This document shows positions 1-56,859 of a stretch of 56,859 nt of DNA, in pieces; position 1 is the first letter of the stretch; the number at the start of each line of letters is the position of its first letter. The position numbers were made by a program, and so were the translations under genes. The notes under the pieces were generated by a model. It was not told where the DNA came from. It saw only the letters and a list, made by a program, of their open reading frames with translations, and ran no database searches. The DNA lies in the IMG/VR virus record IMGVR_UViG_3300010371_000042, positions 1 to 56,859 of that record. The stretch is one strand, 5' to 3'. The stretch comes from a virus. Its lineage: Duplodnaviria > Caudoviricetes.

Positions 1-131
1 ACGATCTTCATCGTACGGGCCTCCTTTCAGGACCGTGCCAGGCCCGGGGCGTTATCAGCGCCGCCGGGCTCTTTCACCCCTCAACCTAGCACCGGGTTCC
101 GGTGTGTCAACCGGATAAGCATGCGGTGTCC
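1..131 (-). mobile_element. Upstream end of an IS1595-family element (TIR 109-123, target duplication 124-131)
   Basis: AACCGGATAAGCATG (109-123) is the exact reverse complement of 56737-56751; followed by CGGTGTCC, also found at 56729-56736; minus strand carries a promoter, RBS AAGGAGG and ATG at 11. Confidence 0.8.
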
Positions 132-296
132 TTCCGGCACGAGGTGCGGGTATCGGCGGATGAACTCCTGCTCGCACTCGAAGTGACAGTGCATGCCATC
201 GGGCCCCCAGCTCCACCGCTTCCCACCTTCTGCCATCGGTGCGCAACGCTCGCCGCATACGATACAGGTCTTCTCCTTGGTCTCAGGCTCGTGCAT
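81..296 (-). CDS. Small Cys/His protein whose 3' end is interrupted by the IS
   Basis: RBS AAGGA upstream, CxxC and HCHxxC motifs; without the IS the frame would continue ...EGHRPRGPQRSFTPSA* near 56689. Confidence 0.55.
   Translation of the reverse strand: MHEPETKEKTCIVCGERCAPMAEGGKRWSWGPDGMHCHFECEQEFIRRYPHLVPEGHRMLIRLTHRNPVLG
83..110 (-). promoter_or_regulatory. sigma70-type promoter inside the IS end
   Basis: TTGACA-N16-TAGGTT with extended -10 TG; spacer contains palindrome CACCGG-N3-CCGGTG. Confidence 0.6.
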
Positions 297-347
297 CTCG
301 TCCGTTCCTTTCCTTTGATTCCTGAGTTGAAGCGCGCACGCGGCGAT

Positions 348-536
348 TCATGTGTCCAACTCGATCCATCCCCTGAGCCCCTCCCACGCGCCGACGCGCC
401 ACGCGTGCAGCGCCGCGGCCGCGCGCGGGCGCAGACCGAACGCCAGCGGCACGCGGAAGGGGCCCAGGGCGATCATCGGTCCCCCGCGGCCGCAAGACGC
501 GCCTCGCGATCGGCGAGTCGCACCGCCGCGAGCCAC
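348..536 (-). CDS. Hypothetical protein (start may be 476)
   Basis: Short ORF in the leftward operon; ATG at 476 overlaps the upstream stop. Confidence 0.4.
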   Translation of the reverse strand: MARGGATRRSRGASCGRGGPMIALGPFRVPLAFGLRPRAAAALHAWRVGAWEGLRGWIELDT

Positions 537-823
537 GAGTGCACCGTCTTCGGAACCACGCCGTAGTCGCGGGCGACGTCGGCGACAGACGCTCCCTCGG
601 CCACGAGCCGCGCTGCTGCGCGCGCCCGGTCCGGCACCGACTGCTCGCCGCGGGGCGCGAACGAGCCGGGAAGGCGCTGGACGCTGCCCTCTTGCCAGAT
701 CCTACGCTCGCCATCCTGCATCTCCACGAGCAACTCGAACCCATGGACCTCAACGACGACGCCCACGCGGTCGGTGTGATGCAGGCGCACGCGGTCGCCG
801 GGGCTCAGCACGACGGGCCTCAC
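473..823 (-). CDS. SH3-like plus helix-turn-helix protein
   Basis: N-terminal PGDRV...GVVVEV beta pattern; C-terminal GASVADVARDYGVVPKTVHSW HTH. Confidence 0.7.
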   Translation of the reverse strand: MRPVVLSPGDRVRLHHTDRVGVVVEVHGFELLVEMQDGERRIWQEGSVQRLPGSFAPRGEQSVPDRARAAARLVAEGASVADVARDYGVVPKTVHSWLAAVRLADREARLAAAGDR

Positions 824-1320
824 GTGCGACCCGCCAGCGCGGCGTCGATGCGCGTCCCGAGATCCGACGTCAACGACGTCGCCAGCTCTGCGCGGGCCTC
901 GCGCAGTAGCGCCTCCACTTCGGCGTACAGCCCCACGTGGAGGTCCCGCGACTCATTCGCCTCGTTGAGCGCTCGCAGCGCATCATCGCGTGCGTTCTCC
1001 GCGTCGGCGGCCCGACGTCCCAGTTCGCGATAGCCGTCGAGCCTCTCGTTGGCCGCGCGCTCGACCATGAATTGGACGTCCTCGCGCGCCTTGTCCCTCT
1101 CGGCGCGGAGCGCCTCGACCTCGGCGTCGACGGGCCCCATGACGCCCACCGGCCCCCGCGGGCACGCGATCGTGAACTCCCCCGCCTGGTCCTGCACGAC
1201 GGTGCGCACCAGGGCGTCGCGCGCTCGCGGAAGCTGCGTCACCTGGACGCCGAGGAGATCGAAGCCGAGGAGCGAGCACTCGGCTTGTAGCGCTACGATG
1301 GCTTTCTCGAGGGGAGTCAT
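820..1320 (-). CDS. Coiled-coil hypothetical protein
   Basis: Start/stop coupling with both neighbours; E/A/R-rich helical C-terminal half. Confidence 0.7.
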   Translation of the reverse strand: MTPLEKAIVALQAECSLLGFDLLGVQVTQLPRARDALVRTVVQDQAGEFTIACPRGPVGVMGPVDAEVEALRAERDKAREDVQFMVERAANERLDGYRELGRRAADAENARDDALRALNEANESRDLHVGLYAEVEALLREARAELATSLTSDLGTRIDAALAGRT

Positions 1321-1871
1321 GCGGTCTCCGTCATGAAGTCGTCGTCACCAAACACCTCGTCATCGAACGGGGCACCGGTGGCGTCCTCGGGCGCCGACGC
1401 GGGCGGTGCGCCCGGTCGCGTACCGCTGGCTCCGGGTCGCCGCCCCGTCGGTCGCCCGCCGCCGCCAGGTCGCCCCGGCGCGGGCGCGCGGGCGTCCGAG
1501 CCCGGTCGCGCCCCCGACGCCGCGGGCTCGGGTGGCGTCCACCCCGAGCGCAGGCGCCGGGCCCACGTGCGCGCGCGGCGCGCGTCGATACGCGAATACG
1601 TCGCGTACTTCTCCTTGCCCGGCTTCGGGTTGTCGGCCGACCACGCGAGCGCCTCGGCGAGCACGTCGAGAAAGTCAGGCTCGCAGGCGCTGAAGTGCCG
1701 ACCGACGTGGTTCGCGCCGTGCCACGCCTTCGGCGAGAATCGCACCTCGGGGTCCGCGCGGGGCCCGCGCATCTCCTCGTCGCTCGCGAAGAGGCCCGAG
1801 GCGCGCTCGAGGTACGCAACGCGCGCCTGCAGCGCCGCGAAGGCCTCCCGGAGCTTCTCCTCGTCGATCAC
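1317..1871 (-). CDS. Hypothetical protein with acidic C-terminal tail (possible ssDNA-binding partner)
   Basis: GTG at 1871 overlaps upstream TGA; P/G-rich linker and PFDDEVFGDDDF tail; next to recombination genes. Confidence 0.6.
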   Translation of the reverse strand: MIDEEKLREAFAALQARVAYLERASGLFASDEEMRGPRADPEVRFSPKAWHGANHVGRHFSACEPDFLDVLAEALAWSADNPKPGKEKYATYSRIDARRARTWARRLRSGWTPPEPAASGARPGSDARAPAPGRPGGGGRPTGRRPGASGTRPGAPPASAPEDATGAPFDDEVFGDDDFMTETA

Positions 1872-2998
1872 GCGGCCCGTCCTCGCTGCGGCTTCGGCGC
1901 GTTGACGGTGCGGACCTGCTTGATCTCGACGCTGTTGTAGCAGCCCGCGATCTGCTCCTTCGTCGCGCCGAGCTGCTCGAGGAGCGCGAGCGCCGCCTTC
2001 GCGCTGAACTGCTCCTTCGGATACGCGATGCTCTTCGCGGCGTGCATGCCGTCGGGCAGGAGCACCACGCCCACGCGGTGGATCCGACCCTTGAGCGAGT
2101 CGAGGATCCGCTCGAGCAGCGGCGCCGCTCGGTCGTGCGCCTTCTCCCACGCCGCCCCCACCTCGTGCGGCGTCATCGCCTCCACGCGCGCATCGAGTGC
2201 CGCGAGGTCCGACAGCATGGCGCGCGCGAGCCGCATCTTCGCCGGGCAGTGGTCGGACGCCGGGCAGTGGTCGCACCACGAGCCCTCGGCGACGTCCGGT
2301 GTCCCGCCAGCGAGGTACACGCGCCGCGCATCGTGCCCGCGCTCGAGCGCCGCCTCGTACTCGTCGAGGAAGAGATCCACGTCGAGGCGCGTGAAGACGA
2401 AGCGGTCGCGATCCCACACATCGCCGGAGGCGCGGACCTTGGCGATCCGAAACTCCACCTCGTCGACATCCCACTCCGTGAGCATGATCGCCGCGGCGAA
2501 GAAGAGACCCTGGCCGTTTCGTTCCGCGGGGGTGACGTCGAGGAAGCCCGTCTTCGTATCGAGCACGACGACGCGGCGCGGGATGGTGCGATGCCGCCCC
2601 TTGATGTCCAGGCTCCCGGGCACCTCCGTGTCCGCGAGCGGCGCGCCAGTTCGCGCCGCGGCCTGCTCGTAGCCACGCCCGATGTTGTGGCCGAGCATCC
2701 GCGCCGCGCGGGCGTGCACGTCGATCGCGTACGCGACCTCGCACTCGAGGTCCGCGAGATCCCCGCCGAGCGCCGACCAGTCGATGAGCACGCACGTCGC
2801 GCGGTACGCCGGCTCGACCTGCTCGAGCGCTTCGCGGGGATCGCGCCCGGTCAGGGCGTCACGGATGTAGCCGTGGAGCTGCGTGCCGCGCGCTGCCCAC
2901 GGGCCGGAGCGATCGACACGCGGGAACGCGAGCCACGCCGGGCACGCGAGCGTCCGATCGCTGGCCGACGCGGAGCCGTTCGGGAGGGCGGCGCTCAT
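1868..2998 (-). CDS. PD-(D/E)XK Cas4-like exonuclease (DUF2800-like)
   Basis: SAS..CP, RGTQLH, GSLD...DTKTG, C-terminal WCDHCP...CP cluster. Confidence 0.85.
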   Translation of the reverse strand: MSAALPNGSASASDRTLACPAWLAFPRVDRSGPWAARGTQLHGYIRDALTGRDPREALEQVEPAYRATCVLIDWSALGGDLADLECEVAYAIDVHARAARMLGHNIGRGYEQAAARTGAPLADTEVPGSLDIKGRHRTIPRRVVVLDTKTGFLDVTPAERNGQGLFFAAAIMLTEWDVDEVEFRIAKVRASGDVWDRDRFVFTRLDVDLFLDEYEAALERGHDARRVYLAGGTPDVAEGSWCDHCPASDHCPAKMRLARAMLSDLAALDARVEAMTPHEVGAAWEKAHDRAAPLLERILDSLKGRIHRVGVVLLPDGMHAAKSIAYPKEQFSAKAALALLEQLGATKEQIAGCYNSVEIKQVRTVNAPKPQRGRAA

Positions 2999-4056
2999 TG
3001 GGCCTGACCGAAGGGGGGCTCGGGGAAGTCGGGCCCGTCGTAGGCGTCGCCGCGCTTCTCCGGGGGCAGGTACTGGCCGCGCGGCTGCGTGGGCGCGGGC
3101 GTGGGCGTGGGCGCGGGCGCGGGCGCCACCTTTTTCGCCTCGCCGACGGTCATGTTGTAGAAGCGCTGGCACTCGTCCACGAGATCCTTCGGAGCCTCGG
3201 CCGAGAAGCGCTTGAACGTCTCGCGCATCGCCTTGATCCGATCGCGATCACGAGCCCCGACGGCGTCGGAGATCTCCTGCTTGAGCGCCTCGGCTTCCGC
3301 CGCGAAGTCGCGCGCGGGCGTCGCCGCGGCCTGGGGCGGCGCGGGCACGTGCGCGGGGATCTGCCCGCGGGTCGCCGCCTCCGCCGCGGCGCGGAGCTCC
3401 CGCTCGGAGCGCTCCTCGTCCTCGATGTCCTCGCGCGTGGCGAGCGAGTTGAGGACGTCCGCGCCGATGATGTCGCAGAGCCGCCCGCACGCGCGCCACT
3501 GCAGCATGGGCCCCGGGTGCCGGTCGTAGTTGTTGAGCGAGGCCCCGGCGGAGTTGGTGCGCCCGTCGCCACGCCCCACGAGGCCCGCGACGCGCGCGTC
3601 CTCGATGGTGAACCGGTACTCGATCGGCTCCTCGCCGGGGCCGACGCGCTTGGCCACCCAGATCGCCTCGTCGTCGCCGAGCTTCTTCGGGCGGATGTAC
3701 TCGATGACGTCCTTGCGCGACTGCAGGAGCGCGAGCTTCAGCTTCGCGTACATGCACGGCGTCTTGAGACCCGTCTTCTGGTTCTCGACGAGAGCGATCC
3801 CCTGGATCGAAGCCATCGCGGGGATGCCGAGGGGGCGGCCGATCAGGATGCGCGCATACGCCTCGTCGGGGGTCGCGGTCAGCGCCGACGCGGCGGCGGC
3901 CTGCGCGATCTCCCATCCCTCGTCGGGCGTCGTCGGCTCGAGCGCGAGGCGGTAGCGCTCCGTCTGGTCGTTGAACTCGAGGAGCGTCGGGTTGCGGCGC
4001 ACGATGGGCGCGGGCGCGGCGGGGGCGGTTCCGTTCTGCGGGGCGGTGGCAGTCAT
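2995..4056 (-). CDS. RecT-like ssDNA annealing protein
   Basis: GRPLGIPAMASIQGI, FTIEDARVAGL, NYDRHPGPMLQWRA motifs; adjacent to exonuclease. Confidence 0.75.
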   Translation of the reverse strand: MTATAPQNGTAPAAPAPIVRRNPTLLEFNDQTERYRLALEPTTPDEGWEIAQAAAASALTATPDEAYARILIGRPLGIPAMASIQGIALVENQKTGLKTPCMYAKLKLALLQSRKDVIEYIRPKKLGDDEAIWVAKRVGPGEEPIEYRFTIEDARVAGLVGRGDGRTNSAGASLNNYDRHPGPMLQWRACGRLCDIIGADVLNSLATREDIEDEERSERELRAAAEAATRGQIPAHVPAPPQAAATPARDFAAEAEALKQEISDAVGARDRDRIKAMRETFKRFSAEAPKDLVDECQRFYNMTVGEAKKVAPAPAPTPTPAPTQPRGQYLPPEKRGDAYDGPDFPEPPFGQAQ

Positions 4057-4093
4057 CGAAGTTGGATCCTTTCGTGGAGTGGCAAGTTGGGAG

Positions 4094-4288
4094 TCACGCC
4101 GCGCGGAGGCCCAGCGCGATCTCGACGTCACGGAGCGTCGTCGCGAGCACCGGGTCGGCGACGCGCGGCAGGCCGTCGTCGTCGATTGCGACCTGGCGGT
4201 TCGCGAGGAAGCGGAGCTTCACGCCCGGGTCGAGCGAGCGCCACACGGCGCGGTGGATGGGTTCGTGGTGGACGAGGCCGAGCTTCAT
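4094..4288 (-). CDS. Hypothetical protein
   Basis: RBS AAGGAGG, ATG overlapping upstream stop. Confidence 0.65.
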   Translation of the reverse strand: MKLGLVHHEPIHRAVWRSLDPGVKLRFLANRQVAIDDDGLPRVADPVLATTLRDVEIALGLRAA

Positions 4289-4641
4289 CAGACGGCCTCC
4301 TTGACTGCGAGCGCCTCGACAGCAGCCACGGGCGGGAAGCACGCAGCCACGATCGCGTCGGCGAGAGCGCGGCGGCGCTTCCGGATCACGGGGCCCATCG
4401 CCCACGACTCGTCGTCGTCCAGATCGAGGCTCTCGAACCTGTAGAGAGACGCCACCGCCTTGAGGATGTCCGGGCGGTCCACCAACTCGTCGACCTGCGC
4501 TCGATCCGCAAGCACGCCGCCGACGTTGTCCCAGGCGCGCGCCAGGCGATGGGCGCTCTCCTCCTGGAGAGCCGGATACCGGGCGTTCCCCTTGTGCTCC
4601 TGCAGCGCGTTCACGAACTCGATGATCTCGGCGATGTTCAC
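4288..4641 (-). CDS. Hypothetical protein
   Basis: RBS AAGGAG, GTGA coupling. Confidence 0.7.
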   Translation of the reverse strand: MNIAEIIEFVNALQEHKGNARYPALQEESAHRLARAWDNVGGVLADRAQVDELVDRPDILKAVASLYRFESLDLDDDESWAMGPVIRKRRRALADAIVAACFPPVAAVEALAVKEAV

Positions 4642-4871
4642 GTGTGGCTCCTTCCCCGCGCGGCGAGCGCGGTGCGGATCTTCGTTTCGGAGTCGGACGG
4701 CGGCAGGGAGTCGAAGGCGGCGGCCATGCGCCGGAGCGCGCCCTCCGCCGCGGCGCTCTGGCGCGGGTAGGCCTTCGCGAGGCCCTTGATCTCGAGCAGC
4801 CCGTCGAGCGCGGCCTGCGCGGCGGCGCGCCACTGGCGGCCGGTGGGCTTCGGGGTGCGGGCGCCGGTCAC
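4638..4871 (-). CDS. Hypothetical protein
   Basis: GTGA coupling at both ends. Confidence 0.65.
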   Translation of the reverse strand: MTGARTPKPTGRQWRAAAQAALDGLLEIKGLAKAYPRQSAAAEGALRRMAAAFDSLPPSDSETKIRTALAARGRSHT

Positions 4872-5050
4872 GGCCGGACCTCGCGCAGGAGCTTCGAGCC
4901 CTCGCAGGGCTCCGGGTAGAGCGAGACGACGAAGTGGTCGAGCGGATGCTCCGACTGCGCGAAGACGTAATACGACCTACCGGTCGCGCTCGCGCGGCGC
5001 TGCGCAGCGGCCAGCGCGTCGTCGAACTTCAGGAAGCGCGGGGGCCTCAC
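4868..5050 (-). CDS. Hypothetical protein
   Basis: GTGA coupling at both ends. Confidence 0.6.
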   Translation of the reverse strand: MRPPRFLKFDDALAAAQRRASATGRSYYVFAQSEHPLDHFVVSLYPEPCEGSKLLREVRP

Positions 5051-5319
5051 GCTGCCCTCGCGCGCGCGGCCTCGCGCTCGTCGATGCGCGCCAGCTCGCG
5101 CCGGGCGAGGGCCAGCGCGGCATCGTAGGTGCGTCGCACGAAGAGGCGCCGAACGCCCGGACCGCGCTCCTCGATGACCACCATTTGGCGCCGGGTCCTC
5201 ACGAAGTAGACGGTGTGACCGTCCGAAGCGGCGCCGCGTTCGATGTCCGCGAAGCCGTACTCGCCGATGACGTGCACGCTCAACGGCGAGACGTAGAAGC
5301 GGCCGATGCGGCGGCTCAA
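5047..5319 (-). CDS. Hypothetical protein
   Basis: TTGA coupling, operon context. Confidence 0.6.
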   Translation of the reverse strand: MSRRIGRFYVSPLSVHVIGEYGFADIERGAASDGHTVYFVRTRRQMVVIEERGPGVRRLFVRRTYDAALALARRELARIDEREAARARAA

Positions 5320-5561
5320 GACGCCACCCCGAGCGCAGCCGCGCTCCGGGCCGCGCGGAGGCAGCGCACGCAGACCGCGCCGCCGGAGAGCGTCGCGACG
5401 GCCGGCATGCCGCAGCCGCGCGTGTCGCAGGGGACGACCGTCGCCGCGCGGGCCATCGCCTGCGCGCGCATCATCGCGACGAGGTGCGGACGGCCGCGGA
5501 GCTGCCCGCGGGCGAAGCGCGGGAGGCGCACCATCATGGTGCCGAGGGGGAGCCGGATCAC
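5316..5561 (-). CDS. Small zinc-finger-like protein
   Basis: GTG at 5561; CxxxxC...CxxC. Confidence 0.5.
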   Translation of the reverse strand: MIRLPLGTMMVRLPRFARGQLRGRPHLVAMMRAQAMARAATVVPCDTRGCGMPAVATLSGGAVCVRCLRAARSAAALGVAS

Positions 5562-5941
5562 GTCGCCACCTTCGGCGTCAGCGCGACGGAGATATCGCAG
5601 ACGACCATGCAGCCGCTCTCGATCACGAAGCCGCCGTAGAGGCTGCCGTCCTCGCCCACGAAATACCCCGACAGCTTCCCGGTGATCATCGGCGCGATGA
5701 GCGCGAGCGTCTTCTCGCTGACGTGATTGCCGTTGAACCAACACTGGTGCTTCGGGATGTCGACGCGTCCGTCCGGCATCCCGACATCGATGGCGTCATT
5801 CGCCGCGTTCCTCATGGCGTCGAGAAAGCTCGACTCGACGAAGGCGTCGCCCTTCGCAAGGGCTCGACGCGCCCTCCCGACGTCGATCGCCCTCATGTTC
5901 GCGGCGCACTCGATCGTGACCAATTGACCGCGGTAGCTCAC
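5558..5941 (-). CDS. Hypothetical protein
   Basis: GTGA coupling, globular composition. Confidence 0.7.
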   Translation of the reverse strand: MSYRGQLVTIECAANMRAIDVGRARRALAKGDAFVESSFLDAMRNAANDAIDVGMPDGRVDIPKHQCWFNGNHVSEKTLALIAPMITGKLSGYFVGEDGSLYGGFVIESGCMVVCDISVALTPKVAT

Positions 5942-6279
5942 GACACGGCCTCGAACGCCGGCGGCGGCGCGGGGATGGTGTCATGCGCGCGCGGCACCGG
6001 CTGGATCACGAGGTCGATGCGGGCGACGTCGGACGTGCGCCGGAGCGCGTCGAGCAGCTCCTCCAGGTCCGCGCGGGCGCTCGAGGGCCACGCGATGCAG
6101 CGACGCGGCGGCGAGTACTTGCCCGCGCCGACGAGGGGGAAGTCGTGATCCAAGTCGGCCCCGAACGCGTCGACGAAGTCGCGCAGCGTGTCGGGGTGGC
6201 CGGAGAGAACGACGGCGATTCCGCCGTCGCTCGTGGTCGGGGTCGCGGTGATCGGGTCCGTGGGGTGGCACCGTTCCAT
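5938..6279 (-). CDS. First gene of leftward early operon, probably leaderless
   Basis: ATG 8 nt from the -10 hexamer of the leftward promoter. Confidence 0.65.
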   Translation of the reverse strand: MERCHPTDPITATPTTSDGGIAVVLSGHPDTLRDFVDAFGADLDHDFPLVGAGKYSPPRRCIAWPSSARADLEELLDALRRTSDVARIDLVIQPVPRAHDTIPAPPPAFEAVS

Positions 6280-6286
6280 GGGTGCC

Positions 6287-6328
6287 AATGTAACGCTCCA
6301 TACGGAACCGTGTCAAGCGGAACGTTCC
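6287..6328 (-). promoter_or_regulatory. PL-like promoter with operator
   Basis: TTGACA (6316-6311)-N18-TACATT; palindrome GGAACGTTCC at 6319-6328. Confidence 0.75.
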
Positions 6329-6370
6329 ACGAAACCGCCAGCCCGTAGCGGGCTCCGTCTGGGAGACCGT

Positions 6371-6706
6371 CTACCGTCTGGCGATCATCGCGGAGGGCGG
6401 GATGGGCGTCTCGTCACTTTTAGGACGGGCGTCGGAGGGTCGATCCTCCTTCGCCCGAGCGCTCCGTCGTTGCAGCAGCTCCGCGAGCTGCTTTTTGCCG
6501 GCGATGTAATCGTTCAGGTCCGAAACCGAAATCCCGTAGCCACGAGCCACTGCCTCCAGTGACCTGAACTTGGAGAGCCCACGTTTCGCGGTCTCCCATC
6601 GGTTGTACGTCGTCCTGGACACGCCGCATCGCTCTGCGGCGTCGTCCTGCGACCAGCCGAAGGCTGCGCGCAGAGCTGTCAGGGGTCCGCTTCTCTCCGG
6701 CTTCAT
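6371..6706 (-). CDS. XRE-family HTH repressor (CI-like); alternative start 6745
   Basis: LRAAFGWSQDDAAERCGVSRTTYNRWE HTH_3 pattern; divergent from Cro-like gene; no C-terminal S24 peptidase domain. Confidence 0.88.
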   Translation of the reverse strand: MKPERSGPLTALRAAFGWSQDDAAERCGVSRTTYNRWETAKRGLSKFRSLEAVARGYGISVSDLNDYIAGKKQLAELLQRRSARAKEDRPSDARPKSDETPIPPSAMIARR

Positions 6707-6763
6707 GTTGTTGCCCACGTTCCGAATGGTACCTTTTTGGGACACCCAGTCACCGCTCCACGC

Positions 6764-6804
6764 GGAACGTTCCCCTTGACGCGCTCCGAGTGGAACGTTA
6801 TGGT
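6764..6804 (+). promoter_or_regulatory. PR-like promoter with operators
   Basis: TTGACG (6776-6781)-N17-TATGGT (6799-6804); GGAACGTTCC at 6764-6773 and GGAACGTT at 6792-6799. Confidence 0.8.
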
Positions 6805-6810
6805 CCGCTC

Positions 6811-7113
6811 ATGCCTCGGGCTCGCACGTACGGACCGCACCTCACCGCTGCCGCGCTCGACCTGCGCAAGTACATCGACGCGCAGCACATGAGCGTCCCG
6901 ACCTTCTGCGAAGTGCACGGCCTCGACCGCATCCAGGTCCAGCGGATGCTCAACGGTCAACGCGAGCGCGTGTCCACGGCATTCGCGCAGGCCATCCAGA
7001 TCGCGACGAACGGCGCCGTGGTCTGGTCGCGCTGGAACGTGCGCGTCGCGCCGCCGCCGCGGGCCGACGAGAGCGGATCGCACGCGGCCGTGACGGTCGA
7101 GAGGGCGGGCTGA
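6811..7113 (+). CDS. Cro-like HTH protein, probably leaderless
   Basis: HTH-like core and IQIATNGAV...W pattern typical of Cro/YdaS proteins; ATG 7 nt after -10. Confidence 0.75.
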   Translation: MPRARTYGPHLTAAALDLRKYIDAQHMSVPTFCEVHGLDRIQVQRMLNGQRERVSTAFAQAIQIATNGAVVWSRWNVRVAPPPRADESGSHAAVTVERAG

Positions 7114-7114
7114 C

Positions 7115-7474
7115 ATGGGCGACTCGAAGCCTGCCATGCGGATCGAGGCTGCGCTGTCGTCGCCCGCGACGACTGAGCACCGCGCGAAGCGCATCGGCGG
7201 GGCGCCGTTCGTGTCTCCGTCGTACCGCCGCGCGAAGGCGCTCGTCGCCGACTCGCTGCGCGCGCGGATGCTCGCCGCGGGCGTCTCGCAGCGGGGCATG
7301 GCCTCCGCGGCCGGCGTGAATCTCCGGCTCGTGCAGGCGTGGATCGATCCGGCGGGCCCGAACGGCCTGCGTCTCGACCTCGCGCTGACCGTCGCCCTGG
7401 ACGGCGACGACGACGCGCGCGCTGCGATGGCGGCGGTCCTGCGCGACGTGCTCGCGGCAATCGAACGCGGGTAA
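7115..7474 (+). CDS. HTH protein in CII position
   Basis: GVSQRGMASAAGVNLRLVQAW HTH; directly after Cro-like gene. Confidence 0.65.
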   Translation: MGDSKPAMRIEAALSSPATTEHRAKRIGGAPFVSPSYRRAKALVADSLRARMLAAGVSQRGMASAAGVNLRLVQAWIDPAGPNGLRLDLALTVALDGDDDARAAMAAVLRDVLAAIERG

Positions 7475-7615
7475 CGAAGAAATCAAACGCCGTTCAGGTA
7501 CGGCTCCCGTGACGACTGAGACTCCGTTTCGCGCGTTCGAGGGATTTTCAATGGGACATCGGCTCATGACCCTGACCGAGCTCTCTGACCTCTTGCTGTC
7601 TGCGTTGGACGACGA

Positions 7616-9019
7616 ATGCGACCTCGCCGAATCCTCGGATACGCCCGCGTCTCCTCCGCCGAGCAGGCCGTCGGAACGTCGCTGTCGGACCAGCAAGCCG
7701 TCATCCGCGCGCACGCGGCGAAAGGTGGCGTAGTTGTCCACCGGATGTACGTCGAGGCCGAGTCGGCCGTGCACGAGAAGCTTGAGCGGCGGGAGCAGAT
7801 CCGCGCGCTGCTCGACGACGTGCGCGAGGGCGATCTGGTGCTCGTCGATAAGATCGACCGGTGGAGTCGCGATCCCGAATTCACCTATCGGAGCATTCGA
7901 GAGATCCTTGAGCGCGGCGCGAGCTTCTACGCGGTGGGCGACTCCTGCGATCCCTCGACCCCCGAGGGCGACACGATGCTCAACTTCCGCGTACTCTTCG
8001 CGCGCGAGGAGCACAAGCGAATCAAGACCCGCATGGTGGGAACCCGGAAGCTGCTGCGCGACCGGGGCTACTACGCCGACGGACTGCCCCCGTGGGGCTA
8101 CCGCCGCCAGGACGTGCGCGGTGCCGACCGCAACGTGCTGCTCGTCGATCCTGAGCAGGCGGACCGCGTTCGTGACGTATTCCGCCTGTGCATCGCCGGG
8201 TACTCGCTCGCGAACATCGCTTCTCGCGTGGGCGAGAACCGAGACCGCGTGGCTCACACGCTGCACAACCGCATCTACCTCGGCGAGGTGCGGGACGCGC
8301 GCGGGCAGTGGATCCGCGGACGGCACGAGGCCATCGTCGACGCACACACCTTTGAGGCGGTGCGGGAGTCGATGCGCTCGCGGATGCTGGGCGACCGCAA
8401 GCCGCGCAGCCAATCGCGCACGGCCACATGGTGGCTCCGTGACATCGCGTACTGCATCCACTGCGGCGGCAAGATGTCTGCGGTCTACGGTCGCAGCGGT
8501 ACCGACTGGGCTCGCGACTACTTGCGCTGCTACCATCGGTGCGCGGACGCGAAGCGCATGGTGCGCGTGCGGGAGCTCGAGCAGGAGTGCGACCCGATGA
8601 TCGCCGCGCGGCTCGTGGAGCTCCGCGATCTGCTAGCCGCGCCCCCCGCGGCGCGCCCGCGCGTAGCCGTCAATGTGGCGCCGGCGCTCGAGCGCTTGTC
8701 GCGGAAGCGCGCGCGCCTGCTCGAGACGTACGCGGACGGCGTGTCGACGCGCGAGGAGCTGCACGCGGCGCTCGCGAAGGTCGACGCGGAGCGCGACCGC
8801 CTTGAGGCATTGCGCTGCGGCCCCGCGCCGGTGAAGCCCGAAGAGAGGCGCGCCGCGCTGCGCGCCATCGACGAGGTCCGCCGCGCGTGGGCGAAGATTA
8901 CGGCGATGCAGCGTCGCCCGGCGGTGAACGCGATCGCCCGCCGGGTGCTCATTGGACACGGCGAGACGCCGCGGTTTGAGTGGTTCTCGCCCGACGAGTT
9001 GGCGCGGAGGCTTCCGTGA
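7616..9019 (+). CDS. Large serine recombinase (integrase)
   Basis: YARVSS catalytic motif, KIDRWSR, recombinase domain (PPWGY, G.HEAIVD), zinc ribbon CIHCG...C..C, coiled coil. Confidence 0.95.
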   Translation: MRPRRILGYARVSSAEQAVGTSLSDQQAVIRAHAAKGGVVVHRMYVEAESAVHEKLERREQIRALLDDVREGDLVLVDKIDRWSRDPEFTYRSIREILERGASFYAVGDSCDPSTPEGDTMLNFRVLFAREEHKRIKTRMVGTRKLLRDRGYYADGLPPWGYRRQDVRGADRNVLLVDPEQADRVRDVFRLCIAGYSLANIASRVGENRDRVAHTLHNRIYLGEVRDARGQWIRGRHEAIVDAHTFEAVRESMRSRMLGDRKPRSQSRTATWWLRDIAYCIHCGGKMSAVYGRSGTDWARDYLRCYHRCADAKRMVRVRELEQECDPMIAARLVELRDLLAAPPAARPRVAVNVAPALERLSRKRARLLETYADGVSTREELHAALAKVDAERDRLEALRCGPAPVKPEERRAALRAIDEVRRAWAKITAMQRRPAVNAIARRVLIGHGETPRFEWFSPDELARRLP

Positions 9020-9330
9020 ATAGGACGTCGTCTCAAACTTGTGCGGAGCGACGCCCTGTTGCAACGCGAAATCCCCGAGGGAAAGCTGAGATTTTCGGCT
9101 CGTCTGATGGCACCGACGCCCACCGTGATCCCAAGCCGGCCAACGTCGTCCTCTGCTCCGCATGCCGCGGCATCGCCGGAGCGCTCTGCGATCCGGACTG
9201 CCCGTGCCCACTCTGCGGTGGGGCCGATCCGGACCTGCTCGACGCTCCCGCCGGCCCCCTGCACGGAGCGCCTCCGCTTCGCTCCGCGGCGTACGTCGAG
9301 GGGCTCCTGGCCGCGCGGGGTGCGGCGTGA
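9016..9330 (+). CDS. Cys-rich small protein (start uncertain)
   Basis: CSAC..CDPDCPCPLC; stop coupled to next gene. Confidence 0.45.
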   Translation: MNRTSSQTCAERRPVATRNPRGKAEIFGSSDGTDAHRDPKPANVVLCSACRGIAGALCDPDCPCPLCGGADPDLLDAPAGPLHGAPPLRSAAYVEGLLAARGAA

Positions 9331-10370
9331 GCGGCCCGACGTCGATCGAGTGGACCGACGCGACCTGGAACCCGGTGCGCGGGTGCTCGCGCGTCTCGCC
9401 CGGCTGCGAGAACTGCTACGCGGAGAAGATCGCGGCGCGCTTCTCCGACCCGGGCATGTGGGGCCACGGGTATGCCGAGCGGGGGCCGCACGGGGGGCGC
9501 TGGACGCGCCGCGTGTCGTTGCTCGGGCAGGACGCCCTCGAGCTGCCCATGCGGTGGCGCGAGCCCCGGCGCGTCTTCGTCAACTCGACGTCGGATCTCT
9601 TCCACGAGTCGCTGACGAACGAGGACATCGCCCGCGTCTTCGGCGTGGCGGCGGCGTGCCCGCAGCACACGTTCCAGGTGTTGACCAAACGCGCGCGCCG
9701 GATGCGAGAGTGGTTCGAGTGGATCGCGCGGGAAGGACGAAGGGTGCCGGCGCTCGTCGGCGAGCCGATGCCACCTGGTACATCGGGAGAGGCATCGGCT
9801 TGCGTGATGCTCGCCGGATCACCGCTGCTCGGCGCCCGACGCTTCATCGAGACGTGCCAGGCCACGCCGTGGCCGCTCCCGAACGTGTGGATCGGCGTGT
9901 CGGCCGAGGACCAGCGGCGCGCCGACGAGCGGATTCCGGAGCTGCTGCGCGTGCCCGCGGCGGTTCACTTCGTGAGCTATGAGCCAGCGCTGGGCCCGAT
10001 CGCGTTCCGCGAGGAGTGGCTGCACGGCGCGTTCTCGCATTGCCCCGACGAGACGAACGACCCGAGGACGGACGAATGCGCGGGGTGCACGGGCATACCT
10101 GGCAATGGCGACTACTGCGGCGCGGTGCGCAGCCCGCGACTCGATTGGGTGATCGGAGGCTCCGAATCGGGACCCGGCGCTCGCCCGTGCGACCCCGCAT
10201 GGATCCAGGCGGCCGCTCTCCAGTGCGAGCGCACCCGCGTGGCCTTTTTCACGAAGCAGATCGCGACGCCGGAGGGGCGCGCGAACGGCTGCCCGAAGGG
10301 CGGCGACCCGCGGTGGTGGCCCAACGGCTACTGGCCGCGACAGTTCCCGGAGGTGCGCCATGCCCCGTGA
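9327..10370 (+). CDS. DUF5131 / phage Gp37-Gp68 family protein
   Basis: IEWTDATWNPVRGCSRVSPGCENCYA, FVNSTSDLFH, HTFQVLTKR, SYEPALG, DWVIGGSESG. Confidence 0.95.
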   Translation: MSGPTSIEWTDATWNPVRGCSRVSPGCENCYAEKIAARFSDPGMWGHGYAERGPHGGRWTRRVSLLGQDALELPMRWREPRRVFVNSTSDLFHESLTNEDIARVFGVAAACPQHTFQVLTKRARRMREWFEWIAREGRRVPALVGEPMPPGTSGEASACVMLAGSPLLGARRFIETCQATPWPLPNVWIGVSAEDQRRADERIPELLRVPAAVHFVSYEPALGPIAFREEWLHGAFSHCPDETNDPRTDECAGCTGIPGNGDYCGAVRSPRLDWVIGGSESGPGARPCDPAWIQAAALQCERTRVAFFTKQIATPEGRANGCPKGGDPRWWPNGYWPRQFPEVRHAP

Positions 10371-10899
10371 TGAGATCAAGGCCCGAGTGCGAGACAAGCG
10401 CTACCGAGAACAAAGGAAGATCGCCAAATACGGACCCGAAGCCGCTGGCCAAGACATGCGTGGACGGCATGGGAACCACGCGAAGGGAGAACGGAACCCG
10501 CGGTCACGTGGTGGCCGATTTGTCACGTCGCACGGTTACGTCGCCGTTCGCGTTGCGCCGGACCATCCTCACGCTTGGGGAGCCTCGCCCACGTGCCGGT
10601 ATGCCTACGAGCATATCCTCGTCGCGGAGTCCGCGATCGGACGTCCGTTGCTCGACAGCGAGGTCGTTCATCACAAGAACGAAAACAAGACCGACAATCG
10701 CCCCGAGAACCTCGAGGTCCTGACTGCGTCGTCGCACATGCGGGAGCACGCCGACCGTCGTGGGCGCGACGAACTAGGTCGGTTCCCGCCCGCGGACCTC
10801 CGCGTTCGCGAGTGGCCGATCGCCTGCGCCGCGCGCGCCGGCGTCGCATGGACCTTCGGTCTCAAGCCGGACGAGTACCGCCCGGAGGTGCAGACGTGA
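10360..10899 (+). CDS. HNH endonuclease
   Basis: YEHILVAESAIGRPL...VVHHKNENKTDNRPENL HNH_3 pattern. Confidence 0.9.
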   Translation: MPRDEIKARVRDKRYREQRKIAKYGPEAAGQDMRGRHGNHAKGERNPRSRGGRFVTSHGYVAVRVAPDHPHAWGASPTCRYAYEHILVAESAIGRPLLDSEVVHHKNENKTDNRPENLEVLTASSHMREHADRRGRDELGRFPPADLRVREWPIACAARAGVAWTFGLKPDEYRPEVQT

Positions 10900-10944
10900 T
10901 CATCCGGCGCTGCGCCGCCGAAGACCCGTTGGAGGTCGGCTGAC

Positions 10945-11124
10945 ATGCCCACGCCCGTCCAGTCACCCGCCGGACGAAAAAAGCCCGGCGCCGATCGACC
11001 GAACAAGTCTCTCCCGCTCGGCGCCGAGTACCTCGCGAGGCCGAAGACGGGCGAGATCGCGCCGTTCCTGCGCGACCCGGCGCTCCTGCCGCGCAAGCCG
11101 CCGACGCGCACGGGGCGGCCGTGA
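10945..11124 (+). CDS. Small basic Pro-rich protein
   Basis: RBS GGAGG, ATG 10945, stop coupled to MTase start (own translation MPTPVQSPAGRKK...). Confidence 0.5.
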   Translation: MPTPVQSPAGRKKPGADRPNKSLPLGAEYLARPKTGEIAPFLRDPALLPRKPPTRTGRP

Positions 11125-11600
11125 CGAAGCAGGACTACGAGACGCCGCCGGAACTCGTCGAGGCGGTCGAACGCCGGTTCGGTCGCCTGACCGCGGACCT
11201 CGCGTGCACGCCGCGCAACGCCAAGATCTCGGATCCCGATGGCGAGGTGTTCTCGCTCGAGAACGGGACCGACTCTCTCGCGAACCCCTGGCCGACGCTC
11301 GGGCGCCTCTGGCTCAACCCGCCCTACGCGGACATCGCGCCGTGGGCCGCGAAGGCCTCGGCATGGCGCGGGGAGTTCGGCGCGCGGCTGCTGATGCTCA
11401 CGCCCGCGAGCGTCGGCGCCGCGTGGTTCCGCGACCACGTGCACGGGCGCGCGCTCGTCCTCGCGCTCTCGCCGCGGATTCGGTTCGTAGGGTCCAACGG
11501 CACCGATCTCCGCGACTACATCCTGAGCGTTTTCGGGGACGGCCCCGGATTCGACTGCTGGCGTTGGATGACTCCAAAGAAGAAAGGACAGGTTCAATGA
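11121..11600 (+). CDS. Phage N6-adenine DNA methyltransferase (Dam-like)
   Basis: YETP, DLAC...NAK, WLNPPY, RIRF motifs. Confidence 0.9.
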   Translation: MTKQDYETPPELVEAVERRFGRLTADLACTPRNAKISDPDGEVFSLENGTDSLANPWPTLGRLWLNPPYADIAPWAAKASAWRGEFGARLLMLTPASVGAAWFRDHVHGRALVLALSPRIRFVGSNGTDLRDYILSVFGDGPGFDCWRWMTPKKKGQVQ

Positions 11601-11959
11601 ACGACACACCGCAATTGCGCAACTTCGGCCAGGTGCTGCAGTCCCTCGAGGACGGGCAGCTCATCGCCGACCTGACCGACAAGCTGCAGGAGCTGAACGG
11701 GAAGCTCGCCCGTCAGGCCGAGGCCCGCGGCAAGGCGAAGGGCGAGATCGTCCTGAAACTCAAGCTGCTGGCCGACGAGGGTGGGACCGTCCAGATCGAC
11801 GGCGAGATCGTGTGCAAGGAGCCGAAGGCCGCGCGCGCGCGGTCGGTGCTATGGCTCACGAAGGAGAACACCCTCGCGGGGTCGAACCCCAAGCAGATGT
11901 CGCTCCCCGTGCGTGACGTCTCCGCGGGGGTTCCCGCGGCGGCGGTGCGGAGCATATGA
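11597..11959 (+). CDS. YfdP-like partner of DUF2303 protein
   Basis: KGEIVLKLKL...NPKQMSL pattern, directly upstream of DUF2303 gene. Confidence 0.7.
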   Translation: MNDTPQLRNFGQVLQSLEDGQLIADLTDKLQELNGKLARQAEARGKAKGEIVLKLKLLADEGGTVQIDGEIVCKEPKAARARSVLWLTKENTLAGSNPKQMSLPVRDVSAGVPAAAVRSI

Positions 11960-11990
11960 AGAAGACGACGAAAGGCAAGAAGGAAACGCC

Positions 11991-12905
11991 ATGTCCCACG
12001 AACACGTCACGATCAATCACGCCGCGGAGGCCTCCGCCGTCGCGGAAATCGTTCGTCGCAGCATCGAGCCGCGCGTCGTCAAGGTGGACGATGGCACGGG
12101 CGCAAGGGAGATCCTGCTCACGCCTCCGGGCATGACGCCGACGAGCGCGAGGTCGCTGCTCGCCGAGTATCGGACCGCGCCTGAGCGCCGCAAGGGGCTC
12201 GCCACCCTCACGGATCTCGGCTCGTTCATCGAGCACACGAAGCGCTTCTCGGACTCCGATTCCGCCGTCTTCGTCGATCGCTCGAGCGACGCTCCGAAGC
12301 TGCTGGCCGTCATCGACTACCACCGCGCCGGCGCAGAGGGCGCGCCGCGATTCGGCCAGCACCGCGGTCTTTACGCCTTCCCGCTCTCCGACGAGTGGAA
12401 GGCGTGGACGTCACAGGGCGGCGCGCCGATGTCGCAGGAGGAGTTCGCGCGCTTCCTCGAGGACCACCTCGCGGATGTCGCTGAGCCCTCGACGGCCGGC
12501 GAGACGGCAAAGGACTTCGTCGCTCGGCTCTCGTGCGGGTTCGCGACGCCGGTCGCTCTCCTCGGCCTCTCCCGCGGCCTCGAGATCCGCGTGGGCCAGC
12601 GCATCAAGCAGGCGACGAAGCTCGAGAGCGGCGAGTCGAGCTTCGCGTTCGAGGAGCACCACACCGACGGCGCGGGCGCGCCGCTGAAGGTCCCCGCGGC
12701 CTTTCTGCTCGTCCTCCCCGTCTTCCGCAACGGCGCGCCGTACCAGATCGCGACGCGGCTGCGGTACCGGGTGAACGGGGGCGCCGTGTCGTGGTCGTTC
12801 GAGATGCACCGCGTCCAGGCGATCCTCGATCACGCGATCCGCGAGGCTACGGAGCGCGTCGCCAAGGAGACGGGGCTCCCGGTCTTCGAGGGGACCCCGG
12901 AGTGA
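11991..12905 (+). CDS. DUF2303 (YfdQ-like) protein
   Basis: AVIDYH, SDEWKAW, MSQEEFARFLED, RLRYR, PVFEGTP. Confidence 0.9.
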   Translation: MSHEHVTINHAAEASAVAEIVRRSIEPRVVKVDDGTGAREILLTPPGMTPTSARSLLAEYRTAPERRKGLATLTDLGSFIEHTKRFSDSDSAVFVDRSSDAPKLLAVIDYHRAGAEGAPRFGQHRGLYAFPLSDEWKAWTSQGGAPMSQEEFARFLEDHLADVAEPSTAGETAKDFVARLSCGFATPVALLGLSRGLEIRVGQRIKQATKLESGESSFAFEEHHTDGAGAPLKVPAAFLLVLPVFRNGAPYQIATRLRYRVNGGAVSWSFEMHRVQAILDHAIREATERVAKETGLPVFEGTPE

Positions 12906-13033
12906 CGGATGTGGCCTTCCTCGTGTCTGGAAGGCCCGTCTGGAAGGTCGCCGCGCCCTTGGCGGCGCCCTCCCGGGCGAGGTGTGCGCGCGTCCGTGCA
13001 GCAGTTGTTCAGTCGTCGACGGAGTCCTGACCG

Positions 13034-13939
13034 ATGATCTTTGCGAAGATCGATGTGACCCTACCGCGCCACCACCGCTTCCTTCGCGTCCCGAAGAAGG
13101 ACCGCGCGGCGACCTTCGGCGTGTGGGCGATGGCGCTCTGCTACACGCGGCAGCACGAGCTCGACGGCTTCTGCCCGATCGAGGAGATCGAATCGGTCGC
13201 GAGCGACGCCGTGCTCGCCCGGCTCGAGGAAGTGGGCCTGGTCGCCAGAGAGGAACAGGAGGGTGTGCATGGGATCCGCATCCTTCGGTACGCCGAGCAC
13301 AACGAGACGAAGGCCGCCATCGCTGGCCGACTGGAATACGATCGGAATCGTAAGAAAGGTCTGAAGAGGAATCCAGGCGGAGGGTCCGATCCTACTCCAA
13401 ACGGAGTACCATCGGATTCCGATCGGAATCCGTCGCCGGAGGCTGGCGGATTCCCTGACTCTGACTCTGGTTCTGACTCTGACTCTGGATCTGCAGCGAG
13501 AGATCCTGGCGACCTACCAGTCAGCGCAGCGCCGTCCGTCGCACCGTCGCCGCCGCCCTCAACCCCCGCACCACGCTCGGTCGCGAACGCCCTCGACGAC
13601 GGCTGCGAGGGCTCGGCGCTCGAAGCTTGGTGCGCCGGCGTGCGTGAGGCGACGTCGCGGCCATTCTCGGTCCCGTGGGGCCAACCGACGGTCATCGTCG
13701 TTCGGGCGCTCGTGGAACACTGCCCGGACGCCGGCAAGCGCGCCGAGTGGGCGCGGGAGCGCGGTCGAACTTGGGCATCGCAGCGGCTCGCCGAGGGCGC
13801 GGTGCTTTCGCCATTCAGCTTCCGTGACTGGCTGAATTCGGGCGCCCCGGCGCCGCGGGGGCGCGGTCGACGCGGTGGCGCGGAGGTGCAGCCTGTCGCC
13901 GCGACTGGACGCTCGTGGACCGTGGGAGACGGCACGTGA
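13034..13939 (+). CDS. Replication initiator protein
   Basis: N-terminal wHTH-like region (FAKID..HHRF..W..DGF), DSDSGSDSDS linker, FRDWLN C-terminal motif; upstream of DnaC-like gene. Confidence 0.8.
   Translation: MIFAKIDVTLPRHHRFLRVPKKDRAATFGVWAMALCYTRQHELDGFCPIEEIESVASDAVLARLEEVGLVAREEQEGVHGIRILRYAEHNETKAAIAGRLEYDRNRKKGLKRNPGGGSDPTPNGVPSDSDRNPSPEAGGFPDSDSGSDSDSGSAARDPGDLPVSAAPSVAPSPPPSTPAPRSVANALDDGCEGSALEAWCAGVREATSRPFSVPWGQPTVIVVRALVEHCPDAGKRAEWARERGRTWASQRLAEGAVLSPFSFRDWLNSGAPAPRGRGRRGGAEVQPVAATGRSWTVGDGT
13333..13495. repeat. Candidate replication origin: GGAATC/GGATTC repeats, 20-bp palindrome, GACTCT repeats
   Basis: Perfect palindrome CGGATTCCGATCGGAATCCG at 13413-13432; several GGA(A/T)T(C/A) copies; lower GC; inside initiator gene as in lambdoid phages. 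Confidence 0.6.
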
Positions 13940-14700
13940 GCGCCCCGTTCTGCCATCGGTGCGAGCGGCACCACGAGGGCGACTGCCCGCCGGAGATCCC
14001 GCCGCGACCCGCCTCCGAGCCCACGCCGTCTCCGGAGACGCTCGAACAGATGCTCGGCCGCATCCGCCCCGCCTTCCGCCCGTGCTCCCGCTGCAGTGAG
14101 CCGACGAGCGGCGGGGGCGAGCCCCTCGTGTGCTGGGACTGCCGCGAGCGGGAGGAGCGCGCGGCGCGAGCTCGCGAACTGCTCGAGGGCGTGGTGCCCC
14201 CGGAGTTCGCATGGGCGTCGTTCGGCTCCCCCCTGCTCGCCCAGCGGTGCCGATTCGATCAGGGCGTGATCGGGCGCGCGCGCGAAGCCGTTGGCTCGCG
14301 CCGCGTGGTGCTCGTCGGCGAGTCCGGCGTGGGAAAGACCTCGCTCGCCGTCGCGATGCTCCGCGCCTGGGTCGAGAAGCGCGGCGCCCCGGCGCACTTC
14401 GCGCTCGCCACGGACCTCGCCTCGGCGCGCGCGCGGGCCCCGTTCGGGCGCGAGTCGACGGAGGTGAGCGACGCGATCTTTGCGCCGCTGCTCGTGCTCG
14501 ATGACCTCGGGAACGACCAGGACGTGCCTCGCAGCGCGGTCACGGAGGTGATCTTCAAGCGCCACGCCGAGCAGCGCCCGATCTGGGTAACGACGTGGAT
14601 GGGCCCCGAGCGGATGGCGGAGCGCTATGGCGACGGCGTCGCTCGGCGCATGTACGAAGGCGCGCGCGTCCTCGAGTGCAAGCCGCGGGGGTCGACATGA
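13936..14700 (+). CDS. DnaC/IstB-like helicase loader ATPase
   Basis: CxxC pairs, Walker A GESGVGKT, Walker B LLVLDDLG, YGDGVARR. Confidence 0.9.
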   Translation: MSAPFCHRCERHHEGDCPPEIPPRPASEPTPSPETLEQMLGRIRPAFRPCSRCSEPTSGGGEPLVCWDCREREERAARARELLEGVVPPEFAWASFGSPLLAQRCRFDQGVIGRAREAVGSRRVVLVGESGVGKTSLAVAMLRAWVEKRGAPAHFALATDLASARARAPFGRESTEVSDAIFAPLLVLDDLGNDQDVPRSAVTEVIFKRHAEQRPIWVTTWMGPERMAERYGDGVARRMYEGARVLECKPRGST

Positions 14701-14812
14701 TCCGTGGGCTGACGAAGGCGCCTGACCGCATCGTGTTCGCGTGGCTCATCGGCCTGAGCTTCCGCCTCTGGCCCATGACGTTCCCCCACGTCGCGCGGGC
14801 GCGAAGATGGTC

Positions 14813-15181
14813 ATGAAGGCCGCGGTGTTCGTCCCCGGCGACTTCCCCAGCGTCGCGAACCGGCGCGAGCACTGGGCGGCTCGGCATCGGCGCGCGAAGC
14901 GGCACCGCGCGGACGCGGCGGCATACGTGCGCTGCGCAATCGGCGCCGAAAGCGAGGGCGTCAAGTTGGCGCTTCCCCTTACGGTGGTCCTCACGCGATG
15001 GGGCATCCGGACGCTCGACACGGACAACCTCGCGTCAGCGCTGAAGGCGCTGCGCGACGGCGTCGCGGACGCCCTGGGCGTGGACGACGGCGACTTGGGG
15101 GTGCAGTGGCTCTATCAGCAGGCGCGCGGGACCGGCGGCGTCCACGTGCTCATCACCGATGCCGCCGAGGAGGAGGGTTGA
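14813..15181 (+). CDS. RusA-like Holliday junction resolvase
   Basis: PSVAN, LDTDNLASALKALRDGVADALGVDD. Confidence 0.8.
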   Translation: MKAAVFVPGDFPSVANRREHWAARHRRAKRHRADAAAYVRCAIGAESEGVKLALPLTVVLTRWGIRTLDTDNLASALKALRDGVADALGVDDGDLGVQWLYQQARGTGGVHVLITDAAEEEG

Positions 15182-15184
15182 GGC

Positions 15185-15817
15185 ATGTTTTCGCTCATCT
15201 CTGGATACGATCCGACAGCGTCCTCCCGGGACAAGGCCGCGCGCGGGCAACGGCACATCATGACCAAGGAGGAGAAGCGGCGGATGTGGGGCTTCGCGCC
15301 GCGCGTGCGCGTCGACTTCGATCGCGCCGCGGCGTACGGGAAGCTCCGATGGCTGCGCGACATCGATGGTGAAAAGCGGCGCGCCGTATTCGTCTGCGCG
15401 TGCGGCGCAGAGCGGCCGGCCGACATCCGGTGCGTGGTGCGCGGCATCTACACGTCGTGCATCGCATGCGCGCGGGTGGAGAGGAATGCGTCGGTCGATG
15501 CCAGCGAACCGCTACGCAAGCATGACGGGAGCGAGGCTATGAAGAATGCCAGCGTGGCGCTACGCAAGCATGCTCCGAACGATGCGAGCAAAGCGCTACG
15601 CAAGCATCGCGTGCCGCGCATCCCGAAGTCGGTTCGGGAGGCCATGGCGTTCCTCGGTCGCCTCGGCGGCAAGGCGCGGGCGGCGAACATGTCGGCGCGC
15701 AAGCGCTTGCTGGCTGCTCGAGCAGCGGCCGAGGCGCGTGCGACGTCGATGTCAAAGAGGCGCCGGTCGGAGATCGCGCGCGCGGCGGCGCGGGCGCGGT
15801 GGAGCGAGGCCGCCTGA
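15185..15817 (+). CDS. Basic protein with Cys module, LRKH repeats and GGKARA...RSEIAR...RW tail
   Basis: CACG...SCIAC; three AS..LRKH repeats; basic C-terminal motif. Confidence 0.65.
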   Translation: MFSLISGYDPTASSRDKAARGQRHIMTKEEKRRMWGFAPRVRVDFDRAAAYGKLRWLRDIDGEKRRAVFVCACGAERPADIRCVVRGIYTSCIACARVERNASVDASEPLRKHDGSEAMKNASVALRKHAPNDASKALRKHRVPRIPKSVREAMAFLGRLGGKARAANMSARKRLLAARAAAEARATSMSKRRRSEIARAAARARWSEAA

Positions 15818-15825
15818 AGGGCCGT

Positions 15826-15960
15826 CTATTCGCTCGCGATCGGGGCTGGCTCTGGCTCGACGGGGCGCACGTTGCGGGGCCCGACACCGACGGCGAACCA
15901 CATCGCCAGCGTCAGCTCGATCGCGATCACAAGGGGGATGCTTCGCAGGGTCCAGTTCAT
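15826..15960 (-). CDS. 44-aa single-pass membrane protein
   Basis: Own translation MNWTLRSIPLVIAIELTLAMWFAVGVG...; RBS GAAAGG. Confidence 0.5.
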   Translation of the reverse strand: MNWTLRSIPLVIAIELTLAMWFAVGVGPRNVRPVEPEPAPIASE

Positions 15961-16008
15961 CGGATTTGCCTTTCGGATTTCAGGGTGAAATGGGCGGCCC
16001 CGGATTCG

Positions 16009-16206
16009 TCAGCCGGCGAGGCGGAAGTGCTTCCCGGCCTTCGGGGCCAACTCGATGTCGCTCCTGGTGCGACGACGATCCAGGGCCGCGACCGTGACGG
16101 CGCACGCGGGCGCGTCGTCGTCCGCCAAGTCATCGCCCGCGAATCGTTCGACCTCCCCAGGCGTCAGGTCGTGAAGCGCGGACGGCGCGTAGACGGACAG
16201 CTTCAC
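16009..16206 (-). CDS. Hypothetical protein
   Basis: GTGA coupling to upstream ORF. Confidence 0.5.
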   Translation of the reverse strand: MKLSVYAPSALHDLTPGEVERFAGDDLADDDAPACAVTVAALDRRRTRSDIELAPKAGKHFRLAG

Positions 16207-16394
16207 GGGGCCACCCGTTCCAGCGCGCGCGTCACGCCGGGCCCCAAAGGCTCGAAGCCGCGCCAGGCGTAGACGGCGCCGTGCACCTTGGCGCGCGCCT
16301 CTTCGGCGCTTCGGGCCCACGCGTTGAAGCGCAGACCGGAGGACGTGATTACGGTCCAAAAGCGGTAGAGCGGCGGGGGTCGACTCGGGAACAT
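16203..16394 (-). CDS. Hypothetical protein
   Basis: RBS GAGAGG, ATG 16394; ARSAEEARAK pattern common in small phage proteins. Confidence 0.55.
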   Translation of the reverse strand: MFPSRPPPLYRFWTVITSSGLRFNAWARSAEEARAKVHGAVYAWRGFEPLGPGVTRALERVAP

Positions 16395-16567
16395 GGGAGA
16401 GCCTCTCGCCGGCGCGTGATGGCGCCGGAGCGGCCCTCGCACCTCGTGGCCCAGAGGTATGGCCACGCGACTGCGCCGCCCGCACCATGCGGGGGCGCCA
16501 TCGTTCGGTGCGGAGGCCGCGCCGGCGGGCGAGCGAGCTCGGGCTCGCCTTCGGCGGGGCGCGGGCG

Positions 16568-16918
16568 TCAACGGCGCGGGAGACCGTTGCGCCAGTCGGC
16601 GCGATCGGAGTTCAGCACGTCCACGTGGATCGTGGCCTTCGGCCCGACGACTGCGCGGATCGCGGATCGCAGCGCGCGCGCGACTTGATCAGCGGTCGAC
16701 GGCGGGTGGTAGTAGGGCGACGCGAGGCCCATCGCGAACTTCGCGAGCACGCCCACACCGTCCGGCGGCGCTCCCACGCTCGCGCGCGGCGACTCGTACG
16801 TCCAGCCGGCGGCGTGGAGGCTCGCGGTGTTCACGACATCCGCCATTGCAGCAATGACCTGCTCGACCGTCGCGCTCGTGTCGCACACGAAGACGTCGCA
16901 CACGTAGTCCGTGGACAT
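16568..16918 (-). CDS. Hypothetical protein
   Basis: RBS AAAGGA, globular composition. Confidence 0.65.
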   Translation of the reverse strand: MSTDYVCDVFVCDTSATVEQVIAAMADVVNTASLHAAGWTYESPRASVGAPPDGVGVLAKFAMGLASPYYHPPSTADQVARALRSAIRAVVGPKATIHVDVLNSDRADWRNGLPRR

Positions 16919-17002
16919 GACCTGTCCGTCCTTTCGTCGGCCGCTCGAATCGAGCGCCGCCCGCCGCGTCCCATCGCCGGGGCGCGGCAAGCGACACGCG
17001 AG

Positions 17003-17170
17003 TCACACGATCGCGATGCCGCGCCGTTGCGCTTCCGCGCGCGCGGCGCGCAGCCGATCGCCCTCGCAGCAGAGCCACCAGCGATGGGCCATCCTTCGCA
17101 GTGCCGCATCATCGATGCGGGCGCAGTAGGCCGCATCGCCCTCGTATAGACCCTGGAGTTCGGAGTTCAT
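17003..17170 (-). CDS. 55-aa hypothetical protein
   Basis: ATGA coupling, RBS GGAGG (own translation MNSELQGLYEG...). Confidence 0.5.
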   Translation of the reverse strand: MNSELQGLYEGDAAYCARIDDAALRRMAHRWWLCCEGDRLRAARAEAQRRGIAIV

Positions 17171-17889
17171 GCGGCCTCCGAACGGACGTAGATGCGCGTG
17201 TGCTCCTCGTCCGGAGGGAGCATGGGGCCCGACTCGCGCGGCATCGCGGCCGGGAGCGAGACCACGCGGCCCCCGGCGCGCACGATCTCAGCGTGCTTGG
17301 TGCTCGCAAGCCTCGACGCGTTGAGGCGGTAGCCTCGCGCGCCGCCGCACCGAATCTCGAGGGCCGCGTGCGCGCCCGCGATCCGCACGTCGCACGTCCA
17401 GCCATCCTCCGGGGTGACCTTCGCGGCGTCTCGCACCGTCGCGACGCTCACAAACACGTCGCGATCCGCAAACGTGACCGCGATCGTCGCGGTCCGCGGG
17501 AGGGCCCGCGCGAGCTCCACGAGGGCCGCCGGGTCGACGCTCCAGGTGTGCGCGTCCAGGCGCACCGCGCCCGACGCGAGCCACGCCGCCGCGTCGTCTG
17601 CCTCGCTCGACTCCGCGGCGCGCCGGGCGTCGCGCACGCGCTCCCGCGTCGCCTTCGACGTCACGAGGTCGAGGAACGCGCGGGGCAGCCCATCGCGGCT
17701 GTAGCAGAGATAGATATCGCGCACGACCAGCGGGTCTACCGCCAGGCACTCTGCCAGCGCGTCCACGTGCCGGATCATCCACTTGTACATCGCCTCGCCC
17801 GCGCCCGCGTCGCCGCTTTCGGCGTCGTCGACGGCTTGCGCCGCGATCCGCTGCACCTTGGCGAGGGCCAGGACCACGGGGGCGATCAC
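17167..17889 (-). CDS. Hypothetical protein
   Basis: RBS GGAGG, GTGA coupling. Confidence 0.65.
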   Translation of the reverse strand: MIAPVVLALAKVQRIAAQAVDDAESGDAGAGEAMYKWMIRHVDALAECLAVDPLVVRDIYLCYSRDGLPRAFLDLVTSKATRERVRDARRAAESSEADDAAAWLASGAVRLDAHTWSVDPAALVELARALPRTATIAVTFADRDVFVSVATVRDAAKVTPEDGWTCDVRIAGAHAALEIRCGGARGYRLNASRLASTKHAEIVRAGGRVVSLPAAMPRESGPMLPPDEEHTRIYVRSEAA

Positions 17890-18296
17890 GAGGCACCTCC
17901 CGTCGCATCCTCGATGCCCCAGGGCGCCGCATCGTAGCCCGGCAGCATGTGCACGAGGCTCGCGTAGATCGCCTCGCACGCCGCGCGAGCTTGGCTCTCC
18001 TGCCAGGCCTCGCGCTCGCACGCCTGGTATTCGTAGCAGTCGATCGACTTGACCAGCGCGATGGTCGGGAGCGAGCGGACGGTCTGCGACGGCATGTAGG
18101 CGTAGGCCGCGAGCGACTCTTTGTTGATCGGATCGCGGTAGCGCGCGGCGAGCGATGCCATGTTCTCGCGCCAGAGCATCCGCCCGAAGTCGGAATCGCT
18201 CATGTCGAGGAACACGTGGCCGTGACGTCGATTGACGATGTTGCGAGCCCAAACCAACGCGTCGATATGGGTTTTCGATACGAGAAAGGCGCTCAT
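17886..18296 (-). CDS. Conserved-looking mobile-element hypothetical protein
   Basis: MSAFLVSKTHIDAL...ENMASLAARY...CYEYQACE...W pattern; RBS GGAGG. Confidence 0.8.
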   Translation of the reverse strand: MSAFLVSKTHIDALVWARNIVNRRHGHVFLDMSDSDFGRMLWRENMASLAARYRDPINKESLAAYAYMPSQTVRSLPTIALVKSIDCYEYQACEREAWQESQARAACEAIYASLVHMLPGYDAAPWGIEDATGGAS

Positions 18297-18325
18297 GGTG
18301 TCGTGACCTCCGCTGGGACGTATCT

Positions 18326-18358
18326 GCTAACCGCGTGCCATATGCGAACTATGTTCGC
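18326..18358 (-). promoter_or_regulatory. sigma54-type promoter with adjacent palindromic operator
   Basis: Minus strand TGGCACGCGGTTAGC (GG-N10-GC, 18340-18326); GCGAAC-TAT-GTTCGC at 18344-18358. Confidence 0.65.
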
Positions 18359-18447
18359 TATGCTCGCAAGAGAGCGGAAGTGGGACCGGCGGACCTTCAG
18401 GCGTGGGTGGAACGTGATCCACTCCGGATCGCATCCGATCCAACATT

Positions 18448-18462
18448 GCGAACAAGGTTCGG
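18448..18462. promoter_or_regulatory. Operator copy upstream of HTH gene
   Basis: GCGAAC-AAG-GTTCGG just before the RBS of 18481. Confidence 0.55.
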
Positions 18463-18480
18463 GCGTGGGAGGCTGACCGC

Positions 18481-18828
18481 ATGCCGCGACGGACGCGCGA
18501 GACGACGACGGGCCGGCCGGTGGAGCTCCCGGGCGCATGGGGCGAGCTGGCGCGCGCCGTCGGAGGCGTGTCGGCGCTCGCGCAGTCGTGCGGCGTGACG
18601 CCCCGAGCGGTGCAGTTGTGGGCCGCGAGAGCGCGGACGCCGGGGCCTCTCGTGCGCGCGCACGTGTCGCGGCTGGCGCGGCGGCATGGCGTCGCGGATC
18701 CGTGGGCCGAGGCGCGGACCACGCCCGCAGCCACGCCGCAACGTGACCTCCGCCCGGAGGCTCGTCCGCAGGCAGCCGCCCGGGCAGTGGCGGACGTCCT
18801 GGCAGACGACGACGATCCGGAGGAGTGA
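18481..18828 (+). CDS. HTH regulator
   Basis: AVGGVSALAQSCGVTPRAVQLW...P Cro-like HTH. Confidence 0.75.
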   Translation: MPRRTRETTTGRPVELPGAWGELARAVGGVSALAQSCGVTPRAVQLWAARARTPGPLVRAHVSRLARRHGVADPWAEARTTPAATPQRDLRPEARPQAAARAVADVLADDDDPEE

Positions 18829-19319
18829 GCACCTCCGATCGCCCGCCGCCGTCTACGTCCGACCCCTTCGCCGGCCTTCTCGCGCCGGAGCCCCGCACGC
18901 AAGCGCAGGTCGACCGCGACGCCCGCCAGTTCGCGCGCCTCGTGCGCAAGCCGCCCGATCTCCGAAAGGCGAACCGGCCGAAGTGCGGCGCCCGCTGCAG
19001 GACTCGCGGCGGCGCGCCGTGCCGCGCGCCGTGCGCCCTGCGCCCTGACGGGAGCATCGCGCCTCGGTGCCGGATGCACGGGGGGCTCGCGGGCGCGATG
19101 ACCCCCGAGCAGAAAGAGCGAGCGTCGGAGAATTTCGCCCTGGCGCGCCAGGCGTCAATCGCAGCGCGCAAGGTCCGCGCGGAGGAGCGGGCCGCAGCGC
19201 TCGAGCGCGCGCCGCGCCCTCCTCCCGAGACGAGCGCCGAGCGTGGCCCGCGCCCCATCCGCTCCAGCGCCTACGCCGGCGGATTCCGCGGACGGCCCTT
19301 CTGGGGGCCGCGGCGCTGA
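18825..19319 (+). CDS. HGGxSTG-like zinc-binding domain protein
   Basis: CGARCRTRGGAPC...RCRMHGG...TPEQK. Confidence 0.8.
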   Translation: MSTSDRPPPSTSDPFAGLLAPEPRTQAQVDRDARQFARLVRKPPDLRKANRPKCGARCRTRGGAPCRAPCALRPDGSIAPRCRMHGGLAGAMTPEQKERASENFALARQASIAARKVRAEERAAALERAPRPPPETSAERGPRPIRSSAYAGGFRGRPFWGPRR

Positions 19320-19438
19320 TCCACCTCCCACCCTTCGGGGCACGCGGCGTCGACCTCGCCGCTGTCGACGTCACCCCAGACCAGCACGCGCGGGCCAACT
19401 ACTTCGTTGGTCGGGTCCCATTCGATCGTCGTCACCAT
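19271..19438 (-). CDS. 55-aa hypothetical protein
   Basis: RBS GAGGAGG (own translation MVTTIEWDPTNEVVG...); overlaps convergent gene end. Confidence 0.4.
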   Translation of the reverse strand: MVTTIEWDPTNEVVGPRVLVWGDVDSGEVDAACPEGWEVDQRRGPQKGRPRNPPA

Positions 19439-19524
19439 CGCCTCAGCCTCCTCGCGGCTCGCTCGCCGCGGTCCGGACCGACGTCCCCCAGGACGCCTCC
19501 GGACCGCGAGGAGCGAACGTCAGC

Positions 19525-19710
19525 TCAACGCAGCCTCGTAGTTACGCGCCTCGCGCTCAGGACGGCTTCGCGCGACGCCTCGCGCGTGGCCTGACCGAGG
19601 CACACGTAGCATTGCTCTCGTCCATACGCTGCGGAGCGTGTGCAGCCATCGGTCGCGCACGTCCGTCGCAACCGAAGGTCACGACCCCGCCACGGATGAT
19701 CGCGCCTCAC
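19525..19710 (-). CDS. Small Cys-containing protein
   Basis: GTGA coupling; C..GC...CYVC. Confidence 0.45.
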   Translation of the reverse strand: MRRDHPWRGRDLRLRRTCATDGCTRSAAYGREQCYVCLGQATREASREAVLSARRVTTRLR

Positions 19711-20069
19711 GAGTCTAGCTCCGCGCGCCGAGCTTCCGCCTGCTCACGCCGGCAATAGATCTCGACGTCGTCGCCTGAGAGGTCCAGGTCCGTCCGCGTG
19801 CCGCTCAGCCACGCCACCGTGGCGGTGGCACCATGCAGGCTCACGATCTGGCCCACGTCGCGGTCCTCGCTCGTGCGACCGGCCACGACCCAATCGCCCG
19901 TCACGTCGAGATACACGAGCCCAGGGTCCTGACTCGCGATCTCGCGGGACTCCGCCACCGTGAGCCCGTCGCGCGCCTCCGACGTCGGATCGGAGTACGA
20001 GCCGAGCACCCTCCCCGTCCGCTCCGCCGCCGCAATCGCCTCGCGCCCCGTCAGCCTCAGCCTCGCCAT
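19707..20069 (-). CDS. Hypothetical protein (alternative start 20084)
   Basis: RBS GGAGG; globular composition. Confidence 0.7.
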   Translation of the reverse strand: MARLRLTGREAIAAAERTGRVLGSYSDPTSEARDGLTVAESREIASQDPGLVYLDVTGDWVVAGRTSEDRDVGQIVSLHGATATVAWLSGTRTDLDLSGDDVEIYCRREQAEARRAELDS

Positions 20070-20118
20070 CGTCCTACCCTCCATCGCGGCACCGAGCCGC
20101 TCACAGAGCGTAGCACTT

Positions 20119-20152
20119 GCGAGGTGCGTGCCAGTTTGCGAACCGCGTTCGC
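20119..20152 (-). promoter_or_regulatory. sigma54-type promoter with adjacent palindromic operator
   Basis: Minus strand TGGCACGCACCTCGC (GG-N10-GC, 20133-20119); GCGAAC-CGC-GTTCGC at 20138-20152. Confidence 0.62.
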
Positions 20153-20292
20153 TATCCAGCGGGACCGCTGAATCACAGCGGAATCACATCGTCTGGCCCT
20201 CGCGCCTGGGCCTCTTGCGATCCACTCTCGGGGCTGCGGCGATCCACCGCCACTTGAGGGAGAGCAGTCGTGACGCCCCATCCGGACGCGAC

Positions 20293-20492
20293 GGACCTGG
20301 GAGAGCCGGCGTCGTCCAACCGTCTTCGCTCCTCCCGCAAGCGTGGGGGAATCGGGAATCGCGCCTCTCACGAGGGACCCCGGGGCGCCCGCAGTACGCG
20401 ATTGACCCCTGGCCGGCGCAGGTCCGCGGCGGCCCCGAAGCTCCCGCTGGTCACGCACCGCTCGGTGTGCGTCCGGCAGCTCTCCCGGGTCC
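20293..20492. ncRNA. Candidate structured RNA A
   Basis: 14-bp closing stem GGACCTGGGAGAGC/GCTCTCCCGGGTCC plus several internal hairpins in an ORF-poor region. Confidence 0.4.
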
Positions 20493-20823
20493 AGGGATAC
20501 CAGAGAAGAGCGCTCGCGGGTCTCGCATGTCAACTCCCCGCCCTCGCGGCATGCGTGCCGCTACGCAAGCATGGATCGCCTGGTAATCACGGGGTTTACG
20601 TTCAGTATTGGGGGGGTACCCACGATGCGCTGCGATCGAAAAAGGCCCCCACCCCCTCCCCCAATTCCGCCCCGTTTTCGGACTTTCTCCCAGAAATCGA
20701 CACAGCCATCGGCTCTCGTCGGGAAGCCCGATTACAGCGCCTTGGCGCCCCGTGAATGCGTCGTGAGGGATTCCGTCTGCTCCGCCACATAGGACCGCCC
20801 GAAGGCGTGCTACAACCGATTCC

Positions 20824-20984
20824 CCTACCCTGGGGCGTCGGGGCTACCCGCCTGCAGGAATGCCGAGTCCAAAGGAGCGTGACACGGCCGCTCACGGCAC
20901 CTGTGACGGACCCCGGCGTGCGTCAGGCTTCTGGGCCGGGCCATGTTCCGCGGTTCTCCGTGACGCGGTTCGCCCCTCGGTAGG
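20824..20984 (+). ncRNA. Candidate structured RNA B
   Basis: CCTACC..GGGGCG pairs with CGCCCC..GGTAGG; nested CAGG/CCTG, TGCCG/CGGCA, GAGCG/CGCTC stems; TGcTACAAC -10-like element at 20808-20816. Confidence 0.4.
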
Positions 20985-21077
20985 CGCTTCTCGGCGAGTC
21001 GCAAGCCGGCGGCGCGCTGGGGCACGCTGCGGCGCATGGAGATCGGGAGGCTGTTGCGCGCTAGAGGGCCGCTGGCG

Positions 21078-21257
21078 ATGGTTCGCTGCCCCCTGTGCCC
21101 AACGTGCGTCGCCATTCCGATCCCGGAGGGCATGACGAAGTCGGAGCTCGCCGAGCGGATGCCGGACGCCTGCCACGTGTGCGGGACGGCATACGACCGC
21201 ACGGTCCCCGAGGGCGACCTCGCGTGGGGCTTGGACTGGAGCGCGCTCGGCAAGTAG
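21078..21257 (+). CDS. Small zinc-finger protein
   Basis: CPLC...CHVCG. Confidence 0.5.
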   Translation: MVRCPLCPTCVAIPIPEGMTKSELAERMPDACHVCGTAYDRTVPEGDLAWGLDWSALGK

Positions 21258-21389
21258 CGCCCCGCTCCCGACCTGACGCACGCTGGGGTCTCAAACGCCG
21301 CCGCCGGTCCCTGCGTAAAACCTTCCTCCCTCGACGAACCTCCGTGCGCGGGGGGCCGGCGCGCGGCACTTCAAGCAAGGGAGACCCCC

Positions 21390-21761
21390 GTGCCCGACGA
21401 TCCGAGCGAGAACATCATCGAGGCCTGCGCCCGAGCGGCGCATGAAGTGAACCGAGCCTACTGTCTGGCGCTCGGCGACGAGTCGCAGCCCGCGTGGGAC
21501 GACGCGCCGGAATGGCAGAAGCGCAGTGCGCGCAACGGCGTGAAGGGTGCGCTCGACGGCGCGACGCCCGAGCAGAGTCATGTCTCATGGCTCGAGGAGA
21601 AGCGCCTCGACGGGTGGACGTACGGCCCCGTGAAGGACCCGGCGATGAAGGAGCACCCGTGCTTCATGCCGTACGAATGCTTGCCCCCGGCGCAGCGCGC
21701 GAAGGACCTGCTCTTCGTCGAGACGGTGCGCGGCATGGCGCGCGCCCTCGTGGCGGTCTGA
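21390..21761 (+). CDS. RyR-domain phage protein
   Basis: AHEVNRAYC, SHVSW...GWTYGPVKD...KEHPCFMPY..LP..QRAKD. Confidence 0.9.
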   Translation: MPDDPSENIIEACARAAHEVNRAYCLALGDESQPAWDDAPEWQKRSARNGVKGALDGATPEQSHVSWLEEKRLDGWTYGPVKDPAMKEHPCFMPYECLPPAQRAKDLLFVETVRGMARALVAV

Positions 21762-21764
21762 GTC

Positions 21765-22061
21765 GTGAACCCCTGGGACGAGCGCTGGCGGGTCGACGAC
21801 GGGACGCCGGCCTTTGGGGTCGCGGTGGTGCGCGACACGCCGGACCCGCGGCTGCGCGACCGCGTGGCGGACGTCGACGTGACCGATACGGCGGAGAACG
21901 CGAAGCGCCGGGCCGCGCTGATGGCGGCGGCGCCGGAGCTCTACGTGGCGATCAAGGAACTGCTGTCCATCGTACGAATTCCCTCGGGTCCGCAGCCGAC
22001 CCTTGAGGGTGTTGTGCGGGCGGCGGGTGATGCCCTCCGCAAGGCTCGAGGTGAACCGTGA
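21765..22061 (+). CDS. Hypothetical protein, paralog of 22058-22330
   Basis: M.PW.E.W...AAAPELY...ALRKARGE. Confidence 0.75.
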   Translation: MNPWDERWRVDDGTPAFGVAVVRDTPDPRLRDRVADVDVTDTAENAKRRAALMAAAPELYVAIKELLSIVRIPSGPQPTLEGVVRAAGDALRKARGEP

Positions 22062-22330
22062 AGCCGTGGGAGGAGACATGGATTGCGATCGACGACGACG
22101 TCTATGCCCGGATGGCCGATAGCGACTCGGTCGATATTCGGGCCACCCTACGGAACGCAGCGCCGGAGGGCTCCGAGGCGCTCATTGCCGCCGCGCCGGA
22201 CCTGTACCGAGCGCTGGAGGCCGTTCTAGCCAACACGCGGGATAACAACTCCGATTCGTCTTGGTGGGAGCGCAGGACCGCTGCTCATGCGCTGGCGGAA
22301 GCGGCGCTCCGCAAGGCGAGGGGCGAGTGA
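22058..22330 (+). CDS. Hypothetical protein, paralog of 21765-22061
   Basis: M.PW.E.W...AAAPDLY...ALRKARGE. Confidence 0.75.
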   Translation: MKPWEETWIAIDDDVYARMADSDSVDIRATLRNAAPEGSEALIAAAPDLYRALEAVLANTRDNNSDSSWWERRTAAHALAEAALRKARGE

Positions 22331-22737
22331 CGACGGTCCTCGACGAGCTGCGCGCCCTCGCGACGCGCTTCTTCCCCGCGGAGCTGTGCCCGTCGGTGCG
22401 CCGCGCCGGGGGCGACGACTACGTGGTGCGCCTGGAGCGCGGGGGCGAGTGGATCGAGACGGTGCTGGAGATCGACTCGCTCGAGGCGCTGCGGAGCCAC
22501 GGCGAGGAGCTGGCGCGCGAGCTGCGACGCATCGAGTTCCACCTGGTCAACCGGACGGAGAACCGTCGGCAACGTCGGGCGCGCCGTTCCATGGTGCGAC
22601 ACGAAGTCTGCACGTGCTGGTCGAAGGAGCCTATCGCCGTGCCGCCTGCGCTCGCGCGGCAGATCCGCGCCTCGTGCCCCGTGCACGGAGGCGGTCCGGT
22701 TCCTGACTTCCCGAACGACATCGTGGGCCGATCATGA
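22327..22737 (+). CDS. Hypothetical protein with CTC...CPVHG motif
   Basis: GTGA coupling. Confidence 0.65.
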   Translation: MTTVLDELRALATRFFPAELCPSVRRAGGDDYVVRLERGGEWIETVLEIDSLEALRSHGEELARELRRIEFHLVNRTENRRQRRARRSMVRHEVCTCWSKEPIAVPPALARQIRASCPVHGGGPVPDFPNDIVGRS

Positions 22738-22909
22738 GGGCCGAAAACTGTATCGCATGCGGCCATTTTACGAAGGACGGTGGTCGTCTTTGCCGGCGTT
22801 GCCTCAGGGGCGCATGTCGCGCGCTGCGCGAACCGTGGTGGTTGCGATTGCTTCGCTGGCTCGTGTCCTGAACGGGAACTCCGACGACCCGGTGTGTGTC
22901 CACCCGGGC

Positions 22910-23593
22910 ATGACCGGAAACGGCAAGACGGCGGTGGCATACGTGAGGGTGTCGACGGAGGACCAGAAGCTCGGTCCGGAGGCGCAGCGGGCGGCGATCG
23001 AAGCGTGGGCGCGGGCCGAGGGCGTGACGGTGGTCGCGTGGCATGTGGACCAGGGGCTCGGCGGGGGCCTGGAACTCGAGGAGCGCGCGGGGCTCATCGC
23101 GGCGCTCGCGGACCTGAAGGCGCACCGCGCCGGGTCGCTCGTCGTCGCGAAGCGCGATCGGCTGGCGCGCGACGTGTACATCGCGGGGGCGATCGAGCGC
23201 GAGGTGGCCAAGACGGGGGCGCGCGTCGTCTCCGCCGACGGGACGGCGAACGGCGACACGCCGGCCGACGCGTTCATGCGGTCGATCCTCGACGCGGTGG
23301 CGCAGTACGAGCGGGCGCTCATCCGGGCGCGGACGAAGGCGGCGCTCGGCGCGAAGGCGGCGCGGGGGGAGCGCGTGGGGGAGATCCCGTACGGCTTCCG
23401 GCTCGCGCCCGACGGCGTGCGCCTCGAGCCCGACGAGGGCGAGCAGCACGTCGTCGCGACCGTGCGCGAGCTTCACGCGTCGGGCCTTTCGCAGCGCGGC
23501 ATTGTGCGCGCCCTGGCCGGCCGCGGCGTGGTGTCGCGGTCGGGCAAGGCGCTCGGCAAGACGCAGGTGGTCCGCATCCTCGAAGCCGCCTGA
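22910..23593 (+). CDS. Small serine recombinase (resolvase/invertase-like)
   Basis: YVRVSTEDQ, KRDRLAR, ERALIRARTKAAL, PYGF, short C-terminal HTH-like region. Confidence 0.93.
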   Translation: MTGNGKTAVAYVRVSTEDQKLGPEAQRAAIEAWARAEGVTVVAWHVDQGLGGGLELEERAGLIAALADLKAHRAGSLVVAKRDRLARDVYIAGAIEREVAKTGARVVSADGTANGDTPADAFMRSILDAVAQYERALIRARTKAALGAKAARGERVGEIPYGFRLAPDGVRLEPDEGEQHVVATVRELHASGLSQRGIVRALAGRGVVSRSGKALGKTQVVRILEAA

Positions 23594-23648
23594 CGGCGAG
23601 TTGCGGCTCTCGCCGCGCCTGACGGAAGGTGGTCGTCGGCGAACCACG

Positions 23649-24170
23649 ATGACCTCCGCAAGCCCCGAGCAGCCCGACGCCTCTCCGCCCGATCCGATCG
23701 AAGTCGTCGTCCGCAAGGCGACGGCAGCGGACCTCGCGACGCTCGTCATCCCGAGCTGGCTCGCGAGCTACGCGCGATCGTTCCCCGCGAAGATGATGCG
23801 CGCCGACACCCGCCACGCCCCGGGGCGCGACCGATACTGGTCCGGCATGCGCGCGCGGATCGAGCGCGTGCTCTCGACATCGACGACGGCGGTGCTCGTG
23901 GCGGACGTCGCGGGCATGGCCGCGGGCTGGGCGTGCGAGGACCGATCGCGGCGCGAACTGCACTACGTCTACGTCCGCGAGAACTTCCGCCGCCAGGGCA
24001 TCGCGCGGCGTCTCTGCGGATGGATCGACGACGCGCAGGGCGATCTCGTTTTCCTCACGGCGCTGCCGCCGCCATGGTTCACGATGGGCGCGCGCGGCGC
24101 CGACGGCCAGCCGACGGGTCGCCCCTTGTGGCGCCCGCATCAGGTCATCGACACGATCACGAGCTTCTGA
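23649..24170 (+). CDS. GNAT-family acetyltransferase
   Basis: LHYVYVRENFRRQGIARRL motif A. Confidence 0.85.
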   Translation: MTSASPEQPDASPPDPIEVVVRKATAADLATLVIPSWLASYARSFPAKMMRADTRHAPGRDRYWSGMRARIERVLSTSTTAVLVADVAGMAAGWACEDRSRRELHYVYVRENFRRQGIARRLCGWIDDAQGDLVFLTALPPPWFTMGARGADGQPTGRPLWRPHQVIDTITSF

Positions 24171-24187
24171 GCACGAGGGCAACGTCC

Positions 24188-24463
24188 ATGGGCAAGTCGA
24201 AGGGCGGCGGGAAGACGGAGACGCAGGGGCGCGAGGTGAGCAAGTCGGTCGCGGACACGCGCCACATCGCTCGCTCGCAGAGCACTCCGAAGAACAATGA
24301 CTTCGCGGGCAGCATCAAGCTCCCGAAGTCGCAGACCGAGAAGCTCCCCGCGGAGGCGACGCGGATGGAGTCGAAGGAGCTGAAGCTCCCTGGCGTCCAC
24401 GACAAGGGCATCGGCACGGTCGACACCTGGGATCAGAAGCGCGACCGCAAGGCCGGGGCCTGA
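24188..24463 (+). CDS. Small basic protein
   Basis: K/S-rich ORF in late operon. Confidence 0.6.
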   Translation: MGKSKGGGKTETQGREVSKSVADTRHIARSQSTPKNNDFAGSIKLPKSQTEKLPAEATRMESKELKLPGVHDKGIGTVDTWDQKRDRKAGA

Positions 24464-24464
24464 G

Positions 24465-24659
24465 GTGGCCATCACCGGCACGCAGAAGACACCCGGGGAG
24501 GCCGCGAAGGCGGGCAAGGGCGCGGCTCCGCGAAAGCCGCTCGCCCCCGAGCGACACGGCGGCGGCACGAACGCCAGCGCCATGCACGAGATGGGGAAGA
24601 CGGTCCCCAGCTTCCATGAAGAGCAGCACGCTCGTCTGGAGCGAAGCCGCAAGAAGTAG
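24465..24659 (+). CDS. Small basic protein
   Basis: Tandem ORF in late operon. Confidence 0.5.
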   Translation: MAITGTQKTPGEAAKAGKGAAPRKPLAPERHGGGTNASAMHEMGKTVPSFHEEQHARLERSRKK

Positions 24660-24695
24660 CTCTAGCTCCCGCACGAACGAGACAGGAGAACCACG

Positions 24696-24860
24696 ATGCC
24701 GCTGAAGAAGGGTACGAGCCGCGCGACGATGGGCCGGAACATCGCCGAGATGGAGAAGGCGGGGCACCCGCGCAAGCAGGCCATCGCCGCCGCGCTCCGA
24801 GAGAAGCGCGAGAGCGGCGGCAAGGCGCCGCGCGGGGGTCGCGGAGGCAGCGGGCGATGA
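24696..24860 (+). CDS. Conserved small basic phage protein (MPLKKG...KQAIA type)
   Basis: Own translation MPLKKGTSRATMGRNIAEMEKAGHPRKQAIAAAL...; RBS AGGAG. Confidence 0.8.
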   Translation: MPLKKGTSRATMGRNIAEMEKAGHPRKQAIAAALREKRESGGKAPRGGRGGSGR

Positions 24861-25273
24861 CGTCCTCGGTCTCCGAGTCGCTCACCCAGCGTCCGGCGCC
24901 GAAGCCGCTGCAGCCCGGGCGCCGGCTTAAGCCCCTGCACGACCGCGTGCTCGTCAAGCGGCCCCCGAATGCGCGCCAGGTCGGCACGATCGTGCTCGTC
25001 GGCGGCAAGCGCGAGGACGTCGTGATCTCCGAAGTCGTCTCGATCGGCACTCGCTGCTCGCTGCGACCCTGGGAGCTCGCCGTCGGCGACTTCGTGATGC
25101 ACCCGCGCGTGTGCGGCGCGAAGTACGACAACACGTTCGGTCGTCTCGACGATGACGGCGACCTCGTGTTCCTGCACGAGCAGGAGCTCATGGCCGTCGT
25201 GGACCCGGGGCTCGTCGTGACGGGACACGCCGTCTACGACGCGAACGGCGTCTGCGACTTCGCGCAGAAGTAG
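24857..25273 (+). CDS. groES: GroES-like co-chaperonin
   Basis: LKPLHDRVLVKR, VVSIG, VGDFV, E.ELMAVV Cpn10 pattern. Confidence 0.8.
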   Translation: MTSSVSESLTQRPAPKPLQPGRRLKPLHDRVLVKRPPNARQVGTIVLVGGKREDVVISEVVSIGTRCSLRPWELAVGDFVMHPRVCGAKYDNTFGRLDDDGDLVFLHEQELMAVVDPGLVVTGHAVYDANGVCDFAQK

Positions 25274-25279
25274 GCCGTC

Positions 25280-25531
25280 GTGCGCGCGCATCTGCTGAAG
25301 CAAGCCCTCGACGCCGCACCGACCTCGATCGGCGAGTCGGAGCCGTGCGCCGCCTGCCGGACCCCGGGAGAGCGGAAGCTCTTTGATCGACTGGCCTCGG
25401 CGACTGGCCAGATGCACTACCAACTCCACGACATCCAGGCGCGAGCGCGCACGATGCGCGACTTCCGACGCCAGGTCGATCGCGCGGCTGCGGCCAAAGG
25501 TCGCACGATCGACTGGAACAAGACCCTCTGA
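25280..25531 (+). CDS. Hypothetical protein
   Basis: Operon context. Confidence 0.5.
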   Translation: MRAHLLKQALDAAPTSIGESEPCAACRTPGERKLFDRLASATGQMHYQLHDIQARARTMRDFRRQVDRAAAAKGRTIDWNKTL

Positions 25532-25545
25532 CGAGCGAGACGACG

Positions 25546-26004
25546 ATGCGCATCCGAGCCTACCGACCCATCGGCTACTGCCCCGACCCCGTCACCCGCG
25601 GACCGCTCCAGTTCGTCGAGTCAGGGGCCGGCCCCGTGGCCCTCCGGCGCGACATCTTCGACGTGAAGGGTGAGGTCTACATCTTTGCTCGGCATCGAGA
25701 TGTGCGTCTCGTCGATCGGGAGGACGGCACGAAGCGCAGCGTCGCGCTCGACCTAGTGCTGTGCACGAAGATGAGCGCGCACGGAGCGAGCGAGATCGGG
25801 CCCGTGGAGGCGGCGGCGCTGCTCGAGGAGTTCGAGAAGCGATGGCCTCTACTCGAGGCGCCCATCCCGCCGGAGGAGCCGGCGCCGGAGCCCCTACCCG
25901 CGGCGGCCCCGCCGCCGCGCGCGCGCCGCCGCGCCGTGACGACGCCTCCCGCCGTCGAGGAGCCGGCGACGGATGCCGATCCGGAGCCGACGTCGGCAGC
26001 CTGA
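25546..26004 (+). CDS. Hypothetical protein upstream of TerL
   Basis: Globular N-terminus, Pro-rich tail. Confidence 0.6.
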   Translation: MRIRAYRPIGYCPDPVTRGPLQFVESGAGPVALRRDIFDVKGEVYIFARHRDVRLVDREDGTKRSVALDLVLCTKMSAHGASEIGPVEAAALLEEFEKRWPLLEAPIPPEEPAPEPLPAAAPPPRARRRAVTTPPAVEEPATDADPEPTSAA

Positions 26005-27718
26005 ACGCGTCCTTCCGGGCGCCGACGTCGAGATCGACGACGCGCAGCGCCTCGCGCTCGCGCTCGAGCGACTGACGGAGCTCGAGCTCGCGCGCCTCTC
26101 CCGCCCGGGCTCGCGCTTCGTCGACTTCGCACCGGCCTTCCTGGGCCTCGAGCTGACCGAGGCGCAGGCGGCGATCACGAGCGTCCTCTTCGACGGGTGC
26201 GCGCCGCCGCCGAAGTACGTCGACAGCATCTTCGGCGGCCTGCGCACGGCGCCCGATCCGAGTGCCCTCGTGACGGTGGAGCACGTCGGCGGCCGCGGGG
26301 GAGGCAAATCGCGCGTGCTCATCGCCGGGCGCGCACTGCATCTCGCGCTCTCGGTCGACCTCTCGTCGCTCTCCGTCGGCGAGGCGGCCCTCGTTCCGAT
26401 CATCGCGCCCGATCAGCGCGCGTCGCGGCGCACGCTCGCCTTCGTGAAGGGTGTTTTCCAGGCGAAGCCCGTGCTCGCGCGGCTCCTGCACTACGAGGAG
26501 ACGCTCGACGTCGTCCGGATCGTGCGCCCCGATGGCCACCCGGTGACGATCGAGTCCCGCCCGGCGACGGGAGGCGGCAAGGCGGTGCGCGGTGCGCCCC
26601 TCGCGGGCGTCATGATGGAGGAGGCGGCTTTCTTCGGAGACGAGGGCTACGAGGTCTCCGACATCGAGATCTACCGCGCCGCGCGCCCGCGCCTCCTGCT
26701 AGGCGCCCAGATCGTCATCGTCTCGTCGCCGTGGGCGCAGGCGGGGCTCGTGTGGGATCTCTTCAAGGAGAACCACGGCGCGCCGAAGCGCGCGACGGTG
26801 TCGCGGGCCTCGACGCTCACCATGAACCCGTCGCCGGAGACGGAGGCGATGGTCCGTCTCGAGCGAGAGTCGGATCCGGACAACGCCGCGCGCGAGTTCG
26901 ACGCCGAGTTTCTCTCCGCCGACGCCGAGCGATTCTTCCCCGAGGCGCTCATCGAGCGCTGCATCGACCGAAGCCTCGTGGTGCTCGACGACGAGCCCGT
27001 GCTCGAGGTCCGACCGGGCGAGACGGTGCGGTTTGGCGGCGACTTCGCCTTCGACGTCGACTCGTCGGCGCTCGTCGGGTGGGTGCTCCGATCATTCTCC
27101 GAGGCACCGAAGCCGCCGATCGAGCGCTTCGTGTGCTGCGAGCTGCGTGAGTGGCGACCCACGCCGAGCATGCACCTCGTCCCGAGCGAGGTGGTGCACG
27201 ACGCCGCCCGGCGCGTGGCGCGCGCGGGGGCGAAGCTCGTCGTCGCCGACGCCCACTACCGGCGGGCGATCGAGGAGCACCTCGCGGAGCACTCCCTGGG
27301 GCTCGTGTCGACGCTCGGGACCACCGCGGAAGCGTGCCTCGTCGTGCGCGCGCTCATGGCGCAGGATCGCGTGCGCTTCCCGTCGCACCCGCGTCTCCTC
27401 CTGCAGCTCCGGCGCGTGCGATCGACCCACAAGCCCGGGGGGCAGATCTCGATCCATCAGCCGCGGACGCGCGACGGTGGGCACGGCGACATCGTCTCGG
27501 CGATGGTCGCCGGCCTCTCGGGGGTCGATCTGAAGTCCAAGGCCCCCGCCATCGCCCCCCGAACGCAGCTCGAGGCCGAGGTGCGCGCGAACGAGGAGCG
27601 CCGGCAGCGGATCTACCGCGAGCGCGAGAAGGAGCAGCGCCGGTCCGACCAGCGTCTCGCGCGGACCCTCCGGCGAGTTGTACCGTCCGCCCTGCTGCGG
27701 CAGCTTCGGGGCTCATGA
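25973..27718 (+). CDS. terL: Terminase large subunit
   Basis: Walker A GGRGGGKS, Walker B VMMEEAAF, motif C VSSP, REFDAEF, nuclease GGDFA...D and HGDIVSA. Confidence 0.92.
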   Translation: MPIRSRRRQPERVLPGADVEIDDAQRLALALERLTELELARLSRPGSRFVDFAPAFLGLELTEAQAAITSVLFDGCAPPPKYVDSIFGGLRTAPDPSALVTVEHVGGRGGGKSRVLIAGRALHLALSVDLSSLSVGEAALVPIIAPDQRASRRTLAFVKGVFQAKPVLARLLHYEETLDVVRIVRPDGHPVTIESRPATGGGKAVRGAPLAGVMMEEAAFFGDEGYEVSDIEIYRAARPRLLLGAQIVIVSSPWAQAGLVWDLFKENHGAPKRATVSRASTLTMNPSPETEAMVRLERESDPDNAAREFDAEFLSADAERFFPEALIERCIDRSLVVLDDEPVLEVRPGETVRFGGDFAFDVDSSALVGWVLRSFSEAPKPPIERFVCCELREWRPTPSMHLVPSEVVHDAARRVARAGAKLVVADAHYRRAIEEHLAEHSLGLVSTLGTTAEACLVVRALMAQDRVRFPSHPRLLLQLRRVRSTHKPGGQISIHQPRTRDGGHGDIVSAMVAGLSGVDLKSKAPAIAPRTQLEAEVRANEERRQRIYREREKEQRRSDQRLARTLRRVVPSALLRQLRGS

Positions 27719-28080
27719 AGCGCACTTCGAAGAGCGCGCCCGGGCGCATGAGCGCCGACGACGTGCTCCGGCTCATGGCCGGCATGCGTCAGCACGGCGT
27801 CGCATGCGTCGAGTTCGAGGGCTGCAAGCTCGCGCTCGTGCCGGACCGCGCCGTCGGAGGCCAGCAGACGCCCGCGCCGCGACCGACGGCCGCGCTGGCG
27901 ACGGCCGGGATCGCGCAGGCCAAGGCGACGCTCGAGCAGCAGCGGATCGCGCGCGCCTCGCGCCGCGCCGGCGCCGACCTCGGCGCGCAGACCGGCAAGT
28001 CGCTCACGAAGCTCGTGGAAGACGTCGTCGACGAAGCCAGCAAGCCCGAGACGGAGACGCCCATCGCCCGCTCCCCGTGA
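27715..28080 (+). CDS. Hypothetical protein between TerL and portal
   Basis: ATGA/GTGA coupling. Confidence 0.7.
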   Translation: MKRTSKSAPGRMSADDVLRLMAGMRQHGVACVEFEGCKLALVPDRAVGGQQTPAPRPTAALATAGIAQAKATLEQQRIARASRRAGADLGAQTGKSLTKLVEDVVDEASKPETETPIARSP

Positions 28081-30059
28081 TCGGCGGGTGGTCGTCGTAC
28101 TACGGGGCGGACGCGATCCGCTGGTGGCCCGACGTCGACGGGTCGGAGTTCGACGGCTCGCCGTCGACGCCTCGGCACGAAAAGCTCATCCCCGCCGCCT
28201 ACCTGGTGTGGATGCGCAACGCCGCCCGGCGGGCGCAGTGGTTCTACTACGCGCGCCTTTACGGGGGCTTCGACCAAGCGCTCGCGGGCCCCATCGGGGG
28301 CCTCGATCCGATCTCCACGATCCCGGGCAGCGCGCCGTACAACGTGATCCGGTCGACGACGAACACGCTCACCGCGAAGGTCATCAAGAACCGGCCGAGC
28401 CCCTACTTCTTGCCCGTCGACGCGGACTCCAAACTTCGCAAGCGGGTCCAGTACCTGAATCGCTTCAGTGTGGGCCTGCTACGCAAGCATGCCTACTACC
28501 GCAAGCGGCACATCCAAGTGCGCGACGCGGGCCTCTTCGGCACCGGTCATCTGCTCGTCGCCCGCGATCGACGTCGTATCAGCATCGAGAATCTTCTCCC
28601 GTGGGAGGTGAACGTCGACCCGTCGGAGGCCCGGTACAACGACCCGCGAACGCTCTACTTGATCCGCTTCCTGGACAAGGGCGTGCTCAAGATGCGGTAC
28701 CCGAAGCATGCCGACGACATCGAGTCGGCCCCGGTGCTCGACGAGGCCTTCCAGCCGGTCTCCGACGTCTTCGCGATGAGCAATCGGTGCACCGTCGTGG
28801 AGGCGATCCACCTCCCGAGTGGCCCCGGGGCGCTCGACGGTCGCCGCACAGTGTGTCTCCTCGACGCGACGCTGTCCGACAAGCGGTACGACCGGCCCGA
28901 CTTCCCGATTTCACGCCTCGTGAAGGACCCCTCGATCTCCGGGTGGTGGGGCCTCGGCATGGGCGATGAGCTCTCCGGATTCCAGGACCGGATCTCGATG
29001 ATGGACGAGCGCCTCGAGTACGCGCATCGCACGGTGGGCGGCCAGTTCTGGCTCGTGCCCGAGGGCTCCCAGATGCTCGACGCCGACTTCACCGATGACA
29101 TCGGCGTCACGATCCGGCACACGCCGGGCCTCCCTCCGGTGGCCGTCAACCCGGAGCCGGTGAACGAGCAGACGTACGACTACTTCCGCCAGCTCATCGT
29201 CGATCCGTACTCCTTCTCGGGCGTCTCCACGATGAGCGCCCAGAGCCAGAAGCCCGCGGGCGTGACGGCGGCGCTGGCGCTGCAGACGCTCGATGACATC
29301 GAGACGGACCGCTTCATCGGATTCCAGCGAGACGACGAAGAGTGCGTCCTCGACACGACGCGGCTTGCGCTCCACGAGGTGCGTGAGGTCGCGCGTCGGT
29401 ATGGCGACTTCGAGGTCCTCTCGGCGGGCCGCGGCGCCGGCGAGAAGATCCTCTGGAAGCGCGACGTCGACCTGGAAGAGGACAGCTACGTCGCGCAGGA
29501 GTGGGCGATCTCGCTGCTCCCGAAGACGCCCGCGGCGAAGCTGCAGCGCCTCCTCGAGCTCGGGGCGAATGGCTATTTCGATAAACCGACGGTGCTCCGA
29601 TACATGGAGCTTCCCGACACGACGCAGGAAGAGGCGCTCATGCTCTCGCCGCGCGACGTGTGCGACGCGCAGATCGCCGCGATGCTCTCGCACGAGGATC
29701 CGTTCTCCGAGCAAGCCTTCCTGCCGCCGAGCGAGCACCAGGACTGCGACTACGCGCTCCAGCGCGCGGACGCCTTCTACAACAAGATCAGCGCCGACGC
29801 AGTCGACAAGGGCACGTGGCACGACCCGCTGCTCCAGCGTCGCCTCAGGAACCTCGACAAGTACATGCAGCTCGCGAAGGCCATCGTCGACAAGGCGAAG
29901 GCCGAAGCCGCGGCGCTTCAGGCGCAGGCCGCTGCCGCGCAAGCCGCTCCCGCGGCCCCCGGCGGGCCGACCGCGCAACCCGCTTCTCCGCAGACGATCT
30001 CGCAACCAATCTCTCCGAATGCACCCGTGGCGCCGGCGCCCGCACTGGCCGCCTCCTGA
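28077..30059 (+). CDS. Portal protein
   Basis: ~660 aa after TerL; YNVIRS..TLTAKV..RP.P, FGTG, V.VDP.EA, SGVS..S..KPAG..A.AL; Q/A/P tail. Confidence 0.88.
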   Translation: MIGGWSSYYGADAIRWWPDVDGSEFDGSPSTPRHEKLIPAAYLVWMRNAARRAQWFYYARLYGGFDQALAGPIGGLDPISTIPGSAPYNVIRSTTNTLTAKVIKNRPSPYFLPVDADSKLRKRVQYLNRFSVGLLRKHAYYRKRHIQVRDAGLFGTGHLLVARDRRRISIENLLPWEVNVDPSEARYNDPRTLYLIRFLDKGVLKMRYPKHADDIESAPVLDEAFQPVSDVFAMSNRCTVVEAIHLPSGPGALDGRRTVCLLDATLSDKRYDRPDFPISRLVKDPSISGWWGLGMGDELSGFQDRISMMDERLEYAHRTVGGQFWLVPEGSQMLDADFTDDIGVTIRHTPGLPPVAVNPEPVNEQTYDYFRQLIVDPYSFSGVSTMSAQSQKPAGVTAALALQTLDDIETDRFIGFQRDDEECVLDTTRLALHEVREVARRYGDFEVLSAGRGAGEKILWKRDVDLEEDSYVAQEWAISLLPKTPAAKLQRLLELGANGYFDKPTVLRYMELPDTTQEEALMLSPRDVCDAQIAAMLSHEDPFSEQAFLPPSEHQDCDYALQRADAFYNKISADAVDKGTWHDPLLQRRLRNLDKYMQLAKAIVDKAKAEAAALQAQAAAAQAAPAAPGGPTAQPASPQTISQPISPNAPVAPAPALAAS

Positions 30060-30069
30060 AGGATCCGAC

Positions 30070-31173
30070 ATGTCCACGCCCGCCGACAAGCACAGCGCCG
30101 CGAAGGAGTCCCTGCTCGCGCGCCTGGAAGGAAAGACCGTTGTCATCCCCGGCGTCACGGGGCCGGCGCCGCAGCCGCGCGCCGAAGCGCTGTCGCCGCC
30201 GGAGGCGACCGCGCCCGCGGAGGCCGATGCCGAAGCCGGATCGGGAGATGGCGGCGAGGCGCCCGACGCAGCGTCATCCCCGCCCGCGTCCGATGGGGCC
30301 CGCGCCGAGCGACCCGCGAGCCGCCTGCAGCGCGCCGTGGAGCTCCAGCGTCGCGCGGATGAAGCGCGCACGCGCAGCCGACGGGAGGCCCAGAAGATCC
30401 GCGAGCGCGATCAGGCCTCGGAGGACCGTGCGCGCGAGGCGGAGAGTCGCGCGAAGCGCGCGGCGAACCTCGAGCGAGGCGTGCGCGAGCGCGAGGGCGC
30501 TCTTCAGCGCGAGATCGATCTGATCAGGACGAACCCGATCGAGTTCGCGCGTCGGCATGGCCTGACGCAGGCAGATCTCGTCGCGTTCGGGCGCGGCGAG
30601 CGTTCGCCCGCGGAAGCTCGCGTGGAGCTCGCGCTCGAGCGGTTCCGGAAGGAGAACGACCGCCAGCTCTCGGAGATCCGCGACGCGCAGAAGAGGCTCG
30701 AGTCGGCGCGCGAGGAGGAGAGCCTCTCGGCCGCTCGCTCCGCGTTCCTCGCGCACGTGACCGGCGACGAGAAGCGCTTCGAGGCGCTCAACACCATCTA
30801 CAGCCCCGAGGAGCTCGTCGCGAAGGCGGACGCCCTCGCCGAGAAGAACGAGAAGTTGCGGTGGGGCTGGGACGGTGACAGGCTCTGCGAAGAGCTCGAA
30901 GCACGGGCCCGCAAGGACCCGCGCTGGACGCGGATCCAGTCCCGCTTCGAGCCGCGACGCGCCGCGACCGGTCAGCCGAACGCCCCCGCTGCCAAGACAC
31001 CGAACGCACCCCGATCTGGCCGCGAAGCAGCGCCCTCCGAGGAAGTCGAGGAGGACGAGCCCGTCGCGCCGCCGCCCAGGCCTCGTGCCCCCGCACGGCC
31101 GTCGATGACTCCGCAGGAGAGGCATCGCCGGCACGTCGACCGCCTTGCCGGTCGTGTCGGGCGCATCGGCTGA
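30070..31173 (+). CDS. Capsid scaffolding protein
   Basis: Highly charged coiled coil between portal and capsid. Confidence 0.75.
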   Translation: MSTPADKHSAAKESLLARLEGKTVVIPGVTGPAPQPRAEALSPPEATAPAEADAEAGSGDGGEAPDAASSPPASDGARAERPASRLQRAVELQRRADEARTRSRREAQKIRERDQASEDRAREAESRAKRAANLERGVREREGALQREIDLIRTNPIEFARRHGLTQADLVAFGRGERSPAEARVELALERFRKENDRQLSEIRDAQKRLESAREEESLSAARSAFLAHVTGDEKRFEALNTIYSPEELVAKADALAEKNEKLRWGWDGDRLCEELEARARKDPRWTRIQSRFEPRRAATGQPNAPAAKTPNAPRSGREAAPSEEVEEDEPVAPPPRPRAPARPSMTPQERHRRHVDRLAGRVGRIG

Positions 31174-31253
31174 CGCGCGCCGCCGAGTTCCCGCTGCCCA
31201 CGGCCTGAGACGTCGGAGCGGCTGCCCAGAGGGCGGCCCCGGGAGTTCGGCCC

Positions 31254-32525
31254 ATGGGATCGGGAGCGGAAACCACAACCAGTCTGAGTGCCCTCCTCAA
31301 GGAGGTGTGGCCTCAGGATCAGATTTACGACGAGCTGTGCTTTGGCATGGCGGGCTACGCCCTCATGCGCAAGGAGTTCGACCTGGCCAACGTCGTCCAC
31401 ACGGCGGTCGGCTACGGACCTTCGCAGGGCGTCAGCAACGATTTCTCGACGGCGAAGCGCAACAAGCAGCCGTCGAGCCTCGCGGGCTTCAAGATCACGC
31501 CCGGCGTCATCTACTCGCTCGAGTCGATCGACCGCCAGGCCATCGCGCTGTCTCGCGGGAACGTGCGCGCGATCATCGGGGCGCTCGACCGCGCCGCGCA
31601 GCAGGCCATCCTCGGCTGGAAGTTCTCGGCGAGCGAGCAGCTCTGGGGCAACGGCGGCGGATCGCTGGGCGTGGTCGCCAGCATCAACGGCAACCAGCTC
31701 ACGCTCACGAACGTCGACGATACGGTCAAGTTCGACATGAACATGACCGTCGACGCGGCGCCCGACGACGGGACTCCGGCGACGAACGGACCCACCGCGA
31801 CGCGAGGCGGGAGCGCCCGGATCGGAGCCGTCAACCGCGGCCTCTCGGCGACCTGGCACCTGCAGACCGCGAGCGGCAACTGGATGGATCAGTCGAACAT
31901 CCCCGGCCTGCAGGTCGGCGACTACCTCATGCGGGACGGCAACTACGGCAACGTCCTGCAGGGCATTGGCGCGTGGGTCCCCTTCGCCGACCCGGGGTCG
32001 ACCGACTCGTTCTTCTCGTGCAACCGCTCGAGCGATCCGCTCCGCCTCGCGGGCATCCGCATCGACGGGACGCGACTCACGCCGAAGCAGGCGTGCATGC
32101 GCCTCGTTCGAGAGGCCGTGCGGCATTCGGGCAACCCGACGCACGCCTTCTACAACCCGACGAACCTGGAGTCGCTCATGTTCGAGCTCCAGGCGGCCGG
32201 GAACATCCAGACCGTCAAGCAGGCGCCCGCGAGCATCGGGAGCCACGTCTTCGGCGAGCCCATCGACGGGATCCAGTTCCAGGGGACCGCGGGGCAGGTG
32301 AAGATCTTCGGCGACCCGCGCGTGCCGACGGGCAAGGTGTACGGCCTGGAGCTCGACTCCTGGTACATCTCGAGCACCGGCGATTTCCCGGTGATGGAAG
32401 CTGGCTCCGGCCTCGCGCTCTACCGCGAGGAGTGGGCGGACGGCTTCGAACTGCGAGTGCTCGCGGACCTGCAGGTCATCTGCCTGGCTCCGGGGCGCAA
32501 CGCCGTCATCAGCGTGAGCTCGTAA
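31254..32525 (+). CDS. Major capsid protein
   Basis: 423 aa after scaffold; LWGNGGGSLG, GIGAWVP...FF..NRS.DP.RLAG, C.APG.N terminal motif. Confidence 0.88.
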   Translation: MGSGAETTTSLSALLKEVWPQDQIYDELCFGMAGYALMRKEFDLANVVHTAVGYGPSQGVSNDFSTAKRNKQPSSLAGFKITPGVIYSLESIDRQAIALSRGNVRAIIGALDRAAQQAILGWKFSASEQLWGNGGGSLGVVASINGNQLTLTNVDDTVKFDMNMTVDAAPDDGTPATNGPTATRGGSARIGAVNRGLSATWHLQTASGNWMDQSNIPGLQVGDYLMRDGNYGNVLQGIGAWVPFADPGSTDSFFSCNRSSDPLRLAGIRIDGTRLTPKQACMRLVREAVRHSGNPTHAFYNPTNLESLMFELQAAGNIQTVKQAPASIGSHVFGEPIDGIQFQGTAGQVKIFGDPRVPTGKVYGLELDSWYISSTGDFPVMEAGSGLALYREEWADGFELRVLADLQVICLAPGRNAVISVSS

Positions 32526-32535
32526 GGAGGACGCC

Positions 32536-33060
32536 ATGTCTCTGACCGATCGCAGTCTTTTCAAGGCGGTTCTCCAGGGAAGCCTGACGGGGAATCGCAA
32601 CGTCTCGAACGCGGCGGACGTCGTCGCAAAGGACGCCCAACGCTTCGAGTCCGCGACCGTCGGCGACACCGCGTCGACCGCCGGCAGCGACTACGTCTTC
32701 CCGGTCGCGCGCGTCGACCGGGCAGTGATGATCAAAGAGGTGCGCGTGCTGCCCGCGGCGAACATCGCGATGGACGGAGCGAACGACCTCGCGAACTACG
32801 TGACCATCGCGTACGGGTACTCGAACGACAACAGCGGCCCGGGGCTGGGTACCACGCAGGGAAGCATCAACAACAAGCCGACGGCCAACGGTGGCGTCGG
32901 CAACATGACGGGGATGCAGAGCGTCGTCGTCGCGGCCAACTCCAACGTGAACCAGGTCGTTCCCGCGGGCAGCATGATCGCGGTCACCACGACCCACTCG
33001 GGAATCGGCATCGCGATCCCGGCGGGCACCAAGTTCCAGGTGCTCTGGGAAGAGGTCTAA
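32536..33060 (+). CDS. Putative capsid decoration protein
   Basis: RBS AAGGAGG, beta-rich, directly after capsid. Confidence 0.6.
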   Translation: MSLTDRSLFKAVLQGSLTGNRNVSNAADVVAKDAQRFESATVGDTASTAGSDYVFPVARVDRAVMIKEVRVLPAANIAMDGANDLANYVTIAYGYSNDNSGPGLGTTQGSINNKPTANGGVGNMTGMQSVVVAANSNVNQVVPAGSMIAVTTTHSGIGIAIPAGTKFQVLWEEV

Positions 33061-33063
33061 GCC

Positions 33064-33522
33064 ATGACCTTCGGCGTCAAGGCGATGCGGCGCTCCTGGG
33101 TGCCGGACCTCGTCGACATCGAGGGGTCGTTCGTCGTCTCGGGAGGAGCGATCCTCAACCCGTCGGCGTACGGCTCCACAAGCATCCGCCCGCACTGGGC
33201 GTCCGGCTTCGTGCTGGCGTACCTGGCGACAGGCGTCTACGGGGTGACGCTCGACGAGACGAGCTTCGCCTCGATCATCGACTCCTCGGCCTGGGTCAGT
33301 CCCGCTGCAGCCATCTCCGGCTCCGCGGTGCCGACCGCGAACCCCGTGCAGCTCATGATCACGGGGGACTTCCTGAGCTACTCGGCGGGCAACTACGCCG
33401 CCGACAGCACCAACTCCAAGCTCGTGATCTCGTCGACGACCGGCGGCGCGCTCGCCGACCCCTCGGCGAACTACCGCGTCTCGTTCGCGATCACGTGCTC
33501 GGAGAACCCGAACAGCCGGTGA
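33064..33522 (+). CDS. Putative virion structural protein
   Basis: Beta-rich, ATGVYGVTL pattern. Confidence 0.6.
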   Translation: MTFGVKAMRRSWVPDLVDIEGSFVVSGGAILNPSAYGSTSIRPHWASGFVLAYLATGVYGVTLDETSFASIIDSSAWVSPAAAISGSAVPTANPVQLMITGDFLSYSAGNYAADSTNSKLVISSTTGGALADPSANYRVSFAITCSENPNSR

Positions 33523-33530
33523 GGTGACCG

Positions 33531-33923
33531 ATGGCGGCGAAGGCGGCACTGATCGGGCTGATGGAGCGCATGGCCCCTCGCAAGGGGGGCCGGCGCTTCG
33601 CCGACGAGGGCGAGCCGGAGATGGACGACACGCGCGGGGGCGCATCGGCCGGGGAGCCTGACGACGACGAAGCCGAGGCCGACGAGGAGGGCCACGGCGA
33701 CGAGGGGGAGGACGCGGGCGGAGACCACCGCGCGCACTCCGACATGGCGCTTGAGGACCTCGCGGACATGGCCGGCATCGCGCCGGAGGACCGCGCGGAC
33801 TTCGGCGCTGCGCTCCGGGCCTTCGTCCACGCCGAGATCGCGGAAGCGATGAAGGGCGGCGACGACCCGGAAGAGGAAGACGAAGGCAACGAGGACGAGG
33901 AGCCCGAGCCCGAGGAGGACTGA
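33531..33923 (+). CDS. Highly acidic protein
   Basis: D/E-rich; RBS GAGG. Confidence 0.7.
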   Translation: MAAKAALIGLMERMAPRKGGRRFADEGEPEMDDTRGGASAGEPDDDEAEADEEGHGDEGEDAGGDHRAHSDMALEDLADMAGIAPEDRADFGAALRAFVHAEIAEAMKGGDDPEEEDEGNEDEEPEPEED

Positions 33924-33949
33924 CGGCGCGCGGGCGAGAGGTGTGACCG

Positions 33950-34720
33950 ATGGCCCGCACGCGCACGCTCCTGCAGCTCGCGACCGACGCCCTGCGTCTC
34001 GCGGACCTCGAGAACGCGACGTCCCGTTTCCCGACGGGCGTCGGTTCCGAGGTCTACGAGTACGTGAACAAGGGTCTCGCGCGCGTCTATGCCGAGATCA
34101 TCAAGGTCCAGGACCGGCCGTTCTACCTCACGGAGACGCCGGTCCAGATCATGCAGTCGCCCCCGCTGGGGGGAGCGTGCGTCGTGCCGCTCCCCCTCGA
34201 CTACATGCAGCTCGTGGGAGTGAACTGGGCGTCCGGCGTGAACGGCCCCTTCCTCCCCGTCGAGCCGTACCAGGACGAGGGTGAGCGCGCGCGGCTCCTG
34301 ACGAACAGCTTCGGCGGCATCGGCCTCGGAGGCTGCCGCTTCCGGTACGGCTTCGCCGCGGCGCCAGCGGCGCTCACGCAGGGCACCATCGCGACGACGT
34401 ACAGCCTGGAGATCCTGCCGACGCCCCCGGTCGGCTCGTGGCTCAGGGTCCGCTACGTCCCGACGTGTCCTCGGCTCGTCAACGACCTGGACACCTTCGA
34501 CGGGATCCTCGGCTTCGAGGACGCGGCGGCGACGTGGGCGGCGATCCTCATGCGTCGCAAGGACGACCTCGAGACCGCGGCGCTTCAGAGCGACTGGGGG
34601 CAGCACCTCGAGCGCATCCAGTCGATCGCTCGACGGCGGGACCGCTCACGGCCGCCGAAGACGCAGATCATCCGAGGGTGGGGAATGCGAGGGTTCCGAG
34701 GCCGGGGCGGACTGCTGTGA
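33950..34720 (+). CDS. Head-tail adaptor / tail tubular protein A-like
   Basis: TLLQL...ADLEN...YVN, LPLDYMQL, ILPTP...RVRYVP pattern. Confidence 0.75.
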   Translation: MARTRTLLQLATDALRLADLENATSRFPTGVGSEVYEYVNKGLARVYAEIIKVQDRPFYLTETPVQIMQSPPLGGACVVPLPLDYMQLVGVNWASGVNGPFLPVEPYQDEGERARLLTNSFGGIGLGGCRFRYGFAAAPAALTQGTIATTYSLEILPTPPVGSWLRVRYVPTCPRLVNDLDTFDGILGFEDAAATWAAILMRRKDDLETAALQSDWGQHLERIQSIARRRDRSRPPKTQIIRGWGMRGFRGRGGLL

Positions 34721-34721
34721 C

Positions 34722-35333
34722 CTACGGACAGGCGAACAGCCATGGATTCCCGGGCGTAGCGTTGCGCGGCGTGCAGCAAGCGACGATGCCGGTGGGACCG
34801 GTTGCGATGCCGCCCTCGGGCGTGATCGGCACGCATGAGTCGTGCCCTGCGCACCAGCACGCTGGCTCGTACGGGAACCCGAGCCCTTGCGGAATGCTCG
34901 TCGAGTCGACGATGGCGGTCGCCGGTCCTCCGTTGCTCGCTGCGTTGCTTGGCGCGCAGAAATGCGGGTTCGCGGCGCTGCCTTGGGCGCCCATGCACAC
35001 GGGGCATGTCTTGGCGATGCCAGGCAGCGAGAAGGTATTATCGGTCGCGCCTTCAGCGGAAGGTCCCGAAAGAAACGCCGTCACGGTGCACGAGGCGCCG
35101 AGAGCGCAAGTCCCGTCGCACGAGGATGTCCACGCGGTACCGGCATCGTCCGTGCCGGTACAGCACATCGGAAGCATCACGGGTACGTCGGAGACCGAAT
35201 CGGTAGCTGCATCGGACGTATCGCTATCGGTACTAGTGGAGGCATCGGGAAGAAGTCGCGATTCGAGGATCGATTGGCCGCCGCCGCAGCCGGCAAACGC
35301 GCACGCGAACACGAAGAGCGTTGAGGGTCTCAT
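34722..35333 (-). CDS. Cys-rich lipoprotein (antisense moron)
   Basis: Lipobox FAG-C, S/T/D linker, many Cys; only reverse-strand gene in the late operon. Confidence 0.75.
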   Translation of the reverse strand: MRPSTLFVFACAFAGCGGGQSILESRLLPDASTSTDSDTSDAATDSVSDVPVMLPMCCTGTDDAGTAWTSSCDGTCALGASCTVTAFLSGPSAEGATDNTFSLPGIAKTCPVCMGAQGSAANPHFCAPSNAASNGGPATAIVDSTSIPQGLGFPYEPACWCAGHDSCVPITPEGGIATGPTGIVACCTPRNATPGNPWLFACP

Positions 35334-35380
35334 GGATCGATGGAGTACGCGCCGCGTCCTGAAGTTCCAAGGGTGACCGG

Positions 35381-35803
35381 ATGAGCAAGCCCATCGTGCC
35401 CACCATCATCGACGCGCAGGGGAGACCATCGTCCGTCGAGCGTCACGCGCTGCGTCGTCTCCAGCCTCCCGCCCACCTGGACGACGAGACGAAGCGATTT
35501 CTTACGCAACTACAGGACAACATTGACGATGCTACCCGCGCGTCACGCAGCGATCCGACGCTCAACAAGGTCATTCTGCAGGCCCAGAAGGCCACCGGGA
35601 AGGCGGGGTCGCCGGCGACCATGACCATCCGGCATGGGCTCGGGCGACCGTTCACGGGCTACCGGATCACGCGCTCATACGCCGGGAGCGACGTCTTCGC
35701 GGCTGTCGACGCTGCGAGCAACGGAGGCAAGGACCCGACGCAGTACCTCGTCCTCTCGGCGAGTTGCACCGGCACCTACGACGTTGAGATTTTCGCGGGG
35801 TAG
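35381..35803 (+). CDS. Putative tail accessory protein
   Basis: IRHGLGRPFTGY motif common in phage tail proteins. Confidence 0.7.
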   Translation: MSKPIVPTIIDAQGRPSSVERHALRRLQPPAHLDDETKRFLTQLQDNIDDATRASRSDPTLNKVILQAQKATGKAGSPATMTIRHGLGRPFTGYRITRSYAGSDVFAAVDAASNGGKDPTQYLVLSASCTGTYDVEIFAG

Positions 35804-35806
35804 GAG

Positions 35807-38800
35807 ATGACCCTCAAGAAGCAGCCGCTCGAGGTCCCGATCCTGGGCGGTCTCGCTCAGAAGTTCGCGCCGCAGCGCATCCCGCGCGGCAAGGCCGCGA
35901 AGGCGCTGAACCTCGTCGCGAACAAGGCCGGTCGGCTCGAGAAGCGCCTGGGCTACTTCCCCCTCACGAAGACGGACCCCCTCGGCTCCGGCTTCACGCT
36001 GAGCGCCGGCCTCGCGCTCGGGCAGTGGAATGACGGCGCAGCGCCGGGCGACACGCTTCTCGTCCTTGGGCGCGGCACGGTGCCCTCGAGTGGGCAGGCG
36101 GCGACGGCGCTGCAGGCGTACTCCGACGACCTCGGAGGCCCGGTGCTGCGCGGCCCAGCGCCGGAGCTCTCGATCACGGGCGACAACGTCGCTGGCGCGT
36201 CCCTGGGGTCCACGTTCTCGCCGCAGTCGTCGCAGTACAACGACGTCCTCGTCACCGTCTGGATCGACCCGTCGACTGAGCCGCAGAAGGGCCTGCAGGC
36301 CGCCACGCGCATCATCGCGCAGCAGCCGGTATCCCAGGTCGGGACGCTCATGTGGTCGGCGCTCGAGGTGTCGACGGGCCGCCAGCTCGTGGGCCCCTCG
36401 GTCGTCGACTCGGCCGGCGGCATCAACACGCAGTTTGTGCGGCTCGCCAACGTCGGCGGGACATGGATCATCTGCTACTCGGTCACCGGCCCGCAGTCGT
36501 CGACGCCCGCGACCTACAACGGTCAGATACTCTTCAAGACGATGAGCTACGCCGCGCTGACGAGCGGCGCGGGTTGGGGCGGGACGGGCGCTGGGACGAA
36601 CATTCTGGCCGCCGGTGGGACCAGCAACGCCGCGTCTCCGCGGCCGTACGTGATGTCCAGCCTGCCCGTGCCGACGACGGGCAATGGCGGCTGGGTGCTC
36701 TGGGGCAACGCCTTCGACATGAAGGCGGTGCTCGGAGACCCAACGTCGTTCGTACTCGCGTACGAGACGGGGACATACACGCCCAATGGAGAGTTTCCGG
36801 GTACGTGGACCGGCACGGACATCGTCGTCGAGCGGCGCCCCATCTCGAATCCGACGACGACAACGGCTCAGTGGGTGGTCGCCGCCGCACCGGGCGGGAC
36901 GAACATCGTCTGCGGCTTCGGCGTGCGCGCCGACAACAACTTGGGGCTCGTCGCCGTCGCATGGTCGCAGGGGGCGGATCCAGGAACATCGACGCCGTAC
37001 ACGATCCAGGCATCCGCGGGCGGGTACCCGTCGATGACCGGGATCTCTACGGCGACGACCGTCTACACCGGGACCGACGCTTTCGAGACGGCGCCCTACT
37101 GGCTTGACGTTTCATATCAAGACAACGGCTTCGTGGTGAGTCACTCCCCTATGGGGTCGTGCTGGAACGCCGGATTCACTTCGGCGCAGTCCGCGGGCGC
37201 CGCCGGCTCCGGCGCGACGGCGCTCGCCGTCCCCGCGTACAAGGTCGAAGAGGTCCTCGTCACCACGATGTGGACATTCGTCGGCACCACGACGACGACC
37301 GCATCGCTCCCCAGCGGAGGGCCGTCGCTCACCACTGTGATGGACGGATCCAACGAGGCTCTCGTGAGCATCACCCTCGGGTCCGGCGCCACGTACTCGT
37401 ACAGTTCCGTCCCCAGCGTCTCCGTCCGGGCAAGCAGTACGCCCTTCACGACCGGTTCGGCCGAGGCGATCTGCCTCTGCAACGTCGGCTCGATCAACGT
37501 GACCGAAGGCGGCATGAACTACAGCGGCTCGGCGGAGCCGACCATCGTCTTCGACCGAGGAGGCAACCCGGGAACGCCGGCGTCGATCACCGTCACGCCG
37601 ACTGCCAGCGCCCTCACCGCGTCGATGTTCACGATCGGCACCGCCGGCGCCGGGTACACGTCGACGCCAGACGTCACAGTCGTGGACTCCGCGGGGCTCG
37701 CGTCGGGCGCCGTCGTCGAGGCAGTCATGGCATCCGACGGGGCGGGGAAGCTCAAGATCCAGTCGCTCAACGTGATCAACGGGGGCCAAAACTGGAATGC
37801 GAGCGGCGTCTCGGTCTCCGTGCTCGTCTCCGGCGGCGCGGCCGCGGGCGCGATCACGATCGACAGCAACGGCACGATCACGAATATCGCGGTCTCTAGC
37901 CCCGGCGCGAACTACCAGAAGCCGCCGAGCATCACATTCGTGCAGCCAGCGAACTTCGTAGGCCTCCAGCAAGGCGAAAAGAACCGCCTCAGTCTGCCCT
38001 CCTTCGGAGGCGTCTCGTCGGCCGAGACGGCCTCCTGGTTTCCCGCGAACAACGCCCGCATCATCCAAAACCAGTTCAGTGTCGGCGCATCGGGCAATCC
38101 CCTCACGCTTTATCCGAACGCCAGCGGGACGAACGCGATCATCACGCGCGGGGTGACGCTCGCCTCGTGTGGGCTCGAGGCGAACGGCATCGTCTACTAC
38201 TTCGGGTGGATCCCGAGCCTCACGCAGGGCGGCTTCCTTGTCCTCGCGCTCGATCTCGCCGCGAACCCTAACTCGACGATCACGGGCGCCTACTTCCCCA
38301 TGCGCCCAGTGGGCAACCTGCAGACGCGCACGGCGCTCGCGGACCCGGGATGGGGCTTCCAGCCGGCCGACGTCATCACGTTTCCTTCGTCCTATGCGTA
38401 CGTGTACCAAACGCCCGTGGCGCCGAATTGCTGGACCGGGGGCTCGTCATGGACGCTCGGCACCGATGCGTATGGGACGGCGACCGTCGGCTATGTGAGC
38501 TCGGGCCAGAACGGCCGCCTCTCGCCCGCATATGGCGTGATCCAGACGCAGCCCCGGCGCGGCTTCCCGATGGCGAAGTGGGGCGAGCTCACCGCGGTCG
38601 GCGGCGCTCTCCCCTCGGTCTACGACGGCCAGAACGTGCTCGAGATGGGCTTCCTCTGGACGATCGAGAGCGTGCTGGCGCAGCCCATCACGGGCAACCT
38701 GACATGGTCGGAGCTCGACGACTCCTACTCGTGGATCTTCACGTGGGAGCACTTCGACGCGCAGGGCAACTTCCACATCAGCGCGCGCTCCACGCCGGTC

Positions 38801-40483
38801 GCGGTGACGGGGCAGGACATCGTCGACCTCCTCGGCGTCGGCTCGATGGGGCAGTCGGCATCGGGGCTGCCGTCCGGCCTCCAAGTGCCGGCGCAGATCG
38901 GGGGCGGCAACACGTGGACGGGCGGCGTGCAGTTCACCATCCCGCCGCTGGGCGTGACGAACCGCCAGTGGCCCGGAAACGGCCCGCAGCCGCCGAGCGC
39001 CTTCGGGCACGACCTGCGCGCCTTCTGCGCGGGACCGACGGCGCCGGTGACGCTCGGCGTGTACCGCACGGAGAAGAACGGCTCCGTCTACTATCGAATT
39101 TACGATCGCCAGTTCAACGGCGACGATATCGGCGACAGCGGCTTCACACTCGCTCCGCCCGTATACAACGGCTTCGGTGGATCCAGCATTGTCGTGACTG
39201 ACGGCCTCGCCGACGACATCCTCAACGGGACGAACGCGGCGTCGCCCTTCCCGCGGCTCTACGGCGACGGCACGAACGGACTTCCGGGGAGCGCCGACAA
39301 CTTCTGTCCCCCGGCCAGCCTCGTGATGGTGAATCACAAGGACCGGCTCTGGATGGCGCGCGGCAACGAGCTTCTCTTCACGAAGGTGCGAGCCGCCGGC
39401 GAGGGTCCAGGCGTCAACGAGGAGCTCCAGGCCGTCGTCGCCGGCGCCGACGATCCGATCGTCAACGTCGCCTCGATGGACGACCGACTCGTCATTCTCA
39501 AGTCGGCGGGGAACTACTGCGTCTCCGGAGACGGCCCCGCCGACGACGGCTCGGGTCAGACCTTCGGCGCTCCGGACCCGATCCCCACGGACCTCGGCGT
39601 CGTCTCGGCGCAGTCGGTCATTTCGACGCCGGAGGGCGTCTACTACCAGTCCGCAATCGGGATGCGCCTGCTCGACCGTGGGCTGCAGGTCCGGTACGTG
39701 GGCGGACCGATCGAAGACGAGCTCGCGACCTACCCCACGGTCCTCGGCGCCGCGCTCTATCCGCAGAACAACCGGATGCTGCTGCTGGCTGCGGCGGCCG
39801 ACACTCCGAGCGTGACGACGCACGAACTGGTCGGAGAGATCGCACAGCGAGACTACGCGCTCGACGTGTGGACGACCGCGGTCGTCGAGAATGGCTCCGC
39901 GCAGACGGGCTTTTGCTCGGCGGCGGTGGCATATGGCAAAGGCGCAGGAGGGGGATCGCCTTCGGTCAACGTGTACCGCACGACGATGAACCTCCTCGCC
40001 GCAGACGGCACCGTGTGGCGCGAGCACGCTCCAAACGACTCGGGTCCGTATTACGACAACGACACCTATGTCTCGTGGACATGGCTCTCGCCCGTCATCC
40101 GCGTGCCGTCGAGCAGCGACGCGGAGGAGAGCCTCCAGGGCCGCTTCCGGACCTACGACATCCTCGCGATCCTCGATTCAATGGATCCGCACGGGCTCCA
40201 GATCTCCGTCGGCATCGACTATGGCTCGCTCGCGTCGAACCGGTCGTGGGTCTGGAACAACGGCACGTCGCAGGGCTCGATCGCGCCCGGGGGCGTCGTG
40301 CCGACCCCTCTGACGCAACTCCGCACCTACGATGGTAGAATGGCGGAGGCGTTCCAGTTCCAGCTCCAGGACGTCAGCGACCCCGCTTCGGTCTCCGGGC
40401 AGGGCAGTCAACTCCTCGGCCTCACGCTCTCCATCGGCGTCATGCCGGGCCCGTACAAGCTCCCCGCGTCGGCGACGCAGTGA
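35807..40483 (+). CDS. Tail nozzle / tubular protein B-like, with inserted repeat domain
   Basis: 1558 aa; GRLEKRLGY N-terminal motif, beta-propeller-like C-terminal half (HKDRLW, DLGVVS..SV..TPEGVYY); position after adaptor. Confidence 0.75.
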   Translation: MTLKKQPLEVPILGGLAQKFAPQRIPRGKAAKALNLVANKAGRLEKRLGYFPLTKTDPLGSGFTLSAGLALGQWNDGAAPGDTLLVLGRGTVPSSGQAATALQAYSDDLGGPVLRGPAPELSITGDNVAGASLGSTFSPQSSQYNDVLVTVWIDPSTEPQKGLQAATRIIAQQPVSQVGTLMWSALEVSTGRQLVGPSVVDSAGGINTQFVRLANVGGTWIICYSVTGPQSSTPATYNGQILFKTMSYAALTSGAGWGGTGAGTNILAAGGTSNAASPRPYVMSSLPVPTTGNGGWVLWGNAFDMKAVLGDPTSFVLAYETGTYTPNGEFPGTWTGTDIVVERRPISNPTTTTAQWVVAAAPGGTNIVCGFGVRADNNLGLVAVAWSQGADPGTSTPYTIQASAGGYPSMTGISTATTVYTGTDAFETAPYWLDVSYQDNGFVVSHSPMGSCWNAGFTSAQSAGAAGSGATALAVPAYKVEEVLVTTMWTFVGTTTTTASLPSGGPSLTTVMDGSNEALVSITLGSGATYSYSSVPSVSVRASSTPFTTGSAEAICLCNVGSINVTEGGMNYSGSAEPTIVFDRGGNPGTPASITVTPTASALTASMFTIGTAGAGYTSTPDVTVVDSAGLASGAVVEAVMASDGAGKLKIQSLNVINGGQNWNASGVSVSVLVSGGAAAGAITIDSNGTITNIAVSSPGANYQKPPSITFVQPANFVGLQQGEKNRLSLPSFGGVSSAETASWFPANNARIIQNQFSVGASGNPLTLYPNASGTNAIITRGVTLASCGLEANGIVYYFGWIPSLTQGGFLVLALDLAANPNSTITGAYFPMRPVGNLQTRTALADPGWGFQPADVITFPSSYAYVYQTPVAPNCWTGGSSWTLGTDAYGTATVGYVSSGQNGRLSPAYGVIQTQPRRGFPMAKWGELTAVGGALPSVYDGQNVLEMGFLWTIESVLAQPITGNLTWSELDDSYSWIFTWEHFDAQGNFHISARSTPVAVTGQDIVDLLGVGSMGQSASGLPSGLQVPAQIGGGNTWTGGVQFTIPPLGVTNRQWPGNGPQPPSAFGHDLRAFCAGPTAPVTLGVYRTEKNGSVYYRIYDRQFNGDDIGDSGFTLAPPVYNGFGGSSIVVTDGLADDILNGTNAASPFPRLYGDGTNGLPGSADNFCPPASLVMVNHKDRLWMARGNELLFTKVRAAGEGPGVNEELQAVVAGADDPIVNVASMDDRLVILKSAGNYCVSGDGPADDGSGQTFGAPDPIPTDLGVVSAQSVISTPEGVYYQSAIGMRLLDRGLQVRYVGGPIEDELATYPTVLGAALYPQNNRMLLLAAAADTPSVTTHELVGEIAQRDYALDVWTTAVVENGSAQTGFCSAAVAYGKGAGGGSPSVNVYRTTMNLLAADGTVWREHAPNDSGPYYDNDTYVSWTWLSPVIRVPSSSDAEESLQGRFRTYDILAILDSMDPHGLQISVGIDYGSLASNRSWVWNNGTSQGSIAPGGVVPTPLTQLRTYDGRMAEAFQFQLQDVSDPASVSGQGSQLLGLTLSIGVMPGPYKLPASATQ

Positions 40484-40493
40484 GAGGCGCACC

Positions 40494-43016
40494 ATGAGCA
40501 ATCCGGTCGGGGCACTCGGCAGCATCACGCAGGGCATCTTCGGAGGCCCGAACCAGAACCAGGCTGCGCCGACGATCGACACGTCGGGCACCAATGCGTG
40601 GCAGGGCAACCCGGGCAACGTCGCCGGGAACGAGGCTGCGCAGCAGCAGGCCATCGCGATGGCGCAGCGCACGGCGGCCGGTCAGGGGCCTTCGGCCGCG
40701 ACCTCGCTCCTCAACGAGCAGACGAAGCAGGCGCAGGCGCAGGCCGGCGCGATGGCGGCGTCCGGCCAGGGCTCCACGGGTCAGGCGCTCGCGCGGCGTG
40801 ATGCGATGATGGCTGGCGCGAACGCGACGCAGGAGCTCGGAGGCCAGGCGGCGACGGCGCGCGCGCAGGAGCAACTCGGAGGCGAGCAGCTCGCCGGGAG
40901 CCTCGCAAGCGGCGCCCGGGGCCAAGACCTCACGGCCGCGGGGCAGCAGGCGGGGCTCGCGCAGTCGCAGGGCCAACTCCAGGAACAGCAGAACCAGACG
41001 AACGCGCAGTCCGCGACGTCGAACGCGACCTCTGCGGGCAACACGCTCACCTCCATGGCGGGGATGGCTGCGGGCGCCCTCATGTTCGCGGACGGGGATG
41101 CGCGTGGCACGCCTCCGGGCGGCGCGCGCGTGGGCACGAGCAACTTCAAGGAGCCCGGCGGCGCAGCCGAGTGGACGCTCCGCGAGGAGGACAACTTCCT
41201 GCTCGCCGTGAACCGGCGCACCGGGCAGCGCTTCAAGGTCGCGATGCAGCACCTCACTCCGGCGGAAGAGCGGGAGGCGCAGGCACCGCACGGCGCCGGT
41301 CCCATCGACGCTCCGCCCGGGCAGCGCGCCGCGAAGCAGATGGCCGACGGGGACCTCGGGAGCGATCCGCGCTTCGCGCAGCTCGTGCGCGCGGCGCACC
41401 CGGGCCTCTACCGAGCCGCGTCCGCGGGCGGCTCGTACGCCGACGGCGACATGGGGACCGAGGGAGAGTGGGCCCGGGCCACGGAGCTCGCGACGAATGC
41501 CGCCGGCATGGGCAAGGGCGACGAGGGCGAGTACGGCAAGGGCTGGGATGACGTGATCCACGCGCGCGGCGGGAGCGCGCCGGGCGATCCGGACGCGCCG
41601 TCGCCCGCGCAGAGCGGCAAGGGCGGCGCGCTGGCGGGGGCACTCCTCGGCTGGTCGAACCCGGGCGCGCTCGGCAAGATCGCTGCGGCGCGCGCGTCGT
41701 CCGCGGGGAAGGGCTATCAGCGGTCCGGGCCGACAACGACGGACGCTCCTCCCCCCGAGGCGCCCCCGTCGACGTACACCGACGCGCTGGGCAACACGGC
41801 GCACTACGGCGACGCGGACCTCTCGGAGCCCGTGATGGCGGGCTTCCGGAAGATCGAGGGCGCGCGCGCCGCATATCAGGCGCCGGCGGCGATGGATGCC
41901 GTTGCGCGGATGCGCCGCGAGGCCCTCTCCGACATCGAGGCGGGCCCGAACCTCGCGCGGTCCGGCGGGGGCGACGACACGACGCGGCTCTTGAAGGACC
42001 GGGCCCCGCGGGCGCGCGTGGTGCTCGACTCGGAGCGGAACGGCCGGGAGCTCGAGGGGCTCGGCCTGGGATCGGGCCGCGTGCCGACGGAGAGCGGCGG
42101 TTACGCGCCCTCGCTCGTACGCGGCAGCCGAGGCTACGTCGACGTGTCGCGCGGGGGACAGCACGCGTCGATGCCGATGGCGGACATCCCGTCCTCGGCC
42201 GAGGCGGCGGTAAACCGGCGCGCGTTCGCGCCCGCGGCGCACGAGTACCAGGACGCCGATCTCGGTTCGCGCGACAACCCCGTCGACCTCGACGATCCCG
42301 TCGCCGTCCAGAAGGCCTCCGAGCAGCTCGCAGATCGCGCGCGTCCGGGATCCAGCGCGAACCCGGTCGATATCGACGCGTGGAAGCCGGACATCGATAT
42401 CGGCGACCGTGGCTTCGGTGGTCGCGACGCTCCGGTGGACCTCGACGATCCGATGGCCGTCTGGGACGCCGAGATGCGGCTCAGCGAGCCGGCGCGACGC
42501 CGGTACGAGGCCGCCGAGATCGCGGCGATGAACCCGTACGAGACCAAGCCGACACCTGCCCGTGCGCCGGCCCTGGCGACGCTCTTCTCGGTGCCGAAGT
42601 CGAAGCCGAACGCGGGACCGACAGACTTCCTGAGCGTGATGCGCGCGCGCGGGCGCGCGTTCGATCGCGCGGGCGGCCTGCGCTCGGCGGCGCAGGATTG
42701 GGAGCGCGACCAGGCCGCGGAAGCCGAGGCGGAGAACACGCTGAACCGGCGCGGATTCGACCTGGTGCCCGGCGAGGCCGAAGGCATCAACCTGAAGGAG
42801 GCGCGACGCCGCACGAAGTCGCGCAACGACGTCCGCGCGCTGATGCGCATGTGGGCCGACGAAGCGCGCGGACGCCCGCGCGGTCCCGAGAACGACGAGC
42901 GCGAGATGGTCGCGAGCTACCCGGACGCGGACCTCTCGCCGAAGCGCCAGAAGGCGTCGGCGCTGGGGCGCACAATGGCGCGCAAGGGCAAGAAGGGGCG
43001 GAGGGCCGCGGCGTGA
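40494..43016 (+). CDS. Putative DNA ejection (pilot) protein with repeated xDGD/DADL motifs
   Basis: Q/A/G-rich N-terminus ending in GMAAGALM; position after nozzle. Confidence 0.7.
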   Translation: MSNPVGALGSITQGIFGGPNQNQAAPTIDTSGTNAWQGNPGNVAGNEAAQQQAIAMAQRTAAGQGPSAATSLLNEQTKQAQAQAGAMAASGQGSTGQALARRDAMMAGANATQELGGQAATARAQEQLGGEQLAGSLASGARGQDLTAAGQQAGLAQSQGQLQEQQNQTNAQSATSNATSAGNTLTSMAGMAAGALMFADGDARGTPPGGARVGTSNFKEPGGAAEWTLREEDNFLLAVNRRTGQRFKVAMQHLTPAEEREAQAPHGAGPIDAPPGQRAAKQMADGDLGSDPRFAQLVRAAHPGLYRAASAGGSYADGDMGTEGEWARATELATNAAGMGKGDEGEYGKGWDDVIHARGGSAPGDPDAPSPAQSGKGGALAGALLGWSNPGALGKIAAARASSAGKGYQRSGPTTTDAPPPEAPPSTYTDALGNTAHYGDADLSEPVMAGFRKIEGARAAYQAPAAMDAVARMRREALSDIEAGPNLARSGGGDDTTRLLKDRAPRARVVLDSERNGRELEGLGLGSGRVPTESGGYAPSLVRGSRGYVDVSRGGQHASMPMADIPSSAEAAVNRRAFAPAAHEYQDADLGSRDNPVDLDDPVAVQKASEQLADRARPGSSANPVDIDAWKPDIDIGDRGFGGRDAPVDLDDPMAVWDAEMRLSEPARRRYEAAEIAAMNPYETKPTPARAPALATLFSVPKSKPNAGPTDFLSVMRARGRAFDRAGGLRSAAQDWERDQAAEAEAENTLNRRGFDLVPGEAEGINLKEARRRTKSRNDVRALMRMWADEARGRPRGPENDEREMVASYPDADLSPKRQKASALGRTMARKGKKGRRAAA

Positions 43017-44752
43017 GCACGTCGTACGATCCGCTGGCGGGCAAGCTCCTGCCGATGGAGAGCCCGGCGCCGGGGTCGTCGCCGGCGCTCGCGGTTGACG
43101 CGGACTCGCCGGCGCCGGCGCGCCCCGCGCCGTCCCCATTCGTCCCGCCGCCGATGCCCGATCCGGTGCTGGCCGATCTCGCAACCGTGTCCGACGCGGA
43201 CCGCGATCGGATCGCCGCGAACCACGACGCCGACGTGGCGCAGAAGTGGGCGGAGTACCAGGGGCGCGTGCTCGGCCTCGGCCCCGAGGACCGCACGGCG
43301 CTCCCGCCGGACTACATCACCGCGCGCCAGGTCGTGGCCGATTCGCGCAAGCACCACGGGCTCTTCCCGGAGGAGCTGCAGCCCGACAACCCGCCGGCGG
43401 ACCCGCGCGACGATTTCCGCGAGCCGACGCAGTTCACCTTCGGCCGGGCAGCGAACCAGGCGCTCGACGCGCCGGCGCCGCCCGACCGCGCGCAGCCCGT
43501 CGCTCCTGCGCCGCGCCCGAGCGGTGGCGGCGTCGGTCCGCCCGCGCACGACTACGGCGCGGATTGGTCGAACGCCTTCGACGACCGGATCCGCGCGATG
43601 GAGGACGAATCGCGAGCTCGCGTCGCTGGCGCCTCGGATGTCGCTGGCGCCTTCGAGAACGCCGCGGAGGAGCAGCGCGGCGAAGGCCTTGCGTCGATGG
43701 CGCAGGCGAAGGCCAACGCCGACGCACAGCGCGCGCGCATCGCGGAGGTCGACCAGCTCAATCGTGACTACGCCGCGGGGCAGATCGATCCGAACCGGTG
43801 GTGGTCGGAGCGCAACGTCCCGCAGAAGATCGCGGCGGTGCTCGGCGGGATGCTCGCGGGCATCGGCGGGGGCGTGCGCGGCGCCGTCGACTTCCACAAC
43901 CAGCTCGTCGACCGCGACATTGCACTCCAGCGGGACGATCTCGAGCGCAAGTACAAGGCGGGGATGCAGGCGGACAACCTGCTCGCGTCCTTCATGCGCA
44001 CGAGCGACTCCGAGCAGGAGGCGATGGACAAGGCGCGCGCGGCGCTCATCGGGTCGTCGATCACGGAGGTCGAGCATGCGCAGGCCGCGGCGAAGGGACC
44101 CGTCGAGAAGGCCCAGATCGACCAGCTCATCGCCGACATGCGGGCGACGCGCGCGCAGACGCTCGCGAAGATCCAGGCGCAGCGCCAGGCCGGCGCAGCG
44201 GCGTCGCAGGTGCGCGGCCTCGAGATCGACCCCAACATGCTCGTTACGAGCCGCGGGGAGCAGTTCCTCGTGCCGCACGGCGACGCGGAGGCCGTGCGGC
44301 AGAACCTCGACGCGTACGACCGGCTCGAGGACAACCTGCGCGAGGGTCTCGACCTCCTCAACCGACGCGGCGCGCTCGACTACCTGCCCACGAGTGCGAA
44401 CATGCGCGAGGCGAGCAGCGTCGACGCGAGCGTGGCGCAGAACCTCGCGCGACTCGCGAATGCCCGCGGCATCCCCCCGAGCATCGCGCAGCTCGCGAAG
44501 GAGGAGGCGCCGAGCTTCGGCTCGACGTTCGCGAAGCTCGACGTGCCGAAGGCGCAGCGCATGCTCCGGATGCTGAAGCAGTACCGGGGTGACATGCTGC
44601 AGGGGTCCGTCCCGGTCGACGTGCAGACGGGACCGGGGGTCGGCAAGGAGGCGAACAAGCTGACGTACTGGGCGACCCCGCGCGCGCTGCGCCCCGCAGC
44701 CGAGCCGGAAGATGCGCTCGACCGTCCCTCGCCTGGTGCAGTCCCTAGGTGA
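43013..44752 (+). CDS. Putative ejection protein 2
   Basis: IDPNRWW, hydrophobic glycine-rich segment, coiled coil. Confidence 0.7.
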   Translation: MSTSYDPLAGKLLPMESPAPGSSPALAVDADSPAPARPAPSPFVPPPMPDPVLADLATVSDADRDRIAANHDADVAQKWAEYQGRVLGLGPEDRTALPPDYITARQVVADSRKHHGLFPEELQPDNPPADPRDDFREPTQFTFGRAANQALDAPAPPDRAQPVAPAPRPSGGGVGPPAHDYGADWSNAFDDRIRAMEDESRARVAGASDVAGAFENAAEEQRGEGLASMAQAKANADAQRARIAEVDQLNRDYAAGQIDPNRWWSERNVPQKIAAVLGGMLAGIGGGVRGAVDFHNQLVDRDIALQRDDLERKYKAGMQADNLLASFMRTSDSEQEAMDKARAALIGSSITEVEHAQAAAKGPVEKAQIDQLIADMRATRAQTLAKIQAQRQAGAAASQVRGLEIDPNMLVTSRGEQFLVPHGDAEAVRQNLDAYDRLEDNLREGLDLLNRRGALDYLPTSANMREASSVDASVAQNLARLANARGIPPSIAQLAKEEAPSFGSTFAKLDVPKAQRMLRMLKQYRGDMLQGSVPVDVQTGPGVGKEANKLTYWATPRALRPAAEPEDALDRPSPGAVPR

Positions 44753-44755
44753 CGC

Positions 44756-47700
44756 ATGGCTGACATCCCGGCCATCGACGTCGCGAGCGGTCAGCCGACG
44801 CAGGTCCCGCAGGAGGCGGCGGCCGCGGCATACCGCTCAGGAAAGATCCGCTTCGCGCCTGGAACCAGCGTTCCGATCACATGGCAGGGCCAGTCGTGGT
44901 CGGTGCCCGGAGAGCAGGTCGATACGGCGTTGCAGAACGGTGCGGAGCTGGACGTCGATCCGACGGGCGCCGTCAAGGCGGCGGCGGCCGGCGCAGCCCG
45001 GGGCGTTTCGCTCGGAGCGTCCGACTGGCTGGCGATCGAGGGCACCCGGCTGCTCCACGGCGACGACGCGGCGGAGCGCACGCGCCAGCAGCTCCAGGGG
45101 CTGCGCGAGGAGCACCCCGCCGCGAGCATGGGGGCCGAGGCGGCCGGCGCCATCGCGCCAATGCTCGTCCCGGGCGCCCAGGAAGCGGAGGGCGCGGAGC
45201 TGCTTGCCGGAGCGGGCGAAGGGGCGTCTGGCGCGGAGGGCGCGCTCGCCGCGCGCGACGCCGCCGAGACCGGAGAGGCCGCGCAGGCCGCAGCGCAGAT
45301 CCGCGCCGCCGCCGACCAAGCGACCGCGGTCGCGCGCGCGGACGAGGCGTCGGGCCGCACCGTCGGGAGCGCGCTCGGCTCGCTCTTCCGCCACGCGAAC
45401 CCCAACGAGATCGTCGGCCGGATCGGCGAGGGCGCCGAGGACTACATCGGTCGTCTCTTCGGAGAGAGCGGCCTCGCGGGGCCCGCGGGCACGCTCGGTC
45501 GGTGGACGGCCGAGGGCGCGATCGTAGGAGCCGCGAACGCCGCGGACGAGTCGGAGCTGGGCGACACGGACCTCACGGGAGAGTCGCTCTTTGCCAGCAT
45601 GGAGCACGGCGCGCTCTGGGGCTCGGCGCTGGGGCTCGTCGGCGCGGGGGTCGAGCGCGGGATCTCCGCCGCGGGGAGCCTCGCCGCGCGCGTCGCGGAG
45701 GGTCGGCTCGGCGCGAGCGCGGGGCAGTACCGGAGCTTCCTCGCACGCCATGGCCCCGGCACGCTCGGTATGCGCTCGCTCGAGGAGGGCATCGAGCGTC
45801 CGTTTGCGACCGGCGCCCAGAAGTACGAGCGCGCGCAGGAGGTCGTGGAGCGCGACGGGCGCATGCTCGACGGGATCGTGCGCGAGGCCGATCCGGACTT
45901 CAATGGCGCGAGCGCGCCCGAGGTCGTGCAGCACTTCGACCAGGCCGTCGACGAAGCGGTCGAGAAGGGCCGCATCTACGGCGCGAACCTGGACGCCGCG
46001 GGCGCGCAGCTCAAGTCGGAGATCCGCAAGGGCGTCGGCTGGCGCGACGATCCGGCACCCCCCGAGCCGCTCCCGGACGGCGCCGCGGAACGGCTGTACC
46101 AGGACGCGTGGCAGCGCGAGGGGCTCATCGATCCATCGAGCCCCGCGCCGCCCCCGGTGACCGGCGCGCGGGTGCGTGCGCGCTGGCGCGATCTCGCGGA
46201 CGAAGCGGGCCTCGGCACGAAGCTCGAGCGCCCGGCGAAGCGCCTGCGACCGGCGGATCTCGAGGCCTACCGCCAGAAGCTCGTGGCGCAGTTCCAGGCG
46301 ACGCGCGATGTCGCGGAGAAGCAGCGCCTCGGCGTCGTCCTCGGCACGCCCACGGCGCTCGAGGAGGGCGCGCTTCAGGACGTGAACGCGGCGGTGGCAG
46401 CGCGGAACTCGCAGCGGTCCACCCTGCGCGACCAGGCCGCGCGCGAGCTCGACGCGGTCTACCAGGAGCAGCGAGGGGCCTTCGAACAGCAGATGCAGCG
46501 CCACGAGGAGCTTCGCGCCGCCGCGGGCGATCGCGTCTCGCAGATCCACGCGGAGCGCGATCGGACGTACGCGCACATGGTGTCGGCGGTGCGCCGGTCG
46601 AACCAGGAGCTGCGCGTCCCGATCGCAGCCGTGCGCGGGGTGCGGTCGAAGATCGACGAGGTGATCCCGTACAACCGCGCGAGCGACGCGCTCACGAACG
46701 CCGCGGTGGAGCTCAAGAAGGCGGCCCGTCGGTCGCTCGAGTCGCGCGTCGAAGCTTCGATGGATCGCGCCGCGCGCGACGCCGGGAAGCCGGAGCTCTT
46801 CGCCCGGTACGTCCACGCGAAGGCGCGCTACGGGCAAGCGAAAGACATCGAGGCCGCGCTCGAGCGACAGCGTGCGCGCGAGGTGTCGCGCTTCGGGCGC
46901 GAGGTCTTCGGGCACTCGGGAGGCATCGTCGGCCACGCGATCACGGGCCTCGTGTTCGGGCATCCCCTCGGCGGCGCCGCGGCGGGGGTCGCGCGCCAGT
47001 ACGCTCCGACGCTGGCGGCGTTCCTCGCCCACAAGGTGGCGCGGTTCGCGGAGATGCGCGCGCTGCGCACCGAGATCCAGATCGCGATGCGCCGTAGCGC
47101 GCGCGCGGCCGTCACCGGCGACGCGGTCCCGCGGTTCGCCTCGATCGAGGTGCCCGACCTGCCCCCGCACGCCGCCCGGGCGACGGCCGCTGCTGCGATG
47201 AACGACGTCCTCCGGTCGGCCAAGGGTACCGACCTCGGAGAGCGGCTGGCGGCCCTCGACCCGGGCCTGTCCCTCTTCGCCCCCCGCTCCGCCGCGGCGC
47301 AGGAGGGCGTCGCGCGGCGCGCGCTCGCGTGGATCCTGACGAACATCCCCGCGCGCCTGCAGCAGCTCGTGGGAACGGGGCAGGACATCGAGAGCAGCGA
47401 CATGTCCGACACCGAGGCGCGGTCCTTCCTCGAAGCGTCCGCGGTGGCGCACGATCCGCGCGTGGCGACCGACGCCATGGCCCGCGGGGAGCTGACGCCC
47501 ACGCTCGCAAGGGGCTTCGTGGTGGTGGCGCCGAAGCTCGCGGAGCAGACCAAGCTCACTACGCAGCGGCTGCTGGCGACTGACCGCGGGGCGCGCCTGA
47601 CGGCGGGTCGCCGCGCGCAGCTCGGCCTCCTCGGCATCGAGCCGATGCCGGTGCCCATGGGCATGACCGCCGCGCTGCAGGCTTCGGCTTCGAGCGCCGC

Positions 47701-47863
47701 CTCCGGGGGCGCCGCGATGGCGCAGCCATCCGGGCAGGTGCACGCGGCGAGCGGACTGAGTAAGCTCAACGTCGCATCGATGCTTCAGACCGAGACTCAG
47801 GCGGCCGAGAACACCTCGCCGGGCCGACGCGGACGACGCGGCGCCCCGGTGGGCGGCCCCTGA
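44756..47863 (+). CDS. Putative large ejection protein 3
   Basis: 1035 aa A/G-rich helical; GAARGVSLGASD motif and glycine-zipper segments. Confidence 0.72.
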   Translation: MADIPAIDVASGQPTQVPQEAAAAAYRSGKIRFAPGTSVPITWQGQSWSVPGEQVDTALQNGAELDVDPTGAVKAAAAGAARGVSLGASDWLAIEGTRLLHGDDAAERTRQQLQGLREEHPAASMGAEAAGAIAPMLVPGAQEAEGAELLAGAGEGASGAEGALAARDAAETGEAAQAAAQIRAAADQATAVARADEASGRTVGSALGSLFRHANPNEIVGRIGEGAEDYIGRLFGESGLAGPAGTLGRWTAEGAIVGAANAADESELGDTDLTGESLFASMEHGALWGSALGLVGAGVERGISAAGSLAARVAEGRLGASAGQYRSFLARHGPGTLGMRSLEEGIERPFATGAQKYERAQEVVERDGRMLDGIVREADPDFNGASAPEVVQHFDQAVDEAVEKGRIYGANLDAAGAQLKSEIRKGVGWRDDPAPPEPLPDGAAERLYQDAWQREGLIDPSSPAPPPVTGARVRARWRDLADEAGLGTKLERPAKRLRPADLEAYRQKLVAQFQATRDVAEKQRLGVVLGTPTALEEGALQDVNAAVAARNSQRSTLRDQAARELDAVYQEQRGAFEQQMQRHEELRAAAGDRVSQIHAERDRTYAHMVSAVRRSNQELRVPIAAVRGVRSKIDEVIPYNRASDALTNAAVELKKAARRSLESRVEASMDRAARDAGKPELFARYVHAKARYGQAKDIEAALERQRAREVSRFGREVFGHSGGIVGHAITGLVFGHPLGGAAAGVARQYAPTLAAFLAHKVARFAEMRALRTEIQIAMRRSARAAVTGDAVPRFASIEVPDLPPHAARATAAAAMNDVLRSAKGTDLGERLAALDPGLSLFAPRSAAAQEGVARRALAWILTNIPARLQQLVGTGQDIESSDMSDTEARSFLEASAVAHDPRVATDAMARGELTPTLARGFVVVAPKLAEQTKLTTQRLLATDRGARLTAGRRAQLGLLGIEPMPVPMGMTAALQASASSAASGGAAMAQPSGQVHAASGLSKLNVASMLQTETQAAENTSPGRRGRRGAPVGGP

Positions 47864-47940
47864 GACGACGCTCCCGACCCTGACGATCGCGCCGCCGATA
47901 CGGCGGAAGGAGCGCGCCCCGCCCGGGCGCGACGCGGGCC

Positions 47941-48414
47941 GTGAGCCTCAAGGCCGAGCAGCAGTACCAGACGGTTCTCCCCCCCGTGGCAGGCGCCTTC
48001 GCGGCGGTCAACTGCAGCACCACGCCCACGGTCGTCGACCTGACGTCGTTGCCCGCGGACCCCGCTGCGCAGGGCGGCGGCGATCCGGGCGAGAAGAACC
48101 CCATCGGCAAGTACGTCCGCGTGACCGCCGACGGCGGGAGCATCTACTTCGTCACCGGGAGCAACATCAACGCGCTCAACGCGATCCCGAACACCGCGAT
48201 CTACTCCACGGTGAACGCGACGACGGGCGCGGTGACGGTATCCGGGAACGAGCTCGACGTGATACCCGCGGGGACCTTCAAGGACGTCTTCGTCGTCGCC
48301 GGCGCGACGCCCCAGACTGAGTTTCCGCCCGGCAAGTCCTCGCCCTCCCGCTACATCGCGTTCATGACCGCCTCCGGAAGCGCGGTCGCCCGCTTCGGGC
48401 AGGCATCTCCGTAA
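47941..48414 (+). CDS. Putative virion protein
   Basis: RBS AAGGAG; beta-rich. Confidence 0.65.
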   Translation: MSLKAEQQYQTVLPPVAGAFAAVNCSTTPTVVDLTSLPADPAAQGGGDPGEKNPIGKYVRVTADGGSIYFVTGSNINALNAIPNTAIYSTVNATTGAVTVSGNELDVIPAGTFKDVFVVAGATPQTEFPPGKSSPSRYIAFMTASGSAVARFGQASP

Positions 48415-48425
48415 CGGAGCGAACG

Positions 48426-49127
48426 ATGCTCGGTCGTCGAGGAGGAGCCGACCGTCGGGTCCCGACGTTCGCGGGATTCAAGCCGACGCAGGTCCCCGGC
48501 TGCATGCTCTGGCTGCGCGCCGACATGGGCATCACGCTCGGCACGGGCGTGAGCGCGTGGGCCGACCAGAGCGGGAACGGCAACTCGCCGACCCAGGCCA
48601 CCGGCTCCTCTCAACCGACGCTCGTGCAAAGCGCCATCGGGGGACAGCCAGCGCTCAGCTTCAACGGCACGAGCGAATACATGATCACGCCGTCCGCGTT
48701 GACGGCTGCGCCAATGACCATCTTCGCCGTTGGACAAACGGCGACGCAGAGCGTTGAGCACGCGATGATGGCCGACATCAGTGGAACTTACAATTACATC
48801 TATAGTTTTAATCCCAATTTCATTGTAGCAAATAGCGGCGGATCGCAGTTCAGCAAATCACCGACCGACACCACCATTCCGCACGTCTACGGCGTCACCA
48901 TTAACGGTGCGGCCAGCGGACTCTATGTGGATGGGGTCAAGACGACTGGCACGCTTGGCGCGAGCGCTGCAAGCAGGCAGCTATTTGGGGCCTACCCGGG
49001 ACCAACGGTCTATTGGGACAAGTACATCGCTGAGGTCATCTTCTACACCTCTGTTCTCAGCGCTGCGAACATCTCCCAGGTCGGCAAGTACCTCGCATCG
49101 CGATACGGAATAGCGGGTAGCTGGTGA
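48426..49127 (+). CDS. LamG/concanavalin-like protein, candidate receptor binding
   Basis: LWLRAD...VSAWADQSGNGN..TQ...QP, IAEVIFY..LS......YL..RYGI. Confidence 0.8.
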   Translation: MLGRRGGADRRVPTFAGFKPTQVPGCMLWLRADMGITLGTGVSAWADQSGNGNSPTQATGSSQPTLVQSAIGGQPALSFNGTSEYMITPSALTAAPMTIFAVGQTATQSVEHAMMADISGTYNYIYSFNPNFIVANSGGSQFSKSPTDTTIPHVYGVTINGAASGLYVDGVKTTGTLGASAASRQLFGAYPGPTVYWDKYIAEVIFYTSVLSAANISQVGKYLASRYGIAGSW

Positions 49128-49429
49128 TGCAGGCCTTCATCTTCAACAGCCTCGCCGCCGCGCAAGCGGCCGTCGCCGCGGTCGATCCGCCGCTTGGGAT
49201 GCCCATCGCGGGACGCGACGTCGGCGGAGGAGCGCACGTCCCCGCGTCCGAGTCGGTCACGCAGACTTACGCGGCCATCTTCCAGAACGCGACCGGAGCC
49301 CTCTGGGCTCTCCTCGCCGACGCCAAGACGACGCCGCATGCCTCGGTGCATGCGGTGAGCGCCATCCCGACGCCGATCGACATGAGTAGCACCGGAAACT
49401 GGGCGAACGCAGTGCAGGTGTGGCCATGA
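49124..49429 (+). CDS. Hypothetical protein
   Basis: Coupled to both neighbours. Confidence 0.6.
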   Translation: MMQAFIFNSLAAAQAAVAAVDPPLGMPIAGRDVGGGAHVPASESVTQTYAAIFQNATGALWALLADAKTTPHASVHAVSAIPTPIDMSSTGNWANAVQVWP

Positions 49430-49635
49430 GCCTCGACCACCTCGACGCCCACGACACGGTGCGATCCGTCGCCTTGGGCCTCGGCGCTGGCATCGTCGCG
49501 CTGCTCGAGGAAGCTGGAGGCATCGCGGAGAAGATCCTGATGGCCGCCGTCCTGGCCCTCGTCACTGGCTTCGCGGCGAAGCTCGGGCAGCACCTCTGGG
49601 CGCGCCTGCAGGCCCGCTTCTTCCCCCCGAAGTGA
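49426..49635 (+). CDS. Small membrane protein (holin-like)
   Basis: Two hydrophobic segments, basic C-terminus. Confidence 0.55.
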   Translation: MSLDHLDAHDTVRSVALGLGAGIVALLEEAGGIAEKILMAAVLALVTGFAAKLGQHLWARLQARFFPPK

Positions 49636-49638
49636 CCC

Positions 49639-50262
49639 ATGGGCAAGCCCTCCAGCGCGCAGCGCGAGAAGATGACCGGCGACGCGAAGCGAACCGCCTT
49701 CAGCGAGGGCGCCGCGCTCCGCGCATCGCTCCCACGAGGCCCCGGCGGCGACGCGCTCCTCTGCCAGGAGACGATCGCCGCCATCGCCATGGTCGTGAGC
49801 GAGGGACTGCCCGTTGAGAGCGCGGCGAAGGTCGTGGGTCTCACGCGCACGACGCTCCAGCGGTGGATCGCCGAGGGCGGACAGGCCGTCGCCGCGGGCA
49901 AGGACACGCTCCAGGCGCGACTCTGCTGGGCGCTCGACGCGGCGGCCGGCGACTCCGAGCGCGCGCTCGTGCGCATGGCGATGCGCGGCGCCGAGTCGGA
50001 CCCTCAGGTGGCAATGGGCATCCTCGCTGTCCGCCGCCCGGACCACTGGGCCCCCGCGCAGCCGGAGCGCGACGATCCGAAGAAGCTCTACGCCGGCATG
50101 ACGGAGGAGGAGCTCTTGGCGGAGGTGGACCGCCTACGGCATGCGCGACGGGGACTTGCAGCGCTTCCTCCGTCGCGAGAAGTAAAGATGGATGGCGGCA
50201 ACGGCGACGCTGCAGGTGCTTCTCGCGATGGCCAACAGCACGTCGTACGCGAGCCTCAATGA
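49639..50262 (+). CDS. Terminase small subunit-like HTH protein
   Basis: ESAAKVVGLTRTTLQRWI.EG HTH, helical core, LAVRRPDHW, MTEEEL tail. Confidence 0.6.
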   Translation: MGKPSSAQREKMTGDAKRTAFSEGAALRASLPRGPGGDALLCQETIAAIAMVVSEGLPVESAAKVVGLTRTTLQRWIAEGGQAVAAGKDTLQARLCWALDAAAGDSERALVRMAMRGAESDPQVAMGILAVRRPDHWAPAQPERDDPKKLYAGMTEEELLAEVDRLRHARRGLAALPPSREVKMDGGNGDAAGASRDGQQHVVREPQ

Positions 50263-50590
50263 CCAGGAGACGGTCCTACTCTCGCAACTCGCCAACAGCC
50301 CGATCATCCGCACCACCAAGCCGCTGAGCGTCGGCGACAACACGATCACGCCGCCGCAGTCGCCGCTTCCGACGGCGACGTGGGCGCTCCTCGTCATCCC
50401 CTCGGGCGGCAACCCGGTGCTCAAGCTCAAGGGTGCCGCGGGCGACACCGGCTACACGCTGGGCGTCCCGTCCTCGGGTCAGAACCTCGTGCTCCTGCCT
50501 CTCGGAACGGCGACGGGCCCCGACGGCAATGTCGGAAGCTTCATCGTCAACGCGAACGAGATCGCGGCGCTGCTCATTTATTGGATCTGA
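50192..50590 (+). CDS. Putative virion protein
   Basis: LKLKGAAGDTG motif, beta-rich. Confidence 0.6.
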   Translation: MAATATLQVLLAMANSTSYASLNDQETVLLSQLANSPIIRTTKPLSVGDNTITPPQSPLPTATWALLVIPSGGNPVLKLKGAAGDTGYTLGVPSSGQNLVLLPLGTATGPDGNVGSFIVNANEIAALLIYWI

Positions 50591-50617
50591 TCCATCCATC
50601 GAAGGACCTCGACGCCC

Positions 50618-52246
50618 ATGTCCAACGACACGATACCTGCGCCCCCGGAGTCAGCGAAGAAGCCCCACCTCTTCGTCGCGGTGCTCGCCGGCGGGGGCCG
50701 AGTGGCCTGGACGCACGGCCCCTTCACGCACGAACTGCGCTCAATCTGCGCCATCAACGGCATCGACCTGACGATCCAGTATGACCCGGGAACAGGCGTC
50801 GACCGGGCGCGCAACAAGCTCGCCTCGCGCATCGTCGATGACGAGTCGTTCACGCACATGCTGCAGCTCGACGACGACATCGTGGCCAAACCGCACGACA
50901 TCGTGAAAATGGTCCGCACGGGGCTCGACGTCGTCTCGGGCATCTACCCTCGAAAGACGATCGAGTGGGCGCAGGTCGCCGACGCCGTGAAGCGAGGTGT
51001 CCCGGTCGAGGAGCTCGAGGACTACTCGTGCTCCTTCATCTTCAACCAGATCGTGGACAACGAGGGCCGCGCGAACGCCCGCGACTTCGGCCATCTGGGG
51101 ACCTTCGTCGAGGTCGAGGAGGTCGGCACAGGGTGCCTGATGGTCACGCGTGAGGCGCTCCTCCGGTACATCGAGCACTACCGCGAGCGCATCGAGTACG
51201 TGACCGACTACGCGCCTCGCGACCGAGTGCACCACAACGTCTTCCTCTGCCAGAACGACCCGGGCGCAGAACGGGAGCGGGCGGCGACGGCGCTCCTCGA
51301 AGCAGCAAAGCTGGAGCCCGACGGAAGCGGAGGTGCGTCGCTCGAACTGGGGGCCACGGCGCGCGCGTACCGCGAGGCCGCCGCGAAGCCCGCGTCGATG
51401 GGCCGCCTCCTGACCGAGGACTACAGCTTTTGCCGACGCTGGCGCCTGATGGGGGGCAAGGTCTACGCGGGCATCGACATCGAACTTCAGCACGTCGGCG
51501 GCTACGTCTTCAAGGGCAAGCTCCGGAAGACGCTCGGCCTGAACGTAGTCGATCCCGAGAAGACGCCGACGCTGAAGGTCTGTCCCCCGGAGCACGCGGG
51601 CGTGATGAGCGTTCTCGCGGGCTCCTACGATGTGCCGGAGTTGGACGCCCTTGAGAAGCCCTGCGTGCTCGACATCGGCGCGAACATCGGCGCCTTCAGC
51701 GCGTGGATCGCGAAGCGACGCCCGGGCTGCACCATCGCCGCGTTTGAGCCCCACCCCGACCACGTCGCACTGCTTCGCCAGAACGTGGAGGGGACCGATT
51801 GCGACGTGATGCCGTTCGCTGTGGACGCTCGGCGTGAGCGGGGTCGGTCGATGCTCTTCGACGGGATGCACAACCCGGGGGAGCGTTCGCTGAAGCAGAT
51901 GGGCGAGCAGCTCTCCACGGGCGTCGTCGTCGACACGTTCCCCGCCGCGAACCTGCCGACGTGCGACGTGATGAAGCTCGACACCGAGGGGTGCGAGGTC
52001 GACATCCTGCGCGCGTATCCGCATCTCGCAAAGGTCCGGGTGCTGATGCTCGAGTGGCACTCGAAGGAGGACTACGCGCTCCTGACGGCGTGGCTCCCGG
52101 CGATGGGTCTTCGGCTTGTGCGAGACGACACGAAGGGCGTCTGGGCGAGGGACCGCAATCTCGTGTTCGTGCACGACAACTCGACCCAGACGAGGGCGAC
52201 GAACGTCGTGGAGACCTCGTACGGGCCAGGAGACGATCGCGCGTAG
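50618..52246 (+). CDS. Glycosyltransferase-like domain fused to FkbM-family methyltransferase
   Basis: N-half: RARN, LDDDI, GIYPRK, GTGCLMV.R, TEDYSFCRRW, LQHVG; C-half: LDIGANIG, AFEP, MKLDTEGCE, EWH. Confidence 0.88.
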   Translation: MSNDTIPAPPESAKKPHLFVAVLAGGGRVAWTHGPFTHELRSICAINGIDLTIQYDPGTGVDRARNKLASRIVDDESFTHMLQLDDDIVAKPHDIVKMVRTGLDVVSGIYPRKTIEWAQVADAVKRGVPVEELEDYSCSFIFNQIVDNEGRANARDFGHLGTFVEVEEVGTGCLMVTREALLRYIEHYRERIEYVTDYAPRDRVHHNVFLCQNDPGAERERAATALLEAAKLEPDGSGGASLELGATARAYREAAAKPASMGRLLTEDYSFCRRWRLMGGKVYAGIDIELQHVGGYVFKGKLRKTLGLNVVDPEKTPTLKVCPPEHAGVMSVLAGSYDVPELDALEKPCVLDIGANIGAFSAWIAKRRPGCTIAAFEPHPDHVALLRQNVEGTDCDVMPFAVDARRERGRSMLFDGMHNPGERSLKQMGEQLSTGVVVDTFPAANLPTCDVMKLDTEGCEVDILRAYPHLAKVRVLMLEWHSKEDYALLTAWLPAMGLRLVRDDTKGVWARDRNLVFVHDNSTQTRATNVVETSYGPGDDRA

Positions 52247-52291
52247 AACGGCGAGTGGCGAGTCCGACGTGAGGCGTCGCAAGCTCGGGGC

Positions 52292-52858
52292 ATGAACCCG
52301 ACGCCCACGCCCCCGCTCACGTATGTCAAGCTGGCCATCGTCGCCCTCGCGCTCGTCGGAGGCTTCGTCCTCTGCGCCCTCGGCAAGATCGACGCGTCGT
52401 CGATGTTCGACAAGACGAGCACGATGATCGGCGCCCTCGTGGTCGCCCTGGGGATCTCGGGCGCCGGGGCGGCGATCGCCGGCAAGCTCGCGTCGACTTC
52501 GCCCTCCTCTCCGGTCGACTCGAAGTCCTCGCAGCGGGGCTTCAGCGCGTACGGCGTTCTCGTGGGGGTCTCCTTCGGCGCCCTCGGAGCCGCGGTGTTG
52601 GCCGCCTGCCTCTCCGCGTGCACCCCGCAGCAGGCTGTGAACGTGGAGAACGCTGTCTTCACATCGGCCGACGTCGCGTGCATCGCGGCGAACTCCGGGC
52701 TGCTCGGAAACTCGACGGCCGTGCAGGACATCATGAACGCCTGCCAGATCGCGCCGGCGCTACAGGGGCCGGTCACACAGCTCGTGAACGACTTCGTGAC
52801 GGCGAAAGCTGCGCAGCTTCACGCCCCCTCGACGGTGGACGGCGGGGGCTCGCGGTGA
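52292..52858 (+). CDS. Multi-pass membrane protein (holin/spanin-like)
   Basis: Three hydrophobic segments; third ends in lipobox-like LSA-C. Confidence 0.6.
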   Translation: MNPTPTPPLTYVKLAIVALALVGGFVLCALGKIDASSMFDKTSTMIGALVVALGISGAGAAIAGKLASTSPSSPVDSKSSQRGFSAYGVLVGVSFGALGAAVLAACLSACTPQQAVNVENAVFTSADVACIAANSGLLGNSTAVQDIMNACQIAPALQGPVTQLVNDFVTAKAAQLHAPSTVDGGGSR

Positions 52859-53601
52859 GCACCTGCTGCGTCATCATCATCGAGGCGACGACGTCGCCGC
52901 TCATTCCCCAGGTCACGGCGGCATGGCTCGCGCGGTGTGCGCAGGCGTGCGCCACGCAACTCAATCGCGACGTGGCCCCGATCTGGGGCGGCGGCTCCTG
53001 GGGCGTGCGCGTCGGCTCTGGGCCCACGGACGTGCACCCAGGCGAGATGGTGTTCTCGATCGTCGACCAGCTCCCGGACGCGCCGGGCGCGGTCGCGTAC
53101 CACGACGTCGCCGGCGCTGCGGTGCCGGTGGCGTTTCTCGCGCTCGCGACCTGCCAGACGCTCGACGACGTCTCGACGGCGATCTCGCACGAGCTCTGCG
53201 AGACGGCCGGCGACGAGGCGTGCAACCTGTGGGCGGACGACGGCGCGGGCCACGAGTGGGCTCGCGAGCTCTGCGATGCGGTCGAGAGCGGCTGGTACAA
53301 CGTGGACCTCGGCGAAGGACAGTCGCCGATCAAGGTCTCTGACTTCCTGCTCCCCGCGTTCTTCGCGCCGGGCGCCACCGGCCCACTCTCGTTCGTCGCG
53401 TCGACAAGCCCCGCGAGCGCCAGCTTTCCTTCGGCCCCCTTCGCGACGGCCGCCGGCGGCTACCAGCTCCAGCGCTCGAGCGGCGCGGGGGAGACGCAAG
53501 TCACCGCGGACAGCGCGAGCCGACGCGGGGCGCTCGCGCGCGCGCGGAAGCACCACTGGAGCTCGCGTCCCGCGCGGCGCGGTCTGCGGCCGTCGCCGTG
53601 A
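52855..53601 (+). CDS. Zincin-like metalloprotein
   Basis: GAVAYH, SHELCE...D, ELCDAVE, VSDFLLPAFF. Confidence 0.7.
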   Translation: MSTCCVIIIEATTSPLIPQVTAAWLARCAQACATQLNRDVAPIWGGGSWGVRVGSGPTDVHPGEMVFSIVDQLPDAPGAVAYHDVAGAAVPVAFLALATCQTLDDVSTAISHELCETAGDEACNLWADDGAGHEWARELCDAVESGWYNVDLGEGQSPIKVSDFLLPAFFAPGATGPLSFVASTSPASASFPSAPFATAAGGYQLQRSSGAGETQVTADSASRRGALARARKHHWSSRPARRGLRPSP

Positions 53602-53915
53602 AGCTCCACGTCCTCGCGTTCCTGCCGCTCCTGCTGATGCCCTGGGTGGCGCTCGGCATCCTCGGGGCGGCGGGTCTCATCGCGGGCGGCTGCGCGTCGT
53701 CGCCCGATCTGCCGCCGCCTGCGCCGGCGCCGGTGCTCGTGCAGGACGATCCGCACTGGCGCGAGCACCCGGACTGCCTGTGGTGTCGGGAGCAGTGCTG
53801 GCTGGACATCGAGTATCGGTGCGTGGGCTACGCCCAGACCGCCGACGATATCACCCGATGCCAGGCTTGGGACGGCAGCGCACCGGCGCCGGTCGATGCG
53901 GGGTGTGCGTGGTGA
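53598..53915 (+). CDS. Cys-rich membrane protein or lipoprotein
   Basis: Long hydrophobic N-terminus ending AGG-C; multiple Cys. Confidence 0.6.
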   Translation: MKLHVLAFLPLLLMPWVALGILGAAGLIAGGCASSPDLPPPAPAPVLVQDDPHWREHPDCLWCREQCWLDIEYRCVGYAQTADDITRCQAWDGSAPAPVDAGCAW

Positions 53916-54424
53916 CCCGCGGTCTCGTGGCCATCATCGCAGTGGCATGGACGCTCGCCGGCTGCGCGACCACGACGACCACGCACGGCGTCCCGAACCT
54001 GCACCAGGTCGAGGGGACCGTGTGGCGCTCCGGTCAGCCATCGACGCCGGAGGCGTGGCGCTACCTGCGCTCCCTCGGCATCACCACGGTCGTGAAGCTC
54101 AATCGCGAGTCGGAGGGCAGCGACGCTGGCGCCGTCGCCGCGGGGATGACTGTCATCGCGATCCCCATGCCGCCGTCGGACATCTGGGAGACGCTCACGC
54201 AGCCTGCGCAATCGGACATCCGGCGCGCCGTCGCCGCGATGCGCGAGGGCCATGCGCTCGTGCATTGCACCCACGGCGAAGACCGCACGGGGCTCGCCGT
54301 CGGCGCGTATCGCGTGTGGGTCGACGGGTGGCCAAAGCGCGCCGCGCGCCGCGAGATGGACGCCGACGGGTTCCACCAGGAGCTCGTGGGGCTCGACGAG
54401 GCGTGGGAGGCGCTGGCGCCGTGA
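53912..54424 (+). CDS. Dual-specificity/tyrosine phosphatase family lipoprotein
   Basis: Lipobox LAG-C; WRSGQP, LGITTVVKLN, HCTHGEDRTG (CX5R). Confidence 0.88.
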   Translation: MTRGLVAIIAVAWTLAGCATTTTTHGVPNLHQVEGTVWRSGQPSTPEAWRYLRSLGITTVVKLNRESEGSDAGAVAAGMTVIAIPMPPSDIWETLTQPAQSDIRRAVAAMREGHALVHCTHGEDRTGLAVGAYRVWVDGWPKRAARREMDADGFHQELVGLDEAWEALAP

Positions 54425-54714
54425 CCCGCGCTCTTGTCGCCCTGCTCGCGGTGACGCTCGTCGCCGCGGTCGTCGCCGCCAGCGGCGATCTGCTGCTCGG
54501 GTGCGGCGGCAACGGGTGGACGCCCGCCGACAGCAAGAGCGCCCGCGATGCGCTCAGCGCGCAGCGCACGCTGCTCGACGTGTGCTCGAGCGACGCCGGG
54601 TGCACGCCGCCGATGGTGCGCGCCGTCGAGCGCGCGAGCACCTGCAACCTCGCGTCGATGCTGCACCGGCACGGGGCGGACGTGGCGGATGCTGGGGATG
54701 GGTGCGCGCCTTGA
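54421..54714 (+). CDS. Small lipoprotein
   Basis: Hydrophobic N-terminus, LLG-C, Cys pairs. Confidence 0.6.
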   Translation: MTRALVALLAVTLVAAVVAASGDLLLGCGGNGWTPADSKSARDALSAQRTLLDVCSSDAGCTPPMVRAVERASTCNLASMLHRHGADVADAGDGCAP

Positions 54715-54920
54715 GCCAGGAGCATGCCTACATCGACGATTCCCCGCTGTGCAGGCACTGCGGCAGTCCACTGCTGGCCAAGAACCTGCGGATCGCGGAC
54801 GGATGCCCGTGCAACTCCGTACGTGGCGTCAATCATGGGCTGGTGCCCACTAACACGTGCACATGCACCGAGTGCGATCCGATGCAGAGCGGAAGCACGA
54901 GGTGGTCAAACGCCGACTGA
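54711..54920 (+). CDS. Cys-rich small protein
   Basis: CRHC, CPC, CTCTEC; TTGA coupling. Confidence 0.55.
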   Translation: MSQEHAYIDDSPLCRHCGSPLLAKNLRIADGCPCNSVRGVNHGLVPTNTCTCTECDPMQSGSTRWSNAD

Positions 54921-54930
54921 GGAGAAGACC

Positions 54931-55263
54931 ATGGGAAACTGGGTAATCGTGATCGAGGGTTGCGGGTGCCACCACAACGACGAGGCGCACGTGGTCGATG
55001 CGAATCGGCAAGCCGCGGAGTTCGTCCAGGCGCTGCGCGACGCCGGCCACACCGTTGGGCGCGCGACCTTCACGACCGGCGGCGTCGACGACATCTCGTC
55101 GCCAAAGCGCTATCTCGACGACCGTAACGCGGTCGGGAAACTCCCCCGGGGACCGCAGTGTGGAAAGCCGGCGAAGGCGCCAATCGTCGGGCAGGACGAC
55201 GGCCCCTGCCGGCTCGTCGAGGGCCACGAGGGCGATTGCGAAGGGCCGGTGAAGTGGACGTGA
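54931..55263 (+). CDS. Hypothetical protein
   Basis: RBS GAGGAG; G.G.HHN motif; C-terminal C..GHEGDC. Confidence 0.7.
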   Translation: MGNWVIVIEGCGCHHNDEAHVVDANRQAAEFVQALRDAGHTVGRATFTTGGVDDISSPKRYLDDRNAVGKLPRGPQCGKPAKAPIVGQDDGPCRLVEGHEGDCEGPVKWT

Positions 55264-55529
55264 CCCCCGACCAGCGCGCCGCCGCGATTGTGGAGCTGGG
55301 GGAGCTGACGCATCTCGACGCCGCGAAGCGCGACGAGATCGTCGAGTGCGCCGAGCGCGCGCCGCAGCTCCTGTCGGCGATCCTCGCGAACTACCAAGAT
55401 CAAGACTGGTCCGATCCGTCGACTCCCGCGGGCGCGCGATTCCTCGCAATCGTCCAGGCCCTCGGCGGCATCGCGGGGGCGGTCGGCGCGGTCGCTGGTG
55501 CCGCGGCGGGCGTGCGGGGGGCCGTCTGA
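55260..55529 (+). CDS. Protein with glycine-zipper C-terminus
   Basis: GGIAGAVGAVAGAAAGV. Confidence 0.6.
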   Translation: MTPDQRAAAIVELGELTHLDAAKRDEIVECAERAPQLLSAILANYQDQDWSDPSTPAGARFLAIVQALGGIAGAVGAVAGAAAGVRGAV

Positions 55530-55626
55530 TGCTCCGCGACTTCGTCCTCCGCCTCGCCCTCGCGCTGGTCGCCTCGGGCGCCGTGATGGCCGTCTACGGC
55601 GTGGGGAAGCTCTGAGGGGGAGCGCC

Positions 55627-56196
55627 ATGACCGAGGCCTGCCTCCCCGACCAGCTCACGCCCTGCGCGCCGTCGGACCTCTACGCGGCGCTCGGCGGGGC
55701 CTGGTCGCGCATCATGCCGACCGAGCCATGCTCGCGCGCGTCGCTGCTCCTGCTCGTCGCCCACTGGGGTCTCGAGACGGGGTTCGGGCACTTCTCGCAC
55801 CGCTGGAACATCGGCAACATCAAGCACCTATCCGGCGATGGTCACGACTACGTGATGGTGCGCCTGAACGAGGTCAAGGACGGCCAGGTCGTCTGGTACG
55901 ACCCGCCGAACCCCGCGACGTGGCTGCGCGCGTACGCTGACCTCGACGGGGGCTGCGTCGACTACCTCTGTCGGCTCCGCGCCGAGTTCCGGGCGGCGTG
56001 GCCGTTCGTGGCCGGGGGGGACGTCGCGGGCTTCTGCCACGCGCTGAAGGTCTCCGGGTACTACACCGCCGACGAGGCGCTCTACACGGCCGGCGTCGAG
56101 CGCTGCTACCGCCAGCTCGACGCGGCAATCCCTGACGTCGAGACAGCGGTTCCCGACGTCGAGCCGCACGTGGACCCCACGGAGCCCCACGTATGA
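55627..56196 (+). CDS. Endolysin, glucosaminidase (GH73)-like
   Basis: LETG.G...NIGNIK, LRAY..L..G..DY, GYYTA. Confidence 0.8.
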   Translation: MTEACLPDQLTPCAPSDLYAALGGAWSRIMPTEPCSRASLLLLVAHWGLETGFGHFSHRWNIGNIKHLSGDGHDYVMVRLNEVKDGQVVWYDPPNPATWLRAYADLDGGCVDYLCRLRAEFRAAWPFVAGGDVAGFCHALKVSGYYTADEALYTAGVERCYRQLDAAIPDVETAVPDVEPHVDPTEPHV

Positions 56197-56663
56197 TGCG
56201 CGTCCTCGTCGCCCTTTGCATGGCCCTCTGGGCCGCCATCGCGCCGGGCCTCGAGCGCGCCGGCGACGCCGCGGCCATCGCTCTGGCTTCCGCGCGCGCG
56301 GTGCTCGCCGACGCCGCCGGACCGCCGGCGCTCACGTCGCACGCGGAGGACCTGGCGGCGCTCGCATACCTCGCATACCGCGAGTCGTCGCTCCGCGCGC
56401 GCGCGCGTGGCGATAGGGGTCTCGCTCGCGGCCCCTGGCAGCTTCACGGCGCGTGTGGCCTGCGCTCGCTCGACACGCAGGCTCGTTGCGAGTTGGCGAT
56501 GCTCCACGCGGGCGCCGCGCGCTGCGCGGAGCCGCTCGCGATCCTCTGGGGCGGCTGCCACCTGCGCGATCCGCTCACCGGACGCGACGTCGCCGAACTG
56601 GCCTCGGAGCGCAGTCGTCGCGTGCGGGAGCTGCTCGTGCGGACGCTCGCGATGCTGCGATGA
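56193..56663 (+). CDS. Lysozyme/transglycosylase-like protein with N-terminal hydrophobic segment
   Basis: RESSL....GD.G.A.GPWQ SLT-like motif. Confidence 0.65.
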   Translation: MMRVLVALCMALWAAIAPGLERAGDAAAIALASARAVLADAAGPPALTSHAEDLAALAYLAYRESSLRARARGDRGLARGPWQLHGACGLRSLDTQARCELAMLHAGAARCAEPLAILWGGCHLRDPLTGRDVAELASERSRRVRELLVRTLAMLR

Positions 56664-56728
56664 GCGCGACTGACCGTTGAAGCGCGCATCACGCGCTGGG
56701 TGTGAATGACCGCTGAGGACCCCGCGGT

Positions 56729-56859
56729 CGGTGTCCCATGCTTATCCGGTTCATGCACTTTCACGGATCTCTCCGGGGTGCGTGGGCCTTCCGGCGTACA
56801 GCCCCGCGTATGTGTGCGCCTCCGAATCTGCTGCGATGCCGAGCAGCGAGCGGAAGCTG
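56729..56859 (-). mobile_element. Downstream end of the IS1595-family element with transposase C-terminus
   Basis: Duplication CGGTGTCC 56729-56736, TIR CATGCTTATCCGGTT 56737-56751; minus-strand frame SFRSLLGIAADSEAHTYAGLYAGRPTHPGEIRESA* resembles IS1595 transposase C-termini and stops at the TIR. Confidence 0.78.

Follow-up and report, generated by a model that had tools for sequence, protein, structure and literature searches.

A conserved six-copy acidic motif and a recurrent beta-meander module in P0001, a putative ejection-type protein of a myxobacterial phage

P0001 is an open reading frame product of 840 amino acid chain length from an uncultured, temperate, podovirus-like phage of Polyangiaceae-type myxobacteria. 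It is a mosaic that consists of a helical Q/A-rich N-terminal domain, a beta-meander module and a clade-specific extension of 520 aa, which is mostly disordered. The acidic motif [YFM]-x-D-[GA]-[DE]-[LMVA] is present six times in P0001. It is a genuine short linear motif: it is short, is conserved above the level of its flanks, lies in disordered sequence and displays both gain and loss. The motif copies may represent docking or assembly peptides that stem from the strands on either side of the module, a reading that is tentatively preferred here with a probability of about 40%.

The open reading frame and its genomic setting

The window (the whole stretch of phage DNA that was analysed, a record of 56.9 kb) has an estimated completeness of 68% (CheckV). 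The features described here and their locations are shown in Table 1. An RBS-like sequence, GAGAGG, is found 8 nt ahead of the ATG of the P0001 gene, and the GC3 of the gene is 0.89. The TGA stop codon (positions 43014–43016) and the GTG start of the next gene overlap as GTGA.

The gene order in the window is TerL, portal, scaffold-like, capsid-like, several small genes, and the genes for proteins of 1558 aa, P0001, 579 aa and 1035 aa. The P0001 gene is situated in a run of large genes downstream of a tail-hub-like gene, as expected of podovirus ejection proteins, whose genes lie between the tail hub or nozzle gene and the fibre or lysis genes. It is the second gene of a four-gene virion block (~1100–1560 aa, P0001-type, ~550 aa, ~850–1070 aa), whose synteny is found in eight loci, among them L002–L005 and L007–L009. 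The contigs of the relatives differ widely in GC content (0.56–0.66). Judged from gene order, P0001 is probably an ejection- or needle-type protein, because of its position in the virion block. Membrane-like glycine-rich segments are also seen in the proteins adjoining P0001.

Table 1. Features of the P0001 gene and adjoining genes in the window
Feature	Positions (nt)	Strand	Residues (range or start)	Remarks
Upstream neighbour, 1558-aa virion protein	35807–40483	+		conserved; weak PHROG matches to Ig-like/baseplate families and to an internal virion protein family
P0001 gene	40494–43016	+		translation, RBS, stop/start overlap, GC3
N-terminal domain	40494–41084	+	1–197	glycine-zipper-like N-terminus; Q/A-rich helices 40–61, 68–89, 97–180; G/A-rich hydrophobic end
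Motif copy 1, FADGDA	41085–41102	+	198	at the position of the S74 autocleavage junction of relatives
WTLREE module	41130–41303	+	213–270	four strands, helix 256–263, invariant PHGAGP loop; predicted self-association interface
Motif copy 2, MADGDL	41340–41357	+	283	corresponds to the second module-flanking motif (xDMxLG type) of all relatives
Conserved helix pair, RFAxxVRRAHPGLY	41367–41423	+	292–310	alignment, models
Motif copy 3, YADGDM	41436–41453	+	315	motif scan, alignment
Conserved glycine-rich hydrophobic island	41622–41693	+	377–400	alignment
Motif copy 4, YGDADL	41805–41822	+	438	followed by SEP as in strand 1 of relatives; located immediately before helix 445–482
Decayed ancestral motif site, YVDVSR	42135–42152	+	548	alignment with homologs
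Motif copy 5, YQDADL	42246–42263	+	585	lineage-specific gain; motif scan, alignment
[NA]PVD[LI]D, three copies	42276–42446	+	595, 623, 646	3 observed, 0.001 expected
Third short motif, MNPY	42528–42539	+		[RA]MNPY in 7 of 11 close relatives
C-terminal helical domain	42627–42866	+	712–791	pLDDT 86–95
Motif copy 6, YPDADL	42918–42935	+	809	motif scan, alignment
Basic C-terminal tail	42939–43013	+		10 K/R in 25 residues
Downstream neighbour 1, 579 aa	43013–44752	+		conserved; glycine-rich hydrophobic segment
Downstream neighbour 2, 1035 aa	44756–47863	+		conserved

Occurrence and conservation of the acidic motif

An original prediction, made from the sequence, listed six spaced motifs in this open reading frame, and translation reproduces all six starts exactly (Table 1). 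The sequence given for the WTLREE region, WTLREEDNFLLAVNRRTGQRFKV, is likewise present at residues 227–249 (nt 41172–41240). With the regular expression [FYWM].D[GA][DE][LMIVA] and 2000 composition-preserving shuffles as the null, P0001 shows 6 matches where 0.04 are expected, and none of the 2000 shuffles reaches six. The observed count is never attained by the 2000 shuffles for any of seven proteins, i.e. P0001 and its six close homologs. A six-frame scan of the whole window gives eight matches, six of which are in the P0001 gene and two in frames that are not likely to code. The other virion proteins of the phage encoded in the window do not carry the motif.

All six close homologs of P0001 have between 3 and 8 motif copies each. 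It had been proposed that the motif would be conserved while the spacers vary, and the alignment (A1) bears this out: five of the six P0001 sites are kept at aligned positions, and the identity of the spacers falls to 7%–30%. The six positions persist across homologs of 35%–53% identity, while the flanks of the motif are unrelated to one another. The site at residue 585 is a lineage-specific gain, and some 35 residues ahead of it P0001 has only a decayed form of the ancestral site, where P0002 shows FHDADL, P0003 FNDADL and P0004 YPDGEL. Extra copies are found in P0004 and P0006. A copy number of 3–8, together with the decay of one site and the gain of another about 35 residues away, is thus typical of the evolution of a short linear motif.

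Every defined position of the motif is under constraint. Leave-one-out scans of 12 close relatives gave values of 61/72 for Y/F/M, 61/67 for D, 61/62 for G/A, 61/64 for D/E and 61/69 for L/M/V/I. Of 71 instances of the motif, 33 have a glycine directly after it. P0005, a protein of 521 aa encoded on a 280-kb contig, ends 16 residues past the fourth motif site, and this end could mark a natural gene split at a motif.

Organization of the extension

In the AF2 monomer of P0001, 356 of the 840 residues have a pLDDT below 50. All six motif copies are located in such low-confidence hinges, between confidently modelled elements. The segments between the motifs had been described as low-complexity. 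This does not apply to all of them, since conserved islands and predicted helices lie within. One of these islands, GGALAGALLGWSNPGALGKIAAAR, is possibly a membrane-active segment.

The extension displays two further classes of short motifs. Among 11 close relatives, 7 have the [NA]PVD[LI]D sequence and all share the core NPY of the third motif, which is also found in the repeats of L002 gene 2. The L002 locus has its extension, with YADADL and NPY repeats, on the N-terminus of gene 2 (the homolog of the 579-aa product) and not on gene 1. The extension thus works on either of two adjacent proteins, and it looks like a multi-epitope hub.

A search of the host class detected the family in 2 of 401 genomes, one of these being a weak match to the N-terminal domain; among the loci, the extension of P0001 is found only in L003, and a metagenome scan gave only two contigs, both of the L002 type.

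Relationship to Peptidase_S74 proteins

The Peptidase_S74 intramolecular chaperone (PF13884) is the C-terminal autocleaving domain of endosialidases and tail fibres. The P0001-type N-terminal domain is common to proteins of ~300 aa that end in Peptidase_S74. A link to this family had been suggested in the original prediction and is correct: PF13884 is present right after the same N-terminal domain in relatives (29 of 150; L002 gene 1, E-value = 1.4e-7), and motif copy 1 coincides with the S74 junction. In the S74-bearing relatives the domain is positioned between the N-terminal domain and the WTLREE module.

The junction reads F/SDERVK in these relatives and F/ADGDAR in P0001, where the nucleophile Ser is changed to Ala and the Lys is lost. 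After the G/A-rich hydrophobic stretch, SD.R.K is found in 23 S74-bearing relatives, and ADGD[AVLM] or ADAD in 8 of the 9 clade members listed; the exception, P0015, has GDADI. P0001 has no PF13884 match, and the Ser nucleophile with a Lys five residues later (S-D-x-R-x-K) is not present. S74 chemistry is therefore excluded for P0001. At this S74 autocleavage junction Ser gave way to Ala, with selection on the sequence of the junction being maintained.

The WTLREE module is also a C-terminal element predicted to hold chains together, as is the S74 chaperone, but it is a beta-meander with no detectable S74 similarity. S74 and the module occur in tandem in several relatives, so the module is not simply a replacement of S74.

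The WTLREE...PHGAGP module

The module is a beta-meander of 50 residues that is present in 91 of 151 family members; the profile family comprises 1700 metagenomic proteins (E ≤ 0.001). The consensus over 92 module instances is aDADL[KQ]EPGG-AHWTLREE...PHGAGP...xDmxLG. In structure models, the motif-like stretch upstream of WTLREE forms strand 1 of a sheet of four strands. This strand reads ADADLKEP in most relatives and TSNFKEP in P0001, and its second acidic residue is K, H or Q in many relatives. The His before WTLREE is not retained in P0001. The pLDDT of the module core is 92–94 in one model and 86–95 in the AF2 monomer of P0001.

The module is new: it has no representative in the 50,697 GenBank phage records searched or in solved structures. 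A tblastn search of these records with P0001, P0016 and P0094 gave no family representative, and a PDB sequence search with the family profile and three neighbouring proteins gave no match. P0001 likewise has no match in Pfam (0 families at E ≤ 0.1), PHROGs or NCBIfam, nor in the ESM Atlas when searched by features. A structural match for the module had been anticipated and was not obtained, as Foldseek gave none in the PDB at E ≤ 1e-3 and the best VIA score (wide search) was Z = 3.6, on generic four-stranded meanders. The comparison with the T7 gp17 fibre tip gave Z = 3.1 and an rmsd of 7.4 over 47 residues. For the whole P0001 chain, Foldseek against BFVD returned only rows with TM < 0.1, from a largely disordered model, and the ESM Atlas searched by structure returned only rows with TM ≤ 0.37, from a model with a pLDDT of 0.44.

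Self-association was analyzed with a three-copy model of P0001 residues 1–326 and a custom alignment. Trimer modelling had been suggested at the outset, and the confident interface falls on the module. The scores are 0.45, 0.47 and 0.44 against 0.00 for the best control; the score mark, calibrated on two copies, is attained by 20 of 30 solved pairs and by 1 of 23 single chains. The interface comprises only residues 225–284, i.e. the module and the first two residues of motif copy 2, and the runs share at least 40% of their contacts. The partner pLDDT is 44–52, a low fold confidence, and the partner fold is flagged as uncertain. The model thus supports, but does not show, that the module holds P0001 copies together. 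The predicted self-association would be in keeping with nucleation of a trimer, the part that chaperones play in fibres. The resemblance to a tail-fibre chaperone that had been noted in this region is upheld in part: a conserved small domain with a predicted self-interface is present, but a sequence or fold link to the C-terminal modules of fibres was not found.

Possible function of the motif

In the preferred reading, P0001 would descend from fibre-like proteins formed by a helical N-terminal domain and an autocleaving S74 chaperone. Two later additions may be proposed: the chain-holding beta-meander module and, in this clade only, the flexible extension of 520 residues. The motif would have its prototypes in two peptides that border the module in all relatives, one of them being the edge strand of the module sheet, and in this clade the motif would have been multiplied into every flexible hinge. 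The copies could then extend the sheet of the oligomeric module in adjacent chains by strand addition; alternatively, their partners could be the products of the adjoining genes or a protein of the host envelope. Such docking may bundle the floppy extension for packaging and guide its re-assembly after ejection.

Several observations count against docking. No distal copy packs on the module in the AF2 monomer, where all copies lack a strand assignment and have a pLDDT below 50; this weighs weakly against the proposed docking and is no evidence against binding. Motif copy 1 is located exactly at the self-cleavage point of the relatives, and the copies punctuate the boundaries of structured pieces, as do the sites of polyproteins. 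The frequent glycine after the motif is also a property of many protease sites.

The main alternative is that the motif copies are cleavage sites, cut by the WTLREE module or by a protease, either of the host or an unrecognised one of the phage. Cleavage would free the N-terminal domain, as S74 does in relatives, and release five or six further pieces. The position of copy 1 at the S74 junction agrees with this, as the need to free the N-terminal domain could have been kept by other means; all copies are in exposed hinges between structured elements, and the tight six-residue specificity is followed by a small residue. If the extension were removed by cleavage in any case, its attachment to one or the other of two adjoining genes would be neutral. 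DxD-type strand 1 is found mostly in modules without S74 (47 of 84, as against 1 of 7 with S74), a weak signal in which kinship is ignored. The search for an enzyme argues in the opposite direction. Neither a protease nor an S74 domain is found in P0001, 35 other proteins of the window or the neighbours, and the gene between portal and capsid looks scaffold-like; in 150 relatives no protease family is found apart from S74 (29 of 150). The record is incomplete, and a protease gene could be missing from it. As one of the strands of the module, the prototype copy is structural, and the motif is restricted to the P0001 gene. The sites of a head-maturation protease were considered and rejected, the motif being absent from the capsid, portal and scaffold frames. 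Cleavage of the motif is thus doubtful.

In giant phages of the phiKZ/SPN3US type, head and ejection proteins are cut repeatedly by the prohead protease at short motifs. P0001 is similar in that a short consensus recurs within an internal virion protein and marks the boundaries of pieces. Those phages however encode the protease and have the motif in many head proteins, whereas here it is private to one gene.

A special form of this alternative is that the module is an unrecognised self-processing domain which, when oligomerised, cuts at [YFM]-x-D-[GA]-[DE]-[LMV], P0001 being an ejection polyprotein. This appears unlikely. If it were true, a self-processing module would replace or supplement S74 in most relatives and free an N-terminal fibre/needle domain, and its site would have been copied into every hinge of the Polyangiaceae phage clade to give six or seven virion peptides per gene, among them a glycine-rich one with membrane activity, helical ones and the basic tail. 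The original prediction had viewed the module as a processing module that cuts or binds at the motif. A protease activity is not supported, as no protease family is found in the phage proteins scanned and no protease-like fold in the module, S74 chemistry is excluded, and the His before WTLREE is missing in P0001. The wider view of P0001 as a polyprotein, including peptide release and co-injected effectors, is possible but unsupported, because no protease and no protease-like fold were found.

The translocation domains of colicins are intrinsically unstructured and carry several short binding epitopes. By analogy, the P0001 motifs might bind Tol/Ton-type or other envelope proteins and pull P0001 across the host envelope. 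In both cases a protein that has to cross the Gram-negative envelope has a long disordered region, in which conserved short motifs of different kinds are found; colicins are however another protein class with no shared motifs. Three classes of conserved short motifs in one disordered extension, the limitation of the extension to one host-associated clade (2 of 401 genomes of the class, and only L003 among the loci) and the membrane-like glycine-rich segments of the neighbouring proteins are consistent with host-directed epitopes. The prototype motifs, on the other hand, predate any one host, because the contigs of the relatives that carry them span GC contents of 0.56–0.66. A TonB or TolB box was also considered and rejected, the motif being unlike these consensus sequences. 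Host-directed epitopes are thus improbable.

A role in metal binding appears quite improbable. The acidic pairs on one strand face of three chains might chelate Ca2+ or Mg2+ on the oligomer axis, stapling the extension at intervals and releasing it on a change of ions at ejection. In the tip of the long tail fibre of T4, iron is bound by HxH motifs in a comparable way. Three observations would suit such nodes: the acidic third (D) and fifth (D/E) positions of the motif are constrained and enclose a small residue, P0001 is predicted to self-associate, and a trimer-specific chaperone is present in its ancestors. The spacers, however, are long and variable, unlike a regular fibre, the distal copies are brought together in no model, and the replacement of the second acidic residue of strand 1 in many relatives is unfavourable. 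A canonical Ca2+ loop is rejected, as the motif has no DxDxDG pattern.

That the repeats are functionless, either remnants of internal duplication or an effect of the A-, G- and D-rich composition of the protein, is very improbable in view of the shuffle results for all seven proteins, the unrelated flanks and the six positions kept across homologs of 35%–53% identity.

Relation to other ejection proteins and significance

Podovirus ejection proteins display mosaic conservation and flexibility, and a possible host cleavage is mentioned for P22 gp20, according to PMC8954989. The available parts of PMC8954989 and PMC9144972 contain no reference to S74 ancestry or to a multi-copy acidic motif in ejection proteins; in the part available of the JC1 paper, S74 domains appear in a table. 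A literature search with the motif strings, and with S74 together with ejection or needle proteins, gave nothing relevant.

P0001 resembles T7 gp14/gp15/gp16 and P22 gp7/gp20/gp16 in its location in a run of large genes after a tail-hub-like gene, and in having helical and disordered regions and glycine-rich hydrophobic segments. It differs from them in that no link is detected through PHROGs, Pfam, NCBIfam, PDB sequences or BFVD.

The storage of podovirus ejection proteins in the capsid, their unfolded passage through the tail and their re-assembly in the envelope are poorly understood. P0001 offers a compact handle on these processes, i.e. a conserved and multiplied six-residue peptide together with a small, uncharacterised recurrent domain. 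If the motif is a cleavage site, the module would be a new autoprocessing domain and P0001 the first case, in a small tailed phage, of an ejection protein built like a polyprotein. If the peptide docks on the module, this would represent a simple self-assembly code for virion-internal proteins.

A six-copy motif in P0001

P0001, an 840-aa phage protein, displays six copies of a short motif: FADGDA (41085), MADGDL (41340), YADGDM (41436), YGDADL (41805), YQDADL (42246) and YPDADL (42918). All are found exactly where the original prediction had placed them. The pattern [FYWM].D[GA][DE][LMIVA] gives 6 matches in P0001 vs 0.04 expected, and 0 of 2000 shuffles reach 6. A six-frame scan of the whole record yields eight matches, six within the P0001 gene and two outside plausible coding frames; the other structural genes have none. 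At L003, a Polyangiaceae prophage locus, 8/8 matches fall in the P0001 ortholog. The six-copy motif is confirmed as real, and chance and composition are excluded.

A word-indexed search gave only six homologs (35%–53% identity in the alignment), each with 3–8 copies. The motif is kept while spacers vary, as had been predicted: five of the six sites line up across the homologs, and identity in the 20-residue windows around them drops to 7%–30%. At the remaining site P0001 has a decayed YVDVSR and three homologs retain FHDADL, FNDADL and YPDGEL; a new copy in P0001 lies 35 residues downstream. Leave-one-out scans show constraint at every defined position. The logo from 71 instances in 12 relatives is [K/A/S][Q/T/S]-[Y41 F13 M11]-[A26 S11]-D-[G50 A21]-[D55 E16]-[L33 M17 V13]-[G33]-[G21]. 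Three or more copies are present in 13 of 151 examined proteins.

Relation to Peptidase_S74 proteins

When 1.84 billion representatives were searched exhaustively with a profile, 1700 proteins reached E ≤ 0.001 (251 of them E ≤ 1e-10 and 55 E ≤ 1e-30), and the best 150 were surveyed. The N-terminal ~200 residues of P0001 (the N-domain) recur in many proteins of about 250–400 aa. Pfam Peptidase_S74 is found in 29 of the 150 relatives (5/70 in one batch, 24/80 in the other); the sole other Pfam match among them is to a glycine zipper, in a single protein. In PHROGs, some relatives match families labelled tail fibre or virion structural protein.

Five IMG/VR relatives (L002, L004, L007, L008, L009) have the order N-domain, S74, a strand (YADADLSEP, YGDAKLREP and similar), the WTLREE module (a small beta-meander), PHGAGP, and a second motif-like stretch (YGDMFLG, HGDFDIG or FGDGMLG). 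S74 thus sits between N-domain and module, and the association with S74 given in the original prediction is correct. A G/A-rich hydrophobic N-domain end is followed by SD.R.K in 23 S74-bearing relatives vs ADGD[AVLM] or ADAD in 8/9 members shown of the P0001 clade (GDADI in P0015). Motif copy 1 is thus the former S74 autocleavage junction, with the nucleophile Ser changed to Ala and the Lys lost. S74 cleavage requires a Ser-Lys dyad, and S74 chemistry at copy 1 is excluded by these two changes.

Three proteins of the representative library (P0011, P0024, P0025) keep the S74 start signature SDERVK/SDENLK ~20 residues upstream of the module strand (…LSLARDADLKEPGG…) and give no Pfam S74 match. 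P0011 additionally carries the module twice, along with more SD.R.K signatures. The three may be intermediates in S74 loss.

The WTLREE module

A profile of P0001 residues 190–312 detects the module in 91 of 151 proteins, with the consensus aDADL[KQ]EPGG-AHWTLREE-dFiLAkNqRTGe..K..T.PL...E..QA.APHGAGP, followed ~20 residues later by the motif-like stretch xD(M/L)x(L/M)G. R-E-E and PHGAG are invariant. The AF2 model of residues 188–326 (50 sequences) has a confident core (pLDDT 92–94) of four antiparallel strands (215–219, 226–231, 236–240, 246–249) and a helix (256–263), then helices at 292–310; the ADADLKEP-equivalent strand is an edge strand.

The tail-fibre chaperone-like fold proposed earlier is unsupported, because Foldseek against the PDB gave nothing at E ≤ 1e-3 and an exhaustive VIA search gave only generic meanders such as propeller blades (best Z 3.6; T7 fibre tip Z 3.1, rmsd 7.4). 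The module, a new small domain, is represented neither in the family libraries nor among solved structures, and it could be assigned to no known fold.

A three-copy model of residues 1–326 passes the tool's mark (scores 0.45, 0.47 and 0.44 vs best control 0.00), a mark reached by 20/30 solved pairs and 1/23 single chains in a calibration with two copies and the tool's own alignments. Contact agreement between runs is at least 40% and partner pLDDT at least 44, with the fold rated uncertain by the tool. The interface is confident only at residues 225–284, which lie in the module and PHGAGP loop and in the start of copy 2. This modelling supports the module as the putative self-association element of P0001.

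The C-terminal extension

The full-length AF2 model (52 sequences) has a mean pLDDT of 60, with long N-domain helices (40–61, 68–89, 97–180), the module, further helices (292–310, 324–336, 445–482, 653–678) and a confident helical domain (712–791). pLDDT is below 50 at 356 of 840 residues. All six motif copies are inside such segments, three of which (282–290, 311–321, 805–815) barely exceed the motif length.

[NA]PVD[LI]D occurs three times in P0001 (0.001 expected from shuffles) and is present in 7/11 close relatives. [RA]MNPY occurs once and is also in 7/11, its NPY core in 11/11. Together with the six-residue motif, these make the extension a string of several short-motif classes.

Among the compared loci, L003 alone shares the 520-residue extension of P0001. 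In the lower-GC relative L002, the gene after the module gene (1984–4560) has a 350-aa disordered N-terminal extension with four tandem AMDRTNPYDTSGNVDPNI repeats (AMDRTNPY type), GDIGGD repeats, ADLDLY-type stretches and a single RRRYADADL. Compared with P0001, the extension that bears the motif is thus on the opposite side of the gene boundary.

Genomic context

The full IMG/VR virus record (56,859 bp, ~70% G+C) is classed as linear and as 68% complete by CheckV. Genes were called by third-position G+C and annotated by PHROGs and Pfam scans, which show genes of a temperate phage (two serine recombinases, RecT-like, exonuclease, DnaC-like loader, Dam and DUF5131) and a structural block on the + strand. 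A Polyangiaceae-type myxobacterium is the probable host, because the nearest genomic relative sits in a Polyangiaceae metagenome-assembled genome.

Features of the phage record
Feature	Position	Strand	Basis or remark
Serine recombinase 1	7616–9019	+	resolvase domain, E 9e-23
Small protein, RyR domain	21390–21761	+	Pfam, E 2.9e-10
Serine recombinase 2	22757–23593	+	resolvase domain, E 4e-31; no Pfam Recombinase domain match
Cpn10 (GroES-like) co-chaperonin	24857–25273	+	Pfam, E 4.7e-9; directly upstream of packaging and structural genes
Large terminase	25973–27718	+	PHROGs/Pfam scan
Portal	27678–30059	+	PHROGs/Pfam scan
Scaffold-like protein	30061–31173	+	charged, helical; between portal and capsid-sized gene
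Capsid-sized gene	31254–32525	+	gene calling
1558-aa upstream protein	35807–40483	+	
P0001 gene, 840 aa	40494–43016	+	GAGAGG ribosome-binding site; stop overlaps next gene's GTG start
[NA]PVD[LI]D copies	42276–42446		in P0001
[RA]MNPY	42528–42539		in P0001
Gene with conserved core	43013–44752	+	
495-aa protein	52937–54424	+	C-terminal dual-specificity/tyrosine phosphatase domain (Y_phosphatase3, E 1.9e-9); domain also matches polymorphic-toxin phosphatase family Tc-R-P, E 1.3e-6

Several small genes follow the capsid-sized gene, then four large genes (1558, 840, 579 and 1035 aa). Eight loci, with G+C of 0.56 to 0.70, share a conserved block: ~1100–1560 aa, module protein, ~530–600 aa, ~840–1070 aa and ~145 aa. 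Pairwise matches (E 9e-11 and 3e-14) support the neighbour genes.

For the 1558-aa protein, all PHROG matches are weak: to Ig-like regions in families of head-closure and baseplate proteins, and to phrog_511 internal virion protein (E 0.0015). A PDB sequence search gave it no match, and it may be a hub, nozzle or fibre. The gene starting at 43013 and its homologs in L002–L009 have a conserved core ...IDPNRWW...KIAAVLGGMLAGIGGG. KIAAVLGGMLAGIGGG is a glycine-rich hydrophobic segment, conserved in 8/8 loci, and is likely a membrane-inserting element of a putative ejection set.

Proposed role of the motif

P0001 may be an ejection or needle-type virion protein that carries the motif as a docking/assembly short linear motif. 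The motif would derive from the two peptide stretches flanking the self-associating module, and would have multiplied in hinges of the clade-specific extension. This is the preferred, though tentative, reading, with a probability of about 0.4.

The main rival, that the copies are processing sites, is rather unlikely. The homology of copy 1 to the S74 junction, the position of copies in hinges and the mobile gene boundary of the extension favor it, but no protease was found and the prototype strand has a structural role. The protease search covered P0001, its neighbours, 35 further proteins of this 68% complete record and the 150 relatives; the gene between portal and capsid is scaffold-like, and the module shows no recognisable catalytic architecture despite the invariant R-E-E and PHGAG. 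According to a review, P22 gp20 may have to be cleaved by the host (PMC8954989). Host-directed epitopes are an improbable explanation of the copies and metal nodes a still less probable one; copies without function are hardly credible.

In the literature searched, nothing relevant turned up on the motif strings or on S74 in combination with ejection proteins, needle proteins or internal virion proteins. As a phage virion protein of S74 ancestry with a disordered motif-bearing region, P0001 belongs to a known kind; it carries a new small domain and an unusually clean multi-copy motif.
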